Positions 1 through 64,000 of a stretch of DNA of 64,000 nt are shown here, one piece after another. This DNA comes from Candidatus Hydrogenedentota bacterium (GTDB lineage: Bacteria; Hydrogenedentota; Hydrogenedentia; Hydrogenedentales; SLHB01). The stretch lies in contig DAIPKA010000011.1 in NCBI GenBank assembly GCA_036769985.1, positions 44,818 through 108,817 on the forward strand. Direction: 5' to 3'. The notes below the pieces were generated by a model. It was not told where the DNA came from and searched no databases. It saw only the letters and a program-made list of their open reading frames with translations. Numbering within the stretch: position 1 is the stretch's first letter; each line of letters opens with the position of its first letter. A program made the translations under genes and the position numbers.

Positions 1-557
1 GGCCGGTATCCTTTAAGCCGCATCGCCGTGCGCACCGTGCCGAACTCGTGGGCGGCCATCGGGATGAACCGGATGGCCGTGACGGCCATGAAGGCAAACG
101 AGAAGGGAAACCGCATAGCGAGGAGGCCGCGTAGGAAGCGATCGGGATCCGTGGTGAAGCAGATGGCATATCCGGTGAGCATGACCGCGGCCAGGCGCAA
201 CGATTGGATGAGGCCATAGCGCAGTCCTTCGCGATAGATATTGAGGCCGTCGCGGAACAGGCCGTTCGACGGCACGAGTTGGACCAGAACGGTTCGCGGG
301 TACTCGCTGTAGAAAAAGCCTTGGCTGAGGACGGTGCCCCAGATGAGTAGGCCGAGCGACGCCGCCGTCAAGCCGAGTTGCGCCCGCGTCGGCCACGCCA
401 ACGCAAAGATCGTCAAGCCCATCAGCGCGAGGATGGCGAGACACGGCGGACTGCCCGCCAGGACGACCTGGACCGATATGAAGAAGCCCAGGGCGAGCTT
501 GACGCGCACGTCGAGCCGCCCCAGCGGCGAGCGTCCAGGCTCAAACCAATCCGTCAC
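1..557 (-). CDS. ECF transporter transmembrane T component (EcfT/CbiQ family); 3' end truncated by window edge
   Basis: The reverse-complement translation from a GTG at 557..555 reads VTDWFEPGRSPLGRLDVRVKLALGFFISVQVV...LTGYAICFTTDPDRFLRGLLAMRFPFSFAFMAVTAIRFIPMAAHEFGTVRTAMRLKGY. It is a hydrophobic polytopic protein with a CbiQ/EcfT-like C-terminal region. Its GTG start overlaps the TGA stop of the upstream duplicated ABC ATPase (GTGA). It is not in the ORF track because there is no in-window ATG and the gene is truncated. Confidence 0.6.
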   Translation of the reverse strand, partial: MTDWFEPGRSPLGRLDVRVKLALGFFISVQVVLAGSPPCLAILALMGLTIFALAWPTRAQLGLTAASLGLLIWGTVLSQGFFYSEYPRTVLVQLVPSNGLFRDGLNIYREGLRYGLIQSLRLAAVMLTGYAICFTTDPDRFLRGLLAMRFPFSFAFMAVTAIRFIPMAAHEFGTVRTAMRLKGYR

Positions 558-2167
558 GCGAGCCATGCCATCAACTCCTCGATACCGAGCGTCTTCACGC
601 CCAACCTCCGCCCGTATTCTTGAAGCCGGGTGGGTCGAATGCGCGAACCGACAAGCTTGTCTTCATCCAGCAGTACCTGCCTCGGCGAACCATCGGCTGC
701 TACGCGTCCGTTGGCGAGCACGATCACGCGGTTGGCATGGCGCGCGGCCGTCTCGACATCGTGCGTGCAGAAGACCAGCAAGTCGACATCCTCGGCGAGC
801 CCGTCCATCATGCGCTCGATCTGGTCGCGATCCTGGCCCGTCGTCGGTTCGTCCAACAGCATGACGCGCGGCCGTATCGACAGCACGGACGCCACGGCCG
901 TCCGTAGCCGCTGGCCGCGCGATAGCGCAAACGGCGCGTCGCCCGCCAGATCGTCGAGGCCCATGCGCCTGATCGCCGCGTCCACTGTATCCTCGCGGTG
1001 GTGGCGGTCGATTCCCTTGTGTTTCGGCGCAAAGGCGACCTCGTCGCGCACGGTTTCCTGGAAGAGCATGAGATCCGGCTGCTGCAGCACGAGTCCGATC
1101 TCCGGCGTGGCATCGGCCCGCCATTGCACATGGCCGGCTACCGGCTTGAGCGCGCCGGCCAGCAGATGAAGCAGCGTCGATTTGCCGGAGCCGTTCGCGC
1201 CCATGAGCGCCACGCGCTCGCCCCAGCGAAGATCCATATCGAGCGGCGGGATTACCTCGGGCCCGCCTTTCGCGTACCGAAAGCGGAGTCCGTCGAGTCG
1301 CGCGAGTACCGGCGCCGCGTCGCCCGCTCGAGGTTCAGCCTCGGCCGGCCTCGAGCGAAGGTCGAGAACAGGCGCCTCGTCGGCGTGCAGAGGCCGCTCG
1401 CTACGCCCCAAGCGCGAGAACAACTCGGCCAACTGCGGGACGGCCAGTCCGAGGCGCTGGAGCGGCGTCAGATCGACGAACGCGTTCGATCGCACCTGAT
1501 CGCACACGATTCGGCCTTGATCCATCAACACGATGCGATCGGCCAAGGCGGCGACATCCTCGATTCGGTGCTCGACGACAACCACGGCGCGGTTGTGCTC
1601 GCGCCGCAGACGGGCGATCACGCCGAGGATCTCCTCCGCGCCTTCCGGGTCGAGTTGGCTGATCGGCTCATCGAGGAGCAACACCTCCGGTTCGAGGGCC
1701 AGGGCGCACGCGATGGCCAGCCGTTGCTTCTGGCCGCCGGACAGCGTAGCCGTTCGCGCGGAGGCGAGATGTGTCAGGCCGACGATGTCGAGCGCCTCGC
1801 GAATGCGCTCGATCATGGTTACGCGATCGACGGCCAGGTTCTCGAGTCCGAAAGCGACCTCGGACTCGACGGTAGCGGTGCAGAGCTGCGAGTCCGGATT
1901 CTGGAACACCGAGCCGACCACGCGGCAGAGATCGACGAGCGGCGTCGTACGCACATCGCGGCCACAGACCTCGACGCGTCCGAGGACGGTGGCTTCGCTC
2001 TCGTGAAATAGGATGCCGTTGAGGCAATTGAGCAGTGTCGATTTGCCGCAGCCGGTCGGCCCGGTGATCAACACCATCTCACCGGCGGCGACGGCGAGCG
2101 AGGCGTCCATAACGGTCGGCCGCTCGCGACCGGCATAGGTTACGGTGAGGTGGGCGGCACGGATCAT
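554..2167 (-). CDS. ECF transporter ATP-binding protein, duplicated (EcfA1-EcfA2 fusion, CbiO-like)
   Basis: Two complete ABC ATPase domains are present. Each has a Walker A (GPTGCGKST and GANGSGKST), an ABC signature (LSGGQKQR and LSRGQRLR) and a Walker B (LLLDEP and MLLDEP). The true start is MIRAAHLTV at 2167, which overlaps the stop of the upstream gene (ATGA). The longer ORF-track extension to 2953 lies in another gene. Confidence 0.85.
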   Translation of the reverse strand: MIRAAHLTVTYAGRERPTVMDASLAVAAGEMVLITGPTGCGKSTLLNCLNGILFHESEATVLGRVEVCGRDVRTTPLVDLCRVVGSVFQNPDSQLCTATVESEVAFGLENLAVDRVTMIERIREALDIVGLTHLASARTATLSGGQKQRLAIACALALEPEVLLLDEPISQLDPEGAEEILGVIARLRREHNRAVVVVEHRIEDVAALADRIVLMDQGRIVCDQVRSNAFVDLTPLQRLGLAVPQLAELFSRLGRSERPLHADEAPVLDLRSRPAEAEPRAGDAAPVLARLDGLRFRYAKGGPEVIPPLDMDLRWGERVALMGANGSGKSTLLHLLAGALKPVAGHVQWRADATPEIGLVLQQPDLMLFQETVRDEVAFAPKHKGIDRHHREDTVDAAIRRMGLDDLAGDAPFALSRGQRLRTAVASVLSIRPRVMLLDEPTTGQDRDQIERMMDGLAEDVDLLVFCTHDVETAARHANRVIVLANGRVAADGSPRQVLLDEDKLVGSRIRPTRLQEYGRRLGVKTLGIEELMAWLA

Positions 2168-4032
2168 GGCCTCACCCTCCGGAGTCCTTGGCCAAGACCG
2201 CGTCCGAGATACACACCGATGATCGTGTAAAGGAAACCGGTGACGACCACGTTCATCGCGATGTACCAGTCGGCGTAATACAGGCGATACAACACGGCGA
2301 ACAAGGCCAGGCTCGTGAAGGTTGAGGCGGCGTCGGCGAGGCCCAAGGCCAGCATCATCGGAGCCAACGCCGGCGTACGGCTTTGCTTCGAGAAACTCGT
2401 GACGCGGAAGAGGACGAGGAATACCTCGCGGAACGCGATGGCCGAGCCGACGAAGAGCAGATCGGTGAGGCCAAAGGCGCCGAAAAGGATGCCGCCCATC
2501 AGGTATGAGACGAGTCCGGCGATGGTCATCGCGCCGACGCGGGGCAGTTGATAGAGAATGGCGGTCACGAGGAGGTACGTCAACATCTCGGTGAGGAAGC
2601 CGCCCACAAGGCAGTTGAACGGCCCGAGAATGGCATAGAGCGCACTCGAGACCCATCCGCCGGCGAAGGTCAGACAGAACTGGAGCGAGCCGAGGAGCGA
2701 CAAGAGCACCAAGGCGCGAACGCCCATGCTTCGAATGAGCCGGCGGTAGAACACGAGGATGCCGCCCAGCCATACGAGCGTTACGGCGGCAACGAGAGCC
2801 ACCCAGAGCGAGAAGAACGGTTTCGCGCGGACAATGCCCAGCGGCTGTGTAAGGGCAGCCAACACGCGATCCGATCCGAGGGGAGTGATTGTGACGCGCC
2901 GCATGTACCGGCCCGCCGGTGCGCCCGGACTGACGTGGATCGGCAACACACACGGCGCGGTAGCACCGGGCGCGAGCTGGACAAACGCCATCGTCGTGTT
3001 CGTGCCGCTGCCCGATTGCCAGCTCGGCGCGTCGAAGAACGGCACGCGCTCGCCCGTCCGCGCATCCCCGATCTCGCTGAGTAACAGGAGGCTGATCGGC
3101 TGCTCCGTGCGATTGACGAGGTCAAGCGTCTGGAAAGTGAACGGCCGCGCCGGATCGAATCGCGGCGGGCGAACGCCAAGTTGCGTGGCCAGGCGATCCC
3201 AAAGGGCGTTTGGCATGACAATCTGGTTCGACGGCCGACCGGCCTCGGAATGGCCGGTGGCATCGGTCGGCATGCGCCACGCCGCCACCTCGACGGCCGC
3301 CGCATCCAGCGTCGGCGGCACGCAATGGACATCGAGGTCGACACGGCATTCCGCCACGTCCACCGCGACACGCCATGGGCCTTGCGGTAGCCGTTCACCG
3401 ACGCCAATCCGCGTGGTCAGCATTGCTTTGTCGAGTTCGAAGCTCAGCGTCTCCTTCTCGTCCTGCCACGCCGGCTCGATGTCGAGCGCATTCGCGTCAT
3501 TCCCGGCGGCAAATTCCGAGTGAACCGCCACCGGAATGGGGTCGTCGTCGTCGATGATCTTCTCGACCTCGAGCAGTACGTCTACGTGCTCACCCGGCGC
3601 GAGCGGCAGAGCCACACTATGCTGCTCCGAGGGCGGGAACGGCCGCGCCAGGAAGAACTCATGCGGCGGCTGACCGAGGGGCGCGTGCAGGCGTACCGCG
3701 ACGGCCGGCGGATTGGCCGGCCCGCGGACGCTCGTTCGCGCGTCGCCCGCGACCACCTCGTAGATCTCGCCCGGCGTCCACGAGAGCGGCACCTCGAGCG
3801 CGGTGCCGCCGTGCGTCTTCGCCCGAGCCACCACGTGGCCGCGCGCGTCCAGTACCTCGACCTCGGCCGCGCGGCCATCGTGTTCGACGCGGAGCAGGCC
3901 GGATTGCGTGAACGAGGCCGAGAGTCCAGGCGCCGACCCGCGCGACGACGGCCAGTACCGCAAGGCCAAGAAGGCGGCGAGGATCACGAGCATGCCGCCG
4001 GCGATGTAGACAAACCGATTCATAGGCGTCAT
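2164..4032 (-). CDS. large membrane protein: N-terminal signal anchor, ~370-aa extracytoplasmic domain, C-terminal ~230-aa polytopic domain (candidate ECF S-component-like module)
   Basis: The ORF is 622 aa. It has an N-terminal TM (FVYIAGGMLVILAAFLAL), a long soluble region, and then 5-6 hydrophobic helices at the C-terminus. It is sandwiched between the GT-C gene and EcfA1A2 with 4-bp overlaps (4029-4032 and 2164-2167). The S-component assignment is inferred from this position in an EcfA/EcfT operon and from the size of the polytopic domain. Confidence 0.5.
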   Translation of the reverse strand: MTPMNRFVYIAGGMLVILAAFLALRYWPSSRGSAPGLSASFTQSGLLRVEHDGRAAEVEVLDARGHVVARAKTHGGTALEVPLSWTPGEIYEVVAGDARTSVRGPANPPAVAVRLHAPLGQPPHEFFLARPFPPSEQHSVALPLAPGEHVDVLLEVEKIIDDDDPIPVAVHSEFAAGNDANALDIEPAWQDEKETLSFELDKAMLTTRIGVGERLPQGPWRVAVDVAECRVDLDVHCVPPTLDAAAVEVAAWRMPTDATGHSEAGRPSNQIVMPNALWDRLATQLGVRPPRFDPARPFTFQTLDLVNRTEQPISLLLLSEIGDARTGERVPFFDAPSWQSGSGTNTTMAFVQLAPGATAPCVLPIHVSPGAPAGRYMRRVTITPLGSDRVLAALTQPLGIVRAKPFFSLWVALVAAVTLVWLGGILVFYRRLIRSMGVRALVLLSLLGSLQFCLTFAGGWVSSALYAILGPFNCLVGGFLTEMLTYLLVTAILYQLPRVGAMTIAGLVSYLMGGILFGAFGLTDLLFVGSAIAFREVFLVLFRVTSFSKQSRTPALAPMMLALGLADAASTFTSLALFAVLYRLYYADWYIAMNVVVTGFLYTIIGVYLGRGLGQGLRRVRP

Positions 4033-6266
4033 TCTACGCGATCGGATGCCGGCGAGATCGCCTCGATGCGCCGCTGGATGTCGGCGGCCTTATCGAGATC
4101 GCCCTGGGCGGTGTAGACGTTGACGAGGTTGTTGAGGGCCAGGGCGAAACCGGGATTCAACGCCAGCGCCTTCTCATACTCGGCCGCGGCCTCGTCCAGC
4201 CGCCCTTGCCGCTCGAAAAGATAGCCGAGACCGTTGTGCGCCTCCGGCGAATCTGGAGCGAGCTCCAACGTCTTCCTATACAACGCCTCGGCCTCGTCCC
4301 ATCGCCCCTCGATCTCGTGCACGCGCGCCATGTTTCGCAAAGCGACGGCGTTCTCGGGCTCGCGGCGGGCCACCTCGCCGTACTGCTCGAGGGCCTCGGC
4401 ATACCGGCCTTCGCCCGCGAGCGTGTTGCCGAGATTCATACGCGTGATCGAGAGCCCAGGTTGCGCTTCCAGAGCCGCCTGATAGTGTTGGATAGCCTCG
4501 TTGGCCCGCCCGAGCCCGGCCAGCGCATAGCCAAGGTTGTTGTGGGCCACCGCGTCGTCCGGGGCAATCTCGAGGGCCTTTCTCAGATGCTCGATGCTCT
4601 CGTCGATCCGCCCGCGCTCGAGCAGGAGCCGGCCCAGATTCGCTTCGACCGGCGCCGATGGCGGGCCAGCGCGTTCGGCCTCTCCGTACGTGCGAATCGC
4701 CTCGTCCGGATCGCCGTGCGCCGTCCACGCCAAGGCCTGCCTGAGGTACCATGTTTGCCGCGACGGCTCGTAGCCGGTGGGATTCCAGTACGCCAGCCGA
4801 AGGGCGGCCAGCGCGAACAATCCCCACAGCGCGAAGCGCCGCCCGTCCCGAGCGGCGGCGAACCGGCCCAAACGCACGAGGCCATAGGCGCCGAACAGCA
4901 GCAGAAACGGAATGATCGGCACGCGGTAACGGCCCGCGATGAAGAATGGAATCACCGAGAGGAAATACGCCACGATAAAGAGCAGAATCGCCACGGACGT
5001 TTCGTAGGCCACCGCATCGGTTGCCGCCGCCGCTTTCTCGGCCCGCCGATCTCGAAGCCACAGCGCCAGGCCCAAGGCAAACAACGCCACCACGAATGGG
5101 AATCCCGGCAACAACTGCAAGACGCGCGAGAAACGCTTGTCGTAGGCCATCACCGTGTCGTTCGTGACCTCGCGCGGCCCCCAGAAGAGCAACGCCTTCT
5201 TGGCCGTCTTCTTCACGAACTCGGCGGGATGATGGGCCACGAAATCCAGGCCTTGTCGATAGAAGTACGCATTCGCTTCAGAGAACGTCATCCGCTCGCG
5301 GCCTAGTTTGTTGGCCAGTCCGCGCACGATGGCCGCATAGTCGAAGCAGCACCAGTTGTCGATGCCGACGAGATCCTTGAGCTCGGGTATGCGCGGCTCG
5401 ACGCACGAGGCCTCGGCATTGTTGCCCACGTAGAAGTTCAGGCCGCCGTACGAGGATACGAAGACGAAATCGCGCGCCACGGCGAAGTTGCGCACGGCCC
5501 CCGGCGTCAGTACCGCCACCACGCCGATGGTCACGGCCACGGCACTGCGCCACCACCGCCGCCCCTCGCCGTGGCGATGGGCCACCCAGGCCATCCAAGC
5601 GACGAGCACCGGCGCATAGAGAAGGCCGTTCGGCCGGAATAGGCCGAAGAGCCCGAGCAGGAGTCCGACTGCGAGCGCCCGCCATACGCCACGGCCCGCC
5701 GCCCACCAGCGCACCGCCAGCGCCAGCGCCAGCAAAAGGAAGACGACGACGGCCGGATACGTCAGCAGCCCCTCGAAATAGATGAACGCCCAATAGGACA
5801 TCATCAAGGCCGCCGCCACAAGTCCCACCGTGCCGCCGAAAAGCGCCCGGCCTAGGAGGAAGATCAGCACGCCACTGCCGAGTCCAAGGGCCGTCTGCAC
5901 GAGACGCGGCGACCAATCGTTGACGCCGAACACCGAATAGACAGCGGCGAGAAACCACGGATAGCCCGGCGGCCGCCCGTGGGGCGTCGTGCGGATCTCC
6001 GGATCATTGACATCCGGCGGCAGCGTCCAGTCGCCCGTCACCAGGCCGCGCGCCCAATAATCGTTGTACTGCGGATCGTACAGCGGATGCGAGAACGTGG
6101 GTTCGCGGGCGATCTCGGCGAGGTACAGGGCGCGCAGACACAGCCCTGCCACCAGGATGATCACCAAGATCAGCCATGGACGGAGTCCACGCCTTGCCAC
6201 ACGGACGGTTTCCTGGGGCTTCTCGCTGTTGGTATCAACCACGCTACGCGCTCTTCGGTGGGCCAC
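4029..6266 (-). CDS. PMT/ArnT-like GT-C membrane glycosyltransferase (PMT_2 family) with C-terminal TPR repeats (TMTC-like architecture)
   Basis: The ORF is 745 aa. The N-terminal ~480 aa carry many TM helices and aromatic-rich loops typical of PMT_2/ArnT GT-C enzymes. The C-terminal ~260 aa are classic TPR repeats (AxxNLGxxLxxxGRxxEAIxxYxxAL, repeated at least six times). Confidence 0.75.
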   Translation of the reverse strand: MAHRRARSVVDTNSEKPQETVRVARRGLRPWLILVIILVAGLCLRALYLAEIAREPTFSHPLYDPQYNDYWARGLVTGDWTLPPDVNDPEIRTTPHGRPPGYPWFLAAVYSVFGVNDWSPRLVQTALGLGSGVLIFLLGRALFGGTVGLVAAALMMSYWAFIYFEGLLTYPAVVVFLLLALALAVRWWAAGRGVWRALAVGLLLGLFGLFRPNGLLYAPVLVAWMAWVAHRHGEGRRWWRSAVAVTIGVVAVLTPGAVRNFAVARDFVFVSSYGGLNFYVGNNAEASCVEPRIPELKDLVGIDNWCCFDYAAIVRGLANKLGRERMTFSEANAYFYRQGLDFVAHHPAEFVKKTAKKALLFWGPREVTNDTVMAYDKRFSRVLQLLPGFPFVVALFALGLALWLRDRRAEKAAAATDAVAYETSVAILLFIVAYFLSVIPFFIAGRYRVPIIPFLLLFGAYGLVRLGRFAAARDGRRFALWGLFALAALRLAYWNPTGYEPSRQTWYLRQALAWTAHGDPDEAIRTYGEAERAGPPSAPVEANLGRLLLERGRIDESIEHLRKALEIAPDDAVAHNNLGYALAGLGRANEAIQHYQAALEAQPGLSITRMNLGNTLAGEGRYAEALEQYGEVARREPENAVALRNMARVHEIEGRWDEAEALYRKTLELAPDSPEAHNGLGYLFERQGRLDEAAAEYEKALALNPGFALALNNLVNVYTAQGDLDKAADIQRRIEAISPASDRVE

Positions 6267-6455
6267 ACTCGCCGCTCGCTATCCTGCCGACAGGCCTAGG
6301 TCCTTTGCAAACACCTGCGTTCCGGGCGATGGGGCTTCCCTTACGCGGCGTCTGGTCTGCTATACTCGGCGCAGAGGCCGCGGGCGCGCTTCAGGCGCGG
6401 AGAGCCCGAGGCCCGCTGTGTTCGAGTGTTCCGAGGGAAGGTGTAACCAACCGGC

Positions 6456-7580
6456 ATGGACGAGTCTTCGGCGCCCAAGGATAGGCCCACGGTTTCGCTC
6501 ATCGTACCTACGTACCATGAGGCCGAGAACCTGCCTGAGCTTATCGAGCGGATCGAGGGCGTGCGCGATGCGAACGGCCTCGATATCGAAGTCCTCATCA
6601 TGGACGACAACAGTCGGGACGGCACCGAGGAGGCCGTAGCCAAGCTCGCCCGGCCATGGGCGCGCGTCGTCACGCGCACGGAGAATCGCGGCCTGAGCGC
6701 GGCGGTCGTCGACGGATTCCGCCTGGCCAAGAACGACGTCCTGATCGTCATGGACGCCGACCTCAGCCATCCCCCCGAGAAGATTCCGGAAATGCTCGAT
6801 GCCTTGGCGCAGGGCCACGATTTCGTCCTCGGCTCGCGCTACACGGCCGGCGGCTCGACGGATGAGGGCTGGGGCCTGTTCCGAGCCATTAACAGTCGGA
6901 TCGCCACGCTCCTCGCGCGGCCGTTTACCTCCGTCAAGGATCCGATGAGCGGTTTCTTCGCCTTCCAGCGCTCAAGTCTCGAGACCGCCGCGCCGCTGAA
7001 TCCCATCGGCTATAAGATCGGTCTCGAGATCCTCGTGAAATGCAATTGCCGCAACGCCTGCGAGGTGCCGATCCACTTCAGCAAGCGCCGCCACGGCAAG
7101 AGCAAGCTTTCGTTGCAAGAGCAACTGCGCTACCTGCAACATCTCCGGCGGCTGGCCGTGTTCAAGTACGGCAATTGGGCGCATTTCGTCCAGTTCGCCG
7201 CCGTCGGCTTCTCGGGCACCATCGTCAACCTGGCCGTGCTGACAATCCTCCTCTGGATCGGTGTGCCCATCGAGGTGGCGGTTGCACTCGCGATTTTCAT
7301 CTCGATGCTCTCGAACTTCGGCCTGAACCGGCGTATCACCTTCTCGTACGCGCGCGGCGGCTCGTTTTGGCTTCAGCTCGTCGGGTTCCTCGGCGCGAGT
7401 TCCATCGGCGCAGTCGTGAATTACGCGACCGTCATGGCCGTGCTGCGCGCGTGGCCGGCGCTCGAGCGGATTCCGCAGATCGCCTCGATGGTAGGCATCC
7501 TCGCCGGCCTCCTCTTCAACTACTTCGCGAGCCGCTACTTCGTCTTCGTGAAGCCCCACCGAGATCGCGGCCCAAAATAG
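6456..7580 (+). CDS. DPM1/Ppm1-like GT2 polyprenol-phosphate sugar synthase fused to C-terminal GtrA-like membrane domain
   Basis: GT2 motifs are present: SLIVPTYHEAENL, IMDDNSRDG and VMDADLSHPP (a DPM1-type DAD..SH motif). The C-terminal ~120 aa form four TM helices resembling a GtrA domain (FVQFAAVGFSGTIVNLAVL..). Confidence 0.8.
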   Translation: MDESSAPKDRPTVSLIVPTYHEAENLPELIERIEGVRDANGLDIEVLIMDDNSRDGTEEAVAKLARPWARVVTRTENRGLSAAVVDGFRLAKNDVLIVMDADLSHPPEKIPEMLDALAQGHDFVLGSRYTAGGSTDEGWGLFRAINSRIATLLARPFTSVKDPMSGFFAFQRSSLETAAPLNPIGYKIGLEILVKCNCRNACEVPIHFSKRRHGKSKLSLQEQLRYLQHLRRLAVFKYGNWAHFVQFAAVGFSGTIVNLAVLTILLWIGVPIEVAVALAIFISMLSNFGLNRRITFSYARGGSFWLQLVGFLGASSIGAVVNYATVMAVLRAWPALERIPQIASMVGILAGLLFNYFASRYFVFVKPHRDRGPK

Positions 7581-7623
7581 GGATGCCACCCTATCTCCTT
7601 AAATGGCTAATCGTTAAATGGTT

Positions 7624-7720
7624 AAATGGGGACAGTAACCCTTTATTTCGTCGTTACTTGTCGTCGAGTTGGAGTGGCTGCGGAATGCGGTGATGGAATA
7701 AAGGGTTACTGTCCCTATTT
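7624..7720. repeat. AT-rich inverted repeat (23-bp arms, 1 mismatch, ~50-nt loop) between convergent genes; candidate bidirectional terminator hairpin
   Basis: The left arm is aaatGgggacagtaaccctttatt (7624-7647) and the right arm is aataaagggttactgtcccTattt (7697-7720). The segment is flanked by tandem ttaaatgg repeats at 7599-7628. The whole 7581-7735 region is far more AT-rich than the flanking genes. Confidence 0.6.
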
Positions 7721-9200
7721 AACGCCTATTTAGCGTTTGGAGGTACTCGGCCACATAGTCGGCCACGATGGATGCCTTGAGGTCGATGCCGGCGTTCTTC
7801 ATGTGGCACACGTCGCCGAAGTATTTCCCCCCGCCCTGGATGTTCTCGGCAACGGGAATGTATCCGAAGTCGTTGCGCTTGCAGCAGTCGACCAGGAGCC
7901 GGTTGTAGAGTCGGATCGCGCGGCAGTATGTGGCGAAACTGACGTAGCGGCCGCCCCATTCGAGGTCGTTGTAGAAGTCGTAGTAGGCGCGTTCGTTGCT
8001 CGAAAGATGCTCGATATCCGGATGGGCGAAACTGCAAAACGCCATATCGACACCGCGCTCGGCGGCGTAATCGTGCATAAACTTGAGATTGGCGAAGGTG
8101 ACGGCGTCGAGATCGCGCATCATGCGCGCCTCGTCAGGCAAGAGCCACCGGTTCAGGTAGAAGTTGAGGAACCGTGATTGGCGCACGACGCGTTGCCACA
8201 GGCGCGCATCCGCCACCCATCGAGGGAAATGGTAGTGGCAAATATCGTTGACGGCGTTGTAGTAGACGATCAGATCCGGCTCGAGCGCCAGGTAGTCCGG
8301 TAGCCGCATCTTCTCTTTGAGTGTGTTGACGCCCGTTAGGCCGCAGTTGATGACATCAATGGACGGAGCATCGAAGCGCTGCTTGAGCTTCCGCTCGAGC
8401 AAGTTCGGATAGGTGACGGCGTTGGCATCCCCTTCTTCGGTGGTCGATCCGCCGATGCAGACGATTCGGAACACGCCCTCCGGCTTCGGTAGCACCACGT
8501 CGTCGTCGCGGAACCCGACGTTGTTCGTGTGGAACTCCTGATCCTCGCGGTAGGCGTGTTTCTTGTAGATGAAGAAGGGCTTCTCCCACATGGGATGGCC
8601 CGGATCGGCGGTATCGGCATGTTCGAGAAACGCGGCCGCCGCCTCGCCCTCGCGGCCTTCGCCGGCCAAGGGATACACGAACAGCTTGGTAATGATGCGG
8701 GTGCCTTGGCCGGCCGGTACGTCGAGCAAGGCCGACTCGCCCTTCGCCAGCGCGTCGCGTAGGACGTGAGCCACGGCGTCGCCATACACGGCCAAGAGCG
8801 AACCGGCGTCGGCGGCCTCCTCTCGCAACGAGTAGAACTGCACGGCTTCGCCGCGAGCGTCGAAGACGAGGATATCCTGGAGGTACATCTCGGCGAAGGT
8901 GGCCCGATCATCCTCGGAAAGCCGGGCGAAAAACGCGGCGCGCCGGCCAGCCTCATCGAGGGGCGTCCAGGTGGCAAGCTGCGGCCCGGCGGCTGGGGCC
9001 GTGGCGAGGTAGTCCTCGCGGAACTCGGCGTTGCTACCGTCCGGCCAAGGCACCGTGCCGTCTCGCGCGAGGACATAGGGATTCCGGCGCTCGATGTTTC
9101 GCCACTTGACGGCGAAGAACACCTCGAGCGCGCCGATGGTAGCCGCGATCCAAAAGAGGGCGACGGCCAAGAGAAAAGCGGTCCGAGCCAGCTTCCTCAT
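7719..9200 (-). CDS. membrane-anchored SGNH/GDSL-family hydrolase (esterase/acylhydrolase), paralog 1
   Basis: There is an N-terminal TM (AFLLAVALFWIAATIGAL). SGNH blocks are present: I VCIGGSTTEEG, II INCGLTG, III YNAVND, V DVCHMKNAG (DxxH). Its start overlaps the stop of the upstream paralog (9197-9200). Confidence 0.7.
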   Translation of the reverse strand: MRKLARTAFLLAVALFWIAATIGALEVFFAVKWRNIERRNPYVLARDGTVPWPDGSNAEFREDYLATAPAAGPQLATWTPLDEAGRRAAFFARLSEDDRATFAEMYLQDILVFDARGEAVQFYSLREEAADAGSLLAVYGDAVAHVLRDALAKGESALLDVPAGQGTRIITKLFVYPLAGEGREGEAAAAFLEHADTADPGHPMWEKPFFIYKKHAYREDQEFHTNNVGFRDDDVVLPKPEGVFRIVCIGGSTTEEGDANAVTYPNLLERKLKQRFDAPSIDVINCGLTGVNTLKEKMRLPDYLALEPDLIVYYNAVNDICHYHFPRWVADARLWQRVVRQSRFLNFYLNRWLLPDEARMMRDLDAVTFANLKFMHDYAAERGVDMAFCSFAHPDIEHLSSNERAYYDFYNDLEWGGRYVSFATYCRAIRLYNRLLVDCCKRNDFGYIPVAENIQGGGKYFGDVCHMKNAGIDLKASIVADYVAEYLQTLNRR

Positions 9201-10702
9201 TCGGTCGCCTCCGTCGTGCGCGGCGTCGCGCCGATCCTATCAGCCACGATATCTCGGATGGACTCGAACACGATCTCCGCCTTCCGCTCGATGCCGGCGT
9301 TGGTCATGTGACAGATATCGTCGAAACACTCCGATCCTCCACTTAACCGCTCGGCCACCGGGGCGTAGACGGCCCCGACCTCATCGCAAAGTTTCTTGAT
9401 TTCGCGATTGAGTTGATCGAGCGCGCGGCGATATGTCGCAAAGGTAACATACCGGCCGCCCCAATCGCGCATAAACGTGTACTCGAAGTAGTCTCGTTCG
9501 GCGCGCGACAGGCCGGTCTTGGCGGGGACCGCGAAACTGCACAGGACCATTCCGACGCCGGACTGCTGTGCCGCGTTCGCGATCGCGGCCATATGCGCCA
9601 ACGTTGTAGTCTTCGTCAAGCGCGTCACATCCTCGAGGGGCACCAACCACGCGTTGAGGTAGTCGTTCAGCGCCGCCGACCGCCGCACCAGTCGACGCAA
9701 AGGCGTAGCTTCATTCAGGTACACCGGGAACACGCCATGACAGAGATCGTTGACGGCATTGTAGGCCACGAGCAGGTCGGGGTCGAGCGCCAGGAAATCC
9801 GGCAATCGCAACCACTCCTTGAAGACGCTCATACCGGCGATTCCACAGTTGATCACCTCAATGGATTCCGTCTCAAAGGACTCGCGGAGTCTGCGCTCGA
9901 GGAGATTCGGATAGGTGTCCGCGTGCGTGGGGCCTTCTTCGGTTGTCGAGCCACCGATACAGACCACGCGGAACACCCCGGGAGGTTTGGGCAGCACGAC
10001 ATCGTCATCGCGGAATCCCACGTTATTCGTCCAGAAGTCCTTGCCTTCTCGGCTCACGCACGGTTTGTACACGAAGAAGGGCGCTTCCCACACCAAACGC
10101 TCCGACGTCGTGGCACCGGGGCCGGCCGGCTCTGCCACCAACACGGCCGCCGTCTCGCCATCGTGGAGCGGGTAAATTAGGACGGAATCGGCCTCGCCGC
10201 CCACGGATTGCGCATCGCGGGCGAGGATCTCGGGCCGGCCGCTTTCGATGGCCTGAGCCAAGTTTCGCCGGACAATGATGTCCGTGTAGGCACCCACGAT
10301 CTCCTTGAGTTCTGCCGGCGCATCGGTGCTCCACCCCCGGGCATACACGGAACGCAGGTTCGCCGACGCATCGGCAACGACGACGCGAACGCCGTACGAA
10401 TCCGCGAACATGCGTCGTTCAAGATCGGTGAGCCCTTCGAAGACGCTGAGCCGGCGCGATTGCACGGTCAACCGGTCCGCGAAGGCCGGCGGTGTGGGCA
10501 AGGCGTCCCGGGGTGGCGGGGATCCTTCGATATCCTCGCCCGAGGTCCACATCACGGCGTCGCCACGTTCGAGCACCAGGGGATTCGAGCGCTGTATGGC
10601 ATGCCATCGGAACGCGTGATAGCACTCCAGTCCGAGGAAGAGGATCAGCGTCCACAGGAGGGCCAACGACAAGACAAACGCTATACGGGCCGCCCTTCTC
10701 AT
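9197..10702 (-). CDS. membrane-anchored SGNH/GDSL-family hydrolase, paralog 2 (tandem duplicate of 7719-9200)
   Basis: The protein from MRRAARIAFVLSLALLWTLILFL onward aligns with paralog 1 along its length. Shared motifs are FFVYKP, TNNVGFRDDDVVLPKP, VVCIGGSTTEEG, VINCGIAG, YNAVNDLCH and DICHMTNAG. The ATG at 10702 overlaps the TGA of the upstream GT-C gene. The ORF-track start at 11047 lies inside that GT-C gene. Confidence 0.7.
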   Translation of the reverse strand: MRRAARIAFVLSLALLWTLILFLGLECYHAFRWHAIQRSNPLVLERGDAVMWTSGEDIEGSPPPRDALPTPPAFADRLTVQSRRLSVFEGLTDLERRMFADSYGVRVVVADASANLRSVYARGWSTDAPAELKEIVGAYTDIIVRRNLAQAIESGRPEILARDAQSVGGEADSVLIYPLHDGETAAVLVAEPAGPGATTSERLVWEAPFFVYKPCVSREGKDFWTNNVGFRDDDVVLPKPPGVFRVVCIGGSTTEEGPTHADTYPNLLERRLRESFETESIEVINCGIAGMSVFKEWLRLPDFLALDPDLLVAYNAVNDLCHGVFPVYLNEATPLRRLVRRSAALNDYLNAWLVPLEDVTRLTKTTTLAHMAAIANAAQQSGVGMVLCSFAVPAKTGLSRAERDYFEYTFMRDWGGRYVTFATYRRALDQLNREIKKLCDEVGAVYAPVAERLSGGSECFDDICHMTNAGIERKAEIVFESIRDIVADRIGATPRTTEATE

Positions 10703-12897
10703 CGCTTTCCTGAAGAGGCGGTCTCTTTGCGCGCCAGGGCTTCCTGAAGCCCCTCCTGGCCACGAATGTCGCCGGGATCCCACTCGATGGCCTTGCGGAA
10801 GTGCTCGATCGCCGTGTCGAACTCGCCTTTCTCCATGTAGGCCACTCCCAGGCACGTGTGAGACCATGCGTTGCCGGGGATTTCGACAAGCGATTGCTCG
10901 AGGAAGGGAATGGCCTCGTCGTACCGGCCGCGATCGGTGAGTAGCATGGCGAGGTTCACGAGCGACCAGGGATAGTCGTGGGGATCCAGGGCGACGGCCT
11001 TCTCGAAGGCAGGCAACGCGGCCTCGTCGTTGTGCATCTCGCGCCACGACATGCCAATGTACGAATATGCCCTCGAGTACTCGGGATCGATATCGAGCGC
11101 CCGTTCACACGCCGCGATGGCATCCTCGAAACGCTGCCAACGCCAGAAGGCCAGCGCCAGTTCACAGAATTCCCAGGGGCCATTCTCGGCTAAGTCGCCC
11201 GGCTTGGCCAGTACGATTCCATCGGGGTCGCGCATCACTTCGTAGACCAGCACGTGCTGGATTCCGCCGAACTCGCGGAACTGGAAGGTCATGGCTCGGT
11301 CACGAAGGGCCTGTTCAAACGAACGGTTCGGTCCGGCCTCGAAGTATTCGGTACGGATGATGGCCCAGGCCGTGCAGGGGCCTCCCTCCTCGGATGTCGA
11401 CGGCTTGTTAAGACCCACGTAGAAGGCACACTGGTCCGCGAGGACGTCAAACGACGTCGCGTAACCGATGACGTTCGGCGCGGGCCCCATGTTGAAGGTG
11501 AAGATGCGCTTGCAGAGCTCGTCGTGCACGAGGAGCAAGTCGTCGGGCCTGGCCTCCGCTCTGATGAACGCCGCCGCGGACTTCCAATCCGTGTGCTGGG
11601 GCCCGTCGAATACGAGCATCTGTTGGTAACCGTAGACCGCGGCCAAGACAGCCACGGCGACGACCTTGAAGGGCCGGCCGGGGATCCGCATAACCCCGGC
11701 AGCGAGAAGCAGGTACAGCGCCAGCGAACACTGGAGCGTGTAGCGCGGCATGACGCATGGGCGCCACACGCGCGACACCCCGTAGAGGATCACGGGCGGC
11801 ACCACCCACCAGAGCACCAGGAAGAACGTCCACGGCCATCGGCCATCGGGACGCTGGCCCTCGCGCTTGCGCAACGCGTCTCGAATGCTCACCAAACAGA
11901 GACCCAGCGCGGCGACGGCGAATCCAAGGGCGATCCATTTCCCGATCAGTTTGCGACCGGCTACCATGGCCGCGGCGCGCTCCGGCGGAAAGACGCGCTC
12001 CCAGGCCTGCGGCGTTGCCTGGAGCTGGTAGGTAAGGCCGACGCAATCATCCGCGACAACGTCCGCGATGAACTCGGTAGGCGTGGGGAGCCGCATCCAT
12101 GACTCGGTAGATTCGACGGACCAGAAGCGTATCGTGGCCACGTAGACGAGCGTGGGGATCATGATGACCGTGAGCAGGCCAATCCAGGCAACCAGTCTTC
12201 GGAAATCGCGAGGTCGGAACAGGAGGAAGAACAGCCCCTCCACGAACGGCACGAACAGGGCGAAGGGATGCGTCCAGAAGAGGGACAAACTGGCCAGGCC
12301 GTGAAGCGCCCACCACCGCTTCGTTCCGCCCTCGACGAGCCGAATAAAGGTGTACATCGACAGTGCCGAGCACAGTGTCATTAGCCCGTACATTCGGATT
12401 TCGGCGGCGAAATGGGCGTGAATGGGCGACGCAGCCACAAGAAACGCTGCGATGAGTCCGGCGTGGACGCCATACAGGTATCGGCCGGTAACGTAGACCA
12501 CCGGGACAAGGCACAGGCCGATGAGGATGGAGAGCATGCGCAGTCCCGTGGTGGATGGATCGACGTGCTCGTGCCACACGTACTCGAGAACGTAGTAGAG
12601 CGGCATGGTCGCGGGATCCATGCTCCGATTCTGTTTGAGGAAGCCGAGCAAGGAGGGCGCGGTCTCGCGACGGACGGTCTGGTTCCATAGGTCGTAGTGC
12701 GGGGATTCCTTCCAGGTTTGGGGCGGATCGAGGTGAATCATACTGCTGAACTCGTCCCACCACACCGACTCGTCCGCGATTCCGTGAACCCTGACGACCA
12801 GTCCAAGCAGAAGAATGAGGCCCAACGCGACGCGGACAATCCAGACGCGTCGTGGCGATGGCGATTTCGTCGGTGCGCTGTCCGTGGGTTCCGACAC
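10699..12897 (-). CDS. PMT/ArnT-like GT-C membrane glycosyltransferase with C-terminal TPR repeats (TMTC-like), paralog 2
   Basis: The N-terminal domain is polytopic with a VWWDEFSS loop, and the C-terminal repeats are TPR (AxxAIxxFxKAIExDP etc.). The longest ORF reaches 13065, but its first ~55 codons have AT-rich third positions atypical for this genome. A GTG at 12897 preceded by GGAGG with a 5-nt spacer is the more likely start. Confidence 0.7.
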   Translation of the reverse strand: MSEPTDSAPTKSPSPRRVWIVRVALGLILLLGLVVRVHGIADESVWWDEFSSMIHLDPPQTWKESPHYDLWNQTVRRETAPSLLGFLKQNRSMDPATMPLYYVLEYVWHEHVDPSTTGLRMLSILIGLCLVPVVYVTGRYLYGVHAGLIAAFLVAASPIHAHFAAEIRMYGLMTLCSALSMYTFIRLVEGGTKRWWALHGLASLSLFWTHPFALFVPFVEGLFFLLFRPRDFRRLVAWIGLLTVIMIPTLVYVATIRFWSVESTESWMRLPTPTEFIADVVADDCVGLTYQLQATPQAWERVFPPERAAAMVAGRKLIGKWIALGFAVAALGLCLVSIRDALRKREGQRPDGRWPWTFFLVLWWVVPPVILYGVSRVWRPCVMPRYTLQCSLALYLLLAAGVMRIPGRPFKVVAVAVLAAVYGYQQMLVFDGPQHTDWKSAAAFIRAEARPDDLLLVHDELCKRIFTFNMGPAPNVIGYATSFDVLADQCAFYVGLNKPSTSEEGGPCTAWAIIRTEYFEAGPNRSFEQALRDRAMTFQFREFGGIQHVLVYEVMRDPDGIVLAKPGDLAENGPWEFCELALAFWRWQRFEDAIAACERALDIDPEYSRAYSYIGMSWREMHNDEAALPAFEKAVALDPHDYPWSLVNLAMLLTDRGRYDEAIPFLEQSLVEIPGNAWSHTCLGVAYMEKGEFDTAIEHFRKAIEWDPGDIRGQEGLQEALARKETASSGKR

Positions 12898-13068
12898 AGA
12901 GGCCTCCGGTGACGCTACGCCTACAGGACACAAGAACGGCAGCCCCAGGTCGGACCTGCCGCTACGGCCGAGCCATTCTACCAACCTATTCCTTGAAAGG
13001 AATGATCGCATTTGGAATAATGGCGATGCAACAAGACGTGTCTTCCGCGGCCAAGTATCCCACACGAT

Positions 13069-14316
13069 TTGGAGTGCATACGTAGATTGTCTGGTGCTCT
13101 CAGAAATGCGACGCTGGCCGTAGGCTCGGTCCTGCTGGCGTTTGTATTAACACTGGCCGCTGATCACGTGGTGGGCGCCTTTGCCCCCACACCCACCCTC
13201 CCCGGAAGCATGGAACTCCTGTTTCCGCCCAACGCCGATCAGTCTTACGAGAGCCTTGATTTCTCCTACACGGCCCACATCAACTCACTCGGCCTGCGCG
13301 AGCGCGAGATCGGCAAAGAGCGAACAGAGGCATACCGCATCATCGCCATCGGCGATTCCTACACGTACGGATGGGGCGTCGAAAGCGAACAGACCTGGCT
13401 TCGCCTGATCGAAGAGAGCCTTCGCGGCGCAGGACTCAACGTCGAGACCATTAACATGGGCAAGCCCGGGGCTGGTCCTCCCGACTACGCCGATCTGGCG
13501 GAGGAAGTCGTTCCCCTGTTCCGCCCGGATCTCGTCCTCGTCGGCATGCTGCAAGGGAATGACCTCGCCGCGGCCGGTCCCGAAGTGATCGAGGAGGCCG
13601 CCGAGACATTCCTCGATAAGGTCCGTGGGCTCTATCCCCATTCGATCCGACTCATCGAGGACATGCGTCTGAGCCGCGATTACGCCTCGCGCACGCAGGA
13701 GATGCGCCCTCCTCAGAAGAGTTCGGCCGAGGATAACCGCCGTTGGACGGCGAACACGGCCAAGGAGTTCCTCGACGGAATGACGCCCGAGCATCGCGCG
13801 CGGTTCGACGCCTTCGACGATACGGTCAAGGAGGCGTTCCTGGCAGGACGGCTCAATCCGTACATGGTCGACCTGGCCATGCAGAATGCCCGTTTCTATT
13901 GCGGCACCTTGAACCTCGACGATCCCTGGACCCAGACCTGTCTTGAGCGAATGGGACACCACCTGGCCCGGATCAAGCGAGTGGCCGATTCATACGAGGC
14001 CGAGGTGCTCGTGCTGTCCATTCCGGATGGCCCATACGTGAACGCCGCCGCCGTCCGCAACATTCGCCGGGTCGGTTACGAGGTGCCGGACAACATTGTG
14101 GACTCCGACGCGCCGGACACGGCCATCCGCGAGGCCTGCGGCCATGCCGGTGTGCCGTTCCTCACCGTCACCCCTGCATTCAGACAACGCCGAGACAATC
14201 CTGGCCTGTTTTTCGAGCTCGACGGCCATCTGACCGCCGAAGGACACCGCCTGTATGCCGAGTCGCTGGCCCCGCTTCTCCTCGAACGGATCCGGAAACA
14301 CGCGCCGATGCGCTGA
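13069..14316 (+). CDS. membrane-anchored SGNH/GDSL hydrolase, member 3
   Basis: SGNH blocks are present: IIAIGDSYTYGWG (block I), NMGKPGAG (II), QGNDL (III), DGHLTAEGH (V). There is an N-terminal hydrophobic anchor. The annotated start is a TTG at 13069; the exact start is uncertain and the first codons are AT-rich. Confidence 0.65.
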   Translation: MECIRRLSGALRNATLAVGSVLLAFVLTLAADHVVGAFAPTPTLPGSMELLFPPNADQSYESLDFSYTAHINSLGLREREIGKERTEAYRIIAIGDSYTYGWGVESEQTWLRLIEESLRGAGLNVETINMGKPGAGPPDYADLAEEVVPLFRPDLVLVGMLQGNDLAAAGPEVIEEAAETFLDKVRGLYPHSIRLIEDMRLSRDYASRTQEMRPPQKSSAEDNRRWTANTAKEFLDGMTPEHRARFDAFDDTVKEAFLAGRLNPYMVDLAMQNARFYCGTLNLDDPWTQTCLERMGHHLARIKRVADSYEAEVLVLSIPDGPYVNAAAVRNIRRVGYEVPDNIVDSDAPDTAIREACGHAGVPFLTVTPAFRQRRDNPGLFFELDGHLTAEGHRLYAESLAPLLLERIRKHAPMR

Positions 14317-14327
14317 GGCCCTGCAGC

Positions 14328-15503
14328 ATGCCTGGAGATGCCATGGTCGATGCCAATCCGCCACAACGGCCGCCTATGGGATGGAAGCAATCCCTCGTCT
14401 ACGCCCTGTTGCCGGTGATCCTTGCCTTTGCCGTGCTGGAGGCGGCGGCGCGCATCGTTGAGATCTGGAGACCGCCCATAACGGTCGACCTCGGCCAAGG
14501 GTTCGGCCCCGAAAGCCGGCTCTTCGTGCCCAAGCAAGGCCATCCCGCGACCATGGTCACCCATCCCGACAAGACCCTCGCGTTTCGCAACCAGGCCTTC
14601 GAACGTCGGAAGCCGCAGGGGACCATGCGTGTCGTCGCCTTAGGCGGATCGTCCGTGAACTACCTCGACTACGAGTTTTCGGTGCTCAAGGAACGCCTCG
14701 AGGCCGCACTAGCACCCCGGTTCACGAACGTCGAGATCATCAATTGCGGCGGACTCTCGTACGGTAGCCATCGCCTCGTGATTCTCGCCGCCGAGGTCAT
14801 TGCGTACGAACCCGACCTGGTGCTCATCTACTCGGGCCACAACGAGTTCGAGGAAATCCAGCAGCTCGAGTTGGCCGACCTGCGCGCCGTGCCCATCCAG
14901 CGCGCCCTCTCCCACTCGGCCCTGTTCCGCTTCATTCGCGACCAATTCGCCGACCGACGCATTGCCGAACTGGAGGAGGATCGCGATCAGCGGAACCTGG
15001 CAACGTCCGTGCCCGACGCCTCGAAGGCGTGGATGTATCGGTTTTCCGAAGAGGAAATCACGGAACGCATGACGGCGTTCAGGACCAACCTAGGCCGGAT
15101 CATCGAGCTATGCCGGGAGCACCACGTGCCCGTCATCATCGGCACGGTACCCTCGAACCTGATCAAGCCCAGCCTTCCGGGAAAGGACGGACACCGCTAT
15201 CAGGAAGCGGAGGACCTCTTCGGCCGGGGGGAGTTCGAGCGTGGGCTCGCCATCGCACGCGAGGTCTTGCGGACCTCTTCCCCGCGCCATCAGTCCTCCG
15301 ACGAGGAGAACGCCGTAATTCGCGCAGTGGCCAGCGAATACGGCGTGCCACTGGCCGATGTCGAGGCCGCCGTTGTCGAGGCCGAGCCGCACCACGTGCC
15401 CGGCGAGACGCTTTTCAGCGACCACTGTCACCTGAATCCGGCTGGCAACGAGATCCTCCGCCGAGTGTACGAGGCCGAAATCCTCCGCTTGTTCCGGGAA
15501 TAG
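14328..15503 (+). CDS. membrane-anchored SGNH/GDSL hydrolase, member 4
   Basis: SGNH blocks are present: VVALGGSSVNY (I), INCGGLSYGS (II), YSGHNEF (III), DHCHLNPAGN (V). There is an N-terminal TM (LVYALLPVILAFAVL). An alternative start at 14343 (MVDANPP) has a GGAG 6 nt upstream. Confidence 0.65.
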   Translation: MPGDAMVDANPPQRPPMGWKQSLVYALLPVILAFAVLEAAARIVEIWRPPITVDLGQGFGPESRLFVPKQGHPATMVTHPDKTLAFRNQAFERRKPQGTMRVVALGGSSVNYLDYEFSVLKERLEAALAPRFTNVEIINCGGLSYGSHRLVILAAEVIAYEPDLVLIYSGHNEFEEIQQLELADLRAVPIQRALSHSALFRFIRDQFADRRIAELEEDRDQRNLATSVPDASKAWMYRFSEEEITERMTAFRTNLGRIIELCREHHVPVIIGTVPSNLIKPSLPGKDGHRYQEAEDLFGRGEFERGLAIAREVLRTSSPRHQSSDEENAVIRAVASEYGVPLADVEAAVVEAEPHHVPGETLFSDHCHLNPAGNEILRRVYEAEILRLFRE

Positions 15504-15569
15504 AGTGACGTCCCTATTCTTGGAGCCAATAAAGCCCGAACTGCCGCCGTTTGTATTGGTGAGAGGGCC

Positions 15570-16145
15570 ATGAACCAAACGGATGACGCCCTGATTGCGG
15601 CGTACCTCAAAGGTAGCATGCCGGCCTTTGAATCGCTTTTCGGCCGATATGAACGGCCTGTGCTGCGATTCATCGTGTCGCTGGGCGGTTCGCGCGAGCA
15701 GGCCCAGGACGCGGCGCAGACGACGTGGCTGAAGGTGGTTGAGGGTCTGGGCGCCTATGAGGCCCGCGGGCGCTTTCGCCCGTGGTTGTTCCGGATCGCG
15801 CATCGGGCATGGCTCGATCACGTGCGCGGCGCGTGGCAACGGCGGCGCATCCTAGTCGGCGAAGGGAACGAGTCCGATTTCGAGGGCCTGCCTATCGACC
15901 GCACGGCCTTTGGCGCGGCGATCTCGCCAGCCGACGCCGCAGCGGCCCGCGAAGAGCGCGATCAACTCTATGATGCGTTGGCCGGTTTACCGTGCGCGTT
16001 GCGTCAGACGGTCCTGTTGCGGATCGATGCGGAGATGACGTTTGCGGAGATTGCTGAGGCGATGGATTGTCCGCTCGGCACGGCGTTGTGGCGCGCCCAC
16101 GAGGCCGAGCGGCGGCTGAAGGACGCCCTGGGAGCAGAGAAGTGA
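15570..16145 (+). CDS. ECF-family RNA polymerase sigma factor (sigma-70 region 2 + region 4)
   Basis: It is 191 aa. Region 2-like segment: LIAAYLKG...FESLFGRYERPVLRFIVSL...AQDAAQTTWLKV. Region 4 HTH: LPCALRQTVLLRIDAEMTFAEIAEAMDCPLGTALWRAHEAERRL. Confidence 0.8.
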   Translation: MNQTDDALIAAYLKGSMPAFESLFGRYERPVLRFIVSLGGSREQAQDAAQTTWLKVVEGLGAYEARGRFRPWLFRIAHRAWLDHVRGAWQRRRILVGEGNESDFEGLPIDRTAFGAAISPADAAAAREERDQLYDALAGLPCALRQTVLLRIDAEMTFAEIAEAMDCPLGTALWRAHEAERRLKDALGAEK

Positions 16146-16600
16146 GAGTCGACGAGCCATTTACCGAAGACGAACAAGCGCTTAAGGCGATCTTCGAGGC
16201 GCGTCCTATGCCGCCATCGAACCGGCACGTGCGGCGGCGCGTGACGGCGGCGGCGCGAAGGCAGGTGTCGACACGGCGCGGTCGGTTCGGGCGCCCGACA
16301 CCGGCACTCGGCGCCTTGGCCGCGGCGGTTTGCATCATCGTAGGTATTTCCGTGTGGTTTGGCGCGCCGCCCGAGACGGCGACAGAGGCCACAACGACCC
16401 CCGCCGTGAGTTCGCGTACGCTCTTTGCGGAAGATGCGACGCTGGCGCTGGCCGACACGCGGCTGGCCGCCGTCGAGGCCCGAATCGAGAGCGTCGGCGC
16501 AAGTACTGCCTTCGCGCTCAGTACTTGGAAGATGGACACCCGGCAGTTGTTCACAAGAACGCAGCGATTGAAGGGAAGTCTGGCGCAGGATGTCGAATAG
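16142..16600 (+). CDS. putative anti-sigma factor (single-pass membrane protein)
   Basis: A GTG start at 16142 overlaps the sigma gene stop (GTGA). The product is 152 aa with a central TM (ALGALAAAVCIIVGISVWFGA). The call rests on position and topology only. Confidence 0.4.
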   Translation: MRVDEPFTEDEQALKAIFEARPMPPSNRHVRRRVTAAARRQVSTRRGRFGRPTPALGALAAAVCIIVGISVWFGAPPETATEATTTPAVSSRTLFAEDATLALADTRLAAVEARIESVGASTAFALSTWKMDTRQLFTRTQRLKGSLAQDVE

Positions 16601-16625
16601 ACGCCTCAACGGAAGGAGATGAAGC

Positions 16626-17414
16626 ATGTTTAGTCGATTCGGAGTCGCACTTTGGTTTGGACTGCTGTTGGTGGCCGCATGTCTATTGCCGGTATGGGCG
16701 CAGGAACCGCCTCGCGAAGCGCCGCCGCGTGAGCCGGAAATGAACCGAGAACCGAGAGAACTGCCGCCGCGCGGGCCGGAAATGGATCGAGAACTGCGGG
16801 AGCGCGGGCCGGACATGGAACGGATTCCTCGCGAGATAGTACCGCGCGATCCCGACATGCGGATCGAGCCGAGGCCGGAAGGCGAACGGGGCGAGTTGAG
16901 GCGGGCCCAGGAAGAAGCACGGCATGTGCTCAATGATGACATGAGGGCTTTCCTCCGAGAGGAATTGCCGGAGGCCATGGAACTCCTCGAGCGCAAGACG
17001 GCCGAGTCGGAGAGGCCGGGCGCGCCCATCGAGTCGAAGTTCGAAGTGTGCGAGATGGCACGCCACCTGGCGCGCACCGTCGAGGAATTACGCGATGCAA
17101 GAGAGCACCGGCCCGAGGCGTTCATGAAGATGAAGGAGTTCAAGCAACTCGAGCTTCAATCGATGCTGCTGGCCGAGGAGTACCATCGCCAACCGGAAGC
17201 GGAAGCACGCGAACAGCTCCAGCAGAAGATCCGCGAGGTCCTAGATCGGGGCTTTGTCGTTTCGCAGGAGCTTCGCGAGCTCGAGGCGAAGGCTATCCAG
17301 GGAGAACTCGACGAGATCTCGAACCTACTCGAGAGACGCCGCGAGAACCGCGAGCTGATTATCGATCGCCGCATGCAACAGTTGCTGCACGGCACGGATC
17401 CCTACGAGTGGTAG
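16626..17414 (+). CDS. secreted protein with N-terminal PxRExxxR tandem repeats and C-terminal coiled-coil region
   Basis: There is a signal peptide (MFSRFGVALWFGLLLVAACLLPVWA). Then come degenerate repeats such as PPREAPPREPEMNREPRELPPRGPEMDRELRERGPDMERIPREIVPRDPDMRIEPRPEGE, followed by a highly charged helical region. Confidence 0.5.
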   Translation: MFSRFGVALWFGLLLVAACLLPVWAQEPPREAPPREPEMNREPRELPPRGPEMDRELRERGPDMERIPREIVPRDPDMRIEPRPEGERGELRRAQEEARHVLNDDMRAFLREELPEAMELLERKTAESERPGAPIESKFEVCEMARHLARTVEELRDAREHRPEAFMKMKEFKQLELQSMLLAEEYHRQPEAEAREQLQQKIREVLDRGFVVSQELRELEAKAIQGELDEISNLLERRRENRELIIDRRMQQLLHGTDPYEW

Positions 17415-17500
17415 CGCGGATCGCGGCAACGGCTCACGCGGAGTAGTCTCGTCCTTTGCGGTCGGCGACTTCCCATGGGCGATCCTGTGCGGCGTCCTTC

Positions 17501-17529
17501 TTGAAACGACCTGAGTCGCATGATATACT
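17501..17529 (+). promoter_or_regulatory. sigma-70-like promoter (TTGAAA-17 nt-TATACT) upstream of the Hsp70-like gene
   Basis: TTGAAA is at 17501-17506, followed by a 17-nt spacer and TATACT at 17524-17529. A GC hairpin (gcgccggttggcgc) and a purine-rich RBS lie before the GTG start at 17625. Confidence 0.4.
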
Positions 17530-17624
17530 CCGCTATTCTGTGCGGTCGGAGGCGCTAAACCGCACCGCTCCAAACCATCAAGACGAGAGATCACTGCGCC
17601 GGTTGGCGCGGAGAGGAACAGGAA

Positions 17625-19073
17625 GTGCACAGACTCTCCTGTGGGCTGGACTTCGGCACGACGAACTCGAGCGTAGCGCTTTCCGACGGTGACGCGACTC
17701 GGGTTCTCGAACTCGATCCAGTCAATGATACGCCGACCTCATTGCCCTCGTTGCTGTACATTACGCGCAAGGGCGAAACCATCGTTGGGCGCGCGGCCGC
17801 CAATGCCTTCATCGAGCGGAACATCGACCGCGAGATTATCCTGCGCCAGGTCGACCTCGGTATCAATATCCAGGGCTATGTGGCTTCCGAGCCAGACAAG
17901 AGCGAGTCGTACCGCCCGCCGGATCCCGACCAGGACACGCCGACCGAAGCAGTGCGCGCCCGCGCCATGGTGGAGGTCAACTCGCCCGGCCGTCTGTTCC
18001 AATCGCTGAAAAGCATGTTGCGGCTGCGGTCCTTCCGGAGCACCGAGGTATTCGGCGAGCAGTATCAGATCGAGCAGCTCACCGCGATGATCCTCCGGCC
18101 CATCAAGGAAGCCGTGGATCGCGTTGCCGGCCAACCGGTAAACTCGGCCGTTTTCGGTCGGCCGGTATGTTTCTCGACCGATCCGGGCGAGGATATTGCC
18201 GCGGAGCAACGGCTCCTGGTGGCGGCCCAATTGGCCGGTTTCGAGGAGGTAGGCTTCTTCTACGAGCCGGTGGCGGCCTGTGTCGAGTACGCCATCGCGA
18301 CGGATCGCAAGCAGCGGCTCATGGTCGTCGATATCGGGGGCGGAACATGCGACGTGTGTGTGATGGAATTTGGGGGCGCACACGGCATTGCCGAGCGGCT
18401 TGCGGAGAGCCGCATCCTCGGTGTGGCCGGTTTGCCGGTGGCCGGCGATGCCATCGACCGCGAGATCATCCGCGAGAAGCTGTTTCCGAGGTTCGGTAGT
18501 TGCGCGCGTTACGGCCCGTCGAACCTGCCGATGCCGCAGTATCTCTACAATCAGATTCTCGATTGGCAGAACCTGTACCGACTGAATACCGAGGAGACGA
18601 TCAACTGGTTGATCGCGGCCGAAGTCAGCTCGGATCAGCCGGAGACCATGCGCGCGCTGCGCTGCCTGATCCAGCGCAACTACGGGTATCCCGTGGCGCG
18701 GGAGGTCGAGGCCGCCAAGAAACGCCTTTCCTACGGCCTCGAGACGGATATCGACATCTACAAAGAAGCCATCCAGATCCATGAGCACCTCGAGCGCGCG
18801 GAGTTCGCCCATATCATCGAGCACACTATCGACAAAATGGCAACCACCATTGAAGAGGCCCTGTCCGCCGCGCAACTCAGTTCCGACGATATCGACTATG
18901 TGCTCACCACCGGTGGAACGAGTCTTGTTCCCGCCATTCTGGATATGATCGGCGGGCGTTTCGGTCTGGACCGGGTGATCCAGCGTGACACCTTCACAAG
19001 CGTTGCGGCCGGGCTGGCGATCGTGGCGCAGTACGCGCAGAAGAACGGGGCCGTGCTCAAGAACGGCCGTTGA
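17625..19073 (+). CDS. Hsp70-family ATPase, nucleotide-binding domain only (YegD-like), no substrate-binding domain
   Basis: Actin/Hsp70 phosphate-1 motif: LDFGTTNS. Phosphate-2: VVDIGGGTCDV. Adenosine motif: LTTGGTSLVPAIL. At 482 aa it is too short to include an SBD. Confidence 0.7.
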   Translation: MHRLSCGLDFGTTNSSVALSDGDATRVLELDPVNDTPTSLPSLLYITRKGETIVGRAAANAFIERNIDREIILRQVDLGINIQGYVASEPDKSESYRPPDPDQDTPTEAVRARAMVEVNSPGRLFQSLKSMLRLRSFRSTEVFGEQYQIEQLTAMILRPIKEAVDRVAGQPVNSAVFGRPVCFSTDPGEDIAAEQRLLVAAQLAGFEEVGFFYEPVAACVEYAIATDRKQRLMVVDIGGGTCDVCVMEFGGAHGIAERLAESRILGVAGLPVAGDAIDREIIREKLFPRFGSCARYGPSNLPMPQYLYNQILDWQNLYRLNTEETINWLIAAEVSSDQPETMRALRCLIQRNYGYPVAREVEAAKKRLSYGLETDIDIYKEAIQIHEHLERAEFAHIIEHTIDKMATTIEEALSAAQLSSDDIDYVLTTGGTSLVPAILDMIGGRFGLDRVIQRDTFTSVAAGLAIVAQYAQKNGAVLKNGR

Positions 19074-19092
19074 ACCGGTTGAGGCACGCGCT

Positions 19093-20145
19093 ATGGCCAA
19101 GGGCTCGAACTACACGTCCGAACGAGCGTTCTTCACGGATTCGGTCTCCGGACTCCGCGTGACGCGCCTGTCTCACTATGCCTGCATCTCGACCAACCTC
19201 TACTTCGAGATGACCTCATTCACGGAAGACGATGCCCATGTCGTCTTCATCTCCCAACGCGGCGCCGGACGCGACGCGCCGTGGGACCTGTTTCGCGTTC
19301 AGACCGATGGGATGGCGCTCGTGCAGATGACCGAACGCGACGACCTCCGGGGCATCGTGGTCTGCCCGGCGATCGGCAAGGTCCTCTTCCAGTCGGAAGG
19401 CGCATTGTTCGGGATGGACATGCTTTCGCTCGAAGAGGAATCCATCGCGGAGATTCCTGGCGTGGTTTGCCGCACCCACGGATATTCGCTGGCCACCATC
19501 GACCGTGCCGGAACAACCTATTTCGGGAATTGCCTCGACCCTAAGGGCGGCGAAGTCATCTTCAAGGTCGACACGGCCTCGGGCGGTGTCGACCCGCTGC
19601 TTCACGCGGAGGCCGTGAACCATCTGCACGTCGATCCCGAGTGTAAGACATTGCATTTCAACATGTTGAACGGCTACGAGGGCCGGGCGTACCTCATGGA
19701 TACGGACGGCGGCCGGGTGCGGCAATCCGGTTTCGAGCGGTTTGCCCATCACACATGGTTCGGCACGACCGGCAAGATGCAGGGCACGCTCCTGCCGCCG
19801 GGAAAAGCCCTCGCCATCCGAGGCGAACGCGATCCGGAACCGGAGATCCTCGTCGAAGGGCGCTACTACTGGCACTCGTCGTGCAGCGCCGACGCCGAAT
19901 GGATCGTCAGCGACACGAACTGGCCTCAGGAAGGGCTGTTCTTACTCCACGTGCCGACCGGCCGCGTGACCTACGTGTGCGATCCGCGGTCGTCGTGTTG
20001 CCATCCTCAGTGGACGCATCCCCACCCGTCGCTGTCGCCCGGCTTGCGGTACGTCTCATTCAACTCGGATCTCACCGGCGTCGGGCAAGTCTACCTGGTC
20101 GAGCTCACCGACGAATTCCTCGCGGCGGCGCGTCAGCCGCGCTGA
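19093..20145 (+). CDS. oligogalacturonide lyase family protein (PL22, Ogl-like)
   Basis: The N-terminus MAKGSNYTSERAFFTDSVSGLRVTRLSH and the C-terminal THPHPSLSPGLRYVSFNSDLTGVGQVYLVEL resemble the enterobacterial Ogl N-terminus (MAKGKQIPLTFETF...VEVTRLT) and C-terminus (THPHPSFTPD...LYLAKV). The ORF-track start at 18985 overlaps the upstream gene, so the ATG at 19093 is preferred. Confidence 0.6.
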   Translation: MAKGSNYTSERAFFTDSVSGLRVTRLSHYACISTNLYFEMTSFTEDDAHVVFISQRGAGRDAPWDLFRVQTDGMALVQMTERDDLRGIVVCPAIGKVLFQSEGALFGMDMLSLEEESIAEIPGVVCRTHGYSLATIDRAGTTYFGNCLDPKGGEVIFKVDTASGGVDPLLHAEAVNHLHVDPECKTLHFNMLNGYEGRAYLMDTDGGRVRQSGFERFAHHTWFGTTGKMQGTLLPPGKALAIRGERDPEPEILVEGRYYWHSSCSADAEWIVSDTNWPQEGLFLLHVPTGRVTYVCDPRSSCCHPQWTHPHPSLSPGLRYVSFNSDLTGVGQVYLVELTDEFLAAARQPR

Positions 20146-20155
20146 CCCGCGTTCC

Positions 20156-21763
20156 CTATCCCAACTCCGGGCCGGCGCTGGCGAAGATCCGGCCCACATC
20201 GCCCGAGCCGGCATCTCCCCCCTTGAACATCCGCATGAACGGCCGCTGCGGCGACAGGCCCAGCGACCGAAGCCATTCGATCCAGGCCCCGGCTCGCGCG
20301 GGCGCGTCGATACCAGCGGTCCGCCCCTCGAGTGCCGCGAAGAGCCGCGAGGCCAGCGCGCGAGCCGTGACGCCATCGCGAGCGATGATCGGCCCGGCCA
20401 ACTCGAAGTGGTGACCGTGGCGGCCCAGGGCATAGCCGGCGACGTCGCCGGACGCGGCCTCGGCCACGAACGCGTACTCGGGGGCCATGCAGAACAACGC
20501 GTCGATGAGTTCGCGACGCGGCGCGCCGAACGCTTCCTCGTCGGTGGCCGCCACCGCCTCGATATCGGCTTCCGTCATGGCGCGGACACGATCCCCCTGC
20601 GGTAGTGTGATCACGGGCATGCACGGCGTGGTCATCCGGACGAGGGGGAACTCGGGCCGGAAGCCCACCTGCTCGTAAACCTTTTGCCCGGCAGGGGTTG
20701 CGTCTAGCTTGACGACGCGGCATCCCGCACAGGCCGCCTCGGCCTGGGCCAGCAGCCTACCCGCGATGCCGCGCCGACGGTGGGCCGGATCGACGATCAG
20801 CATAGCCACCCAACCGACTTCCGTCCCGTACGTGAGCGTGGCCACCGTGCCCACGACCTTTCCCTGTTCCTGGGCGACGAAGCAGCCCCCGTGGTTGACC
20901 GCATAGAACAACCGCCAGTCCTCGATCCGCTGGTTCCAGTCGACCGCCCGCGAGAGCCGTTCGCCGGCGACGAGGTCGCGTTCGGTCATCGGCCGGAGAA
21001 TCGCGGGAGGCTGGGCCGCATACGTGGCATTCTTGTCGAACCACTCGATGCGCTCGCGCGCAGCGGCGGCCAGGTTCTCGCGAATGGAAGCCGTGATAGC
21101 GTGGCCGGCCTCGGCCGAGGCGCCGCGCGGATCGCCCCAGACGCCGTTCGGCCGGAGGTGGCCGAGGCCGAGGTGGTTGAGATCGTTCTGTCGGGCGGAC
21201 TCGATGGCCACTTCAGGAATGACCGCCCCGCAGTCGCCCACGAACTGAGGAAACTGAGCGAGCATGATCGACGTTTCCCAGGCGCCGGCGTGGACTTCGC
21301 CGACACGCAACCGCTGGCCTTCCTCGGATCGGTCGTATTCCCAGTAGTTCAGCAAGACGATCCGGAGCGGTCGCTCGGCCCGGTTGATGTCGCGCACGAC
21401 CGTCGGCAACGCGTAGTTGCCGCCATGGCCGTTCAAGACGATGAGGCGCGTGAAATGCTGGCGTTCGAGTTCGTCGGCGATGTCGCGGAAGATGGCCATG
21501 AAGGTTTCGGGCCGGAACGAGACGCCGCCTCGGAATCCTTCGTGTTCGTAGCTCTGGCCGATGGGCAACGCCGGCAACAGCGCCACGTCGAGATCCTCGG
21601 CGAGTAGCCGGGCGAAGAACTCGGCTTTGAGCGTGTCCGTGGCCAGCGGGAGATGCGGCCCGTGCTGTTCGAAAGAACCGACCGGTAACACGGCCACCGG
21701 ATTCGCCAGCCGCTGCCAAGCCAAGGAGGGTGCGCAACCGTCCACATACGATGATTCGTTCAC
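20156..21763 (-). CDS. creatininase-family amidohydrolase fused to tandem GNAT acetyltransferase domains
   Basis: The N-terminal ~240 aa have creatininase/ArfB/MftE family signatures (LPVGSFEQHGPHLPLATD, VLNGHGGN, AGAWETS). The middle has a GNAT fold with a CoA-binding motif (RRRGIAGRLL). The C-terminus is a second, degenerate GNAT-like domain. Confidence 0.6.
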   Translation of the reverse strand: MNESSYVDGCAPSLAWQRLANPVAVLPVGSFEQHGPHLPLATDTLKAEFFARLLAEDLDVALLPALPIGQSYEHEGFRGGVSFRPETFMAIFRDIADELERQHFTRLIVLNGHGGNYALPTVVRDINRAERPLRIVLLNYWEYDRSEEGQRLRVGEVHAGAWETSIMLAQFPQFVGDCGAVIPEVAIESARQNDLNHLGLGHLRPNGVWGDPRGASAEAGHAITASIRENLAAAARERIEWFDKNATYAAQPPAILRPMTERDLVAGERLSRAVDWNQRIEDWRLFYAVNHGGCFVAQEQGKVVGTVATLTYGTEVGWVAMLIVDPAHRRRGIAGRLLAQAEAACAGCRVVKLDATPAGQKVYEQVGFRPEFPLVRMTTPCMPVITLPQGDRVRAMTEADIEAVAATDEEAFGAPRRELIDALFCMAPEYAFVAEAASGDVAGYALGRHGHHFELAGPIIARDGVTARALASRLFAALEGRTAGIDAPARAGAWIEWLRSLGLSPQRPFMRMFKGGDAGSGDVGRIFASAGPELG

Positions 21764-21903
21764 GGGCCACGCTCCTTTCCTGTGTGCTGCGAGTCATTGT
21801 AGCAAGGCGCGCCGAGCCGGGCGAAACCGATGGCCGCTTATGCTACACTCGTCAGCGCCCCGGCGAGGGCCGGTGGGCGGATGGCCATTTCGGAGCGAAC
21901 GGT

Positions 21904-22941
21904 ATGAAAGCGGCGATTGTCGAGCGTCCCGGTGAGCTGGTGGTTCGAGACGTTCCGGTGCCCGAGGTGGGCGAGTACGGCGTGCTGTGCCGGCTTCTCT
22001 ATGGTGCGACGTGCACCGGTACGGATCGACACATCATTGCCGGCGAAATGCACTTTCCCATTCCGTATCCCTGCGTGCTCGGCCACGAGAGCGTCGGCGT
22101 GGCCGTCGAGGTCGGCCCGCGCGTCCGCCACTTCCGGCCGGGCGATCTCATCACGCGCGTCGGCGCGCCGCCTGACGCCGACGGCCGCTATGGCATCGCC
22201 TGGGGCGGCTACGCGGAGTACGGCCTCGCACAGGACCACCGTGCCATGCGCGAAGACGGACTGCCGCCCGAGCGCTGGCACGGCTCTCGCGTGAACCAGC
22301 GCGTGCCGGACGGCATCGCGCCGGCCACGGCGACCATGATCATCACGTGGCGCGAGACCTTCAGCTACATCACGCGCCTCGGCGTCGGCGCCGGACATGC
22401 CGTCCTCGTGATTGGATCGGGCGGCAACGCCCTCGCCTTTGCCGCGCACGCGCACAATCTCGGCGCCGGGCCAGTGGTCATGGCAGGCCAGCCGGGCCGC
22501 GAGCCCAACGCCAAGGCCGTCGGCGCAGACGCGTTGTTCGATTATCGAGACGCCGATCCCGCCGGAGGCATCGCCGAGGCCTATCCCGACGGATTCGATT
22601 ACCTCATTGACGCCGTGGGCAAACGCGGCCAAGTGGATCGTGTGTTGCCGACGCTCAAGCCGGGCGGCGCCATCGGTATTTACGGCGTAGACGACTTCCA
22701 TCATGTCGCCATCAATCCGCGTCGTGCCAGGGGCTCCTTCACATTCATCGAGAAGGGATATGACGAGGAAGAGGCCCATGCGCGTGTCGTCGGTTTCGTT
22801 CAGGCCGGGGTGCTGGAAGCATCCGCCTGGTTCGACTCGAAGCGCGCCTATCCCCTCGAGGCCATTAAGGAGGCATTCGATGCGCTGGCGCGGCGCGAAA
22901 CGGTGAAGGCCCTCATTCGCTTGTCGTCCGGCCTCGACTGA
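21904..22941 (+). CDS. zinc-dependent alcohol dehydrogenase / MDR superfamily (threonine-dehydrogenase-like)
   Basis: MKAAIVERPGELVVRDVPVPE, a catalytic zinc ligand region GHESVGVAVEVG, and a Rossmann motif VLVIGSGGNALAFAAHA. The ORF-track start at 21730 overlaps the upstream gene, so the ATG at 21904 is preferred. Confidence 0.75.
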   Translation: MKAAIVERPGELVVRDVPVPEVGEYGVLCRLLYGATCTGTDRHIIAGEMHFPIPYPCVLGHESVGVAVEVGPRVRHFRPGDLITRVGAPPDADGRYGIAWGGYAEYGLAQDHRAMREDGLPPERWHGSRVNQRVPDGIAPATATMIITWRETFSYITRLGVGAGHAVLVIGSGGNALAFAAHAHNLGAGPVVMAGQPGREPNAKAVGADALFDYRDADPAGGIAEAYPDGFDYLIDAVGKRGQVDRVLPTLKPGGAIGIYGVDDFHHVAINPRRARGSFTFIEKGYDEEEAHARVVGFVQAGVLEASAWFDSKRAYPLEAIKEAFDALARRETVKALIRLSSGLD

Positions 22942-22953
22942 TGGCCGGGCCGA

Positions 22954-25900
22954 TCAACGCTCCGGATCTTGATGATCGACACGGTCGAGGGCTCGGTGGA
23001 TCAAGTGGCCGAGTTCGCTGACGCTGAACGGCTTGGTGATGTGCTCGCGAACGCCCATGGCCTTGGCCTGTTCCATCGGCAACAACTCGGCGAAACCGGT
23101 GGCAACGATGACGGGCATGTTGGGCCGCAGCATCAGGGCGTGCCGAGCCAGTTCCGCGCCCGTAACTTTCGGCATCAGGTGATCGGTGAGCAACAGATCG
23201 AACTGATACGGCGTAGCCTGAAGCGCCTCGAGGGCCTTCTCGGAATCCGCAAACGCCCGCACATCATAGCCAAGGTTGCGCAGCATCATCTCGCCCAGAT
23301 CGACGATGTCCGGTTCATCGTCAACGAGCAGCACGCGCTCGCCGTGGCCGGACGGCGGCGGGCCCACGTCCTCGATGGCGTCCGCATCGGCGCCGGCGTA
23401 TTGCGGCAGATAGACGCGAAACGTGGTGCCTTCGCCCGGAACGCTTGATACGGTGATGTCGCCGTTCAAGCCCGTCACGATTCCGTGCACCGTCGACAGG
23501 CCCAATCCCGTGCCTTGGCCCACCGGCTTGGTGGTGAAGAACGGATCGAAGACCCGTTCCTGCGTGGCGGCGTCCATGCCGCATCCCGTATCCCTCACAA
23601 CGAACTCGACGTAGTCCCCTTCGTGAAGCCGAGGATGGGCTGAGGCAAAGGCCGCATCGACCCGGAAAGGATTGAGTCGAACCTCGATTGTTCCGCCGGA
23701 ATGCAGCATCGATTGGTAGGCGTTCGTGCATAGGTTCATAACGACTTGGTGAATCTGCGTGGGATCGGCGAACACATGGCAGGAATCGCGCTCGATGGCA
23801 CGCATAATTCGGATGGTGGAGGGCATGGTCGAGCGGAGCATCTGCAGCGCCTCGCGCACGATGAGGTCCATCCGAATGGGTTTCCTCTCGGAATCGCCCT
23901 GACGACTGAACGTGAGGATCTGCTTGACGAGGTCCTGGGCGCGCCGCCCGGCCCGGAGAAACCGGCCAAAGTGGTCATGGGCAAAGGTGCCGGGCTGCAA
24001 ATCGTTCTGGGCCATGTCGGTGTAGGCGAAAATCACTGCCAAGATGTTGTTGAGATCGTGCGCGATACCGCCGGCCAAGGTGCCAATGGCCTCCATTTTC
24101 TGCGCCTGCTGCAGCCGGCGTTCGAGATGGATTTCATTGGTAACGTCGCGTTTGACGGCCACGTAGTGCGTGATCGCGCCACCGGCATCACGCACGCCGG
24201 ACACGGTGGTGTCTTCCTCGAAGAGGTGGCCGTCCTTATGACGGTTGATGAAACGGCCGTGCCACACGTCGCCGCGGCGGATCGTGGCGTAGAAATCCTC
24301 GAAGAAGGCCTCGTCATGCTCACCGCTCTCGAGAAAGTACGGTTTGCGGCCGAGGGCCTCGCCTATGGCGTAGCCGGACACGCGGGCGAATGCAGGATTG
24401 ACATAGAGGATGGTCTCGTCAAGGTCGGTGATCATGACGGTTTCCTCGGCCTGCTCGATGGCCGCTGCCAATAAGCGACGCTGCTCTTGAGAACGCTCGC
24501 GCTCGACGGCGGCCCCCAAGGTGTTGGCTGCCGCTTGCAGTGCCTCGATCTCGGCTACCGACCACTCGCGCTCGGCAACGCAGTCGTCGTAGCCCATGAA
24601 ACCCCACCAGGTGTCGCCGGCGAATATCGGCACCATGGCAATAGACTTGATTCCGCGACTCGACAGCACTTCGCGATCCGCGCCGGCAAAGTCTCGCACT
24701 GCGCCATACAGCGGCCGGCCCTCGGCCAAGGTTGACAAGGCACTGTGTTCCCACGGCACATTCTGGTGTACAAGCTCCTCTGGCGCCACAGTCGTATCCG
24801 CCCAGACATTCCACTCGATCCGAAGGCTGATGAGAGAGGTGCCGTCGGGCGCGTTATGCCTCTCGAAAATGCAGACGCGGCTCACCTTGGCCGCCGCACC
24901 CAACCGGGCCAAGACCTCGGCCATCTGATCGCGCCACGAAGCCGTGCGCAGGTAGCGTTCGGCGGCGAAGCTCACCGCACTCAAGATAGCCTCACGCCGT
25001 TGCAGCACCTGTTCGGCGCACTTGCGCTCGGTGATATCGCGTATCAGGCCTTGGATTAGCCCCGAACCCAGGCCGGCGGCCCGAGCGCTGATCTCAACAT
25101 CCACGAGGCTCCCGTCGCCGCGCCGAAGCACGGACTCGAACCGGCAGTGGCCCTGTTGCACGAGTTCGGTGAAATGCGCGCGCTGATCGGCCCGATAGGC
25201 TTCCGGATGCCACTCAATCACGTACGTGTCCAGAATCGCCGCGCGCGGCACAGCCACCATCTCGACCATCCGGGCATTCACATCGCGGATCCGGCCGCCG
25301 TAATCGCACACCACGATGGCGTCGTTCGAAGACTCGAACAGCGTCCGGAAGCGACGTTCGCTGCTCTGCACTTGGGCTTCGGCCCGCTTGCGCTCGGCCA
25401 ACGCCGCGGAGAACGTGAGGGAGGTCACGGCAATGAGCGCCTGGTACACTTGCAGGAGCACCAGCGAAGTGGCGGGAGACCCGATCACAAACGGCCCGAT
25501 GCCGCGCACGGTGTAGTAACCGGCAATAGCCGCGACGAAGGCGGTAGTCGAGACCGCGCCGCGGTGGCCAAACCGGAACGCGGCGTACCCGACCAGCGGG
25601 AATCCCAGGTATTCGAGGCGATACGTAAGCCCGGCCGGCAGTAGCTCGGGCGCCCGGAACGTGAACCAGCTCACGCCCACGGCCGCCCCAAAGACCACCG
25701 TCCATTCCACGGCCCGCCTGAACGTCCAGGAGATTCGCCACTGGGCCACCCAGATCAAGACGAAGGGCGCACTGAGCAGCACTTGCAGCGCGTTACCCGT
25801 CCACCAACTCAGCCAGAGCTGACGCCAGTCCGGGCGGAACGCTTCGTCCAGCACAGCAAGCACGCCCACGCCGGCCATAGCGCCCAAAACCGTTGGGAAG

Positions 25901-26397
25901 AGGGCCGCGTACGCGACGTACTTGAACACATTCTTCGCGGTCTGGAACAGACGGCCCGGGCCGATGAGTCGACGGACCAGATACACGCCCAGCACCGCCT
26001 CGAGGGTGTTCCCCACCGCGATGGCGCCGGACGCTACAATCGTCGCCCCCAGCCCGAAACCGCGATCGAGGAACGCCATGATCCCCGCCAGGAACATGCC
26101 GATCATGATGCCCGGACTGACTCGGTAGCCTCGCAGCAGTACGCCCGCAAAGGCCACACCGGCAGCGCACCACACGGGCGGTGTGCCCTCGTTTCCGATG
26201 CTCACCACAAGACCCAGCCGCGCGGCGGAAAAGTAGAGTGAGGCGAAGATCGCAATCTCAAGGACGTTCCGCGCCCGCGAGACCTTCCGCCACGGCATGC
26301 CGCTGCCATCGGCAGTCTCTAGAAGCTCGAACGGTTCGTCGAACGGTCTCGATACCGTCGAGGACCCCTCTGTTTTGCCGCCTTCCTCCGACATCAC
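22954..26397 (-). CDS. hybrid sensor histidine kinase: polytopic membrane sensor domain, PAS/GAF/PAS, HisKA, HATPase_c, C-terminal receiver
   Basis: It is 1147 aa. The N-terminal ~300 aa carry multiple TM helices. PAS-like segments are present (ERRFRTLFESSNDAIVVCD and EETVMITDLDETILYVNPAFARVSGY). The H-box is GIAHDLNNIL, the G-boxes are GCGMDAATQERVFDPFFTTK...GTGLGLS, and the receiver is RVLLVDDEPDIV...LLLTDHLMP. Confidence 0.85.
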   Translation of the reverse strand: MMSEEGGKTEGSSTVSRPFDEPFELLETADGSGMPWRKVSRARNVLEIAIFASLYFSAARLGLVVSIGNEGTPPVWCAAGVAFAGVLLRGYRVSPGIMIGMFLAGIMAFLDRGFGLGATIVASGAIAVGNTLEAVLGVYLVRRLIGPGRLFQTAKNVFKYVAYAALFPTVLGAMAGVGVLAVLDEAFRPDWRQLWLSWWTGNALQVLLSAPFVLIWVAQWRISWTFRRAVEWTVVFGAAVGVSWFTFRAPELLPAGLTYRLEYLGFPLVGYAAFRFGHRGAVSTTAFVAAIAGYYTVRGIGPFVIGSPATSLVLLQVYQALIAVTSLTFSAALAERKRAEAQVQSSERRFRTLFESSNDAIVVCDYGGRIRDVNARMVEMVAVPRAAILDTYVIEWHPEAYRADQRAHFTELVQQGHCRFESVLRRGDGSLVDVEISARAAGLGSGLIQGLIRDITERKCAEQVLQRREAILSAVSFAAERYLRTASWRDQMAEVLARLGAAAKVSRVCIFERHNAPDGTSLISLRIEWNVWADTTVAPEELVHQNVPWEHSALSTLAEGRPLYGAVRDFAGADREVLSSRGIKSIAMVPIFAGDTWWGFMGYDDCVAEREWSVAEIEALQAAANTLGAAVERERSQEQRRLLAAAIEQAEETVMITDLDETILYVNPAFARVSGYAIGEALGRKPYFLESGEHDEAFFEDFYATIRRGDVWHGRFINRHKDGHLFEEDTTVSGVRDAGGAITHYVAVKRDVTNEIHLERRLQQAQKMEAIGTLAGGIAHDLNNILAVIFAYTDMAQNDLQPGTFAHDHFGRFLRAGRRAQDLVKQILTFSRQGDSERKPIRMDLIVREALQMLRSTMPSTIRIMRAIERDSCHVFADPTQIHQVVMNLCTNAYQSMLHSGGTIEVRLNPFRVDAAFASAHPRLHEGDYVEFVVRDTGCGMDAATQERVFDPFFTTKPVGQGTGLGLSTVHGIVTGLNGDITVSSVPGEGTTFRVYLPQYAGADADAIEDVGPPPSGHGERVLLVDDEPDIVDLGEMMLRNLGYDVRAFADSEKALEALQATPYQFDLLLTDHLMPKVTGAELARHALMLRPNMPVIVATGFAELLPMEQAKAMGVREHITKPFSVSELGHLIHRALDRVDHQDPER

Positions 26398-26503
26398 CTG
26401 GTTTGCACACCTCGCGTTTCCCAGAATCCCCGCCCGGAACGCAGCATCATTCTACCGCATTACCCCGAGACAATCCCACACCGCACCGTCGAGCCGAGAT
26501 ACG

Positions 26504-29500
26504 CTAGGGTTGCTCGTCGAGCAACTCGAACTCGATTCGATCGATCCAGACGTTCCGATCCTCGGGCGGCGCGTAGAGATCGTTCATAAACGCGACGCGC
26601 AACACGTGTTCTCCTTCCGGCAGCAGTGTCACGAAGGTTTGCACGTGCCATTGTTCGGACACGCACTCGACTTGGCCAAGCGGCTGCTCGCCCAGTGCCA
26701 CCACTACGCGCGGCCACTCGCCGCCCGCCTCCGTGCCTTTGGTCCGGATCGTGACACGATATCGCCCGGCGGTCGCGCACACGACGGGACCTTCGATGAC
26801 ACCCGTCGAGCCGAGATAAATGTGATCGGCGTCGCGCCGGCAGTTGTTGAGGTTCGGTTGAGGTTCGAGCGTTTCGGCCTCGACAACGTCCGCGGGCCGG
26901 CGAGCGCTGAACCGAGCGCCGAGGCCGTGTAAGAGCGCGCTGTAGAACCGATCCGCGCGCGTAATGTTTCGTCCTACGTTGTCGGTTATCAAACCGTTGA
27001 GCACCACGCGCCCGGCGCCCATGGGCAACTCGAGCACAGCCGGTGGCGAGGTGACCGGCTCGAAAGCGAGTCCGTCCGGCCACGGCGTGATCGCGAATCC
27101 GTCGATCTCGAGGTTACGGTCTTGGGTCTCCGAGTTCGCATCGTTCGCAAAGGCGAGGCCAAGCGCGTGCGGCCCCTTCTCGGCCTCGAAGGCGACCGAG
27201 AAAACTCCTGTTATGCGGCCGTCCACATAGATCGTGCCAAGGGGCCGTCTGTCCAGGCGGGCCTCGACCACGGGATAAACGTCGTCGAAAGGCGTTCCGG
27301 ATGCACGCACACTCAGGATGTACCGGCCCGTTCGAGGGAGGCTGACATTCCAGGTGGCCGTGCCTACGGTGGCCAACACGACCTGGTCTTCGTCGCGGCG
27401 GACATGCGTACCTTCGAGCGTGACGTCATTCTCGGCTTCGCGCCAGGCCTCGGGAGACGGTTCGATGCTTGGCGCAAAGACGTACCGAGCCATATTCAGT
27501 GCGCGCGGCGTCGGACTCCAGTGCCAACCGCTGTGTTCGCCCAACCAGTAAAGGTCTTCGCGGGCAATGGCGTTGACGAGAGCGCTCGTGCCTTCCTCGC
27601 GCGTCACCGCTCCTCGGTAACGCGTCATCGACAGCCGCCAGTTTAGGGCGTCTCGCACCGTTGCGAACACTTCAGGCCGGGGCCGATTCCATAACACAGC
27701 GCCGCCCGCGTCGACGAAGGTGCGCAAGCGGTCCGTGTCCAGTGAGCCGCCGCAATTCTCGTCGAGAATCAGCAGGCCGGTTTCCGGATAGCGCAGCTCG
27801 GTCCAATTATCAAGGGCTGCGGCATCCACGTGCAGGCTCTGCAAACGATCGGCGAGTGGCGGCGCGCCGATGCACCGCGTCCGGCCGGCCGGCGGCGCAT
27901 AGTCCGCGAGATACTGAATCATCCGCTCGAGCAGGATCTGCGCCAGCGGCTCGAAACCGAGTTTCTCAACAACCTGGAACTGGCACAGCATCCACACGCC
28001 GTCGCCGTGCGGCACCTCGACGAGCGGCGCGTGGGCAATGCCTTGAGCCGAGCCCGTCACGACCAGGGCATGGCCGGGGCCGCCGACCGGCCGTTGGTAC
28101 TCATGTACGGTCACCATGTTGTCGCCGCGCCACCAACGCAGGTCGGCATCCGACAGGCCTTCGAGCACCGGGTGCCCGGGCTCCTGGACAAACGCCATGG
28201 TTGACTGCTGCGGCGTCGCGCGGGCCGGAAGCCACGCACCCGCGGCCGGCGCCTGCCCAATCGCCAGGACACGGCCGCCGGCGCCCACCCGCTCGTAAAG
28301 CGCCGCGCCGGCCGCGTTCACCGCGCCGATGACCGGCACATCACCCGCAGCGGCCGGGGTCTCCAGGGCGCCCGGGCCAAGAATCAGTACGCCGTCGCCC
28401 GGCCACGCATCGAGGGCATCGATGCGAACGAAGGCCACGCCGGCTTTGCGCCACGCCTCTTCGAGCGCACGCCGCGGATCGTGCACGTAGAGAGTCACGC
28501 CTGGAAGCGTCCAGCCAACACGACGGGGAAAGACCTCGATGGGCCATGTCTCGGAGAACAGGGCCTCTTCGCCGGCCGCGAGCCCGATCTCGATCCGCAG
28601 CGTCGTACGCACGTCGACGGAAGGCAGTGGGATGGTCAGCGGGATCTCGCGCTGCGCCCCGGACGCAAGATCGAGCGTCTGCCGATCGCGGGACAGCGTT
28701 CCGCGCTCCGACTCAAGACTCCAGGAGAGCTGCGTCTCCGGCCAGTCGCGCAAGCTATCGTTGAACACCCACAGCGTGCGGGCAAGGCGCTCTTCGCTCA
28801 AGAACCGCGCGTCCGACTCGCGAAGGAAGGCCGCCACGGGACGGTACAGGTCGCGCTGGGCACGCCAACACGGATTGGTCTCGTCGAGATCGCCATGCTC
28901 CCTAACCGTCCAAGGAGAGATGCCGCTCACGCCATAGTGCCGGTACGCGAGGATCTGCATGCGCCAACTCTCGGCCTTGGCACGGTCATGATACGCGCGG
29001 AAGTCGGCATAGGCCTGGTCACCGAAGAAGATGGTATCCGGCGCCGGGTCGCAGGCCGGCGCCCACAGGAATTCGCCGATGTACAGTGGTTTCTCGCGAT
29101 TCCAGAAGAAGGTATCGTCGTGCCAGAACATGTTGCCACGCCACGTGGTCGACGGCTCGTCCATCCAATAGGCATCGTTCGGCCAGCAGCGGCGTTCGGG
29201 ATACTCGTTGGGATAGTGTAGTCCAATCACATCCGCCACCCCGCCCGGATCGCCATCGGACTCGAAAGTGATGGGCCGCGTCGGATCGAATTCCTTAACC
29301 AGGCGGCCGAGCTGGGCGAGGGCATCTTCGGCGGGCGAGCCGTCTTTGGCCAGACCGCCCTGAAACTCGTTCTCAAGACTCCACATAACGACAGACGCGT
29401 GGTTGCGGAGATGCCGCACCATGGCGCGCACGTGGTCGGCGTAGTTTGACCAAAAAACCGCATCGCCCAAGCGGTATACGCTATCGTCGTTCCAGATGGC

Positions 29501-30655
29501 CGCCTCCGGGATCATCATTACGCCGAGTTCGTCGGCAACCTCATACCAGAGGCGGTGCCACGGCTGCGTGTGTGTCCGAAAACAGAAGGCGTTCATCGCC
29601 TTGATGCCGCGTAGCCGGGCCTCCACCTCGTCTCGACGCGGCGGCGTCGACGGCGGCCACCACGACGAGGCCAAGAGATGAACCCTGCGTCCATTGAAGA
29701 CAAAGTCGCCACCCTCGCACCATAATTCGCGAAACCCGACGCGTTCGCGGAGCACATCGGCGCCATCGTTCAATCGCACTTCGAGAATGTACAGCTTGGG
29801 GTCGTGCGGCCACCACAGATCGACCTGGGGCTCGGACAGTGTGAGTGTGACGCGGCTGTTCATTCCGGCCGCAACGGTACCGACCGGAACCGACGCAACG
29901 CCCACCGGCTCCCCCGTTACCGCCCACACGCCCGAGGACTCGCGCGGCGATCCATCGTAGGCATAGACTCGCGCCTGGACGTCGGCTGCGAGCGCGTCGG
30001 TAGAGTCGTTGACGACCGCGACGTCTATCTCGGCGCGATTCCCGCGTATCGATGGGCGGAAGGAGAGGTCGTCGAGATGGGCCGCCGGCATGGCCTCGAG
30101 TTCGACGGAATCCCAAATGCCGTAGAGGTCCACGTAGCCGCCGATGGGCGCGAGAACGCGATCGCGCGGTAGGGCGCGCAGTTCGCTACGATTGGTGGCC
30201 GCGCGGACATCGATCCGCTCGCCCTCGTCGAACACGCCCGTCCAATCGTGGACGCCCACCGACAGCTCGTTGGTTTCGCCTGGCCGAATCGCCGCCGTCG
30301 CGTCCACCTCGAAGGCGTCGTAGCCGTTGAAGCACTCGCCGACGCGATCTCCGTTTACCATGACGCGACTCGCGTACTTGACGCCGCCGAAGCGGACCAC
30401 CACGCGTCGGCCCGCCCAGTCCGCAGGCACTTCGAACGCGCGTCGGAACCAGGCACGCTCGTAGTCATGGCCTCGAAGCGTGCCGGGCACCTCGAACTCA
30501 ACCCAGCCGTCCGTAGGCGGCGGAACGTCCAGCGACTCGACCTTGACCATGCGCCACGCGCCATCGAGCGACACCACGGCTCGCGGAGTCGCGGCGGCCA
30601 TTGGCACGAGGAGTAAGGAAAGAATCATGGCGGTCAATGCGATCTTGGCCTGCAT
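26504..30655 (-). CDS. secreted glycoside hydrolase family 2 protein (beta-galactosidase/mannosidase-like) with ~500-aa C-terminal accessory domains
   Basis: It is 1383 aa. There is a signal peptide (MQAKIALTAMILSLLLVPMAAA). The N-terminus has a GH2 sugar-binding fold. The catalytic acid/base region is VVMWSLENEF. A long C-terminal extension looks beta-rich. Confidence 0.75.
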   Translation of the reverse strand: MQAKIALTAMILSLLLVPMAAATPRAVVSLDGAWRMVKVESLDVPPPTDGWVEFEVPGTLRGHDYERAWFRRAFEVPADWAGRRVVVRFGGVKYASRVMVNGDRVGECFNGYDAFEVDATAAIRPGETNELSVGVHDWTGVFDEGERIDVRAATNRSELRALPRDRVLAPIGGYVDLYGIWDSVELEAMPAAHLDDLSFRPSIRGNRAEIDVAVVNDSTDALAADVQARVYAYDGSPRESSGVWAVTGEPVGVASVPVGTVAAGMNSRVTLTLSEPQVDLWWPHDPKLYILEVRLNDGADVLRERVGFRELWCEGGDFVFNGRRVHLLASSWWPPSTPPRRDEVEARLRGIKAMNAFCFRTHTQPWHRLWYEVADELGVMMIPEAAIWNDDSVYRLGDAVFWSNYADHVRAMVRHLRNHASVVMWSLENEFQGGLAKDGSPAEDALAQLGRLVKEFDPTRPITFESDGDPGGVADVIGLHYPNEYPERRCWPNDAYWMDEPSTTWRGNMFWHDDTFFWNREKPLYIGEFLWAPACDPAPDTIFFGDQAYADFRAYHDRAKAESWRMQILAYRHYGVSGISPWTVREHGDLDETNPCWRAQRDLYRPVAAFLRESDARFLSEERLARTLWVFNDSLRDWPETQLSWSLESERGTLSRDRQTLDLASGAQREIPLTIPLPSVDVRTTLRIEIGLAAGEEALFSETWPIEVFPRRVGWTLPGVTLYVHDPRRALEEAWRKAGVAFVRIDALDAWPGDGVLILGPGALETPAAAGDVPVIGAVNAAGAALYERVGAGGRVLAIGQAPAAGAWLPARATPQQSTMAFVQEPGHPVLEGLSDADLRWWRGDNMVTVHEYQRPVGGPGHALVVTGSAQGIAHAPLVEVPHGDGVWMLCQFQVVEKLGFEPLAQILLERMIQYLADYAPPAGRTRCIGAPPLADRLQSLHVDAAALDNWTELRYPETGLLILDENCGGSLDTDRLRTFVDAGGAVLWNRPRPEVFATVRDALNWRLSMTRYRGAVTREEGTSALVNAIAREDLYWLGEHSGWHWSPTPRALNMARYVFAPSIEPSPEAWREAENDVTLEGTHVRRDEDQVVLATVGTATWNVSLPRTGRYILSVRASGTPFDDVYPVVEARLDRRPLGTIYVDGRITGVFSVAFEAEKGPHALGLAFANDANSETQDRNLEIDGFAITPWPDGLAFEPVTSPPAVLELPMGAGRVVLNGLITDNVGRNITRADRFYSALLHGLGARFSARRPADVVEAETLEPQPNLNNCRRDADHIYLGSTGVIEGPVVCATAGRYRVTIRTKGTEAGGEWPRVVVALGEQPLGQVECVSEQWHVQTFVTLLPEGEHVLRVAFMNDLYAPPEDRNVWIDRIEFELLDEQP

Positions 30656-30870
30656 GCGATGTCCTCCCGTTGCCTTCGTGTATGATACTCAACCGTCGGA
30701 AGGCGTGGCTGGTAGTATGCCAGAATGCCTTACCGCGCGGGCGGCTGAAATGAGCATTTGACGAAATGTCCGTGTGCTGGCAGAATGCGCTTCATCGGTT
30801 CTGAGTCGGAGTGATGGTGTGGATAGGCCGCTCGCCTATCGGAAGAGGGAGGCCAGGGGAGGAACCAAGA

Positions 30871-31635
30871 ATGCGAAACACAAAACGAATCGTTCTGCTG
30901 ACGGTGTTGTGCGTGGGAATCGCGGTCACCGCGGCTGTGGGGCAACCGCTATATGCTGTGGACAGCAGCAACATCGGCATGCTGCGCCTCATGGATGCAG
31001 GGAGTGGCTCGGACATTATGATCATCGGCCCGACCATGGTACCGCATGCCGTTGGTATGGCGATGGATCCAACGACCGGCATCATGTACCTCGCCAACGC
31101 AGTCACTCTATTCACGGTGAATCTGGCCACTGGTATGTCAACGCTGGTGGGGTCATTTCCGCCGCGCAACATGATGCTCGACCTCACCTGCGATTCCGCC
31201 GGCAACTTGTACGGCATAACGGACGCCCTCTCGGACAATTGGCTCGTCCAGATCGACAAGGCCACCGGCGCCACAACGGACCTCGCGGACCTCGACGGCG
31301 AAGACAACGGACTGGCCTACAATCCTCTTGATCCGACCTACCTCTACCACTTCTACGGTGGGAATGCCTTCGAGAAGATCCAGATAGGCACGTGGGCCAG
31401 AACCCCGCTGACGGTTGTTGGCACGGCCACCGGCCCCAAAGGTCTCGTGTACAACCGTTACGCAAACGCATGTTGTTTCTTCGATAGCCTAGGCAATTTC
31501 CAGCTGCTCTCTCTCGCCGAGCCCTTGGTATTAGTCATCGGTACCGGAGCCGACGACTCGGCGAATACCTTTGGGCTGGCCTTTGACCAGGCCACGACGC
31601 TGCCCGTCGAGTTGAGCGCGTTCAGTATCGAGTGA
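30871..31635 (+). CDS. secreted beta-propeller-like hypothetical protein
   Basis: There is a GGAGG RBS and a signal peptide (MRNTKRIVLLTVLCVGIAVTAAVG). Repeated Gly/Thr-rich beta-strand segments follow (LYAVD..., MYLAN..., LYGITD..., LAYNPLD...). No family was assigned. The ORF-track GTG start at 30811 is rejected in favour of the ATG at 30871. Confidence 0.45.
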   Translation: MRNTKRIVLLTVLCVGIAVTAAVGQPLYAVDSSNIGMLRLMDAGSGSDIMIIGPTMVPHAVGMAMDPTTGIMYLANAVTLFTVNLATGMSTLVGSFPPRNMMLDLTCDSAGNLYGITDALSDNWLVQIDKATGATTDLADLDGEDNGLAYNPLDPTYLYHFYGGNAFEKIQIGTWARTPLTVVGTATGPKGLVYNRYANACCFFDSLGNFQLLSLAEPLVLVIGTGADDSANTFGLAFDQATTLPVELSAFSIE

Positions 31636-32291
31636 TGTGCACAACGCGGCGTTTCTCCGGGGCACGATGAGAAGCCGGAAGCCAATCCCTGAGCGCTCGC
31701 CGGTGAGGATGACGGCCTTGTCGAAACGATTTGAAGAAGGCCCTCGTGAGGAACACGGAAGCCATGTGGACTGCGGTAGCTTGCTACCGCTCTTCTTCGG
31801 GGCAGCTTGCTTTCCCGCTGACACCGGGCACCGGACGGTTTGACCGCGCTTCACGCTCCACTGGCAGCCGAAGCGCGAGCCAGCCTGCGCACTCCACATA
31901 GCGGCTCGCACAGAGATGGTTGTCGTCGGTCCGTTCTCGTCGCGCCGCTGGGCACGGTTTGCGGCACAGCAGCAAGCATGCCAAGAGGCCGTTCGAGCGA
32001 ACGTATCGATAGGCCAAACGCCGACAGGCCGGATAGGAGGACCGCTCCATGGAAGAACGCCTACTGGCCCTGTGACCTCCAGTTGTGGCCAAGGGATCTG
32101 AGGCACGTCCATCCAATTGTTTCGGCGGCATGACGAGCGGTCTGAAAGGAAGCGGCGCGATCCCCGGCCCTGGGAAGCCCTTCTCATGGGCACCGTAGCG
32201 ATGGCGCTCCTGGCAGCGAGCAGAATGAATAGACCGATCCCTCGCTTCCGCGTTTCATAGAGGGCGCCTTGTATCATATCCGTCGTCCGCG

Positions 32292-33584
32292 TTATCTCGC
32301 GTCCAGCGCGAAGAATTCGAGGGCGTTCTCGCGCAAGATTCGGCGGGCCACCCAGGACGCTTCCTCCTCCGTCAAGTATCCGGCCTCGACCTTTTGCGCG
32401 AGGACGTGTACCGTGCTGCGCCGCGCGATCTTGCCGTGACCGTAAGCGCCCTCGACGTAGTTAGAGTCGCCACCGAAACCGAGGATCTTGTTGAGCGGAA
32501 TCGTCTCGAGCCACTGATCAAGCGTCTGTTCCGCAACCGTGGGCGAGATGGCGTGAATCCAGCACAGGTCGGCGCACACGTTCGGGAAGTTCTTCGCGAG
32601 GGCGGTCACCTCGCCCACGTAGGGATATCCCGCATGGAACACGTCGAACCGCGTGTCGCCGAATTCCATGAACAGGTTCGTCAAGAGCGTCGGTTTCGAG
32701 TTCTCGAGGTAGTTGCCGTTTCCTTCCTGGAGTCCCGTGTGGATTTGGATTGGTAAGCCGCGGTCGGTGGCAAGGCCGATGAGGTGGCGTATCACGAAGT
32801 CCTGCAGCGGTTTCATATCTTCGAACCGGAGATCCTGCACCTGAGACAACCAGATGCGATCGAAACAGCGCGCGGCGGTAGCTCGGGCCGCAGCCTCGAA
32901 GCGGAGTGTTCGCCGATACGCCAGAAAGATCTTGACGGCGGCGATGCCTTGCTCGACGAACGCATCAAGTTGGGTTTCAAGTGCTGCCAGCAATTGGTCG
33001 AGGGTCTGGATCGCGCAGTCGGACTCGGCCTCGAGCGCCTCGAGTTCGGCACGCGTTGACGCCATGGCGTAGTGATCGAGGATGGGCACCGCGCGAAACA
33101 GATCGCGATCCACGACGACGGATTGGCCCGGCCACGTGATGGTAAGCGCGGTGTCGATGTTCGCCTTGTCCTTGAGGACATGGCGGTACCAGCCGGGCTG
33201 GTGCGCCTCGCGAATGCGCGCGGAGATCTCGCGATAGGTGTGTTCGTTGACGTCGTCGATGCCGAAGAGGTCGTGCATGTATTCGAGCATGGCGCGGCCG
33301 TAGCCTGTCGTGCGCGCATACGGCCAGTACGGTGCCATGAGCGCCCAACGCTCGTCGAGCGATAGGCCGTTCGTCCTATTGCGCATCCGCTCGAGGGATT
33401 CTCGCGACATGCCGGCCGACACGAGATCCGATGACACGTAGTGTTCGAAGAAATCGAAGAAACTCGACTCGCGGCCGCAGACCGTTTCCTCGGGCGGAAT
33501 GTGCTCGTGCGTGTCGACCATGGCAATCGTGTCGACAACCCTCTGTAGCCGTTCATGCAAATCCTTGGATGACTTGGTCATGGT
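32292..33584 (-). CDS. amidohydrolase_2 family TIM-barrel metal-dependent hydrolase
   Basis: VDTHEHIPP (HxH metal ligands), IQIHTG, FHAGYPY and GGDSNY are typical of the PF04909-type family (ACMSD/LigI-like). The start was chosen at MTKSSKDLHERL (33584). The ORF track extends to 33635, overlapping the upstream gene. Confidence 0.65.
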   Translation of the reverse strand, partial: TMTKSSKDLHERLQRVVDTIAMVDTHEHIPPEETVCGRESSFFDFFEHYVSSDLVSAGMSRESLERMRNRTNGLSLDERWALMAPYWPYARTTGYGRAMLEYMHDLFGIDDVNEHTYREISARIREAHQPGWYRHVLKDKANIDTALTITWPGQSVVVDRDLFRAVPILDHYAMASTRAELEALEAESDCAIQTLDQLLAALETQLDAFVEQGIAAVKIFLAYRRTLRFEAAARATAARCFDRIWLSQVQDLRFEDMKPLQDFVIRHLIGLATDRGLPIQIHTGLQEGNGNYLENSKPTLLTNLFMEFGDTRFDVFHAGYPYVGEVTALAKNFPNVCADLCWIHAISPTVAEQTLDQWLETIPLNKILGFGGDSNYVEGAYGHGKIARRSTVHVLAQKVEAGYLTEEEASWVARRILRENALEFFALDAR

Positions 33585-34375
33585 TGGACTCCGTCCAGGC
33601 GTTCGCCGAGCAGCGGCGGCGACGCGCTGTAGCACTCCTCGAGATCGATCATGTGGCAGCCGGCGCGCCGGCCTTGGTAGACGCCCTTCACCTGGTAGGC
33701 GACGGGATCCATCGTGATGATGGCCACGGCTACGCCGGTGCCTACCGAGAGGCCGGCGCGATAGGCGTCGAGCATCGGTCCGCGCGCCAGCAAGCGGCTC
33801 GGCCCGGCGGCAACACAGGCCATGACGGCCACGGCGCGCGGGAAACCATCCGCGTCGCGGAAGGCGATGGCGCGCACGGCTCTAAGGCGCCTGAACTTCT
33901 CGAGCACGCGCGGCGGCATGATCGGCGATGCCGAGCGTCCAAACGCCCGTGCCGCGCATCGTGCGCATGCGTAGCCGGCGAGGAGCGCTGTTGGCGATAG
34001 CGTCGATTTCTTGGAGATTTCCTCGATCGCGATCGTTCCGGCGCTGCGTACGCTGGTATAGGCGTTGTACCGGAACAGGGGCTGTTGGTTGATCCAATCG
34101 ATGTGCGGCCCGGTGGTCTCGAAACCTCTAAAGGTTCCCTTAAGGCTCCATGCATCAAGACGGTCATTAAGCACCACGACGCCGACGTTCTCGTTGACGG
34201 CGAGGTTCTTGCGGCTCTTGTTCATGAAGAACTCGCCGAACACCAGCGTGGTATCGTCCCACGGGGCAATACTGATCACCGGAACGCAGTTGGGACGCCC
34301 TTCGCCATCGAGCGTAGCGAGGAACTTTGGCGTCATCTCGCCAGCCAGAACGTCTCTGAGATCAGGCGTTAGCAT
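33578..34375 (-). CDS. PNPOx-like (pyridoxamine 5'-phosphate oxidase-related, FMN-binding split barrel) family protein, possibly two tandem domains
   Basis: It is 265 aa. The N-terminal part (LATLDGEGRPNCVPVISIAPWDDTTLVFGEFFMNKSRKNLAVNENVGVVVLN) resembles general-stress-protein-26/PNPOx split barrels. The assignment is by pattern only. Confidence 0.4.
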   Translation of the reverse strand: MLTPDLRDVLAGEMTPKFLATLDGEGRPNCVPVISIAPWDDTTLVFGEFFMNKSRKNLAVNENVGVVVLNDRLDAWSLKGTFRGFETTGPHIDWINQQPLFRYNAYTSVRSAGTIAIEEISKKSTLSPTALLAGYACARCAARAFGRSASPIMPPRVLEKFRRLRAVRAIAFRDADGFPRAVAVMACVAAGPSRLLARGPMLDAYRAGLSVGTGVAVAIITMDPVAYQVKGVYQGRRAGCHMIDLEECYSASPPLLGERLDGVQP

Positions 34376-34381
34376 TCCGCG

Positions 34382-35332
34382 TCAGCTCTCCGGATCCGCA
34401 ACGCGTGTGGGGCCGCTCCAGCGCGCGTGCGGCGAGCCCGCGTCGCGCGCGACGCGACACAGGCGCTCCATGTCGTTGGCATCAAGCAGCGGCGTGTCCG
34501 CCAAGGCGAAAGGCCTGTCCAGTTGCGCGTACTTCGCCGTGCACAGATTCGAGAACGCCAGGAGATCGTGCCGCGTGCAGTGGCGGAACGTCTCGGCGAC
34601 GAATCGCGCGACGCGGCGTACGGACTCCTCATCGGCCGTGTAGCCTGGTATGATCGGTGTGCGCACCCAGACCTCGACGCCGGATTCATCCATGGTTCGC
34701 GCGGCGTCGCGCACGCGGTCGAAGGCCACGCCGGTGAAGGCGCGATGTCGTTCCGGATCCACCGTCTTGATATCGATGAGCACGAGGTCGGTCCATTGCA
34801 GCGCCGCTTTCAACGTATTCTCCGTGGCCACGCCGCAGGTGTCGAGGGCCGTATGAACGCCGCGTTCGCGTAGCGCCCGCAGCACGGCCGTAGCGGCCTT
34901 CGGCTGGAGTAGCGGCTCGCCGCCCGACAACGTTACGCCGCCACCGGACTTGGCGTAGAACGCCGCGTCCTTGAGTAACGTCTCGACGAGATCGTCCACG
35001 CCCATCCGGTGGCCGTGGATTTCGAGGGCGGCGGACGGACAGAAATCGACGCATGTGCCGCAACCTCGGCACCGGCTCCGGTCGATCGCGATTCCACTCG
35101 GTTCGGCGCGCAACGCCCCCTCCGGGCACACGTCGACGCAGCCGCGATCGCCCAGGCACCGGCCGGCATGCCAGACGACCTCAGGCTCGGGCCGGATGGA
35201 TTCCGGATTGTGGCACCAGGGGCATCGCATAGGACACGCCTTGAAGAACACCGTCGTGCGAATGCCCGGCCCGTCCTCGGTCGAAAACCGCTGGATGTTG
35301 AAGAGGGTCGCTTCGATGGACGTGGCCGTCAC
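34382..35332 (-). CDS. glycyl-radical enzyme activating enzyme (radical SAM, with two auxiliary 4Fe-4S ferredoxin-like motifs)
   Basis: FNIQRFSTEDGPGIRTTVFFKACPMRCPWCHN is a CxxxCxxC radical-SAM motif of the PflA type. Two Cx2Cx2Cx3CP motifs (CLGDRGCVDVCP and CRGCGTCVDFCP) follow, as in activases of non-PFL GREs. The GTG start at 35332 overlaps the GRE stop (GTGA). Confidence 0.85.
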   Translation of the reverse strand: MTATSIEATLFNIQRFSTEDGPGIRTTVFFKACPMRCPWCHNPESIRPEPEVVWHAGRCLGDRGCVDVCPEGALRAEPSGIAIDRSRCRGCGTCVDFCPSAALEIHGHRMGVDDLVETLLKDAAFYAKSGGGVTLSGGEPLLQPKAATAVLRALRERGVHTALDTCGVATENTLKAALQWTDLVLIDIKTVDPERHRAFTGVAFDRVRDAARTMDESGVEVWVRTPIIPGYTADEESVRRVARFVAETFRHCTRHDLLAFSNLCTAKYAQLDRPFALADTPLLDANDMERLCRVARDAGSPHARWSGPTRVADPES

Positions 35333-37722
35333 CGACACGGTGCCTCCCGAGCGATGATTTCCTCCTGGATCTCGCGGCCGAGATTCACGAAGTATGCGTT
35401 GTAGCCGGTGACGCGAATGATAAGATTTCGAAACTCGTCGGGATTCCGCTGGGCCTCGCGCAAGGTCGCGGCATCGATCATGTTGATCTGCAATGCCGAA
35501 CCGCCCTCGACGCAATAGCCGCGCAGGAAACCGGCCAGCTTCTCGACGTGTTCGGTGTCGCGCACCAGCGACGGCGGCAGCGAGATCGTATGCGACGCGC
35601 CATTCGGGATGACTTCGAGGCCGAGGTCGCCCACGGCGCGGGCGGCGGCCGTTGGGCCGGCTCTGTCCATGCCCGGCACCGCCGCGACACCATTCGAGAG
35701 GTACGTGCCGCGCGTGCGGCCATCCGGTGTTGCCGAGGTGAGCGGCGCATAGGCGATGCCATAGTTCCACGAAAGATAGCCGCCCCGATAGCGTCGCTTC
35801 GTCAACGGTGTCTCCAGCGTGGCGGCCTCCTCCGCCCACCAGTGCGTCAAGTTGTGCGCCATGTTGTCGGCTTCCGGATCATCGTTACCGTACTTGGGCG
35901 CTTTGTTAAGCAAGACCTGCCGGAGAAACTCGTCGCCGTCGAAGTTGCGATCGACGGCGCGGAGGAGTGCCTCCATGGACACGCGCTTCGCCTCGAAGAC
36001 GAGCGTCTTCACGGCCGACAGGGAGTCGGCGGCCGTCGCGAGGGCGACGCCCTCCACGGTGATGTAGCTGAACCGTGCGCCCCCCGCCGTGACATCACGG
36101 CATCCCTCGATACACCCGCCGACCAGCGCCGACAGATAGGGCGTAGGCTCGAACCGCGCGCGCGTCGTGTCCGCTTGATTGTTGAGCTCGACGAGCCGCC
36201 GCAGGCAGAACGACAACTGCGTGCGGAATGCGGCCTCGAACTCCGGCCACGTGCGCATGGCGCGCGGATCGGGTGTCCGAGGGCCGATCTGCTTTCCGGA
36301 GGCCTGATCGCACCCTTCGAAAAGCGCCAACTCGACCGCCTTGGCCAGGTTTAGGTTCACGTCCACCGTGCCGGACCGATCATCGCCCTGACGCGTGTTT
36401 TCGAGGCATCCGACCGGCGCGTAGTCCCAGAGGTCGACCTCCGGCAGGCCCTGCCAGCGCAGGCCGCGCATGGATGTTTCGTCGAAATTGAGCAGAAACG
36501 GCGCGCCCTGCGCCCGAGACAACAACTGGCACACGCGCGTCAGCAGGCGATCCGGTGTGCGCGCATGCAGGCGGACGTTCGGCTTGGGCTCAAGGAGGTT
36601 GAGCTCCTCGATGACGTCGAGCAAAAGGTAGGTGAGGTCGTTCGCCCGGTCCTCGCCATCGGGGCCACAGCCCGCCAAGGTGATGAGTTGACCGAACGAC
36701 GAGTTGATGCCCTGATGGCGGCCGACACGGCCTTGGTAGTCGTAGGCGTAGTTTGGTTTGATGAAGAAGCACCGGACAAACTCGCGGGCGTCGTCGCGTG
36801 TGAGCCGGCCCTCGGCAACATCGCGCTGGTAGTAGGGCCACAGGTACTGATCGATTCGTCCGAAGGACACGCCGGCCCCCGGATACGACTCGCTTGTGAG
36901 CACGAGCATGTGCGTCAGCCACAGCGCCTGAAGTGCCTCGTGGAATGTTTCCGCCGGCGCCCACGGTACCTTCCGGCAGACGGCGGCGATCTCGCGGAGT
37001 TCGGCGGCGCGAGCCGGCGCCGCGCCCAACGCCTGCCGTTCGGCCTCCGAGGCGTACCGGTCTGCCAGCGCGCCGGCCGCACGACACGCGATGGAAAAGG
37101 ACTCCAACACGTCCCGCCGGGCGGGATCCGGCTCGGAGTCCTGGGCGCGGCGTATCGCTTCGACGATGCCGCCGAATCCGATCCGGAGCACCTTCGGATA
37201 ATCCGGAATCAGATGGCCCGGCACCGCGCCGCAGTTGCCGAGTCCGAGATTCGACGTATCCGAAGCGGCCATCCGGAACGCTTCAGCGGCTTTCGCGCGT
37301 TGTCTGGCTTCCGATCGTGTCAGGCACAAGGACAAGGCCGAGTTGAACTGCCCGCCGACGATGAGCTCGCCTTCCAGAATGTCCACGGGCAAGTGGTGCG
37401 CGAGCACCTCGGCAAAGAACAGCGCCACGCGCACCGGCAGGGGCCGTTCCCAGAAACCGTTCGGCAACGGAACCACGCGCGCGGCGGCACATAGCGAATC
37501 CTCGTAGGCCTTCAGAAACGGCAGTATCTCCGGCACGATCGTCCAGCTCGCATACCGGTACACCGTGTCCCAAGGAGTACCGGTCGTGAACGGCATCACC
37601 TCGTTCCGGAATGGCCGTGTCTCGAACGAGAAGTACTCATCGCGCAGGCGTAGGATCCGATTCGAGAGGGCATCGGAAGGATTCCAGCACGCGGCGCGGC
37701 GCGATTGGGTGACGATGGCCAT
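35329..37722 (-). CDS. glycyl radical enzyme, PFL-like fold, eliminase/dehydratase type (substrate unknown)
   Basis: It is 797 aa. The C-terminal glycyl radical loop is IIRVTGYNAYFVNL (an RVxGY variant). The active-site thiyl loop PVGCLENTRQG carries the Cys-x-Glu dyad typical of GRE 1,2-eliminases (glycerol dehydratase, CutC, HypD). Its size matches the dehydratase clade. Confidence 0.85.
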   Translation of the reverse strand: MAIVTQSRRAACWNPSDALSNRILRLRDEYFSFETRPFRNEVMPFTTGTPWDTVYRYASWTIVPEILPFLKAYEDSLCAAARVVPLPNGFWERPLPVRVALFFAEVLAHHLPVDILEGELIVGGQFNSALSLCLTRSEARQRAKAAEAFRMAASDTSNLGLGNCGAVPGHLIPDYPKVLRIGFGGIVEAIRRAQDSEPDPARRDVLESFSIACRAAGALADRYASEAERQALGAAPARAAELREIAAVCRKVPWAPAETFHEALQALWLTHMLVLTSESYPGAGVSFGRIDQYLWPYYQRDVAEGRLTRDDAREFVRCFFIKPNYAYDYQGRVGRHQGINSSFGQLITLAGCGPDGEDRANDLTYLLLDVIEELNLLEPKPNVRLHARTPDRLLTRVCQLLSRAQGAPFLLNFDETSMRGLRWQGLPEVDLWDYAPVGCLENTRQGDDRSGTVDVNLNLAKAVELALFEGCDQASGKQIGPRTPDPRAMRTWPEFEAAFRTQLSFCLRRLVELNNQADTTRARFEPTPYLSALVGGCIEGCRDVTAGGARFSYITVEGVALATAADSLSAVKTLVFEAKRVSMEALLRAVDRNFDGDEFLRQVLLNKAPKYGNDDPEADNMAHNLTHWWAEEAATLETPLTKRRYRGGYLSWNYGIAYAPLTSATPDGRTRGTYLSNGVAAVPGMDRAGPTAAARAVGDLGLEVIPNGASHTISLPPSLVRDTEHVEKLAGFLRGYCVEGGSALQINMIDAATLREAQRNPDEFRNLIIRVTGYNAYFVNLGREIQEEIIAREAPCR

Positions 37723-37814
37723 AGGCCTGGTTTATCCTATCGCTTCGGAACGCTATCTGCATCATACTCGACCGAGTTGGATTTGGCAAAACGCTGCGGG
37801 GTTGAGGCGGGAAG

Positions 37815-37868
37815 CTTGTACGCACAAGTTATTCACTCGTTGACAAGCAATGGCGGATCGCGTAGACT
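37815..37868 (+). promoter_or_regulatory. candidate operator (CTTGT-N4-ACAAG inverted repeat, GntR-type GT..AC) followed by sigma-70-like promoter TTGACA-17-TAGACT for the regulator gene
   Basis: cttgtacgcacaag lies at 37815-37828. TTGACA lies at 37840-37845, followed by a 17-nt spacer and TAGACT at 37863-37868. The site is in the 196-bp divergent intergenic region between the GRE operon and the regulator. Confidence 0.35.
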
Positions 37869-37918
37869 ATGGCCGCTGCGGGTCGCTTTCGTGAGAGGCA
37901 GTGGTGAGCGTGGTGGTC

Positions 37919-39067
37919 ATGGGAAAGCCAACCCCTATCTACGAGTGTATCAAGCAAGATCTGCGTGACAGGATCGACTCCGGTGAGTTAGCCGAAGGCG
38001 CCTCGGTGCCTTCGGAATACCAGCTCGCCGAGCAGTTGGCCGTCAGCAGACACCAGACGCGCCAAGCCTTGCGCGAACTTGAACTCGAAGGGTACATTCT
38101 CCGTTCGCAGGGCCGTCGCTCGGTGGTGGCGCCGGCGAGCCGGAGGGCTCGGGCCGTTTCGGTGCCCGGGCCCGGCACGGTGGCCGTCGCGCTCCAGCAG
38201 CTTGACACGACTCACGTGCGCCGGATCTTCGAGGGGTTCGTGGCTCAGGCCGCTCTCCACGACGTGCAATATGTCCTGTACAGCCTTCGGTTCGAGCCGG
38301 AGGAGGAGCTCGACTTTCTGCGGCGGGTTCACGGGGCGGGATTCGCGGGTCTTATTGCCTGGATCCATAATGACCGTGTGGAGATTCGGAGGTCGCTCGA
38401 GGCCTGCCTCGGCTCGCATTTTCCAGTGGTGCTGGTGGATCGGTTCTTGCCGGGTCTCGAGACGGACTATGTGGTGACGGACAATGAGATGATCGGCTAC
38501 CGTTTGACCCAGCACCTCATCCAGCGCGGCCACGAACGAATCGGCTTCATCGGAACGCATGACGGGGCCTCGAGCGGCGCCTTGCGGTTCCAGGGGTATC
38601 GACGCGCGCTGAGAGAGGCCGGACTTGGATTCCACCAAGGCTTCTTCGGCCACATCCACACCGACTACGTTGCCGCTGCCGACACCGTCAAGAGCATTAT
38701 GTCCTTCAAGTCTGCGCCGACGGCTTTCGTGTGCATTCACGACCTATTTGTCCGTCAGCTTGTCGAGGCGCTCAAGCAGATCGAGTATCGCATACCGGAG
38801 GACATCGAACTGGCCATGGTGGGGGATGAGCGCAATGCCGTGGCTATTGGTGTTCCGGCCTTCACATTGTGCCAACCGAGTTTCGAGATTGGTTATCAGG
38901 CGACGGAAATCCTTCTCCGTCGCATCGAAGGTATGGATACAGCGGCGGAGCAGCGACGCCTTGCGCCGGTGGCGGCCTTGGCCTCAGGCCGCGACCGCGA
39001 ACTCAGCGGCGCGATGTCCGGCCGGCCAATCTGGCGCGATCACAGCAAGACCGCGTCGAAGCCGTGA
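37919..39067 (+). CDS. transcriptional regulator: GntR-type winged-helix HTH fused to LacI-type periplasmic-binding-protein-like sugar-binding domain
   Basis: The N-terminus [54 protein letters not shown] is a GntR HTH. The rest is a Peripla_BP-like domain (DGLIAWI.., FPVVLVDR.., IGFIGT...). An in-frame GTG at 37901 is an alternative start. Confidence 0.75.
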
Positions 39068-39093
39068 CGCCAAAAGGAGAGGATTCGGGTGTG

Positions 39094-40044
39094 ATGAAGA
39101 AAAGCATGGGCTTTACGCTGATTGAGCTGTTGGTCGTCATCGCCATCATTGGCATTCTCGCGGCCATTCTGTTGCCGGCCCTGGCGCGTGCGCGCGAGGC
39201 CGCACGACGCTCGAGTTGCGCCAACAATCTCAAGCAGATGGGTATCGTGTTCAAGATGTACGCCGGCGAGAACGCGGATGAGTTTCCGACGCTACGGATC
39301 ATCACGAGCAGCGACAACGAAGTGGAGTCGACCCGGTGCAATCGTTTCCAGGTCGGCACGATTTGCGATGGCCCACAGGTCTATCCGGAATACCTGACCG
39401 ACGTCAGCATTCTCTGGTGTCCTTCCGATCCCGACGGAGAAGACCGCGCCCGCGACAACTGGTTCTACGGGCCCGGCGACGGCACTTTCGATCCCTGCTC
39501 GATCGACCCGGATTCCTACAACTACATGAGTTGGGCGTTCCGCCCGGAGGACTATCTGATCGGCACCGGCGGCGACAATGCCCAGGATCCGCAGATCGGC
39601 CGCGACATTTCGCCCAACCTGATCACGGCCGTGGCGGAGGTACTGGCTTTCGCCACCACCGTGACGTTCTCGAGCCCGCCGGAGGCCATCCAGCGCCTGG
39701 TGGATCTGTACACCAACCCGGTGGAGTTCTACCATGAAGAGCGCGGCAATGTGGTGATCCAGCGACTCAAGGAAGGCGTCGAGCGGTTCCTGGTTGAGGA
39801 CGTGGCCGATGCGTCCGCCACCTCGGTAGGTCAATCCGAAATCGTCACCATGTACGACTCGATTACGTCCAAGCCGATCACGGGCGGCGCCTACGGCTTC
39901 ACGACGTTCAATCACGTACCCGGCGGCGCCAATGTGCTCTACATGGACGGTCACGTCGAGTTCGTGAAGTACCCATCGAAGTACCCGTGCAGCACGACCT
40001 GGGCCTTCATCATGACCTTCGCGTACGACATGTCCGGTTCCTGA
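39094..40044 (+). CDS. prepilin-type N-terminal cleavage/methylation domain protein with DUF1559 (H-X9-DG) domain
   Basis: [48 protein letters not shown] is the hallmark N-terminus of planctomycetal DUF1559 pseudopilin-like proteins. The C-terminal [10 protein letters not shown] is an H-X9-DG-like motif. A good RBS (AAAGGAGAG) precedes the start. Confidence 0.8.
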
Positions 40045-40060
40045 TGGCGTCCCGGGGGCG

Positions 40061-41194
40061 TTACGACCGCTGCTGAAAGCCCTTGAGCTTGTCGAGGAAG
40101 CGGAGGTGGATCGGATAGGTCTTGCTGTTGCTCTCGCGCTCGAACTCATCGAGGAGTTCCCGCTGGCGCTTCGAGAGTCTCGATGGGGTCTCGACCTGGA
40201 TCCGGACGATCTGATCCCCTTGGCGATAGCCGCGTACGTCCGGCATGCCAAGGCCGCGGAGCCGCAGCAGGGCGCCCGACTGGGTGCCGGGCGCGACGCG
40301 GAGCTCGGCCTCGCCGGTGAGCGTCGGAACGCGGAGCGTCGCGCCCAGCGCGGCCTCCGGGAAACTGATCGGGACCTCGCACAGAATCGTGTTCCCATCT
40401 CGCTCGAAGATGTCGTCCGGCTCGATCTCGATTCGAACGTAGAGATCGCCGCGCGGGCCGCCACCGAGTCCAGGCTCCCCCTCGCCGGACAGTCTCAGCC
40501 GCTGGCCCGTGTCGATCCCGGCCGGCACGTCGACGGACAGCTCGCGCGTGCTTCGTACATGTCCGCCGCCGCTACATCGGCGACAGGGATTGGCGATGTG
40601 GGCGCCCGTGCCTCGACAGCGCGTGCACGTGCGCGTCACACTGAAGAACCCCTGCGATACGCGCACCTGGCCCGTGCCATGGCATTCGGGGCAGGGCTCC
40701 GCCTGCTTGCCGCCCGCCGCGCCGGTGCCGTGGCACTCACCACAGGTCTCCATGCGGTCGAACCGGAGGTGCTTTTTGCACCCCAAAGCGGCTTCGCGTA
40801 GGGTGATCGACAAGCAGGTCTCGATGTCGTTTCCCGGCTGGGCGGCGCGCCGTCCGGACCCGCGTCCACCAGGACGACGGCCGCCAAACAGCATGTCGAA
40901 CAGATCCTCGAAGGGGGCGTCAAATCCACCGCCGCCGAACCCGCTGAACGGATCGGTACCCGAGAATCCTGCGCCGCTCGCCCCAAAGCGATCATACTGG
41001 GCGCGCTTCTCCGGATTCTTTAGGACATCGTAGGCCGCGTTGATCTCCTTGAGGTGATTCTCGGCCTCCTTGTCCCCACCGGTCTTGTCCGGATGGTACT
41101 GGTGGGCAAGCTTGAGATACGCCTTTCGAAGATCGGTCTCCGAGACGTCACGGCTCACGCCGAGTATTTCATAAGGGTCCCAGTGTTCGGGCAT
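40061..41194 (-). CDS. dnaJ: molecular chaperone DnaJ
   Basis: A J-domain carries the HPD motif (YHPDKTGGD). A G/F-rich linker follows. Four CxxCxGxG zinc-finger repeats are present (CGECHGTG, CPECHGTG, CTRCRGTG, CRRCSGGG). The C-terminal substrate-binding domains are present. Confidence 0.95.
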   Translation of the reverse strand: MPEHWDPYEILGVSRDVSETDLRKAYLKLAHQYHPDKTGGDKEAENHLKEINAAYDVLKNPEKRAQYDRFGASGAGFSGTDPFSGFGGGGFDAPFEDLFDMLFGGRRPGGRGSGRRAAQPGNDIETCLSITLREAALGCKKHLRFDRMETCGECHGTGAAGGKQAEPCPECHGTGQVRVSQGFFSVTRTCTRCRGTGAHIANPCRRCSGGGHVRSTRELSVDVPAGIDTGQRLRLSGEGEPGLGGGPRGDLYVRIEIEPDDIFERDGNTILCEVPISFPEAALGATLRVPTLTGEAELRVAPGTQSGALLRLRGLGMPDVRGYRQGDQIVRIQVETPSRLSKRQRELLDEFERESNSKTYPIHLRFLDKLKGFQQRS

Positions 41195-41324
41195 AGGTCA
41201 ACTGGACGCTTCTTGCTGCGCCAGGGCGTCGTCCGGTCGCGCGCAGACTGGCTCGCGGAGACCGGCGCCGCTTCTTGGTTTCGTTCCTAGGGCTGGATAA
41301 TGCACACACGGCCGCACATCGCCC

Positions 41325-43250
41325 TCAGTTGCTCGTTTCTTCATCGTCTACAACGCGAAAGTCCGCATCCATCGTGCTGCCGGTGCCGCCCGTCTTCGGC
41401 GACGGTCCTTCTGGCTCGGGACCCGGTTGGGGCCCGGCCTGCTGGGCCTGAGCCGAGGCTGCGTACAGGACCTCGGCCAGCTTGTGCGAGGCCTGCGTCA
41501 GCCGCTCGGTGGCCGACTCGATGGCAGAAAGGTCGCTTCCGTCAAGGGCTTTGCGCACATCGGCGATAGCCGACTCGATCGCGGCCCGCTCGCTCGGTCC
41601 GACCTTGTCGCCATGCTCGCGGAGCGTCTTCTCGGCCGAGTAGCACAGGGCATCGGCGTTGTTGCGGATCTCGACTTCCTTTTTGCGCGCCTGATCCTCG
41701 CTCGCGTGAGACTCGGCGTCCTTCACCATGCGCTCGATTTCGCTCTCCGAGAGCCCGCTCGACGACTCGATCCGGATCTTCTGCTCACGGCCGGTACCGA
41801 GATCCTTCGCGGACACGTGAACGATGCCGTTCGCGTCGATGTCGAACGACACCTCGATCTGGGGTATGCCCCGGGGGGCCGGGGGAATACCGATCAGGTC
41901 GAACCGGCCGAGCGTCCGATTGTCGCGGGCCAGCTCACGCTCGCCCTGGAGCACATGAATCGTGACCGCGGTCTGGCTGTCCGAGGCCGTCGAGAAGATC
42001 TGACGCTTCGTGACCGGAATCGTCGTGTTCCGATCGATGAGCTTGGTACAAATACCGCCCAGGGTCTCGATACCGAGCGACAGCGGCGTCACATCGAGCA
42101 GCAACACATCCTTCACGTCGCCCGAGAGGACGCCGCCCTGGATCGCGGCGCCGACGGCGACCACCTCATCTGGATTCACGCCCCGATGCGGTTCCTTGCC
42201 GAAGATGCTCTTCACGATGGCGCCGACGGCCGGCATCCGCGTCATGCCACCGACCAGGATGACCTCGTCGATATCACTGGGGCTCAACCCTGCATCCTCG
42301 ATGGCCCGATGGCACGGATTCTTCGTGCGTTGCAGCAGGGCGTCGCAGAGTTGCTCCAGTTTCGACCGGGTCAATGTGTAGTTGAGATGCTTCGGCCCCG
42401 AAGCGTCCGCCGTGATGAACGGCAGGTTGACATCCGTCGACATCGCCGACGAGAGCTCGCATTTGGCCTTCTCGGCGGCCTCCTTCAGTCGCTGAAGGGC
42501 CATCGGATCCTTGCGCAGGTCGATCCCCTGCTCTCGAAGGAATTCCTCGGCAAGCCAGTCGATGACGCGCTGGTCGAAGTCGTCGCCGCCCAGATGAGTG
42601 TCGCCGTTCGTGCTCAGCACCTCGAAACTGTCGTCACCGATGGCGAGCACCGAGACGTCGAAAGTGCCGCCGCCCAGGTCGTACACGGCCACCTTCTCAT
42701 CCTTCTTCTTGTCGAGGCCATAGGCGAGCGCGGCGGCCGTCGGCTCGTTGATGATACGCAGCACCTCAAGCCCCGCAATTCGACCGGCGTCCTTGGTGGC
42801 CTGTCGTTGCGAATCGTTGAAATAGGCCGGTACCGTGACCACCGCCTGCGCCACCTTCTGGCCCAGGTAGGCTTCCGCCGTCTCCTTCATCTTTTGAAGA
42901 ATCATGGCCGAGATCTCGGGAGGCCGATGGGTGGTTCCCTGGATCTCGACCTGGCAATCGCCCGTATTCGAGGCTGTCACCCGGTACGGCACAAGGCGCT
43001 CTTCTTCCGTCACCTCGTTGTGTCGACGTCCCATGAACCGCTTGATCGAGAAGACCGTGTTCTGCGGATTCGTCACCGCTTGACGTTTTGCGACGGCGCC
43101 CACGAGCCGTTCACCGCCCTTCGTGAACGCGACGACTGACGGCGTCGTGCGGCCGCCCTCGGCGTTGGCAATGACCGTCGCTTCGCCGCCTTCCATTACC
43201 GCGACACACGAGTTCGTCGTGCCTAGGTCGATTCCGATGACCTTACTCAT
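41325..43250 (-). CDS. dnaK: molecular chaperone DnaK (Hsp70)
   Basis: It is a full-length Hsp70 of 641 aa ([39 protein letters not shown]), with a substrate-binding domain and a C-terminal lid. Confidence 0.97.
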
Positions 43251-43286
43251 TGCGTGTTATCCTCCACAGGAACCGTCAAGGTTCCT

Positions 43287-43940
43287 CTAGTCGTCTGCGC
43301 CTTCGGCGGCCCCGGTGCAATCCGCCACGTTCTGCTCACGGTCGAGCGATACCGAGGGACCTCCGCTCACCACAACCTTAGACGGCCGCAACACAAAAGT
43401 GCCCAGCCGGTATCCTCTCTGAAACTCCTCGACAACCACATCGGCCGGATGCGTCTCCGACGCCTTCCGCATCACCGCTTCGTGCACGCTCGGATCGAAC
43501 GGTTCGCCCACGGCCTCGATCGCCTTCACGCCGTGGCGCCCGAGCGCGTCGCTCAGTTGCCGTAACACCATTTCCACGCCCTCGGCCAAACCGCCCGAGG
43601 CGCCATCGGCATGGGCCACGGCCCGCTCGAGATTATCCAGCACCGGCAGCAGATCGCCGATCAGATCTTGTGCGGCGCGCGCGCGCATTTGCTCATTCTC
43701 ACGGGCCGTCCGCTTGCGGTAGTTGTCGAACTCCGCACGCGCCCGGAGCAACTGATCCTTCAGCGCGTCCCGTTCCGCCGCAAGCGCATCGATATCCGCT
43801 TCGGCCGCCTTCGTTTCGTCGGTCGCTTCGACCTTGCCTACCGCGGTTTCCGTGTCGTCTGTCTGTGATGCTTCCGCCGCAGACAATTCCGCCTCCCATC
43901 GTTTCTCAAGTTCCGTCTTCTCTGGCTGCTTCTTACCCAT
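43287..43940 (-). CDS. grpE: nucleotide exchange factor GrpE
   Basis: LKDQLLRARAEFDNYRKRTARE...DLLPVLDNLERA...FDPSVHEAV...RGYRLGTFVLRPSKVVVS. The start was chosen at MGKKQPEKTE (43940). The ORF track extends to 44003. Confidence 0.9.
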   Translation of the reverse strand: MGKKQPEKTELEKRWEAELSAAEASQTDDTETAVGKVEATDETKAAEADIDALAAERDALKDQLLRARAEFDNYRKRTARENEQMRARAAQDLIGDLLPVLDNLERAVAHADGASGGLAEGVEMVLRQLSDALGRHGVKAIEAVGEPFDPSVHEAVMRKASETHPADVVVEEFQRGYRLGTFVLRPSKVVVSGGPSVSLDREQNVADCTGAAEGADD

Positions 43941-44027
43941 GCCACTTACCACCGCTTCGCCTGCTCCGCGCGAGTCATCGCGCTTAGGCACCACACGTGC
44001 CAACTCACTTGCGCACCCTAGGACACC

Positions 44028-45089
44028 CTACCCGGTAAGTCGATCCAGCAACCGACTCAACATGGCGGCGGTGTAGTCCACGACCGACGTCAACCGCGGA
44101 TAGGGCATCCGCCTCGGGCCCAGAACGCCAAGTCGGCCTACGGCCTTGCCCTGAACCCGATACGGGGATGTCACCACACTGATATCTTCATGACCCATCT
44201 CGGCGGCCTCGAGGCCGATCACAACCGACGAATGCGCCCCGGACTCCGCGCGCGTCACACCGGCCCGCAACAGCTCGACAAGCCGTTCGCGCTCGTCCAG
44301 TAGGCCGAGCACCTCGCGCGCCTTCGCCATATCATTGAACTCGGGCTGTTCCATCAGCTGCGCCGTACCCTCCAGAAACAGAGGCTCGGGACGGCCCGCC
44401 GGCAACAAGTCCAGCACACGCAGGGCCTGTTCCGCCAAACGTCGCTGCTCGTACAACCACTCCTGCATGTGCGCCCGCAGCGACATCGTCAAGCCACTCG
44501 TTGGAATGCCGGCGAGTTCGTCATTCAAGAACCCGGATAGCCGGGTCAGTTCCATCGCGGGAATCGGTTCCTCCAAGGCCACCAGCGTCGTCCGCACGCG
44601 GCCCAGACTATCGGCAATCAGAACCGCCGCCCGGTTGTCCGACACCGGAATGAGATCGATGCGGCGCACCTCGGCGCTCTCCGGAGCCGGCGCCTCCACA
44701 ATGCCGGTCTGATGCGTAACCAAGGCCAGCAAGTGACTCGTTTGGCGCATGAGGTCATCCACATCATTCAACTTCTCCGACAGCTCGCGCTCGATGCGCT
44801 GCCGCTCGCTCAGCGTCAACTCCTGCACCCGCATCAGGTAATCGACATAGTAACGGTACCCCAGGTCCGTGGGGACCCGCCCCGAGCTCGTGTGAAGTTG
44901 CTTCAGGAAACCGGTCTCCTCCAAGTCCGCCATCGTGTTGCGCACGGTCGCCGGACTCAGATCCAACTGAAACCGCTTCACGATCGTCCGAGAGCCCACC
45001 GGTTCCGCCGTCGTGATGTAACTGTGCACCACGGCGCGGAGAATGAGTTTCTCCCGGTCGTTGAGTTGTGATTCGGGACTCATGGGCAC
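44028..45089 (-). CDS. hrcA: heat-inducible transcription repressor HrcA
   Basis: The N-terminal winged helix is LNDREKLILRAVVHSYITTAEPVGSRTI. HrcA is the first gene of the hrcA-grpE-dnaK-dnaJ operon and sits immediately downstream of the CIRCE element. Confidence 0.9.
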   Translation of the reverse strand: MPMSPESQLNDREKLILRAVVHSYITTAEPVGSRTIVKRFQLDLSPATVRNTMADLEETGFLKQLHTSSGRVPTDLGYRYYVDYLMRVQELTLSERQRIERELSEKLNDVDDLMRQTSHLLALVTHQTGIVEAPAPESAEVRRIDLIPVSDNRAAVLIADSLGRVRTTLVALEEPIPAMELTRLSGFLNDELAGIPTSGLTMSLRAHMQEWLYEQRRLAEQALRVLDLLPAGRPEPLFLEGTAQLMEQPEFNDMAKAREVLGLLDERERLVELLRAGVTRAESGAHSSVVIGLEAAEMGHEDISVVTSPYRVQGKAVGRLGVLGPRRMPYPRLTSVVDYTAAMLSRLLDRLTG

Positions 45090-45098
45090 ACCCGCTCG

Positions 45099-45125
45099 TT
45101 AGCACTCGACATCATGGAGTGCTAA
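45099..45125 (-). promoter_or_regulatory. CIRCE operator (TTAGCACTC-N9-GAGTGCTAA), HrcA binding site
   Basis: A perfect match, ttagcactc gacatcatg gagtgctaa, lies 10 bp upstream of the hrcA start codon. Confidence 0.9.
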
Positions 45126-45316
45126 CAGCTGCGCCGAGTGTACCATACCCGCCAGCAACTGTCAAGGCGCCCGTGCCCGCGGCGCGACTTGCGGACAACG
45201 GTTGACACAACTCTCGTAACCTGATACTCTTCAGGATGTTAGATGAATCGGCGGAAGACCCGTTCCCGACTGGCTCCGGAGGCCCGCCTAGACACCGCGG
45301 AGATTGGCCGCGTTCC

Positions 45317-46441
45317 ATGCGAATCGGCTTCGACATCAGCCCCATTGCGCCCGGCCGCACAGGGATAGGCCAGTTCTGCTATTACCTTCTCAAAGGACTG
45401 ATGGATCTCGAGTCCGGCGATGAATTCTTCGGTTTCTCCTCCGGACGTTCGCGACCCGATCTCTCGGACCTGCGCCCGCACGTCTCGGGTTACCATATGC
45501 CCGTGCCCACGCGTGTGCTCTACCGCGTGTGGAGTGCCGTCGGTCGCCCGCGCGTTGACCGTTGGCTGGGCGGCGTCGACGTGTACCACGCGACGAACTT
45601 CTTTCTGCCGCCCACCGCATCCGCCCCCCGAGTACTGTCCCTATACGACCTATCGTTCCTGGTGCGCCCCGCGCTGTGCAGCCCGAAGATCGTCGGCCCC
45701 TTCTCGCGCGGTGTGCCCCGTTTCGCCCAAGCGGCCGACGCCATCGCGGCCTGTTCGGAAGCGACCAAGCGCGACATCGTCGAGCGCCTCGGCATTGCCC
45801 CCGACAAGGTGACGGTGACCTATGGCGCGGTGGCCGACGGGTTTGGGCCTCTGGATCCTGAGCAGGTGCGGGGCGCGGTGACAGCGCGCTACGGACTCGA
45901 GGCGCCTTTCCTTCTCTTTGTCGGCACCCTCGAGCCGCGCAAGAATGTCGTGGGGCTGTTGAAGGCTTTCGCCGCCGTGTCCCATCGGATTCCCCACACG
46001 CTGGCGCTGGTTGGTCCTTCGGGATGGGGCACCGGGCCCATCATGAAAGCCCTGCGGCCGCTCGAAGCGCAAGGGCGGGTTGTGCGCATTGGCTACCTTC
46101 GAGGCCATGAGGAGTTGGCATGGCTCTATGCGGCTGCCCGTGCTTTCGTGTTCCCGTCCTTCTACGAAGGCTTCGGCCTGCCCGTGCTCGAGGCGCTCAC
46201 CTGCGGATGCCCCGTGGTCACATCCAAGGTTTCCTCGCTGCCGGAAGTTGCCGGCGATGCGGCCGTGTATGTGGATCCTGAGGACGTCGACAGCATCGCC
46301 GATGGCATCCTTCGGATAGCGGAGGACGATGGATTGCGGCAATCGCTGAGTGAGAGGGGTCTCGTTCAGGCGCGGCAATTCTCGTGGCGTCGGTGCGCGG
46401 AGACCACGATGGGCATCTACCGGAGGGTGGCGCGGTGCTAG
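45317..46441 (+). CDS. glycosyltransferase family 4 (GT-B, Glycos_transf_1)
   Basis: The C-terminal GT4 core is LLFVGTLEPRKNVVGLLKAF...VFPSFYEGFGLPVLEALTCGCPVVTS, which includes an EX7E-like motif. The start was chosen at MRIGFDISPI. Confidence 0.8.
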   Translation: MRIGFDISPIAPGRTGIGQFCYYLLKGLMDLESGDEFFGFSSGRSRPDLSDLRPHVSGYHMPVPTRVLYRVWSAVGRPRVDRWLGGVDVYHATNFFLPPTASAPRVLSLYDLSFLVRPALCSPKIVGPFSRGVPRFAQAADAIAACSEATKRDIVERLGIAPDKVTVTYGAVADGFGPLDPEQVRGAVTARYGLEAPFLLFVGTLEPRKNVVGLLKAFAAVSHRIPHTLALVGPSGWGTGPIMKALRPLEAQGRVVRIGYLRGHEELAWLYAAARAFVFPSFYEGFGLPVLEALTCGCPVVTSKVSSLPEVAGDAAVYVDPEDVDSIADGILRIAEDDGLRQSLSERGLVQARQFSWRRCAETTMGIYRRVARC

Positions 46442-47547
46442 TGCTTCTCGACGGATTGCAGGCCGGCAATCGTAGCGGAACCGGACGGTACACCACAGAA
46501 CTCGCGCGTCGGTTGCCTCACGTCGCGGGCGATCTCGACCTGAGAATTCTCTGGCCCGACACGCAGCCGTGTCCCGACATCGGCCCGGCGAGCGAGGGCG
46601 TGTTCATGCGGTGTGCGGCGGGTACGCCGGCGCGGCGGCTCTACACGGAGCACATCGGCATACGAGCCCTTCAACGGGAACTGCGCGCGGACCTTGTTCA
46701 CTTTCCAGCGTCCGTTGCGGGCCTTCTCGCCGCCCGTGGCTCGATTGTCACCGTGCATGACGTGAGTTTCCTGCGCCATGCCGAGTGGTTCCGCCCGGGA
46801 CGCGCCGCCTACTACCGCCTCGCCGTTCGTCGCAGCGTGGGGCTCGCGTCGCGCGTGATAGCCGATTCCGAGGCCACGGCGCGCGATCTCATGGAGCTGG
46901 CAGGTGTCTCGCGAGACCGAATAGACGTGGTCCCTCTGGGCGTGGACGCGGCCTATCGACCGGCCGATTTGGCGGAGTGCGATCGCGTCCGCGCTCGGTA
47001 CGCATTGCCGGCCCGGTTCTTCTTGTATGTAGGCACCATCGAGCCCCGCAAGAACTTGGCGCGTCTCGTCGACGCCTGGTCGCGGATCGCCGAGTCCTGC
47101 GACGCCGACTTGGTGTTGGCGGGGCGCGAGGGATGGCGCATGGCGGCCCTGCGCGAAGCGATGGCCCGCAGCCCACGCCGCAACCGGATCCATCTTCCCG
47201 GTTTCGTGCGTCATGAAGACCTGCCCGGCATGTTGGGCGCGGCCCAGATCTTCGTCTGGCCGAGTCTGTACGAAGGATTCGGCTTGCCGCCCCTCGAAGC
47301 GATGGCTTGCGGCGTTCCCGTAATCACCTCCAACACATCGAGCCTGCCCGAGGTGGTTGCCGATGCGGCCATCACGGTGGATCCCTACGATGTCGAGGCC
47401 CTGGCGCAGGCCATGGCACAGTTGGCCCAGGACAGGGCGATGCGCGATACTCTCCGTCAGCGGGGCCTGCAACGCGCGGCCTTGTTCTCCTGGTGCCGGA
47501 CAGCCGAGTTGACGGTGGATGCCTACCGCAAGGCATGCCCGGTGTGA
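46435..47547 (+). CDS. glycosyltransferase family 4
   Basis: [20 protein letters not shown]...[30 protein letters not shown] start overlaps the upstream TAG. The ORF-track ATG at 46384 lies inside the upstream gene. Confidence 0.8.
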
Positions 47548-47566
47548 CACCCGACCGAGGTGACGA

Positions 47567-48664
47567 TTGAAGATCCTGCACGTGTACAAGGATTTCGACC
47601 CGCCGGTGCACGGCGGCATGGAGCGGCACATGGCGCTCATGTGTCGCTTCCAGCGGCAGTGGGCCCACGTCGAGGCGCTGACGTGCAGCCGCTCGCTGGG
47701 CACCCGCGTCACGGAGCGGGACGGCACCCGCGTCACGGAAGTCGGCGAGTTTGGGCGATTCCAGAGCGCACCGGTGTCGCCCCTATTCCCGTGGTACATG
47801 CGCCAAGTGAAGGCGGATGTCGTGGTCGTTCATGCCCCCAATCCTACGGCCGAGATCGGGTGGCTCATGGCGCGTCCCTCCGGGCGACTGATCGTGCGCT
47901 ACCAGAGCGATGTGGTCCGTCAGGCCACGGCGATGAAAGTGTACGCGCCGCTCCAAATGACATTCCTCCGGAAAGCTGCTATGATTCTCCCATCATCTCA
48001 GCAGTATCTCGATACGTCCCCGAGCCTCCAGCGCGTGCGAGATCGATGTCGCGTGATTCCACTCGGGATTCTTCCCAAGGAATTCGCCCTCCGAGATCCG
48101 GCGCGCGTTGAGGCGCTTCGAGCGGCGTACGGGGGTGGGTTTGTCTTGTTTTCCGGACGGCATCGCTACTATAAGGGTCTCGAGTTTCTTGTCCGCGCGG
48201 CCCCGCGCATCGAGGCGCCCGTGGTCGTGGCCGGCGCAGGGCCCGAGCGTGCGCGCTGTATGGCCTTGGCGCGCGCATTGAACGTGCGAATCGAGTTCCC
48301 GGGCCCGCTAGATCAGGAGGATCTCGTGGCCCATCTCCATGCGTGCGACGTGTTTGTGTTCCCCTCCGTGGCCCGGAGTGAGGCATTTGGCCTCTCCATG
48401 CTCGAGGCCCAGGCGTGTGGCAAGCCCGTCGTTGCCACGACGCTCGGCACGGGCGTCGAGTTGGTGAATCTACACGGCCAGACCGGTCTCAATGTGCCGC
48501 CGCGGGATCCGGAGGCCTTGGCCGATGCCGTGAATGCCCTGCTAGAGGACGAGGCACGGCGCGATGCGATGGGACGGTTCGCCCGGGCGCGCGTGGAGGG
48601 CGAGTTCCACGCCGAGCGGATCGCGCGCGCCGAGTTCGACGCATACCAGGAAGTGCTTGGATGA
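47567..48664 (+). CDS. glycosyltransferase family 4
   Basis: MKILHVYKDFDPPVHGGMERH, then VLFSGRHRYYKGLEFLVRA...VFPSVARSEAFGLSMLEAQACGKPVVAT. It contains an in-frame 8-aa tandem duplication (RDGTRVTE twice). Confidence 0.8.
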   Translation: MKILHVYKDFDPPVHGGMERHMALMCRFQRQWAHVEALTCSRSLGTRVTERDGTRVTEVGEFGRFQSAPVSPLFPWYMRQVKADVVVVHAPNPTAEIGWLMARPSGRLIVRYQSDVVRQATAMKVYAPLQMTFLRKAAMILPSSQQYLDTSPSLQRVRDRCRVIPLGILPKEFALRDPARVEALRAAYGGGFVLFSGRHRYYKGLEFLVRAAPRIEAPVVVAGAGPERARCMALARALNVRIEFPGPLDQEDLVAHLHACDVFVFPSVARSEAFGLSMLEAQACGKPVVATTLGTGVELVNLHGQTGLNVPPRDPEALADAVNALLEDEARRDAMGRFARARVEGEFHAERIARAEFDAYQEVLG

Positions 48665-49767
48665 GTACGCAACAGAATTGGTATCTCATTTTCGCCTACG
48701 CGCTCGGCGTGTCCTTTCTGGTATCGATTATCCTGACGGACCTGATCCGGCGTCTGGCCATCCGGTGGGACGTGCTCGACTATCCCGGCGAGCGCAAGGT
48801 GCACCAGGCGCCCATGCCGCTCATGGGCGGCGTGGCCATTGTCCTGACCTTCTACGCCGTCATCATTGTCCACTTGCTGGGCCTTCTGTCGGCGCAACGA
48901 CTGGGCGATGACTGGCTCAATGAGAACATCCTGTCGTTCCTGGGCACTCACGTGTGGCTCAAACTGGCGGGCATATTCCTTGGCGGCGCGGTCATCTTCG
49001 TGTTGGGCCTGGTCGACGACCTCAAGGCGCTCAAGCCGGAGATCAAACTGGCCGGCCAGATCTTGGCCGCGCTCATCTTGGTGTTGAGCGGGATCCGCGT
49101 GGATCTCTTCATTCCCAACGAATGGATCTCGATGCTCGTCACCCTGGGCTGGGTGGTGATGATGACCAACGCCATGAATCTGCTCGACAATATGGACGGG
49201 CTGAGTGGCGGCGTGGCCGTGATCTCCGCGTTCTCCTTTTTTCTATGCATATGGCCACATGGCGACGCCTTCGTGTGCGTGTTGCTGATGGTATTCGCCG
49301 GCTCGGTGGCCGGATTCCTGTACCACAACCTTAATCCCGCCCGGATCTTCATGGGCGACGCGGGGGCCATGTTCTGCGGCTATGTACTGTCTACCGTGGC
49401 CGTGCTTGGCACATTCCATACGGAGGCCACGCCGTCACGCGCCGCCGTGGCCGCGCCGATCCTTGCGCTGGCAGTGCCCATCTTCGACACGCTGAGCGTC
49501 ATCTTCATCCGTTGGCGCCGAGGCGAGTCCATCATGAAGGGGGACAAGCGCCACTTCTCGCACCGGCTGGTCGACCTGGGCATGTCGGCGCGACAAGCGG
49601 TCGAGTTCATCCTGCTGGTGGCCGTCGTCACGGGGCTAGGCGGCGCGTTGTTGCCGCAAGTCGGGCCGACCGGCACGGCGATCATCTTGGCGCAGACTGC
49701 CGGGGTGTTCCTACTGATTGTCTTGCTCATGAACGCCGGAAAACGATCGGGAGAACCGAAAGAATGA
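48661..49767 (+). CDS. polyprenyl-phosphate N-acetylhexosamine-1-phosphate transferase (WecA/WbpL/MraY family, PNPT)
   Basis: There are ten or more TM helices. The conserved cytoplasmic loops are MTNAMNLLDNMDGLSGG (an NxxNxxDGxDGL-type motif) and HHNLNPARIFMGDAGAM. The ATG overlaps the upstream stop (ATGA). Confidence 0.8.
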   Translation: MSTQQNWYLIFAYALGVSFLVSIILTDLIRRLAIRWDVLDYPGERKVHQAPMPLMGGVAIVLTFYAVIIVHLLGLLSAQRLGDDWLNENILSFLGTHVWLKLAGIFLGGAVIFVLGLVDDLKALKPEIKLAGQILAALILVLSGIRVDLFIPNEWISMLVTLGWVVMMTNAMNLLDNMDGLSGGVAVISAFSFFLCIWPHGDAFVCVLLMVFAGSVAGFLYHNLNPARIFMGDAGAMFCGYVLSTVAVLGTFHTEATPSRAAVAAPILALAVPIFDTLSVIFIRWRRGESIMKGDKRHFSHRLVDLGMSARQAVEFILLVAVVTGLGGALLPQVGPTGTAIILAQTAGVFLLIVLLMNAGKRSGEPKE

Positions 49768-52424
49768 CTAACAAGCCACATGCTGCGAAACCGGTGTCCG
49801 TCCGAGTGGAGAGCGCGGAGCCGATGCCTCTGTGGCAACGCATCCTACGAGAGCCGGTGGCCCTGTGTCTGACGGTGCCCGTGGTGCTCAGGCCGTGGCT
49901 GGACGGCATCACCTATCCGACGGATAACTTCTACTTCGTCTGGTACCTCACGGCGCTGTTCGCCGTGTGGGCGGTGCAGTTGCTCCTGCGCGGCGGGCGG
50001 TTACGGGCCGGCGCCTTCGTCGCAATGCTCGCGGCCTTCCTCGCCGTCGCCATCCTGACTGGACTCGGCACCATCCAGGTGAGCACCACCTACCGCATGA
50101 TGCTCCTCTGGGCCAGCTACTTCTTCCTCTTCGTCGTGGTGACGAACGGCATCGAAACCGAGCTGGGCGTGGGTATTGTCCTTGGCGCCGTGGTCGTCAC
50201 CTTTCTGGCAGAAAGCCTTTGGAGCCTATTGCATCTCCGGTATGTGCTCCCCTTCGTCCGCGACATGGTACAGAAGGATCCCCGCCTGCTCGTGCAGTAC
50301 TTCGGCACGGAGGAATTGACACCCGAGCTCGCCCATCGCCTCAATTCGAATCGAGCGTTCGGATCGCTCCTGTTCCCGAACGCCCTCGGCGCGTTCTTGG
50401 TCGTTGGGCTTCCCTACGTCGTGGCCGGTTTGTACAGCAGCCTGGTCGCGTTGCGCGACGAGAGCCGCCGGGGCCCGCGGGCCGAAGGATCGGTAGGCCA
50501 AGCCGTGCTGGCGGGCCTGGCGACCTTCGTTGTCGCGGTGGCGACGGCGTTCTTCCTGTTCACCTTCCTCGCCTTCTTCGCCTACGAGGGCGATTCATGG
50601 ACGGAGCATCCCGTGGCCTTCGGCCTCTACGTAATCGTGTTACCGCTGGTCTTGGCCCTGATTCCTCTGCTCGTGGCCCGGTTTCGCGGCCCGCGATTCT
50701 GCGGCCTAGTGGTTCGGGCCGTGGTCTTCTGTGTGTCGTTCGTGCTGGCGCCGCTGGGACTGTGGTTCAGCTATTCACGCGGCGCCATGATGGGCTTGAC
50801 GTTGGCCGGCCTCTTCACGGGCCTCTTGCTGCTCATCGCCCAGGGCCGGCACCGCGCGGCACACGGCGCCGCGAAGAGCGCGGCCGTGGCTTCGGCCCTA
50901 CTCGTTGCCGGACTGCTACTCTCGAATCCGAAGGGATGGGCTCAGGCCGTGGAAGAGAGCGCACAGCCCGCGCCCGTCGAGGTCGGACTGCCGCAGGTGT
51001 CCACAGAACTCCCCACCGAAGACGCTGAGGTCGGTGAGCCGGTCGCGGACAATATCCCTGGCGGCGGCACGCTGGTGATTGAGGGTCGACGTCTTGGCGT
51101 GAGCGACCTGACAAACCTCGGTTCGCTGCGGAACCGGATCTCGTACTGGCGGACGGGCCTGAACATGGCCAAAGCCCACTTCTGGACCGGCGTCGGTCTA
51201 GGCAACTTCCGAGCAGCCTATCCCGTCTACCAACCCCTAGGCGCCATGGACGTCCGGATGGCCCACAACGACTACCTCCAAACCCTATGCGAAACAGGCC
51301 TATTCGGACTCATCGCCCTGCTGGCGTTCTGGGCGTACTTCGCGTTTTGGGGCGCTGCGCGCATCGTGGCCGAGGCCGACGGGCAACGCCGGGCCATCCT
51401 GGCGGGATTGTACGCCGGGGCGCTGGCCTTCCTGATCCATTCCGGCGTCGATTTCAACTTTTACAATCCATCCCTGGTCTTCTATCTCTACCTGCTGGCA
51501 GCTTTGTTCTACGTGATGGTCTCGCCGCGCCCCGAGCCGAGGCCCGGACGCCTGAGCCACCAACTGCTGGCCGTGCCGTTTCTCGTGGCGGCGGCACTCG
51601 CGGCAGGCATGGCCCTGCGCGTGTTCTTGCCGGACTACATCCTGGGGGGACGCCAGATCGTGAATGTGGGCGACGACAAGGCCCGTATGATGAAATACCG
51701 CGTGGGTGAGTTCTTCCTGAAGGATGTCCGGGATAGCCAGACCTCCGGCAAGCCCGCGGCTGAGGCGATCGATGCCTTGGCCAATCTCATTCCGCTGCGC
51801 AGCCAGCTCGAGTCCTTCGGCCAGATCTGGGTACCATCGAGCGTCCCGGGCGGCCGCAATCGGCGCATTGCCTCCGGGGAACCCGTGCCGCCGGGCGCGT
51901 TCCTCGTCGTGACGCAGCCGACGCTCGCGCGCCAGGTGGCGGTGCAGGCCATCACACGCTGGCTCCAGGCCATCAAAGAGGCCGACGGCATCTTCCCGTA
52001 CGATCCCGAGACGGCTGCGCACCTTGTGGCGTGGTACGATCTGTTGCTCACCACAACCGACGATCCCGAAGAGAAACGCGAGTACACTCTGGCCTACCTC
52101 GAATGGGCCGCCGAAGGCGTCAAGCGAAGTCCCATGCAGGCCTGGCATCACCAATGGTACGCGAAAGGTTTGTGGCTGCGAGCCAATCTCGAGCATGGCG
52201 CCGCGAAGGACGAGTTCCTTCGTCAGGGGCTGGACGAGTTTCGCCGGGCCACGGAGCTCTATCCCACATCGCCGTCCTCGATGTGGGAATATGGCGACGC
52301 GCTCGGCAAGTTTGGCAACTACCTCATCAAGACCGATCGCGAGGCGGAGGGCCGCGAGTTCATCCGGCAGAGCGAAGAGGCGCTAGCACGAAGCAAGGAA
52401 CTCGCAGACTACCGGCCGGCGTAG
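49764..52424 (+). CDS. O-antigen ligase / Wzy_C family polytopic membrane protein with ~450-aa C-terminal soluble (TPR-like) domain
   Basis: It is 886 aa. There are ~12 TM helices and a large periplasmic loop carrying MAHNDYLQTLCETGLFGL (the WaaL/PglL/Wzy_C signature H..Y). A long helical-repeat C-terminal region follows. Confidence 0.7.
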   Translation: MTNKPHAAKPVSVRVESAEPMPLWQRILREPVALCLTVPVVLRPWLDGITYPTDNFYFVWYLTALFAVWAVQLLLRGGRLRAGAFVAMLAAFLAVAILTGLGTIQVSTTYRMMLLWASYFFLFVVVTNGIETELGVGIVLGAVVVTFLAESLWSLLHLRYVLPFVRDMVQKDPRLLVQYFGTEELTPELAHRLNSNRAFGSLLFPNALGAFLVVGLPYVVAGLYSSLVALRDESRRGPRAEGSVGQAVLAGLATFVVAVATAFFLFTFLAFFAYEGDSWTEHPVAFGLYVIVLPLVLALIPLLVARFRGPRFCGLVVRAVVFCVSFVLAPLGLWFSYSRGAMMGLTLAGLFTGLLLLIAQGRHRAAHGAAKSAAVASALLVAGLLLSNPKGWAQAVEESAQPAPVEVGLPQVSTELPTEDAEVGEPVADNIPGGGTLVIEGRRLGVSDLTNLGSLRNRISYWRTGLNMAKAHFWTGVGLGNFRAAYPVYQPLGAMDVRMAHNDYLQTLCETGLFGLIALLAFWAYFAFWGAARIVAEADGQRRAILAGLYAGALAFLIHSGVDFNFYNPSLVFYLYLLAALFYVMVSPRPEPRPGRLSHQLLAVPFLVAAALAAGMALRVFLPDYILGGRQIVNVGDDKARMMKYRVGEFFLKDVRDSQTSGKPAAEAIDALANLIPLRSQLESFGQIWVPSSVPGGRNRRIASGEPVPPGAFLVVTQPTLARQVAVQAITRWLQAIKEADGIFPYDPETAAHLVAWYDLLLTTTDDPEEKREYTLAYLEWAAEGVKRSPMQAWHHQWYAKGLWLRANLEHGAAKDEFLRQGLDEFRRATELYPTSPSSMWEYGDALGKFGNYLIKTDREAEGREFIRQSEEALARSKELADYRPA

Positions 52425-52466
52425 GCGCACGAGATGGAAGGACTCGGTCACACGGAGAAACGGAAC

Positions 52467-52898
52467 ATGAATATACTCGTCTTACACGGTCCCAATCTGA
52501 ACCTGCTGGGCACGCGCGAGCCCGAAATTTACGGCCGCATGAGCCTCGCCGACATCAACGCGATGCTGGCCGAGGAGGCCGGACGCCTCGGTATCGAACT
52601 GAAGGCCATCCAGTCCAACAGCGAGGGCGCCCTCGTTACCGCCATCCACGAGGCGGCCGAGTGGGCCGACGCGATCATTATCAACGCGGCGGCCTACACC
52701 CACACCAGTGTGGCGCTCCGCGATGCCATCGCCGCGGTCGGGGTCCCCACCATCGAGGTGCACCTTTCCAACGTCCACGCCCGCGAGGAATTCCGCAGCC
52801 ACTCGTACATGGCGCCGGTCGTGCTCGGCCAGATCGCGGGATTCGGTGCGGACAGTTACTGGTTGGCCCTGCAGGCCGCCGCCCGGCTCAAGCGCTAG
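52467..52898 (+). CDS. aroQ: 3-dehydroquinate dehydratase, type II
   Basis: [23 protein letters not shown]...[28 protein letters not shown]. The ORF track extends the start to 52434. Confidence 0.85.
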
Positions 52899-52925
52899 GC
52901 CCGGCCCCAAACGAAGGAACCTCCG

Positions 52926-53999
52926 ATGCACGAACGCCTCGAGAGACTACGCGCGCGCATGGCGGCGGCCGAATGCGACGGTTTCGTCAGCTTGTCGCCC
53001 GCGGCCAACCAATACCTTGCCGGGTTCACCGGAACGGCCTCGGTGGTCATCGTCACCGAGGACGAGGCGTTGTTCCTCTGTGACTTTCGATACACCGAGC
53101 AGGCCGCGCATCAGGTGACGGGATTCTCAATCCATCAGGTGACCGAGGCCTCGGAAAGTGAAGCCGGCCGGCGGCTGACGGCGCACGGCGCCCGGCGTGT
53201 CGTGTTTGACCCAACCGCCATGACCGTTGCCGGTTTCGACCACATCGAGGAGACCTTCATCGGCGCGCTCATTCCGGATGCAGACATGGTGGCGTCGCTA
53301 CGGGTCATCAAGTCAGCCGACGAGATCGAACGCATCCGCGCGGCCGTGAAGCTGGCGGAGGCGGTCCTGACCGAAGAGGTCCAGTCATTCAAGGAGGGGT
53401 TGACCGAGCGTGAACTGGCCGCCCGGTTCGAATACGGATTCAAAATGCGCGGCGCGTCCGAAGCGGCCTTCAAGACCATCGCCCTGTTCGGCGCCCACAC
53501 ATCGGTCGTGCACGGTGAGCCCGACGGTCGCCCCCTCGAGAAGGGCCATGCGGTGCTCGTGGACTTCGGCTGTCGCCTCGATGGATACTGTAGCGATTTG
53601 ACTCGAACGTACGTTTACAGTAAAATTCCGGGGGCTTGGTTTGAGGAGGTTTACCACCTTACCCTCGCGGCCCAACAACGCGCCCTTGAATCGATTCGGC
53701 CGGGAATGACGTGCCGAGAGGTCGACGCCGTAGCACGGGATGTGATTCGCGAGGCCGGATACGGCGAGCGGTTCGGCCACGGCCTGGGCCACGGTGTCGG
53801 AATCGATGTCCATGAGCAACCTCGGCTCGGGAGGCAGTCGGATACCGTTCTCCAGGTGGGAATGGTGGTCACGGTCGAGCCCGGCATTTATCTGCCGGGA
53901 CAGGGGGGCGTTCGTATCGAGGATCTCGTGGTGGTCACCGAAAACGGGTGCGAATGCCTGAGCACTGCGCCCAAATCGCTGAGGGTTCTGGAAGGATGA
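52926..53999 (+). CDS. M24-family Xaa-Pro aminopeptidase/dipeptidase
   Basis: Pita-bread fold metal ligands are present: VLVDFGCRLDGYCSDLTRT, HGLGHGVGIDVHEQP and GMVVTVEPGIY. Confidence 0.8.
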   Translation: MHERLERLRARMAAAECDGFVSLSPAANQYLAGFTGTASVVIVTEDEALFLCDFRYTEQAAHQVTGFSIHQVTEASESEAGRRLTAHGARRVVFDPTAMTVAGFDHIEETFIGALIPDADMVASLRVIKSADEIERIRAAVKLAEAVLTEEVQSFKEGLTERELAARFEYGFKMRGASEAAFKTIALFGAHTSVVHGEPDGRPLEKGHAVLVDFGCRLDGYCSDLTRTYVYSKIPGAWFEEVYHLTLAAQQRALESIRPGMTCREVDAVARDVIREAGYGERFGHGLGHGVGIDVHEQPRLGRQSDTVLQVGMVVTVEPGIYLPGQGGVRIEDLVVVTENGCECLSTAPKSLRVLEG

Positions 54000-54559
54000 T
54001 CTCGACAGCCGACTTTCGTAATGGCATGGTTATCGTCTTGGACAACGACCTCTGGGAAATCGTCGATTTCCAGCATGTCAAGCCCGGCAAGGGTGGCGCC
54101 TTCGTGCGCACGAAACTCAAGAACGTGTTGACCGCCCGCGTGCTCGAAAAGACGTTTCGCAGCGGCGAACGTATGGAGGAGGCCCGCATCGAGGAACAGG
54201 TATGGCAGTTCCTCTACAGCGACGGCGACTTCTTCCATTTCATGCATCCCGAGACCTACGAGCAGCTCGAGGTGGGCCAGGCCATTGTCGGCGACGGCGC
54301 CAAGTGGCTCAAAGAGAATGCCACCGCGAAGCTCATCTTCTACCAACACAAAGTCATCCGCTTCGAGCCGGCGATCTTCGTGGAACTGAAAGTGACCCGA
54401 TCCGATCCCGGCATTCAGGGCGATCGGGCGTCCGGTGCAACCAAGCCCGCGACGCTGGAGACCGGCGCCACGATCCAGGTGCCGCTTTTCATTGAAGAAG
54501 GCGATGTGCTGAAAGTTGACACACGCACCAGCGCTTACATCGAGCGCGTCAACCGGTAA
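53996..54559 (+). CDS. efp: translation elongation factor P
   Basis: MISTADFRNGMVIVLDNDLWEIVDFQHVKPGKGGAFVRTKLKN, containing the K34-equivalent loop KPGKGGA. The ATG overlaps the pepP-like stop (ATGA). Confidence 0.9.
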   Translation: MISTADFRNGMVIVLDNDLWEIVDFQHVKPGKGGAFVRTKLKNVLTARVLEKTFRSGERMEEARIEEQVWQFLYSDGDFFHFMHPETYEQLEVGQAIVGDGAKWLKENATAKLIFYQHKVIRFEPAIFVELKVTRSDPGIQGDRASGATKPATLETGATIQVPLFIEEGDVLKVDTRTSAYIERVNR

Positions 54560-54710
54560 CGGCGATTTGCCATTCCTGCGCCGGTGGCGTATCGTGGTGC
54601 AGTGTGGTCTTTTTGTGACGCCGCGAACGGAGCCGGTCGGGCTGCCGGTTTCGAAGGACGTGCGGCTTGACTCGAGGCCCGAGGGAAACTGTCCAAGAAG
54701 GTAGGCGCCC

Positions 54711-55424
54711 ATGAAAGTCCTGAACCTGCTTCTCTCGAAACTGTTGAGCCTGGTGGTGCTGTGCAGCGGTGTCGCGCTTATTGTGCTATGGGTGCGTGAA
54801 GATCAACTGCCCTTTGTGGTGTCGATCATCTCGGATGCCGTGCGTCAGAACATCGCGCTGCTCCTGCTAGGCGTGGGCGGTCTCCTCACGCTGCTCGGGC
54901 TCCTCGGCATCCTCCCTCGGCGGCTCAAAGACGGGCAGGTCAAGACCATCTCGTATCCCGGAACGTGCGGCGATGTTATCATCGAGCTTGATAGCGTCGA
55001 GGCAAACCTGAATCGCGTGATTGGTAAGATGGCCGAGGTGAAGTGGATCTCGGTCAGTGTCTTCCCGGATGAGGATCACAGCAAGGCACGGATCTCCGCC
55101 GACATCAAGCTGGTCAAGAAGGCCGACGAAACCGCCCGCGAGGCCGCCAACCGCGTGTCCGACTGCCTGTCCGAAACGGCCGCCAACTTGCTCGGCGTCG
55201 AGGATGTTACCCGGGTCGACCTGATCGTCAAGGGCATCAGCGTGATGGGTTCGTCGGCGAAGCCGGCAGGGGCAAATGCCGATGAAGCCGGGAAGCGTTC
55301 CGATTCCTCCGACGAGAAGGATCCTGGAAGAGACGGCGGCACCTCCCTCCAAAGCCCATGGGGAGGCGCCCGGTCACACGGCGAGTCTGAAGGCGAAACC
55401 GAGGAGAGACGGGACGACGTGTGA
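54711..55424 (+). CDS. hypothetical membrane protein (possible Asp23/Gls24-like domain with N-terminal double TM anchor)
   Basis: There are two N-terminal TM helices. An Asp23-like stretch follows (VIIELDSVEANLNRVIGKMAEVKWISVSV...VEDVTRVDLIVKGISV). The C-terminal tail is acidic and Ser-rich. Confidence 0.35.
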   Translation: MKVLNLLLSKLLSLVVLCSGVALIVLWVREDQLPFVVSIISDAVRQNIALLLLGVGGLLTLLGLLGILPRRLKDGQVKTISYPGTCGDVIIELDSVEANLNRVIGKMAEVKWISVSVFPDEDHSKARISADIKLVKKADETAREAANRVSDCLSETAANLLGVEDVTRVDLIVKGISVMGSSAKPAGANADEAGKRSDSSDEKDPGRDGGTSLQSPWGGARSHGESEGETEERRDDV

Positions 55425-55493
55425 TCGGCCGAAGCGCACCGATGCCTTGAGGTCGCCGGGCCAACGTTCGTCGATTTCCATCAACACAGAGCT

Positions 55494-56261
55494 ATGCTAG
55501 CCAAACGCATCATTCCCTGCCTGGACGTAGCCGACGGCCGTGTCGTCAAAGGCGTGAATTTCCTCGGCCTGCGCGACGCCGGCGATCCCGTCGAGATCGC
55601 CAAGCGGTACGACGAGGAAGAGGCCGACGAGATCGTCTTCCTTGATATTCGTGCCTCGACGGATGCCCGCGAGACGATGCTGGATGTCGTGCGGCGCACC
55701 GCTGAGCAAGTGTTCATGCCGCTCTGTGTCGGCGGCGGTATTCGCACCATCGAGGATATCCGCCGCCTCCTGGCCGCGGGTGCCGACAAGGTCTCGATCA
55801 ACACGCCGGCCATCGAAAATCCGGATTTCGTCAATCGCGCCTCGGCGCGGTTCGGTGCGCAGTGCATCGTTGTGGCAATCGACGCCAAACGCGATGCGCA
55901 AGGTTCCTATGTCGTCCACAGTCACGGCGGGCGCGACGGTGGCCGCCCCACGCCGCTGGATCCCATCGCATGGGCGGTCGAGGTCGAGCGCCGCGGGGCC
56001 GGTGAGATCCTCCTCACCTCAATGGATCGTGATGGCACCAAAGACGGCTATGACATCGAACTGACGCGCGCCATTGCCGAGGCCGTCGGCGTTCCCGTGA
56101 TTGCCAGCGGCGGCGCCGGCACACTCGAGCATCTCCGGGCCGCTCTGCAAGAGGGGGGCGCGGACGCCGCCCTCGCCGCATCCATCTTCCACTTCCGCGA
56201 ACACACGATTCGCGAGGCGAAGGACTACCTTGCAAAGCACGGCGTGCCTGTGCGATTATAG
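55494..56261 (+). CDS. hisF: imidazole glycerol phosphate synthase cyclase subunit HisF
   Basis: [23 protein letters not shown]...LCVGGGIRT...DKVSINT...ASGGAG. Confidence 0.92.
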
Positions 56262-56504
56262 GATCTGGTGATGGCGGTTCCTCGAATAGCCGGGGAACCA
56301 ATACGAGGAGAGAGTCCCATGCACGGTTACAGCGTGAGTGCTTGCGTGTGCACGGGAAGTCCGCATCACCGCCGCTCCCGCCGATGGCCTCGCCCCAGCG
56401 CCTGCTGACGCCGGACCATCGTTTCTTCCCTGTCTCGCGCTGAATAACTTTTCTCATCAATCCGGCGTACGCCCGCTCATGATCTACGTGAAGGAGAGAT
56501 TCCC

Positions 56505-56870
56505 ATGGACCTTGAGAACCTAGTCAAATTCGACCCCAAGGGCCTTGTCTGCGCCGTGGTTCAGGACTACGCCACGGGCCATGTGCTCATGGTCGGCTAC
56601 ATGAACGTCGAAGCGCTGACGCGAACATTGCAGACTGGCAAGGCCACGTTCTGGTCGCGCTCGCGAGGCAAGCTTTGGATCAAAGGGGAAACCTCGGGCC
56701 ATTTCCTGACCGTGAAAGAGATCCGCATTGATTGCGACGGCGATGCGCTCCTGCTCCGGTGCGAGCCCATCGGCCCTACCTGCCACACCAATGAGACCAG
56801 TTGCTTCTACCGTCGAGTCGAGCCGAGCGGCGTCGTCGTTCTGGACGGCGATGGCGTGGCTACCGAATGA
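56505..56870 (+). CDS. hisI: phosphoribosyl-AMP cyclohydrolase HisI (standalone, not fused to HisE)
   Basis: LVCAVVQDYATGHVLMVGYMNVEAL...TFWSRSRGKLWIKGETSGHFLTVKEIRIDCDGDALLL...PTCHT. Confidence 0.85.
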   Translation: MDLENLVKFDPKGLVCAVVQDYATGHVLMVGYMNVEALTRTLQTGKATFWSRSRGKLWIKGETSGHFLTVKEIRIDCDGDALLLRCEPIGPTCHTNETSCFYRRVEPSGVVVLDGDGVATE

Positions 56871-56921
56871 CCGACACAACCCTAATCGCGGCCCGAAAGG
56901 CCCGACCAGCGAGGTGAGATC

Positions 56922-58433
56922 ATGCTCCATCCAAGCCTAGACGAGTTCCGAGCCTTGGCCCGGCCTCAGGCCTTGGTGCCGGTGTACCGGGAAATCCTGG
57001 CCGATCTGGAGACGCCCGTGTCGGCGTACTTGCGCATTGCACAGGGCGCCGACTATGCGTTCCTGCTCGAGAGTGTCGAACAAGCGGACACGCTCGGTCG
57101 CTATTCCTTTCTGGGCGCCAATCCAACGATTGTGTTCCGTTCGAAAGGGCGGTCCGTCTCGATCATCCGAGGAACGCAGTGCGAAACGTATGAATCCGAC
57201 GACCCGTTGGCCGAGTTGCGCGCGCTCATGGCCGACTACGACCCCGTACGCGTCGAGGGGCTACCGGCCTTCCACGGCGGTGCCGTCGGTTACATCGGCT
57301 ACGATCAGGTTCGCTTCTTCGAACAGCTTCCGGACACCAATCCCGACGAGTTGGATGCCCCCGACCTCTATTTCATGATCACGGACACCATGTTGATCTT
57401 CGACCACGTCAACAATCGCATCAAAGTGGTGTCGAATGCCCACGTTCAGAACGATGCGGACGCCGCCTACAACGAGGCGGTCCGCAAGATCGACCAACTC
57501 GAGCGCGTATTGCGCGAGCCGCTGGTCGAGGAAACACAGCGGGTCCGGTCGGGCGATGCGCAGGCCGCCATCGAGTCGAACTTCTCGCGCGAGGCCTTCT
57601 GCGAGGCCGTGATCCGAGCCAAGGAGTACATCTGCGCCGGCGACATATTCCAGGTAGTGCTCTCGCAACGGTTCAAACGGCGCGTGTATGCCAGCCCCGT
57701 CAACCTATATCGGGCATTGCGTTGTATCAATCCGTCGCCCTACATGACACTGGTCAAGTTCCCCGATCTGACCTTGGTCGGATCGAGTCCGGAAGTCATG
57801 ACCCAGGTCAAACGAATCGGCGCCGAGCCGGGTGCCGCACGCCAGTGCATGGTGCGTCCCATTGCCGGCACACGACCCCGCGGCGCCACGCCGGAGGAGG
57901 ATCTCGCCCTCGAGAAAGATCTCCTCAGCGATGAGAAGGAAATCGCCGAGCATGTGATGCTGGTCGACCTCGGCCGCAACGACGTGGGGCGCGTCAGCGC
58001 GCCCGGCACCGTGGCGCCCGTCGCGTCGCGGAACATGGTCGTCGAGCGGTACTCGCACGTCATGCACATCGTCACCGAGGTCGCCGGGCGCCTCAAGGCC
58101 AGCGAGAACGCCTACTCGGCCTTGCGGGCGACGTTTCCCATGGGCACCGTCAGCGGGGCGCCCAAGATCCGTGCCATGGAGATCATCGACGAACTCGAAC
58201 CGATCCGACGCGGACCCTACGCGGGCGGCTGCGGCTACATCAGCTTCTCGGGCGAGATGGATACGTGCATCATCATCCGCACGATGGTCATCAAGAATAA
58301 CACCGCTTACCTCCAGGCCGGCGCAGGCATTGTGTACGACTCCGACCCCGAACGCGAGTTTCAAGAGACCGTCAACAAGGCCAAGGCCCTGTTCCGGGCC
58401 GTTGAACTGGCTGAGAAAGGGCTCGAACTATGA
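56922..58433 (+). CDS. trpE: anthranilate synthase component I family (TrpE; PabB-type ADC synthase not excluded)
   Basis: Chorismate-binding domain: LSQRFKRRV..., GTRPRGATPEEDLALEKDLLSDEKEIAEHVMLVDLGRNDVGRV, PMGTVSGAPKIRAMEIIDELE, GAGIVYDSDPEREFQET. Confidence 0.75.
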   Translation: MLHPSLDEFRALARPQALVPVYREILADLETPVSAYLRIAQGADYAFLLESVEQADTLGRYSFLGANPTIVFRSKGRSVSIIRGTQCETYESDDPLAELRALMADYDPVRVEGLPAFHGGAVGYIGYDQVRFFEQLPDTNPDELDAPDLYFMITDTMLIFDHVNNRIKVVSNAHVQNDADAAYNEAVRKIDQLERVLREPLVEETQRVRSGDAQAAIESNFSREAFCEAVIRAKEYICAGDIFQVVLSQRFKRRVYASPVNLYRALRCINPSPYMTLVKFPDLTLVGSSPEVMTQVKRIGAEPGAARQCMVRPIAGTRPRGATPEEDLALEKDLLSDEKEIAEHVMLVDLGRNDVGRVSAPGTVAPVASRNMVVERYSHVMHIVTEVAGRLKASENAYSALRATFPMGTVSGAPKIRAMEIIDELEPIRRGPYAGGCGYISFSGEMDTCIIIRTMVIKNNTAYLQAGAGIVYDSDPEREFQETVNKAKALFRAVELAEKGLEL

Positions 58434-59050
58434 TCGTGCTCATCGATAACTACGATTCATTCACCTACAACCTCGTGCAGTACTTCGGCCAATGCGGGGC
58501 CGACGTGCGTGTCTTCCGGAACGACGCCATCGATGTTGTCGGCATCCGCCGGCTCGAGCCCGACCATATCGTCGTCTCGCCGGGGCCGTGCACGCCCAAG
58601 GAGGCCGGCATCTCGTGCGACGTCATCCGAGCGTTGGGTCCCCGGATCCCTACCCTCGGGGTGTGCCTTGGGCATCAATGCATCGGCGACGTCTTTGGCG
58701 GCGACGTGGTGCGGGCCGACCGCATCATGCACGGCAAAGTGAGCGCGATTCGGCACCACGGCAACGTTCTGTTTCAGGGCATCGAGTCCCCCTTTACGGC
58801 CACGCGTTACCATTCCCTGATCATCAAACGAGAGACGTGCCCGGACGTGTTGCAGATTACGGCGGAGACCGATATCGGCGAGATCATGGGCGTTGCCCAT
58901 CGCGAGTACCCGATCTGGGGCGTCCAGTTTCACCCGGAGAGTTTCCTGACGCCGTGCGGCATGCGTATCATCGAGAACTTCCTGGACGCCGCGGCCGGCC
59001 ACGCCCGAAGAGCCACTCCAACGATCAAGGCTAAAGGCCCAGATTCCTAA
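58430..59050 (+). CDS. trpG: anthranilate/ADC synthase component II, class-I glutamine amidotransferase
   Basis: MIVLIDNYDSFTYNLVQYF..., the catalytic LGVCLGHQ, and HSL..., FHPES. The ATG overlaps the trpE stop (ATGA). Confidence 0.8.
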   Translation: MIVLIDNYDSFTYNLVQYFGQCGADVRVFRNDAIDVVGIRRLEPDHIVVSPGPCTPKEAGISCDVIRALGPRIPTLGVCLGHQCIGDVFGGDVVRADRIMHGKVSAIRHHGNVLFQGIESPFTATRYHSLIIKRETCPDVLQITAETDIGEIMGVAHREYPIWGVQFHPESFLTPCGMRIIENFLDAAAGHARRATPTIKAKGPDS

Positions 59051-59142
59051 GACTTAACGCGGTACGACGTTTGACATGACGTATGGCTTGTGATAGAGTA
59101 ACTTCACGGTTCGCGGCATCTGGCCGCCGGGAGAAACACGCC

Positions 59143-59754
59143 ATCATGAGTCTGAGTAAGAAGCAGCTTCGTGTCGTCGCCGAGCTTGAGCGCCGCGTCG
59201 AGATGACGCGGGAGTTCATGAATGATTGGCTCCTGTTCAATGAGATCATGAGCGCCTATCCGCGCCAAGGCGTGAACAAGGCCCAACTGGAGAATCAGTT
59301 TCTCAAGATCAAGAGCAAGTTGGCCCGCGAGTTCCGCGTTCTGAAGGACACGCTCGGACTGGACTACACCATCGACGCGGACGCGATGAACATCGTGGCC
59401 GGGGCCACGAGTCTCGAGGCCATCTACGTGCAGTCGGACGTGGCCATCAAGAAGCTGCAAAGCGAGTGGCATCGGGCGTTTATCTCGATTAACGAGACCC
59501 TGGGAGGCATCGAGGACAAGAAGGCTCGTGCCGAAGCGGGCGAGAAGATCTTCATCACCGAAGCGGGAACAGGCGCCGTGGCCAAGAGCGGCGGCATGTC
59601 GGACAAGACGAAGAAGAACCTCATCATTATCGTCATCGTCGTCGCCATCATCGCGGCCTTGTTTGTCATCCCTTCGCCGATACGAGACATATACCTCGAT
59701 GCATTGCACGACCTGGGAATCGGGCCCGGATCGGGCAAGAACCCTATGTTGTGA
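59143..59754 (+). CDS. hypothetical protein with C-terminal transmembrane anchor
   Basis: The start was chosen at MSLSKKQLRV. The protein is charged and helical. The C-terminal TM is LIIIVIVVAIIAALFVI. No family was recognised. Confidence 0.4.
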   Translation: MMSLSKKQLRVVAELERRVEMTREFMNDWLLFNEIMSAYPRQGVNKAQLENQFLKIKSKLAREFRVLKDTLGLDYTIDADAMNIVAGATSLEAIYVQSDVAIKKLQSEWHRAFISINETLGGIEDKKARAEAGEKIFITEAGTGAVAKSGGMSDKTKKNLIIIVIVVAIIAALFVIPSPIRDIYLDALHDLGIGPGSGKNPML

Positions 59755-59834
59755 GCCGAAGATCGGGGCGCGGTGCAGACGCCCGGAGAACGAGGGGGTG
59801 CATACGAGATGTCGGGATGTGAAAGGAGACGTTC

Positions 59835-60200
59835 GTGACTAAACGAGAACTCGTCATTGATGTGGCAGAACGGCTCGGCTACACGCAGAATGAAGTGGCG
59901 AACGTCGTTCAGGCAACATTGGAGGCGATTACGGAGTCTCTCGCGCAGGGCCAACGAATCGAGATCCGCAATTTCGGCGTGTTCGAGGTGAAGGTGCGCG
60001 ATGCGCGTATCGGCAGGAATCCGCGCACCGGCGATGAAGTACCCATCTCCGAAAAGCGCGTGGCAACCTTCAAGGCCGGTAAGGCGCTCAAGGAGACCGT
60101 CGAGCAAGGCGGCGACGATATCGCTGCGTCCGACCTGCCCGAGGTTGGCCCGTCTTCGAATCCCGGGGTCTCCCCCGAGGCCGGCGTGGGTCCGTTCTAG
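59835..60200 (+). CDS. HU/IHF family nucleoid-associated DNA-binding protein (with ~30-aa C-terminal extension)
   Basis: MTKRELVIDVAERLGYTQNEVANVVQATLEAITESLAQGQRIEIRNFGVFEVKVRDARIGRNPRTGDEVPISEKRVATFKAGKALKE. The RNPRTGEEV arm is diagnostic. Confidence 0.8.
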   Translation: MTKRELVIDVAERLGYTQNEVANVVQATLEAITESLAQGQRIEIRNFGVFEVKVRDARIGRNPRTGDEVPISEKRVATFKAGKALKETVEQGGDDIAASDLPEVGPSSNPGVSPEAGVGPF

Positions 60201-60343
60201 GGAACCGGTCGTAGTGAGCCGCGGGCCGGGTTGCCTCGGCCAGTGGCCAGCATCGTGAACCACAAGTCGATGTGAGCCATCATCATCGCCAAGCCTGGCG
60301 TCCTTCAAGACCTTCTGATGGGTACATGGGTTGCCCGACGGCG

Positions 60344-61138
60344 ATGGGTGTTCTTCGGGACGCGACAGTGAGGATCTCGAAAGTGTCGGACGACGAAGCC
60401 CGTATGACCTTCACCGAGCACTTGGGTGAGTTGCGGACGCGCATCGTGCGCGCCGGCGTCGCGCTCGTGATCGGTTTCGTCGTGTGCTATGCCCTGTCAA
60501 ACCAGATCTTCGCCTACGTCCGCTGGCCGCTCCGCGCCCTCGAAGACGCCTGGGTCGCTTTGAGTCCCATCGAGCCTGTCCTCGTGAAACTCAAGATCGC
60601 CGGTTACGGCGGCGCCCTGCTCATGTCTCCTTACATCTTGTACCAAGCGTGTGCCTTCGTGTTCCCAGGCCTCACGAGAAAGGAACGCAGCGTGGTGCGC
60701 GTTCTTCTCTTCGGTGGGGCGGCCCTTTCCGTCTTAGGGGTTGCGGTGGCCTACTGGGGCATCCTTCCGTTGGTGCTCCCCTATCTCATCGAGAAGTTGA
60801 CTCCGGACGGCGTCGTCAACCAACTACGCCTCAACGAAACCCTCTCTTTCATTGTGAAGGTGCTCGCCGGTTTCGCGATTGCGTTCCAGTTCCCCATGGC
60901 CGTCCTCGTCCTTGTGTACATGGACTTGCTGACGCCGGACACGTTGAAGCGATACCGCCGGGTTGCTATTGTAGGGTTAGCGGTGGCATCTGCGGTGCTC
61001 ACGCCTCCGGATCCGGGCTCGATGATTATCATGCTGATTCCCTTGCTGCTGCTGTACGAAGGCAGCATCTGGGCCTCCTACCTGGTCGTTCGGAAGAAGA
61101 AGGCATTGCCGGATCCCGCCGACAAGCAAACCGGTTAG
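60344..61138 (+). CDS. tatC: twin-arginine translocase subunit TatC
   Basis: TFTEHLGELRTRIVRAGVALVIGFVV... shows six TM helices and a TatC-family pattern. The start is uncertain: in-frame candidates lie at 60272, 60326, 60344 and 60404. Confidence 0.85.
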   Translation: MGVLRDATVRISKVSDDEARMTFTEHLGELRTRIVRAGVALVIGFVVCYALSNQIFAYVRWPLRALEDAWVALSPIEPVLVKLKIAGYGGALLMSPYILYQACAFVFPGLTRKERSVVRVLLFGGAALSVLGVAVAYWGILPLVLPYLIEKLTPDGVVNQLRLNETLSFIVKVLAGFAIAFQFPMAVLVLVYMDLLTPDTLKRYRRVAIVGLAVASAVLTPPDPGSMIIMLIPLLLLYEGSIWASYLVVRKKKALPDPADKQTG

Positions 61139-61160
61139 ACGGAGGAAGGAAGATACCCAT

Positions 61161-61700
61161 ATGCTTGGCGTAGGCATGGGCGAGATGGTCATCATCGCCG
61201 GCGTAGCGCTTGTGGTGATCGGCCCCGAGCGGTTTCCCGAATTCGCCAAGATCGTGTTGCGCACCGTTCGCGACCTTCGCGGCTACGTGGACGAGGCCAA
61301 ACGCGACATCTCGAAGGAACTCAAGCCCGTTCAGAAGGAAATCGAGAAACTCTCGCGCTACAATCCCGAGGACTACATCGACTCGCTCACCGGTGCCGTA
61401 ACAGGCGACGACAAGAAGAGCGACGCCCAGAAGGCGGCCCATTCCGAGGCGCTCGATACGGCCACGGGAACGGATCCCTATGGTCGTGCTCAGGATGATC
61501 TCGATGGCGAGTACAAACCTTACGAGAACACCGAACCGCAGGCCACGGCTGGGGAATCGGACGCTGCGGACGAACAGACCGTATCGGCCCAGGAAGGCGC
61601 CCCCGACCCCTACTACGATACGGGCGATTCCGAGTCACACCCACGGGAAGCGGAGGAGTCCTCTTCGGAATCCGACACCCCGGAGCGACTGGACGGTTAG
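61161..61700 (+). CDS. twin-arginine translocase TatA/TatB family protein (TatB-like, long acidic C-terminal tail)
   Basis: MLGVGMGEMVIIAGVALVVIGPERFPEFAKIVLRTVRDLRGY has a TM helix, the hinge Gly-Pro, and an amphipathic helix. A ~120-aa acidic tail follows. Confidence 0.75.
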   Translation: MLGVGMGEMVIIAGVALVVIGPERFPEFAKIVLRTVRDLRGYVDEAKRDISKELKPVQKEIEKLSRYNPEDYIDSLTGAVTGDDKKSDAQKAAHSEALDTATGTDPYGRAQDDLDGEYKPYENTEPQATAGESDAADEQTVSAQEGAPDPYYDTGDSESHPREAEESSSESDTPERLDG

Positions 61701-61724
61701 GAGCCAAGCACCGCGGGCAGCTAC

Positions 61725-62954
61725 TCAGTTCGACAGCGCGTACACGTGCACCTCGAAACGCTTCCACACGTCCGTGATACCGCCATTCTCAACGGCCACC
61801 GCGCGGCCGTCTTCACTCAGTACTGTGCCGTGCTGCCACGCCCCCAGTCCCGACAACGTGGCCCTGCAGATGTTCTTGTCCGCGTTACACGTAAACACGT
61901 AGCGCTTGCCCTCGAAATCCTTCACAAGCACCTGCACACCGTCATCCACCGAATAGCCCATCTCGTGGTAATCCACCACGACCGGAGCATCGGCGGTGCG
62001 TTGGGCCAGCGGTCCGGCGAGATCGGCGACTTCGCGCGTGACGCGCTTGAGGTCCGCCCAGAACGGCGATGGTTGAGGCGTCGTGTACGTGCCCCAGTAG
62101 ATGATGCCGTTGGCGCCCTTGATCAGTGACTGAAACGCCATAAATCGGCTCTGGCCATATGTCGGATAGAGGATCTTCTCCTCGCGGCGCTCGGCCTCGT
62201 CGACAAGATTCTCCCAAGCGAATCCCTGCAAGACCATGAAAAGCGGGCGGTTCGGGCCGGTGACGCGGCGCATTTTGTCGACGTACTCCCCGACCTGACT
62301 AATCTGCTCATTGTTGAGATCGCCCTGATGCCCATCGGGAAACAGTGCATACATCTGCTTGAGCCCGCCCGGATTCACTGGGTAGATATCCATGGCCACG
62401 ATATCCGTACCCGCATTGTAGGCCTGCATCGTCTTGACGAGGTTCGTCGGGGCGTGGTTCATGTACAGCAAATGGTTGGGATCAGCCTCGCGAATCAGCG
62501 GATAGGCTTCGGCAAAGGCGTGGGCCGGAACGCGCGATTCCGCCTTCATCCAGGTCCAAGCCGGTTCGTCCACGGTCTCGATAAACGCCAGGGCCGCGTG
62601 ATCCTTGATGGCGTTCACCCGCTCGACAAGCTGTAAGGCGCTGGCCTCTCGATTGTCCAGATCGATCGTGCCGATACTGGTCCAAGTCATGAGTCCCGCG
62701 GCGAGAGCCTGATCCATTTCCTCGGACTGACTACCGGTGTGCACGAGGTTGAATCCGGCCTCTGCCAACTCCGCATAGGGGCGATCCGAAGCCGCAGCGT
62801 AGTACGAACCGATGATGAGCGTGCGCGTGCCATTGACCAGAATCATGCCGTCGTCATCGTACCGAAGAGACAAGGGGGAAGCCGAGGCAGAGACGGTTAC
62901 TCCCAGCAGCACAACCAGCGCGGCGGATGAGTAGACAGCAGCCATGGACTTCAA
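61725..62954 (-). CDS. secreted TIM-barrel glycoside-hydrolase-like protein (family not assigned)
   Basis: There is a signal peptide (MKSMAAVYSSAALVVLLGVTVSASA). An alternating beta/alpha pattern with conserved acidic residues (ETVDEP, VLQGFAWEN) suggests a GH clan A-like fold. The assignment is by pattern only. Confidence 0.4.
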   Translation of the reverse strand: MKSMAAVYSSAALVVLLGVTVSASASPLSLRYDDDGMILVNGTRTLIIGSYYAAASDRPYAELAEAGFNLVHTGSQSEEMDQALAAGLMTWTSIGTIDLDNREASALQLVERVNAIKDHAALAFIETVDEPAWTWMKAESRVPAHAFAEAYPLIREADPNHLLYMNHAPTNLVKTMQAYNAGTDIVAMDIYPVNPGGLKQMYALFPDGHQGDLNNEQISQVGEYVDKMRRVTGPNRPLFMVLQGFAWENLVDEAERREEKILYPTYGQSRFMAFQSLIKGANGIIYWGTYTTPQPSPFWADLKRVTREVADLAGPLAQRTADAPVVVDYHEMGYSVDDGVQVLVKDFEGKRYVFTCNADKNICRATLSGLGAWQHGTVLSEDGRAVAVENGGITDVWKRFEVHVYALSN

Positions 62955-62990
62955 CTCCTTTTCTGCCGACGCGCGCCTACCGGGGACGCG

Positions 62991-63530
62991 TCACTTCACC
63001 AGAGGAAGAACCTTCTTGAACTCGGGGCTTGCGGCGTCGCGCAGCAATTCGAAGATGGCCATCTCGGCCGTGACAAGTTGCGCCCCGGCGCCGGCCATCC
63101 GCGTCAGTCCCGCGCTGTGATCGCTGGGCCGCCGCGAACCCATCGCGTCCTGCACCGCAAACACGCATAGATCCCGCGCAAGCCCCTCGATCACGGTCTG
63201 CATGACGCACACGTGGGTCTCGATACCCACTACGAGTAGTTGGCGGCATCGGGACACCGTCACGGCCCGCACAAATCCGTCTTCGCCGAAACAACCGAAC
63301 GACGTCTTCTCGATGGGCGAGATGGTGCCCACCGCATCCGCCACCGGCGAAACCGTTCGCCCCAAACCGTTGGGATACTGTTCGGTCAAAATCAGGGGGA
63401 TTCGCGTGAGGTGGGCGAATCGGATCAACCGAATGGCTTCCTCGACAATTGTGTCAGCATTGAAAATCCTGGGAAGGAGCTTCTCCTGAAAATCGATGAC
63501 CACCAGGGCGGTCTCTTCTCGGTTCATCAT
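62991..63530 (-). CDS. isochorismatase-family cysteine hydrolase
   Basis: TALVVIDFQEKLL (Asp), ILTEQYPNGLG (Lys region) and LLVVGIETHVCVMQTV (catalytic Cys). Confidence 0.75.
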   Translation of the reverse strand: MMNREETALVVIDFQEKLLPRIFNADTIVEEAIRLIRFAHLTRIPLILTEQYPNGLGRTVSPVADAVGTISPIEKTSFGCFGEDGFVRAVTVSRCRQLLVVGIETHVCVMQTVIEGLARDLCVFAVQDAMGSRRPSDHSAGLTRMAGAGAQLVTAEMAIFELLRDAASPEFKKVLPLVK

Positions 63531-63641
63531 GTGCGTTGCGTCTCCGGCATCGTCATCCCTGACGCTTGAAGGGACATCTCTCGGGAAGCCCTGTCCGTTG
63601 CCACCAACGGTGCCACCGTCTTGCCCTGAACAGCGGTGCGC

Positions 63642-64000
63642 TCAATCGCGCGGCCGCGATTCCGAGCCCCCCGGCTTGCGCGTATGGCGTTGGCGCCGCT
63701 TCCGCTCGCGCAGGGCGTTGGCCTTGTAGAATAACGCGGGCTCGATGATGGGCTCATGGAGGCCCTGCGTTTCCACCTCGCCATACCGAACACGGCCCCG
63801 GTACGTTCGATTCGACAAGATGATCGCGATGGCCTGCCGCGACCACCTGTTCCCCTTGCGCGTGAGAACGCCATGGGAGTGGAGATAGTTGACGACCTTG
63901 CCCGTGCTGCGATGCCGAAGGTACTCACGGAAGATCATGCGAACCACTTCGGCCTCGCGATCATCGACCATGAGGGACTCTTCACTCTCTCCGCCACGCC
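63642..64000 (-). CDS. large serine recombinase (Recombinase domain), partial - N-terminal catalytic domain lies beyond window end
   Basis: MVDDREAEVVRMIFREYLRHRSTGKVVNYLHSHGVLTRKGNRWSRQAIAIILSNRTYRGRVRYGEV matches the PF07508 Recombinase domain of serine integrases/resolvases. The same reading frame continues to the window edge. Confidence 0.7.
   Translation of the reverse strand, partial: RGGESEESLMVDDREAEVVRMIFREYLRHRSTGKVVNYLHSHGVLTRKGNRWSRQAIAIILSNRTYRGRVRYGEVETQGLHEPIIEPALFYKANALRERKRRQRHTRKPGGSESRPRD

Follow-up and report, generated by a model that had tools for sequence, protein, structure and literature searches.

An undescribed, autonomous ECF-type corrinoid importer is, on balance, probably encoded at the start of the window (the whole stretch of 64,000 nucleotides that was analyzed), where it lies behind an unrelated GT-C glycosyltransferase gene in this lineage only. 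The genes form a string on the minus strand: a PMT_2/TPR glycosyltransferase (GT-C), a membrane protein of 619-622 aa, a fused EcfA-EcfA' ATPase (EcfAA') and EcfT, which runs off the window. The membrane protein and its homologues are called S* throughout. The features are collected in Table 1.

Table 1. Features at the start of the window; positions are those of the window
Feature	Position	Strand	Basis
EcfT, N-terminal 185-188 of 291 residues	1..566	-	CbiQ, TIGR02454; starts GTG 557 or ATG 566; open at window start
Fused EcfA-EcfA' ATPase, 537 aa	554..2167	-	two ABC_tran domains, TIGR04520, TIGR04521
S*, whole open reading frame	2164..4032	-	
S* C-terminal membrane domain, residues 405-622	2164..2820	-	linker TM helix and six-helix S-component fold as modeled
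S* extracytoplasmic all-beta ectodomain, residues ~27-404	2821..3954	-	several Ig-like beta-sandwiches
S* N-terminal membrane anchor, residues 4-26	3955..4032	-	hydropathy; helix 4-26 in structure model
GT-C glycosyltransferase	4029..6266	-	PMT_2 membrane domain ~4767-6266; C-terminal TPR array ~4032-4766
Divergent intergenic region, GT-C versus GT2-GtrA genes	6267..6455	.	sequence read
GT2 fused to GtrA-type membrane domain	6456..7580	+	polyprenyl-phosphate-sugar synthase type

The window lies on a public contig, L083; over the first 600 nt, the part tested, the match is exact. On this contig the cassette continues past the window edge: the full-length EcfT (291 aa, L083:15677-16552, annotated CbiQ) is followed on the same strand by a gene for a 478-aa beta-propeller. 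The identical arrangement was found on two contigs from different samples, both of them the window's own. The junctions were read from the sequence as ...GTAGAATGACG (ATGA) between the GT-C and the 622-aa protein, ...GCCATGATCC (ATGA) between the 622-aa protein and EcfAA', and ...CGCGTGACGG (GTGA) between EcfAA' and EcfT. The first-pass annotation had described every junction as a 4-bp overlap. This holds for S*/EcfAA', the sole unambiguous case, which is also seen at the five loci with the closest homologues; the other two overlaps are decided by the choice of start codon. S* may begin with the ATG at 4032 (622 aa) or the ATG at 4023 (Met4, 619 aa), and both are publicly called. Starting from Met4 leaves a 5-nt gap after the GT-C and no overlap; this start agrees with those of the homologues in the alignment and is used in one public contig copy. 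For EcfT, the public gene call (291 aa) takes the in-frame ATG at 566, and the overlap with EcfAA' is then 13 nt. The public call for the GT-C gene begins at 6242 (737 aa).

We analyzed the 622-aa protein by structure modeling and profile searches. The ectodomain (~375 aa, all-beta) and the C-terminal S-component-like domain that had been proposed earlier were both borne out by the structure model. As modeled, the C-terminal domain has a genuine S-component fold, and its best structural match was YkoE, not CbiM. In sequence searches, the protein had zero Pfam or NCBIfam matches at E<=0.01, 20 aligned S* domain sequences had no relevant Pfam match even at E<=10, and the S* profile hit nothing among PDB sequences at E<=10. 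Likewise, no sequence-profile match was obtained to known S-component families (YkoE, CbiM, BioY, RibU, ThiT, FolT, CbrT, BtuM and others). Judged by sequence, S* is outside every described family. The most conserved motif of the S* family, LGPFNCLVGG, lies in the C-terminal domain, and a conserved His cluster was not seen in the membrane domain; none of the residues could be ascribed to ligand binding. Homologues were detected in at least 301 GTDB species genomes of many phyla, and clustering at 50% identity gave 416 groups. Nearly all of them measure 540-700 aa with the S-domain C-terminal, and all are annotated 'hypothetical' and lack a Pfam or NCBIfam model. Among GTDB genomes, a Hydrogenedentota MAG has the relative closest to the 622-aa protein.

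The earlier reading of a duplicated EcfA and a partial EcfT was confirmed by Pfam and NCBIfam domain scores, as were all other domain calls subjected to the HMM check (PMT_2, TPR, ABC_tran and CbiQ). EcfAA' scored 380.3 bits with TIGR04520 (cut-off 315) and 370 bits with TIGR04521 (cut-off 330). Each half carries a Walker A, a signature and a Walker B motif (GPTGCGKST/LSGGQ/LLLDEP and GANGSGKST/LSRGQ/MLLDEP), and by these motifs both nucleotide-binding domains are intact. The 185-aa EcfT fragment reached 61.5 bits with Pfam CbiQ (cut-off 25), and TIGR02454 was also matched. It contains AIRFIP...AMRLKGY, which we take to be two Ala-Arg-Gly-type coupling-helix motifs. With its ECF-type T component and dual EcfA features, the EcfAA'-EcfT module is, at the level of sequence signatures, real.

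For the neighborhood comparison, 89 loci that carry S* were used; they come from more than 10 phyla, and the window's own two contigs are among them. A beta-propeller gene was found in 71 of these loci and EcfAA' in 42, there directly after S*; CobN and ChlID were present in 11 each, a TonB receptor in 10 and CbiZ in six. The propeller proteins bear signal peptides or lipoboxes. The conserved unit is S*-EcfAA'-EcfT together with a secreted beta-propeller. Rfam (RF00174) detected 14 cobalamin riboswitches in 12 S* loci, on the same strand and upstream of S* with the exception of L031, where one lies downstream of S* and heads CobN; L006 has an additional copy in opposite orientation. A B12-box motif precedes S* in 45 of the 89 loci, and all seven of the seven B12-box predictions checked by Rfam were confirmed. 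CbiZ scored 187-206 bits in four S* operons. The CobN copies exceed the TIGR02257 cut-off (cobaltochelatase equivalog), and CobN with ChlD/ChlI directly flanks S*-EcfAA'-EcfT in the same operons. The TonB receptor of L008 had the BtuB / TonB-B12 family as its best match, with a score below the family cut-off. The gene after the TonB receptor encodes a lipoprotein for which hhalign indicated homology (probability 97%) to the first gene of the Poribacteria operon. The lipoprotein profile matched the BtuG structures 3DSM, 8BAI, 8BAZ and 8PUJ at E ~6e-8, which does not surpass its match to the generic YVTN propeller 1L0Q.

The window copy lacks this context. An Rfam scan of the window found no family, and the B12-box motif was also absent from 6267..6455, the only non-coding sequence ahead of the four genes. 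Riboswitch, chelatase and CbiZ were not found near S* in the window or in its closest S* relatives (Hydrogenedentota- or Planctomycetota-labeled MAGs), and the window's contig has no BtuB-like receptor, BtuG-like lipoprotein or CbiZ. The B12 link of the window copy therefore rests on orthology (41-47% identity to riboswitch-linked members).

Based on these observations, we propose that two unrelated modules meet in the window: module A (1-4032 and beyond the window) and module B (4029-7580 onwards). Module A would be a group-I-style ECF cassette of S*, fused EcfA-EcfA', EcfT and the secreted beta-propeller, in which an additional transmembrane helix ties the S-component to ~375 aa of beta-sandwich ectodomain. 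In many phyla, the cassette would be repressed by a cobalamin riboswitch. In the most likely mechanism, the propeller and the S* ectodomain would bind a periplasmic corrinoid (cobamide or cobinamide) and hand it over to the S-component pocket, and ATP hydrolysis by EcfAA' would then power import via EcfT. Module B would serve lipid-linked-sugar glycosylation: the GT2-GtrA protein would make and flip a polyprenyl-P-sugar that the periplasm-facing GT-C/TPR enzyme uses. The upstream intergenic region of module A appears to have been lost in this lineage, and since the module lies directly behind the GT-C gene, it is probably co-transcribed with it. More broadly, and more tentatively, S* could define an unrecognized, phylum-spanning class of B12-riboswitch-controlled, ECF-type importers of tetrapyrroles (corrinoids). 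Such a class would combine a permanently tethered ectodomain with one or two secreted binders of the beta-propeller type, including a BtuG-like one that occurs outside Bacteroidetes; it would be a hybrid of binding-protein ABC and ECF systems, with no adjacent ECF module in Poribacteria.

The cassette might instead import cobalt or another metal ion for CobN/ChlID, as CbiMNQO does, with ectodomain and propeller capturing the metal. B12 riboswitches control known cobalt transporters too, and a cobaltochelatase-type CobN flanking the cassette together with ChlD/ChlI fits cobalt equally well. The riboswitch-headed operon-1 of Dehalobacter restrictus has ECF-type CbiMNQ genes (PMC4285132). However, CbiZ, the BtuB-like receptor and the BtuG-like lipoprotein in the same operons favor corrinoids, and two large extracytoplasmic proteins would be unusual for ion capture. 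A CbiM or CbiN sequence signature was not found, and the preference of the structural comparison for YkoE and the lack of a His cluster also argue against a metal ion. We regard cobalt import as unlikely, and as less likely than corrinoid import.

A sensory role fares much worse. Under this reading, S* and the propeller would act as a sensor or receptor regulated by B12 and not as a transporter, or the Poribacteria type could have another, ECF-free role. In Poribacteria-labeled loci the conserved string consists of riboswitch, X, S* and propeller only. No EcfA or EcfT adjoins S* there, and at most two weak same-strand ABC-ATPase matches lie kilobases off. In most other sampled loci, however, S* is followed by EcfAA'T, and the solitary S-component BtuM transports (PMC6072759); we consider this reading very improbable.

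The proposed corrinoid importer was compared with known systems. With group I ECF transporters (YkoEDC; YkoE PDB 5EDL) it shares the order S, fused AA', T and the family signatures of EcfAA' and EcfT. S* has no sequence similarity to YkoE, and differs from it by the extra anchor, the ectodomain and an additional transmembrane helix; the cassette differs from YkoEDC by its secreted propeller partner and, in the riboswitch-linked members, by B12-riboswitch control in place of a thiamine-related context. Tetrapyrrole transporters with ECF modules or S-components do exist, and the sources describe ECF-CbrT (PMC5997447), BtuM (PMC6072759) and the heme transporter Lha in this respect. CbrT and BtuM are linked to B12 uptake, as is proposed for the S* cassette, and like the Poribacteria-type S* loci, which have no adjacent EcfA/T, BtuM works without an ECF module. 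However, CbrT and BtuM consist of six helices only (~20 kDa) and have no sequence relation to S*, and transport by S* is putative. Operon-2 of D. restrictus, which comprises a riboswitch, a BtuFCD-like transporter, two CbiZ, CobN and Mg-chelatase subunits, was induced 346-fold under corrinoid starvation (PMC4285132). It follows the same operon logic, except that a classical ABC importer takes the place of S*-ECF.

The S* operons also resemble BtuB-BtuG-BtuFCD loci (PMC6143338, PMC10404256) in their riboswitch, BtuB-like receptor, BtuG-like lipoprotein, CbiZ and CobN/Mg-chelatase genes. In contrast to these loci, the inner-membrane step would be taken by S*-EcfAA'-EcfT in place of BtuFCD; the window copy is without those neighbors. 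BtuG has been reported as restricted to Bacteroidetes, whereas the BtuG-like S* loci belong to Myxococcota, Desulfobacterota, Poribacteria and others. CbiMNQO and NikMNQO have the ECF architecture and a CbiQ-family T component in common with the cassette, and B12-regulon association is a feature of their known members. Some Nik systems possess extra periplasmic components. In contrast, the S* ectodomain is fused and not encoded by a separate gene, and its context includes CbiZ and BtuB/BtuG-like proteins.

Only about half of the B12-auxotrophic bacteria have a predicted BtuCDF, and B12 transporters of the inner membrane are for the most part unidentified (PMC6072759). The S* cassette is a concrete candidate for a missing B12 transporter, because it is widespread, unannotated, located behind cobalamin riboswitches and found beside BtuB-like, BtuG-like, CbiZ and CobN genes. 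If it imports corrinoids, part of this gap would be closed. An ectodomain-fused S-component with dedicated periplasmic binders would be an unusual ECF architecture that matters for the movement of S-components in the membrane. PMC10368641 describes a toppling model of S-components. The tethered ectodomain may conflict with such a movement, and free toppling would be challenged if the importer reading is true.

The first-pass annotation read ECF module and GT-C as hard-wired to each other, with conservation of the four-gene arrangement named as the test. We searched for a GT-C upstream of S* by phmmer, a GT-C profile HMM, Pfam on the immediate upstream genes and public gene tables, and the arrangement did not recur: none of the 87 loci besides the window's own two contigs has a GT-C there. 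The S* genes most similar to the window's (56-57% identity, at five distinct places) are each preceded by 143-413 bp of separate intergenic sequence and adjoin unrelated genes, and one more locus (51% identity) agrees. Conversely, the three GT-C orthologues nearest to the window's (64-65% identity) have no ECF genes behind them. Neighborhood conservation thus reversed the first reading, and the 4-bp overlap reflects tight packing here and not functional coupling. The absence of a terminator behind the GT-C, on which that reading had also depended, was upheld: sites resembling a terminator did not exceed chance at the 3' end of the gene. Co-expression is likely, given the tight packing and the missing terminator. 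Despite probable co-transcription, cassette and GT-C probably do not form a functional unit, as far as gene order can tell; a lineage-specific functional link may exist.

It follows that an ECF module acting in a glycosylation pathway, be it by energizing or flipping a lipid-linked donor or by importing a sugar or cofactor for the GT-C, is highly doubtful. The 4-nt overlap or 5-nt gap without a terminator and the same arrangement on two contigs from different samples would agree with it, as would one further GT-C-like gene beside a cassette: in L059 (Poribacteria MAG) a sub-threshold PMT_2 gene lies directly after the propeller. However, the arrangement is missing from the other S* loci and the closest GT-C orthologues, which leaves hard-wiring unsupported, and since PMT_2/TPR genes are numerous, chance adjacency is expected in one or two of ~85 loci. 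The GT-C already has an adjacent donor synthase with a GtrA-type domain. Moreover, we know of no ECF transporter that flips lipids.

The GT-C had also been called TMTC-like. The order PMT_2 then TPR was recovered (PMT_2 48.2 bits, cut-off 26.1, and many TPR families), whereas the TMTC-specific DUF1736 (PF08409) was not among the Pfam matches listed for the GT-C or precomputed for the identical protein P0054. Since PF08409, presumably the region defining the TMTC family, is absent from these matches, the GT-C is TMTC-like in architecture only. By analogy, the enzyme might O-glycosylate the S* beta-sandwich ectodomain or the propeller in this lineage. The domains modified by TMTC and TMEM260 are Ig-like beta-sandwiches (cadherin EC, IPT), and the adjacent S* has several Ig-like domains. 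PMT_2 plus TPR is analogous to the eukaryotic TMTC and TMEM260 enzymes; TMTC1-4, with the same GT-C plus TPR architecture, contribute to cadherin O-mannosylation (PMC7801869), and TMEM260 glycosylates a protein domain common to cMET, RON and plexin receptors. However, the comparison is pure analogy, the GT-C/S* adjacency is not conserved and the sequence bears no glycosylation-site marks, so that such clients appear most improbable.

In contrast to TMTC proteins, the GT-C belongs to a bacterial family with many paralogs, whose genes usually pair with GDSL/SGNH genes. The search returned 394 relatives, and the named ones are mostly labeled Hydrogenedentes/Hydrogenedentota, which, with the Hydrogenedentota MAG closest to S*, makes a planctomycete as the source improbable; GT2-GtrA and GDSL/SGNH genes are neighbors of the GT-C orthologues. 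The divergent GT2-GtrA gene, which is also found near the orthologues in L085 and L091, scored 118 bits with Glycos_transf_2 and 75.8 bits with GtrA_DPMS_TM, and its best NCBIfam similarities (ArnC, AglJ, PgfS, PpgS-type) were all below cut-off. Its product is likely the donor-supplying partner of the GT-C. A PMT_2-TPR GT-C beside a GT2-GtrA fusion resembles the GtrA/GtrB/GT-C systems (ArnC/ArnT, GtrABX, PpgS-type), and with GT2 domain, GtrA-like domain and GT-C encoded together, a predicted three-component glycosylation gene set is present. The window alone holds two PMT_2/TPR genes.

Open reading frame calling revealed four consecutive minus-strand ORFs across positions 1-6266 of the window, and translations and family scans bore out both this observation and every domain call of the first-pass annotation. 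The features are collected in the table below. Reading the junctions directly gave ATGA, ATGA and GTGA, in gene order, and the choice of start codon decides two of the three. In the 622-aa protein, here called S*, Met4 was aligned with the starts of the homologues and is also the start on one public contig copy (619 aa); starting there leaves a 5-nt spacer after the glycosyltransferase gene (GT-C) and no overlap. For EcfT, an in-frame ATG at 566 corresponds to the public gene call (291 aa). Under any start choice the four genes are packed too tightly for a promoter or terminator between them. A consensus promoter and terminator scan gave no sites above chance, which neither supports nor rules out an internal promoter. 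Most likely, transcription of S* and the genes after it starts in the promoter region of GT-C (6267-6455) or at an internal promoter that escaped recognition. The window lies within the public metagenome contig L083, as judged by an exact match over the first 600 nt tested and an identical GT-C product. On this contig EcfT is complete with 291 aa, and a convergent ZnuABC-type operon lies beyond the last small ORF of the string. We refer to S*, the fused ATPase (EcfAA'), EcfT and the following beta-propeller gene as the cassette.

Features of the window, its parent contig L083 and related loci (window positions unless a locus number is given)
Feature	Position	Strand	Evidence or context
GT-C with TPR tail	4029-6266	-	PMT_2 48.2 bits (cut-off 26.1), then dense TPR array
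S*, 622 aa	2164-4032	-	no matches in Pfam or NCBIfam
Fused double ABC ATPase (EcfAA')	554-2167	-	TIGR04520 380 bits (cut-off 315), TIGR04521 370 bits (cut-off 330); above both ECF-ATPase equivalog cut-offs
T component (EcfT), N-terminal part	1-557	-	CbiQ 61.5 bits
Beta-propeller, 478 aa, secreted	L083:16641-18077 (just beyond window position 1)	EcfT's strand	directly after EcfT
91-aa ORF	L083, after beta-propeller gene	EcfT's strand	weak CXXC-type (DnaJ_CXXCXGXG) match
GT2-GtrA gene	6456-7580	+	divergent from GT-C
Second PMT_2/TPR GT-C paralogue	10699-12825	-	within window 7719-12825
Two GDSL/SGNH-hydrolase genes	9197-10666, 7719-9200	-	after second GT-C paralogue
Lipoprotein X, third extracytoplasmic component	L022:7772-9052, L041:6782-7921, L012:1912-3183		homologous between Poribacteria and Myxococcota/proteobacterial MAGs

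An AlphaFold2 model of S*, computed from 51 aligned full-length homologues (mean pLDDT 89), divides into three parts: a transmembrane helix at the N-terminus (residues 4-26), an all-beta region with strands between residues 38 and 401 and a membrane domain made of helices (residues 405-620). The computed fold confirmed the earlier conjecture that the C-terminal domain resembles an S-component, and the reading of the locus as an ECF module with an S-component-like capture protein was right. The positively charged loop YRRLIRSMGVR precedes the first S-helix and the C-terminus is basic; therefore both ends of the S-domain are predicted to be cytoplasmic, like those of other S-components, and the domain of about 375 aa would be extracellular. 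S-helix 2 begins, on its extracytoplasmic side, with the most conserved motif, LGPFNCLVGG; in other S-components the preceding loop closes the binding site. The position of the motif suggests a hand-over of substrate to the S-pocket. S* had no matches in Pfam or NCBIfam, searches of 20 family members against Pfam (E<=10) returned no family, and the S* profile found nothing among PDB sequences. At the sequence level the domain thus counts as new. This architecture is unusual for ECF systems, and the literature searched held nothing relevant on an ECF transporter with an ectodomain or a beta-propeller partner, although such absence is not proof.

The family is widespread. Among GTDB species, each represented by one genome, 301 S* loci were found and 80 of them retrieved; a profile search run exhaustively over 1.84 billion representatives gave 416 clusters, in nearly all of which the S-domain forms the C-terminal part of a protein of 540-700 aa. 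The homologues are all unnamed or 'hypothetical' and, except for three fragments, 570-670 aa long. They come from MAGs labelled Hydrogenedentota, Planctomycetota, Fibrobacterota, Lentisphaeria/Verrucomicrobiota, Myxococcota, Desulfobacterota, Nitrospirae, Deferribacteres, Firmicutes, Actinomycetes and Poribacteria, among others. To compare gene associations, the ORFs of all retrieved loci were matched to the proteins of the window (89 S*-bearing loci). EcfAA' directly follows S* in 42 of these, usually with EcfT next. Poribacteria-labelled loci carry S* without adjacent EcfA/T genes; there S* may be self-sufficient, like BtuM, or may draw on a module from another part of the genome. On Poribacteria B12 transporters the searched literature likewise offered nothing relevant, which again does not prove that none is described.

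The most faithful partner of S* is the beta-propeller, homologues of which lie next to the rest of the cassette on the S* strand in 71 of the 89 loci, including nearly every Poribacteria locus. These proteins carry signal peptides, in several cases with a lipobox; compared with the PDB, the partner profile matched generic WD40 and PQQ-type propellers only. In one Poribacteria chromosome, insertion of an IS605 OrfB/TnpB-type gene (L022:11409-12572) has separated S* from the beta-propeller; the two are neighbours in other Poribacteria loci such as L023. In distant loci (L017:7444-9129, L047:7599-9344, L031:7477-9234), a small blastp search showed a weak likeness (E 1e-5 to 1e-3) between the N-terminal 100 or so residues of the propeller and the beta-sandwich that comes first in the S* ectodomain; the two may share a docking domain. 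Ten of the loci have an operon opened by a TonB-dependent receptor; for the full-length match in L008 the best-scoring family was BtuB, yet below the cut-off. Next after the receptor stands a lipoprotein (p379/p423) whose homologue, p432, opens the Poribacteria operon (hhalign probability 97%, E 9e-11). The profile of the lipoprotein X family matched the BtuG structures 3DSM, 8BAI, 8BAZ and 8PUJ (PDB codes verified) at E about 6e-8, no better than the generic YVTN propeller 1L0Q, so that the putative likeness to BtuG is a lead and not proof. BtuG is a seven-bladed propeller lipoprotein with femtomolar affinity for B12, encoded beside BtuB in Bacteroides and reported to be restricted to Bacteroidetes (PMC6143338).

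In Rfam searches, S*-containing operons proved to be headed by cobalamin riboswitches of the same orientation as S* (RF00174, 76-129 bits) in L016, L006, L043, L041, L031, L053, L022, L055, L024, L073, L080 and L042; in L031 a second riboswitch downstream of the cassette heads CobN. A B12-box pattern (upstream GGGAA and CCCGC elements), searched as a regular expression and confirmed by Rfam in 7 of 7 predictions tested, occurs upstream of S* in 45 of the 89 loci. In a Sandaracinaceae MAG, two cobalamin riboswitches stand back to back in one intergenic region and point in opposite directions (L006:6456-6644, minus strand, and 6741-6970, plus strand). The Rfam scans also hit a group I intron (L053:762-994, minus strand, 65 bits) and a T-box leader (L082:19111-19379, minus strand, 98.7 bits), both in flanking DNA and unrelated to the cassette. 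CobN, ChlD and ChlI flank S*-EcfAA'-EcfT in Fibrobacter, Myxococcota, Desulfobulbaceae, Nitrospirae, Deferribacteres, Firmicutes and Actinomycetes MAGs, and the CobN proteins of L012 and L016 score above the cobaltochelatase equivalog cut-off. The main rival to a corrinoid importer starts from these neighbours: the cassette would import cobalt for the adjacent cobaltochelatase, which we consider the less likely reading. Operons of L008, L012, L016 and L045 also encode the corrinoid salvage enzyme CbiZ (adenosylcobinamide amidohydrolase, 187-206 bits). A 12-gene Polyangia operon includes a radical-SAM/SPASM protein gene (L012:15888-16883) between the beta-propeller and a second CobN. Between EcfT and the second riboswitch with CobN, the Desulfobulbaceae MAG encodes a 752-aa fusion of NifH-like and nitrogenase-component-1-like parts (L031:12048-14306), which we take to be reminiscent of CfbCD/BchLNB-type tetrapyrrole reductases.

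Neither a riboswitch (Rfam, B12-box pattern) nor a chelatase, CbiZ or TonB receptor gene was found near the window's copy or its closest relatives. The B12 assignment of this copy comes from orthology, as S* of the window aligns over its full length with the riboswitch-linked members of L006, L012 and L016 at 41-47% identity. Two close relatives without a riboswitch have URO-D-family genes near the cassette (L082:1794-2915, L087:5062-6228). This family includes uroporphyrinogen decarboxylase and corrinoid methyltransferases, a weak hint at a tetrapyrrole context.

Taken together, the parts are a riboswitch, an outer-membrane receptor, a surface or periplasmic binder, an inner-membrane ATP-driven transporter, CbiZ and CobN/chelatase subunits, the same logic as in documented loci for corrinoid uptake and salvage. 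Operon-2 of Dehalobacter restrictus, induced 346-fold by corrinoid starvation, has a BtuFCD-like transporter where S*-ECF sits in the S* operons (PMC4285132). S-component transporters exist for B12 (ECF-CbrT, PMC5997447; BtuM, PMC6072759) and for heme (Lha), and thus the ECF fold can handle tetrapyrroles. The cassette is an unannotated form of a known transporter type, and comparative evidence argues strongly that it has a part in B12 physiology. We infer an ECF-type importer of the B12 regulon, most likely for a corrinoid: propeller and ectodomain would capture the substrate outside the cell and pass it to the S-pocket of S*, and EcfAA' would power inward translocation through EcfT. Of this model, the fold, the gene associations and the riboswitches come from computation; substrate, hand-over and transport direction are inferred. 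With the S* family, a missing class of corrinoid transporters gains a new and concrete candidate.

The first-pass annotation had proposed that the ECF module is hard-wired to GT-C, perhaps for a glycosylation pathway, and had named conservation of the four-gene arrangement as a check. The arrangement is not conserved, and the link to glycosylation is not supported. GT-C and GT2-GtrA were seen only in L083 and L084, the window's own contigs, among the 89 loci. Since single-sequence phmmer is too insensitive for divergent GT-Cs and overlooks even the second paralogue of the window, the search was repeated in two ways: with a profile HMM made from 60 homologues of GT-C, and with a Pfam scan of the genes immediately upstream. 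Divergent GT-Cs at a greater distance could still escape these searches. The profile HMM added a single match, a PMT_2 gene scoring below threshold (22.9 bits) in a Poribacteria MAG (L059:12609-14291); it lies downstream of the cassette, 63 nt after the beta-propeller, and this only other adjacency found probably arose by chance. At the loci of the closest S* homologues (P0002-P0005, 56-57% identity; P0010, 51%), an intergenic region of its own (143-413 bp) precedes the cassette, the neighbours are unrelated genes, most of them divergent, and public gene tables give a 4-nt overlap of S* with EcfAA' in every case. None of the three closest GT-C orthologues (64-65% identity) is followed by ECF genes; the next gene encodes a GDSL-family protein or a chloride channel, or no gene is called over the remaining 480 bp or so of the locus. 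The contact of GT-C with the cassette is thus lineage-specific and the coupling incidental. A tie within this lineage is conceivable, adjacency being its one argument: GT-C might, for example, glycosylate the Ig-like ectodomain as an enzyme analogous to TMTC and TMEM260. Two of the three closest orthologues keep the GT2-GtrA gene and GDSL neighbours, and the second paralogue and GDSL/SGNH genes of the window place GT-C, together with GT2-GtrA, in a paralogous envelope-glycosylation neighbourhood. The GT-C/GDSL pairing recurs beside GT-C orthologues in L085 and L091, which suggests that these genomes, probably of Hydrogenedentota, contain a recurrent module of GT-C and SGNH genes for envelope modification.

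Follow-up and report, generated by a model that had tools for sequence, protein, structure and literature searches.

The gene at 20156..21763 on the minus strand of the window, by which we mean the whole 64,000-nucleotide stretch of DNA analysed here, encodes what is, judged by its sequence, a genuine and evolutionarily conserved bifunctional protein, with a predicted creatininase-fold amide hydrolase at its N-terminus and a tandem pair of GNAT acetyltransferase lobes at its C-terminus. Overall, the fusion represents a new, uncharacterised domain architecture made from known families.

A conserved fusion protein

The reading frame translates into 535 residues with no internal stops, and the translation contains FEQHGPHLP, LNGHGGN and RRRGIAGRLL. 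Its coding features are as follows.

20156..21763, minus strand: coding sequence of the creatininase-GNAT fusion, complete, 535 aa plus stop codon, GTG start
21772..21780, minus strand: Shine-Dalgarno-like GGAAAGGAG, 8 nt upstream of the GTG start, read from sequence

The original prediction had placed a creatininase-fold domain, a canonical GNAT domain and a degenerate second GNAT domain in this one protein, and the Pfam domains described below bear it out. It had also raised the possibility that a frameshift or sequencing error had joined separate genes; we find no frameshift, and the architecture is kept in dozens of lineages. About 74 full-length database proteins, 38-57% identical, show the same three parts, and among 1.84 billion cluster representatives searched, about 35 full-length (at least 500 aa) fused proteins represent clusters defined at 50% identity. 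The hosts belong mostly to the PVC group and include Planctomycetota, Kiritimatiellia, Lentisphaeria and Armatimonadetes. With so many proteins and cluster representatives sharing the architecture, the join must be under selection and not a product of sequencing or assembly. Thus, we reject the idea that two neighbouring genes were fused artificially by a frameshift, a sequencing error or a chimeric assembly, and give it a negligible chance of being correct: the same continuous architecture recurs in dozens of homologues drawn from various samples and phyla, a protein identical to the 535-aa fusion (P0001) is present on independent metagenome contigs, and third-codon-position GC is even over the three parts (0.82, 0.85 and 0.85).

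A scan of a genome collection by whole-protein alignment, keyed on the generic NGHGGN pattern, returned mostly single-domain creatininases of Streptomyces, whose gene context gave no informative clue, and only one fused locus (L002). Relatives of about 520 aa were considered as a creatininase with a diverged GNAT domain and rejected; they are tandem creatininase-creatininase proteins.

The hydrolase half

On the evidence of its sequence and structure model, the N-terminal half is predicted to be an amide hydrolase that has the creatininase/MftE/ArfB fold, a binuclear metal centre and its complete set of ligands.

21062..21706, minus strand: Creatininase (PF02633) domain, residues 20-234, from Pfam (E 8e-56), fold match and conservation
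21635..21670, minus strand: EQHGPHLPLATD, with metal ligands Glu32, His34 and Asp43, from alignment to 3a6e
21416..21427, minus strand: HGGN, with metal ligand His113 (creatininase His120), from alignment to 3a6e and conservation
21275..21292, minus strand: HAGAWE, with catalytic His158 and metal ligand Glu163, from alignment to 3a6e and conservation

The PF02633 match scores 189.6 bits against a gathering threshold of 31.3 and spans positions 14-237 of the 238 in the profile. Ahead of the domain, residues 1-19 are an N-terminal extension peculiar to this family, with an invariant Trp16. In the alignment to 3a6e, Glu32, His34 and Asp43 correspond to Glu34, His36 and Asp45 of Pseudomonas putida creatininase, His158 to its His178, and Glu163 to its Glu183. 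The presence of the metal-binding His, Asp and Glu residues of creatininases had been named as a check on the assignment, and the Glu/His/Asp/His/Glu set and the catalytic His are all there, each of the six invariant among 37 homologues. The hydrolase half of the AF2 model, moreover, matches 1j2t/3a6x, 3lub and 3no4 with target TM scores of 0.66-0.72 and E-values of about 1e-12 to 1e-15.

The tandem acetyltransferase half

The C-terminal half, again on sequence and modelling, is a predicted tandem GNAT of the YitH/3ddd type, in which lobe 1 carries the acetyl-CoA motif and lobe 2 is degenerate.

21002..21031, minus strand: short linker of residues 245-254, after the long helix (217-244) that ends the hydrolase domain
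20624..21001, minus strand: GNAT lobe 1, residues 255-380 (PF00583, PF13508, PF13673)
20762..20779, minus strand: RRRGIA (329-334), acetyl-CoA pyrophosphate-binding motif R/Q-x-x-G-x-G/A, read from sequence
20180..20551, minus strand: GNAT lobe 2 (PF18014, Acetyltransf_18), residues 405-528, Pfam E 1.9e-17, 63.6 bits against 22.7
20159..20173, minus strand: C-terminal GPE[LF]G, residues 531-535, invariant, at the very end of the protein

In lobe 1, Acetyltransf_1 (PF00583) matches residues 281-368 with 58 bits against a threshold of 20.7, and the invariant positions are WNQ (276-278), LDATPAG (353-359), Tyr363 and Arg376; Asp354 and Tyr363, invariant in the fused proteins, form a candidate Asp/Tyr pair. 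Within the RRRGIA motif, Arg329 is invariant and Gly332 nearly so among the 37 homologues, with Arg329 dropping to at least 90% (nearly invariant) once stand-alone relatives join the alignment. Lobe 2 lacks a canonical CoA motif and has invariant Arg416, Arg448, Arg507 and Arg511. Across 30 fused and stand-alone proteins taken together, WNQ, LDA, Tyr363, Arg376, these four arginines and the C-terminal GPExG are all invariant. Both halves therefore look catalytically intact by their residues. The structure model is confident for each domain (pLDDT 88.6) and uncertain in its inter-domain geometry (pTM 0.60), and confidence is lower in the linker block (pLDDT about 66), where Tyr248 and Gly250 are nearly invariant.

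The closest structure is 3ddd, a putative acetyltransferase of Pyrococcus horikoshii, which covers fusion residues 254-525 and hence both lobes (profile E 6.5e-22; Foldseek E 1e-18, target TM 0.84), with an identity of only about 20%. Its layout is that of the fusion, an active-looking lobe 1 followed by a degenerate lobe 2, and it is a structural-genomics entry without an assigned substrate. The family of this half consists of stand-alone tandem GNATs of about 280 aa, far more numerous than the fusions, which make up a small minority (6 of 80 loci). These relatives have WNQ, LDAxxxG, the Tyr, the arginines and the C-terminal GPE[FL]G in common with the fusion; unlike it, neither they nor 3ddd have a hydrolase domain.

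Relationship to characterised enzymes

The original prediction had recognised no described enzyme in this fusion, and both the literature and the curated models agree. Our literature searches found no paper joining creatininase or creatinine amidohydrolase with GNAT, and none with both creatininase and acetyltransferase in its title or abstract. Among curated models, the best-scoring is MftE (TIGR03964), at 112.5 bits against a cut-off of 172, followed by creatininase proper (EC 3.5.2.10, TIGR04448; 94.1 against 235), the 3-dehydro-scyllo-inosose hydrolase IolN (NF041098; 56.3 against 245), the formamide hydrolase ArfB (NF033501; 26.2 against 180) and the mycothiol synthase MshD (TIGR03448; 25.9 against 163.1). 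Since every one of these scores falls below its cut-off, the fusion belongs with none of these characterised enzymes.

The creatininase of P. putida (1j2t/3a6x) has the same fold (TM 0.66-0.68) and shares all five metal ligands and the catalytic His with the fusion, but the two are about 26% identical, no GNAT domain is present in creatininase, and the H-Y-E-N motif of creatininase is replaced by an H-G-G-N that is invariant in the fusion family, so that the creatininase-specific Tyr121 and Glu122 are missing. An active-site motif of the H-G-G-N type is common to MftE and the fusion. MftE, unlike the fusion, is a single-domain protein, and a search for genes of an mftABCDEF mycofactocin cluster (such as the radical-SAM protein MftC or the precursor MftA) found none, either in the scanned neighbours of the gene in the window or around 14 homologues.

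MftE, the mycofactocin peptidyl-dipeptidase, is homologous to creatininase and acts on a peptide, hydrolysing a linear amide (PMC10885120). As the best curated match of the hydrolase half it invites a reading in terms of peptide maturation, wherein a ribosomal peptide or protein would be cut by an MftE-like peptidase and then acetylated by the GNAT at its newly formed N-terminus, as part of RiPP-type or protein processing. Searched with the family profile, the PDB also yields N-terminal acetyltransferases (Naa30, ARD1 and RimI), and peptidases lie near some homologues (M55 directly upstream in locus L088, M20 in L131 and S9 in L174). We find this reading improbable nonetheless: the score lies under the MftE cut-off, the neighbouring peptidases are of a different family at each locus, the Naa and RimI matches reflect generic GNAT similarity and are far weaker than 3ddd, and no recurring radical-SAM maturase, precursor-like small ORF or other RiPP genes were found near the fused genes.

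Precedents exist for the individual elements of the architecture. The fungal GH3 beta-N-acetylglucosaminidase 4zm6, with its GNAT glucosamine N-acetyltransferase region, is a precedent for a hydrolase-GNAT fusion acting on one substrate class, and the glucosamine N-acetyltransferase of Clostridium acetobutylicum (5kf1) is one for a tandem GNAT acetylating a free sugar amine. The hydrolase of 4zm6, however, is a glycosidase and that of the fusion an amidase, and the GNAT likeness to either protein is distant (structural matches at 12-13% identity), with no evidence for a sugar as the substrate of the fusion. Mycothiol synthesis likewise brings a metal-dependent de-N-acetylase (MshB) and a two-lobed GNAT (MshD) into one pathway, although the match of MshD to the fusion is weak. 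MshB is of the LmbE family and not of the creatininase fold, the catalytic lobe of MshD is the C-terminal one, and the two are separate proteins acting at non-consecutive steps.

Genomic context

The gene had been described as sitting between a PL22 lyase and an alcohol dehydrogenase. The dehydrogenase stood, as a divergent Zn-dependent enzyme on one flank; the lyase held only in part, since the convergent 386-aa protein on the other flank aligns with the PL22 profile over no more than its first third (E 6e-11). These neighbours are not conserved beside homologues and are therefore given no functional weight. Two possible equivalents were rejected: the dehydrogenase of the window is not an orthologue of that in L131 (24% identity), and the protein next to stand-alone creatininases in L003 shows no relationship to the PL22-like neighbour. 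Across 14 distinct homologue neighbourhoods we found no recurring partner of the fused gene; URO-D-like and AraC genes are shared by just two fused-gene loci, and the GFO_IDH_MocA and AP_endonuc_2 genes that recur near fused genes are ubiquitous in these phyla. All the lineages examined have different neighbourhoods, which therefore point to no pathway. RNA elements gave no clue to a ligand either: the window has no riboswitch or other RNA element upstream of the gene, and at nine homologue loci none adjoins the fused gene, the sole match there being an unrelated FMN riboswitch.

The stand-alone members were examined in a split-gene (Rosetta-stone) test, in which a creatininase gene was found near a stand-alone GNAT at none of 74 loci, and this GNAT near a stand-alone creatininase at none of 79. 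The stand-alone members of the two halves are thus never adjacent, and the fusion itself is the sole evidence of functional coupling. The neighbours of the stand-alone GNAT relatives include an MFS transporter of carboxylate type, a DHDPS-like enzyme and an epimerase-like enzyme, a context that suits a small anionic metabolite. In its acceptor pocket, the GNAT of this island has residues identical to those of the fusion.

These observations bear on a second reading, wherein independent activities with different substrates were joined for co-expression or assembly, or the GNAT is an acetyl-CoA-sensing or regulatory appendage of a hydrolase hexamer. The abundance of close stand-alone relatives of both halves, never found as neighbours, is in its favour, as are the rarity of the fused form within the GNAT family and the poorly defined inter-domain orientation of the model. 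At the same time, the fusion persists down to 38% identity over several phyla with domain order and linker length fixed and linker residues nearly invariant, and the GNAT keeps all of its presumed catalytic residues, whose loss one would expect in a module with a purely regulatory role. On balance we consider such independence unlikely, with some modest chance of proving right.

A proposed reaction sequence

We tentatively favour, with a confidence that falls a little short of even, a model wherein hydrolase and GNAT act consecutively on one small molecule, the amine being exposed and then N-acetylated. In this model, the hydrolase would expose a primary amine by cleaving an amide, which could mean that a cyclic amide is opened or that an N-formyl, N-acyl or peptidyl group is taken off. 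The GNAT would at once N-acetylate that amine with acetyl-CoA, and the acetylation would make a reversible or unfavourable hydrolysis irreversible, or would put acetyl in place of another N-acyl group. The predicted acceptor cleft is surrounded by five invariant arginines, which suggest an anionic acceptor, with a carboxylate or other anionic group, for example an amino acid or amino-sugar acid.

The order of the two steps is a guess. Domain order alone does not set reaction order, and the opening and closing of the ring by creatininase (EC 3.5.2.10) is freely reversible, so one might also imagine that acetylation by the GNAT comes first and that the N-acetylated product is then cyclised or hydrolysed by the creatininase-fold domain, in effect a deacetylase paired with an acetyltransferase for homeostasis or proofreading. 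An acetyltransferase and a deacetylase working on the same group would run a futile cycle that wastes acetyl-CoA, however, and no data argue specifically for an acetylation-first cycle; we rate this arrangement as quite doubtful.

Within the favoured model of hydrolysis followed by acetylation, a more specific version can be sketched, one that we offer as speculation with only a slight chance of being right. Consider a 'cleave-and-cap' enzyme of an undescribed kind, whose amidase would free an unstable or thermodynamically disfavoured amine, perhaps by opening a lactam (5-oxoproline is one example) or by taking a non-acetyl N-acyl group off a neuraminic-acid-type amino-sugar acid; the GNAT would then trap the amine at once as its N-acetyl derivative, with acetyl-CoA as the driving force.

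Significance

Both halves come from well-known superfamilies, and as a surprise the fusion does not rank with a new fold or a new system. Its members are nonetheless uncharacterised, as are the closest stand-alone relatives of either half. The chemistries of the creatininase fold so far are those on creatinine, formamidopyrimidine, the mycofactocin peptide and a diketo-inositol, and the substrate of the fusion, once found, would add a new reaction to this short list. It would also probably annotate hundreds of stand-alone GNATs of the YitH/3ddd type, and the fusion is a tractable soluble enzyme apt for substrate screening. Its occurrence across Planctomycetota, Kiritimatiellia, Lentisphaeria and Armatimonadetes hints that amide hydrolysis and N-acetylation are consecutive in one pathway. 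If the 'cleave-and-cap' proposal were true, it would represent a new metabolic solution in glycan-degrading PVC bacteria, and would provide a first function for the large family of stand-alone YitH-like GNATs encoded in MFS/DHDPS-like/epimerase-like islands.

Architecture and conservation of the fused protein

The fused gene is read in one uninterrupted frame of 535 codons, with a Shine-Dalgarno-like GGAAAGGAG read from the sequence 8 nt upstream of its GTG start, and its parts are as follows.

20156-21763 (-): fused coding sequence
Residues 20-234: Creatininase, PF02633 (Pfam, E 8e-56, near-complete profile coverage)
Residues 281-368: canonical GNAT (Pfam PF00583, PF13508, PF13673)
Residues 405-528: Acetyltransf_18, PF18014, a second GNAT-fold lobe (Pfam, E 1.9e-17)

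FEQHGPHLP, LNGHGGN and RRRGIAGRLL are all present in the translation, and the coding signal is continuous through the gene, since GC at the third codon position is alike across its three parts (0.82, 0.85 and 0.85). Together with the Pfam regions, these observations bear out the original prediction of a creatininase domain joined to two GNAT lobes in one frame. Searching 5.8 billion protein clusters brought up a metagenome protein identical to it, along with some 74 others of full length (526-562 aa, 38-57% identity), all with Creatininase, GNAT and PF18014 in constant order. HMMER, run exhaustively on 1.84 billion representatives clustered at 50% identity, gave about 35 fused full-length representatives (at least 500 aa); ranked below them were close stand-alone creatininases (~255 aa, scoring as high as 393 bits) and close stand-alone tandem GNATs (~285 aa, as high as 375 bits). 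Recurrence of the architecture in ~74 proteins and ~35 cluster representatives excludes a frameshift or assembly chimera as the origin of the fusion, the danger originally foreseen, and an artefact is vanishingly improbable. By their source names, the hosts are Planctomycetota (including Sedimentisphaeraceae), Kiritimatiellia, Lentisphaeria and one uncultured Armatimonadetes.

Predicted active sites and family membership

Glu32, His34, Asp43, His113, His158 and Glu163 are invariant in a 37-sequence alignment of homologues, and align pairwise with Glu34, His36, Asp45, His120, His178 and Glu183 of Pseudomonas putida creatininase, which we take from creatininase structures to be the five binuclear-metal ligands and the catalytic His. 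The metal-binding residues on which the hydrolase assignment depended are therefore all in place. Where creatininase has an H-Y-E-N motif, the fused protein has H-G-G-N, and so lacks counterparts of Tyr121 and Glu122. Foldseek matched the N-terminal half to creatininases and two structural-genomics 'putative creatininases' in the PDB (TM 0.66-0.72).

In the acetyltransferase half, the same alignment shows WNQ (276-278), LDATPAG (353-359), Tyr363, Arg376, Arg416, Arg448, Arg507, Arg511 and the extreme C-terminal GPE[FL]G to be invariant, as is Arg329 of the R-x-x-G-x-A acetyl-CoA motif among fused proteins. If other GNATs are a guide, Asp354 and Tyr363 could plausibly act as general base and general acid, and the clustered arginines suggest that the acceptor is anionic. 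The best Foldseek PDB match to this half is 3ddd (E 1e-18, target TM 0.84), an uncharacterised putative acetyltransferase from Pyrococcus horikoshii, followed by the tandem GNATs MAB_4324, 3tt2, Clostridium acetobutylicum glucosamine N-acetyltransferase, VipF and Eis; when PDB sequences are searched with a profile, too, 3ddd covers residues 254-525 (E 6.5e-22). The AlphaFold2 model of the whole protein, built from the alignment, has a mean pLDDT of 88.6 and a pTM of 0.60, so that the single domains are confident and their relative orientation is not.

The curated NCBIfam equivalog models all fall far short of their cut-offs.

Scores of the fused protein against NCBIfam equivalog models
MftE: 112.5 bits, cut-off 172
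Creatininase equivalog: 94.1 bits, cut-off 235
IolN: 56.3 bits, cut-off 245
ArfB: 26.2 bits, cut-off 180
MshD: 25.9 bits, cut-off 163

Judged by sequence, the protein thus falls outside every enzyme family with a known reaction, and is assigned to the creatininase and GNAT superfamilies and the PF18014 tandem-GNAT family. Peptide maturation by an MftE-like peptidase with an N-terminal acetyltransferase would accord with the MftE match, a score well below its cut-off, and we consider it very unlikely. Within the literature library searched, creatininase and creatinine amidohydrolase are nowhere linked to GNAT, and the 12 papers that mention both creatininase and acetyltransferase do so outside title and abstract; this and the sub-cut-off scores agree with the original view that the fusion is no described enzyme. 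The names that such proteins bear in databases were assigned automatically ('GNAT family N-acetyltransferase' or 'creatinine amidohydrolase'). Overall, the fusion is real and combines known families in a domain architecture not characterised before; it is not a categorically new system.

Genomic context

18985-20145 (+): convergent neighbour, 386 aa, matching PL22 profile positions 1-122 of 386 (E 6e-11)
21730-22941 (+): divergent Zn-dependent alcohol dehydrogenase (ADH)
4029-6266 and 10699-13065: PMT_2+TPR glycosyltransferase-like proteins
6456-7580: GT2-GtrA protein
7719-9200, 9197-11047, 13069-14316 and 14328-15503: GDSL/SGNH-type esterases
26504-30655 (-): GH2 protein, 1383 aa, two CBM60 modules at its end
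32292-33635 (-): Amidohydro_2/UxaC-like protein
35329-37722 (-): glycyl-radical (PFL-like) enzyme

Of the flanking genes originally named, the ADH stands; the oligogalacturonate lyase assignment is weak, because the match is confined to the first third of the PL22 profile. The listed ADH start overlaps that of the fused gene, and its homology begins near MKAAIVERPG (~21901), which leaves a divergent intergenic region of ~137 bp. A Hammerhead_II match there (21837-21895, minus strand; 22.6 bits against a gathering threshold of 37, E 0.15) is most likely due to chance. No riboswitch was found upstream of the fused gene in the window or next to it in nine homologue loci; an FMN riboswitch at L082:15351-15491 (-) (118 bits), upstream of a DHBP synthase gene, lies on the opposite strand, convergent with the fused gene of that locus and unconnected with it. 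Farther out in the window are a MASE1-PAS-GAF hybrid histidine kinase, the GH2-CBM60 protein, an Hsp70-like protein, an ECF sigma factor and several GDSL esterases, four of the last within 8 kb beside the glycosyltransferase-like and GT2-GtrA genes. The GH2-CBM60, Amidohydro_2/UxaC-like and PFL-like genes together suggest that the host degrades polysaccharides and is anaerobic or facultative.

Across 14 independent neighbourhoods of fused homologues, the gene contexts all differ.

Neighbourhoods of fused homologues (L, locus; P, protein)
L082: AP_endonuc_2, DegT aminotransferase, Amidohydro_2, fusion
L088: M55 D-aminopeptidase, fusion, unknown gene
L085: fusion, D-Ser-dehydratase-like, glyoxalase
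L131: 2-hydroxyacid dehydrogenase, class-III aminotransferase, M20, ADH, GFO_IDH, fusion, FAA hydrolase
L086: TauE and P5CR, fusion, TauD
L172: AraC, fusion, MGMT
P0009: hybrid kinase, fusion, HisG
L002: response regulator, fusion, RpiR, heparinase-like

Amine-handling genes (aminotransferases, peptidases, amidohydrolases) are common in these neighbourhoods, none recurring as an orthologue, and the window ADH shares only 24% identity with that of L131. URO-D-like (uroporphyrinogen decarboxylase/methyltransferase-like) and AraC genes lie upstream of the fusion in two distant loci (L082:1-4490 and L172:28-7941).

Stand-alone relatives

Motifs of the GNAT half, used to scan metagenomes, retrieved 80 loci, fused in six and encoding stand-alone tandem GNATs (~280 aa, 31-44% identity) in 74; the latter retain the invariant residues of the fused GNAT half, Arg329 being nearly invariant once they are aligned with it. 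No creatininase gene occurs at these 74 loci, nor a GNAT of the fusion type at any of 79 stand-alone creatininase loci, so it is the fusion alone that argues for cooperation. Independent activities, or a GNAT with a regulatory role, would sit well with this want of side-by-side pairs and less readily with the constant fused order; we regard either as unlikely.

The stand-alone GNAT neighbourhood is conserved, with an MFS transporter at 23 loci, an NAD-epimerase/NmrA-like gene at 27 and a DHDPS-like gene at 21, and occasionally Amidohydro_2 and GFO_IDH_MocA. This island is found at L098:3481-15023 and 26 other metagenome loci (including L090, L096, L101, L102, L107 and L108); in L098 the transporter is of the monocarboxylate type, and a NanM/YjhT-like mutarotase, a glycoside-3-dehydrogenase-like protein, an IolO-like TIM barrel, a GFO_IDH protein and an SDR are added. 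The island looks like an uncharacterised pathway that breaks down a sugar acid or an amino-sugar acid, which fits the arginine-rich acceptor pocket and, the family being paralogous, serves as a lead only.

Among stand-alone genomic relatives, the one nearest to the fused hydrolase half (44% identity over residues 2-248) is encoded at 9995-10771 of L003, a Candidatus Brocadiia MAG locus. Between it and a paralogue at 12209-12979 (region L003:9127-12979) lies a 441-aa gene whose one match, a faint one, is strictosidine-synthase-like. Proteins P0079-P0097 (~515-550 aa) form a separate tandem creatininase-creatininase family, with EQH/EAH and H..E motifs in both halves. In P0102, P0104, P0107 and P0110-P0119 (~780-813 aa) the creatininase domain is C-terminal, and matches of the N-terminal region, to QueC/DUF6395, are no more than faint; their JGI names contain '7-cyano-7-deazaguanine...'.

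A possible coupled reaction

The sequence evidence shows that the conserved polypeptide carries a binuclear-metal amidohydrolase site and an acetyl-CoA-type transferase site, both intact. Our tentatively favoured model, which we would put at somewhat short of an even chance, is sequential: the hydrolase would expose an amine, either opening a lactam or taking off an N-formyl, N-acyl or peptidyl group, and the GNAT would then cap that amine with acetyl, driving a reversible hydrolysis forward or swapping the acyl group. The reverse order of reactions seems to us improbable. Naming the substrate lies beyond computation alone, and the fusion lends itself well to substrate discovery.

Follow-up and report, generated by a model that had tools for sequence, protein, structure and literature searches.

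A conserved module of glycyl radical enzyme, activase and tandem split-barrel protein, probably of an uncharacterized CXE family, in Candidatus Hydrogenedentes

Introduction

The closest described relatives of the oxygen-sensitive glycyl radical enzyme (GRE) studied here are the B12-independent glycerol dehydratase (GD) system DhaB1/DhaB2 of Clostridium butyricum (PDB 1R8W/1R9D) and the PD and HypD eliminases, which also cleave C-O bonds. They share with it the fold and domain order, a CXE Cys loop, the equivalent of His164 of GD, an RVxGY loop, and a neighboring activase whose insert is ferredoxin-like. The GRE 1,2-eliminases and isomerases use radical chemistry to break a C-O, C-N or C-S bond beside a hydroxyl and yield a carbonyl compound. 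Their defining feature is the CXE motif, with Glu two residues after the catalytic Cys (2026 GRE review). YbiW and PflD are CXE isomerases that open the ring of 1,5-anhydro-hexitol-6-phosphate, which is followed by aldolase cleavage (2026 GRE review). Some GRE clades have a small extra protein of their own, whose gene accompanies that of the enzyme. These are HPAD gamma, BSS beta/gamma and MASS delta, small Fe-S or rubredoxin-like subunits on decarboxylases or X-succinate synthases. HupZ/HutZ and the FMN-binding protein of Desulfovibrio vulgaris are single-domain homodimers of about 120–150 aa. AraR is the repressor of the Bacillus subtilis arabinose regulon, and L-arabinose releases it from its DNA. 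It combines an N-terminal GntR winged helix-turn-helix (wHTH) with a GalR/LacI-type effector domain, and its operators follow the 16 bp consensus ATTTGTACGTACAAAT (PMC1950556).

Here we describe a GRE locus in a 64-kb window, the whole stretch of DNA that was analyzed, from a Candidatus Hydrogenedentes genome. An earlier note, made from this DNA, had proposed a GRE operon of new specificity acting on a sugar acid or sugar-derived metabolite. All genes and motifs that it claimed for the locus were found by profile searches and sequence inspection (Table 1).

Results and Discussion

The GRE, the activase, the PNPOx-like protein and the amidohydrolase form a real four-gene operon on the minus strand. 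The stop codon of the GRE and the GTG start of the ferredoxin-type activase overlap as GTGA (35332–35329), as had been noticed before; the activase could instead start at the in-frame GTG at 35338. The gap from the activase stop to the start of the next gene, which we call the partner, is 6 nt. The partner stop in turn overlaps the ATG of the amidohydrolase as ATGA. Because of these 4-nt overlaps and the 6-nt gap, all four genes are taken as one tightly packed unit, and the last two genes belong with the GRE rather than to a different transcription unit.

Table 1. Features of the GRE locus and its surroundings (positions in the 64-kb window)
Feature	Position	Strand	Details
PL22-like gene	18985..20145		partial match, 122/386 profile positions
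GH2 with CBM60	26504..30655		
Amidohydrolase-superfamily TIM-barrel protein	32292..33584	(-)	PF04909 43 bits; PF02614 UxaC 26 bits
Tandem split-beta-barrel partner, 265 aa	33578..34375	(-)	PF01243 on N-terminal half
GRE-activating radical-SAM enzyme	34382..35332	(-)	TIGR02494 327 bits vs cut-off 174; Pfam Radical_SAM + Fer4
GRE	35329..37722	(-)	797 aa; Pfam PF02901 442 bits, PF01228 77.5 bits
Sigma-70-like promoter candidate, GRE operon	37761..37789	(-)	TTGCCA-17-TATGAT; 10/12 consensus matches
Candidate AraR-type operator	37814..37829	(.)	GCTTGTACGCACAAGT; consensus and core comparison
Sigma-70-like promoter candidate, regulator gene	37840..37868	(+)	TTGACA-17-TAGACT; 10/12 consensus matches
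AraR-type regulator	37901..39067	(+)	PF00392, PF13377 and PF00532 matches

The GRE has the features of a PFL-like enzyme: a barrel domain, a C-terminal glycine-radical domain, a cysteine on the Cys loop, the RVxG[FWY] fingerprint and an activase nearby. Its catalytic residues are Cys439-Leu-Glu441, and the Cys-x-Glu dyad seen earlier in PVGCLENT is confirmed. The radical glycine is Gly773 in RVTGYNAYF. The RVTGY loop had been called a variant; it fits the canonical RVxG[FWY] fingerprint and is not unusual. In alignments with PDB structures, Cys439 falls on C433 of GD, C489 of CutC and C434 of HypD, and the Glu and His align with E435 and H164 of GD. The activase carries the cluster motif CPMRCPWC (CX3CX2C); two further clusters, of ferredoxin type, lie in an insert.

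The motifs GNxGAxxGH, ESYPGxGxSxGRxDQY, GCLENTxxGxDRSGTV, LSWNY and R[VI]TGYNAYF are invariant throughout the GRE family. They are common to both of its clades, one at ~57% identity and above and one at ~42–52%. GCLE is thus invariant family-wide, which places the enzyme in the CXE class; since CXE is present also in GRE decarboxylases such as HPAD, the eliminases and isomerases are its nearest neighbors by this motif, which is not proof of their chemistry.

The suggestion that the operon fits no characterized GRE system agrees with the profile scores. The GRE falls far below every NCBIfam equivalog cut-off (score/cut-off: HypD 401/1100; HpsG/HpfG 384/1000 and 339/1000; CutC 333/1050; IAD 248/1100; HPAD 220/1150; PFL 114/994). 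TIGR01774, the model of the glycerol dehydratase/PFL2 subfamily, gives 452.7 bits, where 678.2 would be needed, and matches residues 162–793 only. The Foldseek neighbors HypD, GD, PD, CutC and IslA each share 23–27% identity with the GRE at a TM of about 0.75. The enzyme is therefore outside every characterized clade. No model of a characterized family is passed and the known GREs are about equally distant, thus supporting the new specificity that had been proposed.

Confidence in the AF2 model of the GRE is low at the active-site loops and at the glycine loop, so our statements on the pocket rest on pairwise HMMER alignments. In these alignments, the entire family has Ala, Gly and Leu where the GD pocket has H281, S282 and Y640, respectively. 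At D447 of GD the family has Val, and an Asp follows at +1. Of the residues that bind glycerol in GD, H164 is kept as H170. The pocket thus appears to be unlike that of any characterized GRE, and the substrate would be new.

Is the enzyme a divergent B12-independent glycerol or 1,2-propanediol dehydratase, and the partner incidental? The best sequence match in the PDB is C. butyricum GD (E 1e-104), and the Cys, Glu and His are kept. One family locus (L015) has an Fe-ADH, closest to lactaldehyde reductase models, downstream together with an aldehyde:ferredoxin oxidoreductase (AOR), as in diol-dismutation pathways. Class II aldolases at L084 and L091 could supply lactaldehyde. However, the GRE lies below the subfamily cut-off as well as the equivalog cut-offs, HypD, CutC and IslA are just as close to it, and H281, S282 and Y640 are lost throughout the family. 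Over the whole chain it is only 26–27% identical to the DhaB1/DhaB2 system, from which it also differs by the signature GCLENTxxGxDRSGTV / LSWNY / RVTGYNAYF. GD and PD systems are also without a strictly co-inherited partner. We consider a diol dehydratase very improbable. YbiW and PflD resemble the enzyme in being of CXE type, and an aldolase lies next to the module at the same two loci, L084 and L091; however, they have no split-barrel partner, and their matches to the GRE are weaker (E 1e-78 to 1e-80) than those of GD, HypD and CutC.

The informative association at this locus, which the earlier note missed, is a near-universal module; the regulator and the hydrolase are not constant. The defining unit of the family is the GRE, the radical-SAM activase and a tandem split-barrel protein of ~265 aa. 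The partner follows directly after the activase or the GRE at 30 of the 32 genome loci and 19 of the 19 metagenome loci with at least 2.2 kb of downstream sequence; some contigs occur in both sets, which makes the counts partly dependent on each other. Where the GRE is at most 37% identical, the partner had no match at any of 48 genome loci, nor at any of the 25 metagenome loci whose flank was long enough. The identity of the partner tracks that of the GRE (r = 0.98). A reverse look-up started from the partner protein led again to GRE, activase and partner. Members occur in Hydrogenedentota, Actinomycetota, Dehalococcoidia (Chloroflexota), Anaerolineales, Planctomycetales, Spirochaetota, Syntrophaceae/Smithella and Asgard archaea. 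Adjacency is not absolute, since L006 and L085 have the GRE alone and L090 has the activase and partner without a GRE. The near-constant partner gene sets these loci apart from the GD, PD and HypD systems, and the 2026 GRE review contains no system with such a split-barrel partner.

The partner had been described as a PNPOx-like flavin-binding protein. The fold stands, and flavin binding may be expected from it. A true pyridoxamine 5'-phosphate oxidase combines an FMN-binding PNPOx_N domain with a C-terminal dimerization region. Of these, the PNPOx_N model (PF01243) matches the N-terminal half of the partner, just above its cut-off (32.7 bits vs 28.1); NCBIfam gives no match, and the fold is that of a generic split barrel. 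The two halves are homologous to each other (hhalign probability 96%, E 3e-9). The AF2 model (pLDDT 92, pTM 0.90) has HupZ, the D. vulgaris FMN-binding protein and Swol_0183 as its best Foldseek matches; for HupZ/HutZ and the FMN-binding protein, E is 7e-10 to 1e-5 and TM 0.7–0.84 on the target. The partner is thus predicted to consist of two fused split-beta-barrel domains of the PNPOx/HupZ/FMN-binding-protein fold (FMN/heme type). Each half resembles HupZ/HutZ and the FMN-binding protein, whereas the whole is a fused pseudo-dimer rather than a single-domain homodimer. The partner has its own invariant motifs, GRPNCVPV, FRYNAYT, AYQVKG and CYSASPP. Like the HPAD, BSS and MASS subunits it is specific to one GRE clade. 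In contrast to them, it is a 265-aa tandem split barrel encoded with an eliminase-like GRE.

Activases need a one-electron donor, and flavodoxin is the donor for the E. coli PFL-AE. The split-barrel protein could accordingly stand in for flavodoxin as a dedicated low-potential FMN carrier that passes electrons to the activase's [4Fe-4S] cluster, outside the catalytic machinery. Its fold is closest to small FMN electron-transfer proteins of anaerobes (the D. vulgaris FMN-binding protein and Swol_0183) and to HupZ, and L090 keeps it with the activase where the GRE is absent. The reverse arrangement is seen at L002 and L003, where the partner follows the GRE directly and the activase is about 10 kb away. 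Activases of the same type at control GRE loci do without such a partner, and the partner varies strictly together with a single GRE clade, which speaks for a role tied to the GRE. We regard a dedicated carrier for the activase as unlikely.

On balance, we think it probable that this is a large, uncharacterized CXE-GRE family with a split-barrel partner and eliminase or isomerase chemistry, here under AraR-type control. The most likely reaction is a radical cleavage beside a hydroxyl, of the kind that eliminases or isomerases carry out. The activase would place the radical on Gly773, from which it would be relayed to Cys439. The Cys439 thiyl radical would then take a hydrogen from the carbon that bears the hydroxyl or from one next to it. 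Glu441 would deprotonate the hydroxyl, and His170 would aid the departure of the neighboring leaving group. The product would be a carbonyl compound, most likely an aldehyde. The split-barrel protein would work with the module in one of three ways: it may be an accessory subunit that binds a cofactor, it may transfer electrons, or it may catalyze the following step of the pathway. AOR genes adjoin several family members (L015, L019, L025, L084, L106, L110, L114, L116 and L122). AOR and Fe-ADH are about equally frequent near unrelated control GREs, so these neighbors support an aldehyde product only weakly.

The divergent gene encodes a regulator that, as described before, joins a GntR wHTH (PF00392, residues 14–76) to a LacI-type sugar-binding domain (PF13377, Peripla_BP_3, and PF00532, Peripla_BP_1; residues 95–356). 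This is the domain arrangement of the AraR subfamily. The true start of the regulator is likely the ATG at 37916. A comparison with an approximate AraR sequence gives ~21% identity and is a lead only.

The inverted repeat cttgtacgcacaag, reported previously at 37815–37828, is found exactly there. Taken simply as a 5+5 palindrome, it is within what chance would give, and a repeat search did not report it. The 16-bp site around it (Table 1) agrees with the AraR consensus at 12 of 16 positions, which include the critical bases G9, A11 and T16. It matches the AraR core TTGTACGTACAA at 11 of 12 bases and is the sole site in the 64 kb within one mismatch of that core, against 0.03 expected from shuffles. 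This palindrome lies near a putative regulated promoter, between two divergent promoter-like sites, both of which are matches of a consensus scan only. The regulator gene adjoins its own candidate box, as in AraR autoregulation. Unlike B. subtilis AraR, its putative targets are the GRE operon and not arabinose genes, and the phylum is a different one. The regulator is thus credibly a sugar-sensing protein of the AraR type with a candidate operator.

The fourth gene encodes, as had been stated, an amidohydrolase_2 TIM-barrel protein. It has the N-terminal D-T-H-E-H metal motif, including H-x-H. Its similarity to uronate isomerases is weak: the glucuronate isomerase model NF002794 gives 56 bits, far short of its cut-off of 387, and the PF02614 (UxaC) match extends over about 100 residues. 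Its PDB matches, 2qpx and 4i6v, are both of unknown function. In the related GRE loci that were retrieved and searched with these two proteins, tblastn gave no match to the amidohydrolase or to the regulator, even where the GREs are 79–80% identical. Orthologues of the amidohydrolase in other Hydrogenedentes (68–70% identical) lie in unrelated contexts and are neither adjacent to a GRE nor linked to sugars. The amidohydrolase is a lineage-specific addition to the GRE operon.

These two genes are central to the sugar-acid substrate proposed earlier. The GRE would dehydrate or cleave a sugar acid or other sugar-derived metabolite, the UxaC-like enzyme would isomerize the substrate or product, and the sugar-sensing regulator would induce the operon. 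The ATGA junction that couples the UxaC-like gene to the operon and the AraR-type regulator with its AraR-like box are consistent with this, as is the precedent of YbiW/PflD, which act on anhydro-sugar phosphates and hand their product to an aldolase. The nearby PL22 and GH2 genes cited in its favor hold up in part. The GH2 with CBM60 is present 1.6 kb from the operon and SGNH esterases are farther away; the PL22 match is partial and 12 kb distant. At other family loci, class II aldolases (L084 and L091), an SDR that passes the sorbitol-6-phosphate dehydrogenase model (L091, which also has a Zn-ADH) and a GH31 (L011) point the same way. Against a sugar acid stand the absence of regulator and amidohydrolase from every other GRE locus searched, even those of the 79–80% relatives, the contexts of the orthologues, the weak UxaC score, and the majority of family loci, which are without carbohydrate genes. 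In the Syntrophaceae branch the regulators are of FadR type, and further loci are flanked by genes that are acyl-CoA dehydrogenase-like or related to lipids. The sugar-acid reading thus has partial support, and such a substrate is rather doubtful.

Under our preferred reading, a CXE-GRE module with its split-barrel partner, this genome alone would have added two parts. One is the translationally coupled UxaC-like enzyme of the amidohydrolase superfamily. The other is the AraR-type protein, probably a sugar-responsive repressor, which would bind the box between the divergent promoters. The majority of family loci are also without an aldolase. Nevertheless, the family may be connected more loosely with sugars or their derivatives: class II aldolases, the sorbitol-6-phosphate-type SDR and GH31 occur at some loci.

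The operon and its glycyl radical enzyme

The main interest of the operon is a conserved unit of three genes, which extends to Asgard archaea. They encode a glycyl radical enzyme (GRE), its radical-SAM activating enzyme (activase) and a tandem split-β-barrel protein of the PNPOx/HupZ/FMN-binding-protein fold (the partner). In the window, these genes belong to four minus-strand genes in tight series with one divergent gene (32292-39067; Table). The GTG start of the activase overlaps the GRE stop as GTGA, the partner ORF starts 6 bases past the activase stop, and the partner stop overlaps the amidohydrolase start as ATGA. Around 650 nt downstream of the amidohydrolase gene, up to a convergent gene, are free of genes; the four genes therefore form one unit. 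The genes, motifs and operon described in the earlier note are thus confirmed.

Features of the window in and around the GRE operon (coordinates are window positions)
Feature	Position	Strand	Observation
PMT_2 + TPR protein	4029-6266
GT2/GtrA gene	6456-7580
GDSL/SGNH-hydrolase ORF	7719-9200
GDSL/SGNH-hydrolase ORF	9197-11047
PMT_2 + TPR protein	10699-13065
GDSL/SGNH-hydrolase ORF	13069-14316
GDSL/SGNH-hydrolase ORF	14328-15503
'PL22' gene	18985-20145	+	first 122 of 386 positions of oligogalacturonate-lyase model only, E 6e-11
Secreted GH2-family protein, 1383 aa	26504-30655	-	two CBM60 stretches near C-terminal end, best 1301-1375
Secreted DUF4394-like gene	30811-31635	convergent
ORF, 248 aa	31531-32277	-	no family match; Arg/Ser-rich
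Amidohydrolase-superfamily protein, 430 aa	32292-33584	-	PF04909 match, UxaC match weak
Partner, 265 aa	33578-34375	-	PNPOx_N match to N-terminal half, just above cut-off
Activase	34382-35332	-	TIGR02494 327 bits vs cut-off 174; CX3CX2C and two ferredoxin-type cluster motifs
GRE, 797 aa	35329-37722	-	PFL-like domain 442 bits, glycine-radical domain 77.5 bits
Candidate operator	37814-37829
Regulator, GntR-HTH + LacI/GalR-type	37901-39067	+ (divergent)	domain matches
DUF1559 (SBP_bac_10) protein	39088-40044	+	prepilin-type N-terminal methylation motif
DnaJ	40061-41194	-	translation by eye
DnaK	41325-43250	-	translation by eye
GrpE	43287-44003	-	translation by eye
HrcA	44028-45089	-	translation by eye

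The Cys loop of the GRE is PVGCLENT (Cys439 and Glu441) and its glycine loop is RVTGYNAYF (Gly773). The latter had been called a variant, but RVTGY lies within the canonical RVxG[FWY] fingerprint and is not unusual. The score with the subfamily model TIGR01774 is 453, under the cut-off of 678, and the GRE falls far under the NCBIfam equivalog cut-offs for HypD, HpsG/HpfG, CutC, IAD, HPAD and PFL. Its top sequence matches in the PDB are GD (E 1e-104), CutC, HypD, A. fulgidus PFL2 and IseG, with coverage from about residue 168 on. An AF2 model of medium confidence (mean pLDDT 77.5) was used for a fold search only; it is nearly equally close to HypD, GD, PD, CutC and IslA (TM ~0.75, 23-27% identity). 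The model was rejected for pocket analysis, as it has pLDDT below 50 at residues 330-344, 654-660, 675-695 and 773-797 and draws the glycine loop as a helix. In pairwise alignments, the catalytic Cys, the Glu and the His equivalent to H164 of GD are kept, whereas the GD pocket residues H281, S282 and Y640 are replaced by Ala, Gly and Leu, respectively; at D447 the residue is Val, followed directly by an Asp.

Judged by sequence, no characterised GRE family claims this enzyme. Among the characterised eliminases and isomerases, all listed in a 2026 review of the superfamily and all carrying CXE, no system resembles the one in the window. The proposal of a new GRE specificity is supported, since the score lies below every characterised-family cut-off and the distance to the known GREs is about equal.

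The GRE belongs to a large family without a characterised member. At least 120 protein clusters, defined at 90% identity, share 61% identity or more with it; they come from Hydrogenedentes, Geothermincolales/Solincola, Anaerolineae, Dehalococcoidia and Polyangia. Smithella/Syntrophaceae, Spirochaetota, Anaerolineales and Asgard archaea have members of a sister branch at about 45% identity. The family spans at least seven bacterial phyla plus Asgard archaea, with anoxic sediments, peat, groundwater and digesters as its source habitats. Both branches have in common the signatures GNxGAxxGH, ESYPGxGxSxGRxDQY, GCLENTxxGxDRSGTV, LSWNY and R[VI]TGYNAYF.

Two records carry names that are probably misleading. 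The contig of an 80%-identical module (locus L004, DATKVG010000197.1) is binned as 'Candidatus Bathyarchaeia archaeon', and the entry of a 79%-identical GRE with partner (protein P0012) names Roseovarius pacificus, which is an aerobic alphaproteobacterium. In both cases, mis-binning or contamination with Hydrogenedentota DNA seems to be the cause.

A conserved three-gene unit

The fetched loci of related GREs were searched with the five window proteins by tblastn. Among genome loci with a GRE at least 44% identical and at least 2.2 kb of downstream sequence, 30 of 32 have a partner homologue, immediately 3' of the activase or, at L002 and L003, of the GRE. The two family loci that have no partner also have no activase. 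No partner homologue was found in any of the 48 genome loci with a GRE at most 37% identical (control loci). In the metagenome set the counts are 19 of 19 family loci versus 0 of 25 controls, with some contigs common to both sets. Partner identity correlates with GRE identity (r = 0.98), and a reverse look-up starting from a partner protein again returned GRE, activase and partner.

The halves of the partner are homologous (hhalign probability 96%), and its confident AF2 model (pLDDT 92, pTM 0.90) has two split β-barrels; it therefore constitutes a pseudo-dimer, with two copies of a cofactor-binding fold fused together. Both barrels are similar to HupZ, the Desulfovibrio vulgaris FMN-binding protein, Swol_0183 of Syntrophomonas, and relatives that bind F420 or heme. 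GRPNCVPV, FGEFxMNKxRxNL, FRYNAYT, AYQVKG and CYSASPP are invariant in the partner family. The partner may bind the GRE or the activase, or may act on the product; the hints from gene order conflict, as the partner keeps next to the GRE at L002 and L003 and next to the activase at L090. Accessory subunits known so far, which are Fe-S or rubredoxin-like, occur with GRE decarboxylases and succinate synthases. With its strict co-inheritance and tandem split-barrel fold, the partner would add a new type of accessory component to the GREs. No relevant account of a GRE with a PNPOx, split-barrel or FMN-binding partner, or of GREs of Hydrogenedentes, was found in the papers that could be searched, and the 2026 review does not mention a split-barrel partner.

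We propose that the GRE represents an uncharacterised CXE-type family that probably performs an eliminase- or isomerase-type radical cleavage beside a hydroxyl group, giving a carbonyl product. This chemistry would be done in obligate partnership with the tandem split-barrel protein. The unit might instead be a new two-component GRE class, in which a flavin- or heme-binding subunit exchanges electrons with the GRE active site and a common small metabolite undergoes a net redox reaction, such as a reductive dehydroxylation analogous to that of class III ribonucleotide reductase, rather than redox-neutral elimination. We regard this as quite improbable. If this is true, the occurrence of the module in Asgard archaea would also provide the first archaeal PFL-like GRE with an assignable function.

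At L085 (4143-7798), a GRE of 76% identity stands without an adjoining activase or partner; URO-D-family genes and methyltransferases flank it. On L098, a 97-kb metagenome contig, the order at 7434-14155 is TetR, GRE-1, GRE-2, activase, partner, with a single activase gene after two GREs. GRE-1, directly upstream of the family GRE, is an 818-aa PFL2-type enzyme different from the family. It is of no use as a substrate clue because it is itself uncharacterised.

Regulator and candidate operator

Searches by tblastn with the amidohydrolase and with the regulator gave no match in the other loci covered, even where the GRE is 79-80% identical. On three other contigs of Hydrogenedentes, the amidohydrolase has orthologues (68-70% identical) that adjoin unrelated genes. 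The UxaC-like enzyme and the regulator, presumably an AraR-type repressor, would have been acquired by the module in the window's genome alone.

The regulator has the domain architecture of AraR of Bacillus subtilis, in which a GntR HTH is fused to a GalR/LacI effector domain (PMC1950556). The 16-bp AraR operator has the consensus ATTTGTACGTACAAAT, in which G9, A11 and T16 are critical (PMC1950556). The inverted repeat of the earlier note is not significant as a bare palindrome, and a repeat search returned none; its only significance comes from the AraR consensus. The site GCTTGTACGCACAAGT, which encloses it, matches 12 of 16 consensus positions with all three critical bases kept, and 11 of 12 in the 12-bp core. 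It is the sole site in the 64 kb within one mismatch of the core (0.03 expected from shuffles), and the window holds no second box within two mismatches except one inside an ABC-ATPase ORF. GCTTGTACGCACAAGT sits between two divergent promoter-like sites and is a credible candidate for an AraR-type operator controlling both the regulator gene and the GRE operon. The regulator ORF is listed from GTG 37901; the ATG at 37916 (MGKPTPIYE...) fits the GntR domain start better and is the more likely start.

The Syntrophaceae/Smithella branch has a regulator of another family. There, a FadR-type (GntR + FCD/FadR_C) gene lies immediately upstream of the GRE (loci L017, L018, L023, L025, L027-L029, L102, L103, L105 and L120), often with a DUF6901 protein nearby.

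Neighbouring genes and the substrate

Context outside the three-gene unit varies across the family loci. Carbonyl-handling neighbours recur, namely aldehyde:ferredoxin oxidoreductase (AOR), Fe-ADH, class II aldolases, Zn-ADH and an SDR passing the sorbitol-6-phosphate dehydrogenase model. AOR and Fe-ADH would fit an aldehyde product, but they are about as frequent at the controls and do not discriminate: 4 of 38 family genome loci have AOR nearby, versus 3 of 48 control loci, and Fe-ADH is also common beside control GREs. FadR-type or TetR regulators, DUF6901, acyl-CoA-dehydrogenase-like genes, a sulfatase, GH31 and a second uncharacterised GRE are also found. Some loci have neighbours that hint at lipids (FadR-type regulators, acyl-CoA dehydrogenase-like genes, SCP2, ceramidase and patatin), but their distribution is too patchy and lineage-restricted to indicate a substrate. 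No bacterial-microcompartment shell families appear in the Pfam matches of the annotated neighbours.

The earlier note had proposed a sugar acid or sugar-derived substrate. A sugar-acid pathway is not supported as the family function, as tblastn found neither the amidohydrolase nor the regulator in the other loci searched. For a sugar acid specifically, there is nothing beyond the weak UxaC similarity. A sugar-derived substrate in general is doubtful, the context being scattered and not conserved. The comparative result corrects a substrate hypothesis that would have steered screening, and in place of one odd operon it offers a defined, expressible target of three genes with clear signature motifs. 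GREs perform chemically difficult anaerobic reactions, and whenever a new specificity was assigned (choline, hydroxyproline, isethionate, anhydro-sugars), an ecologically or medically important pathway came to light.

In the vicinity of the operon, the GH2-family protein is the sole clear glycoside hydrolase; the DUF4394-like gene lies between the two. An Arg/Ser-rich ORF just downstream of the amidohydrolase gene overlaps the end of this convergent gene and is probably not a real gene. The 'PL22' gene does match the oligogalacturonate-lyase model, over its first part only, and the pectin-degrading label is uncertain. Between 4029 and 15503, four GDSL/SGNH-hydrolase ORFs are interleaved with PMT_2 + TPR proteins and a GT2/GtrA gene. 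A DUF1559 gene lies immediately downstream of the regulator, and a similar gene is near the module in L091. In the window, the minus-strand genes at 40061-45089 read by eye as a heat-shock cluster.
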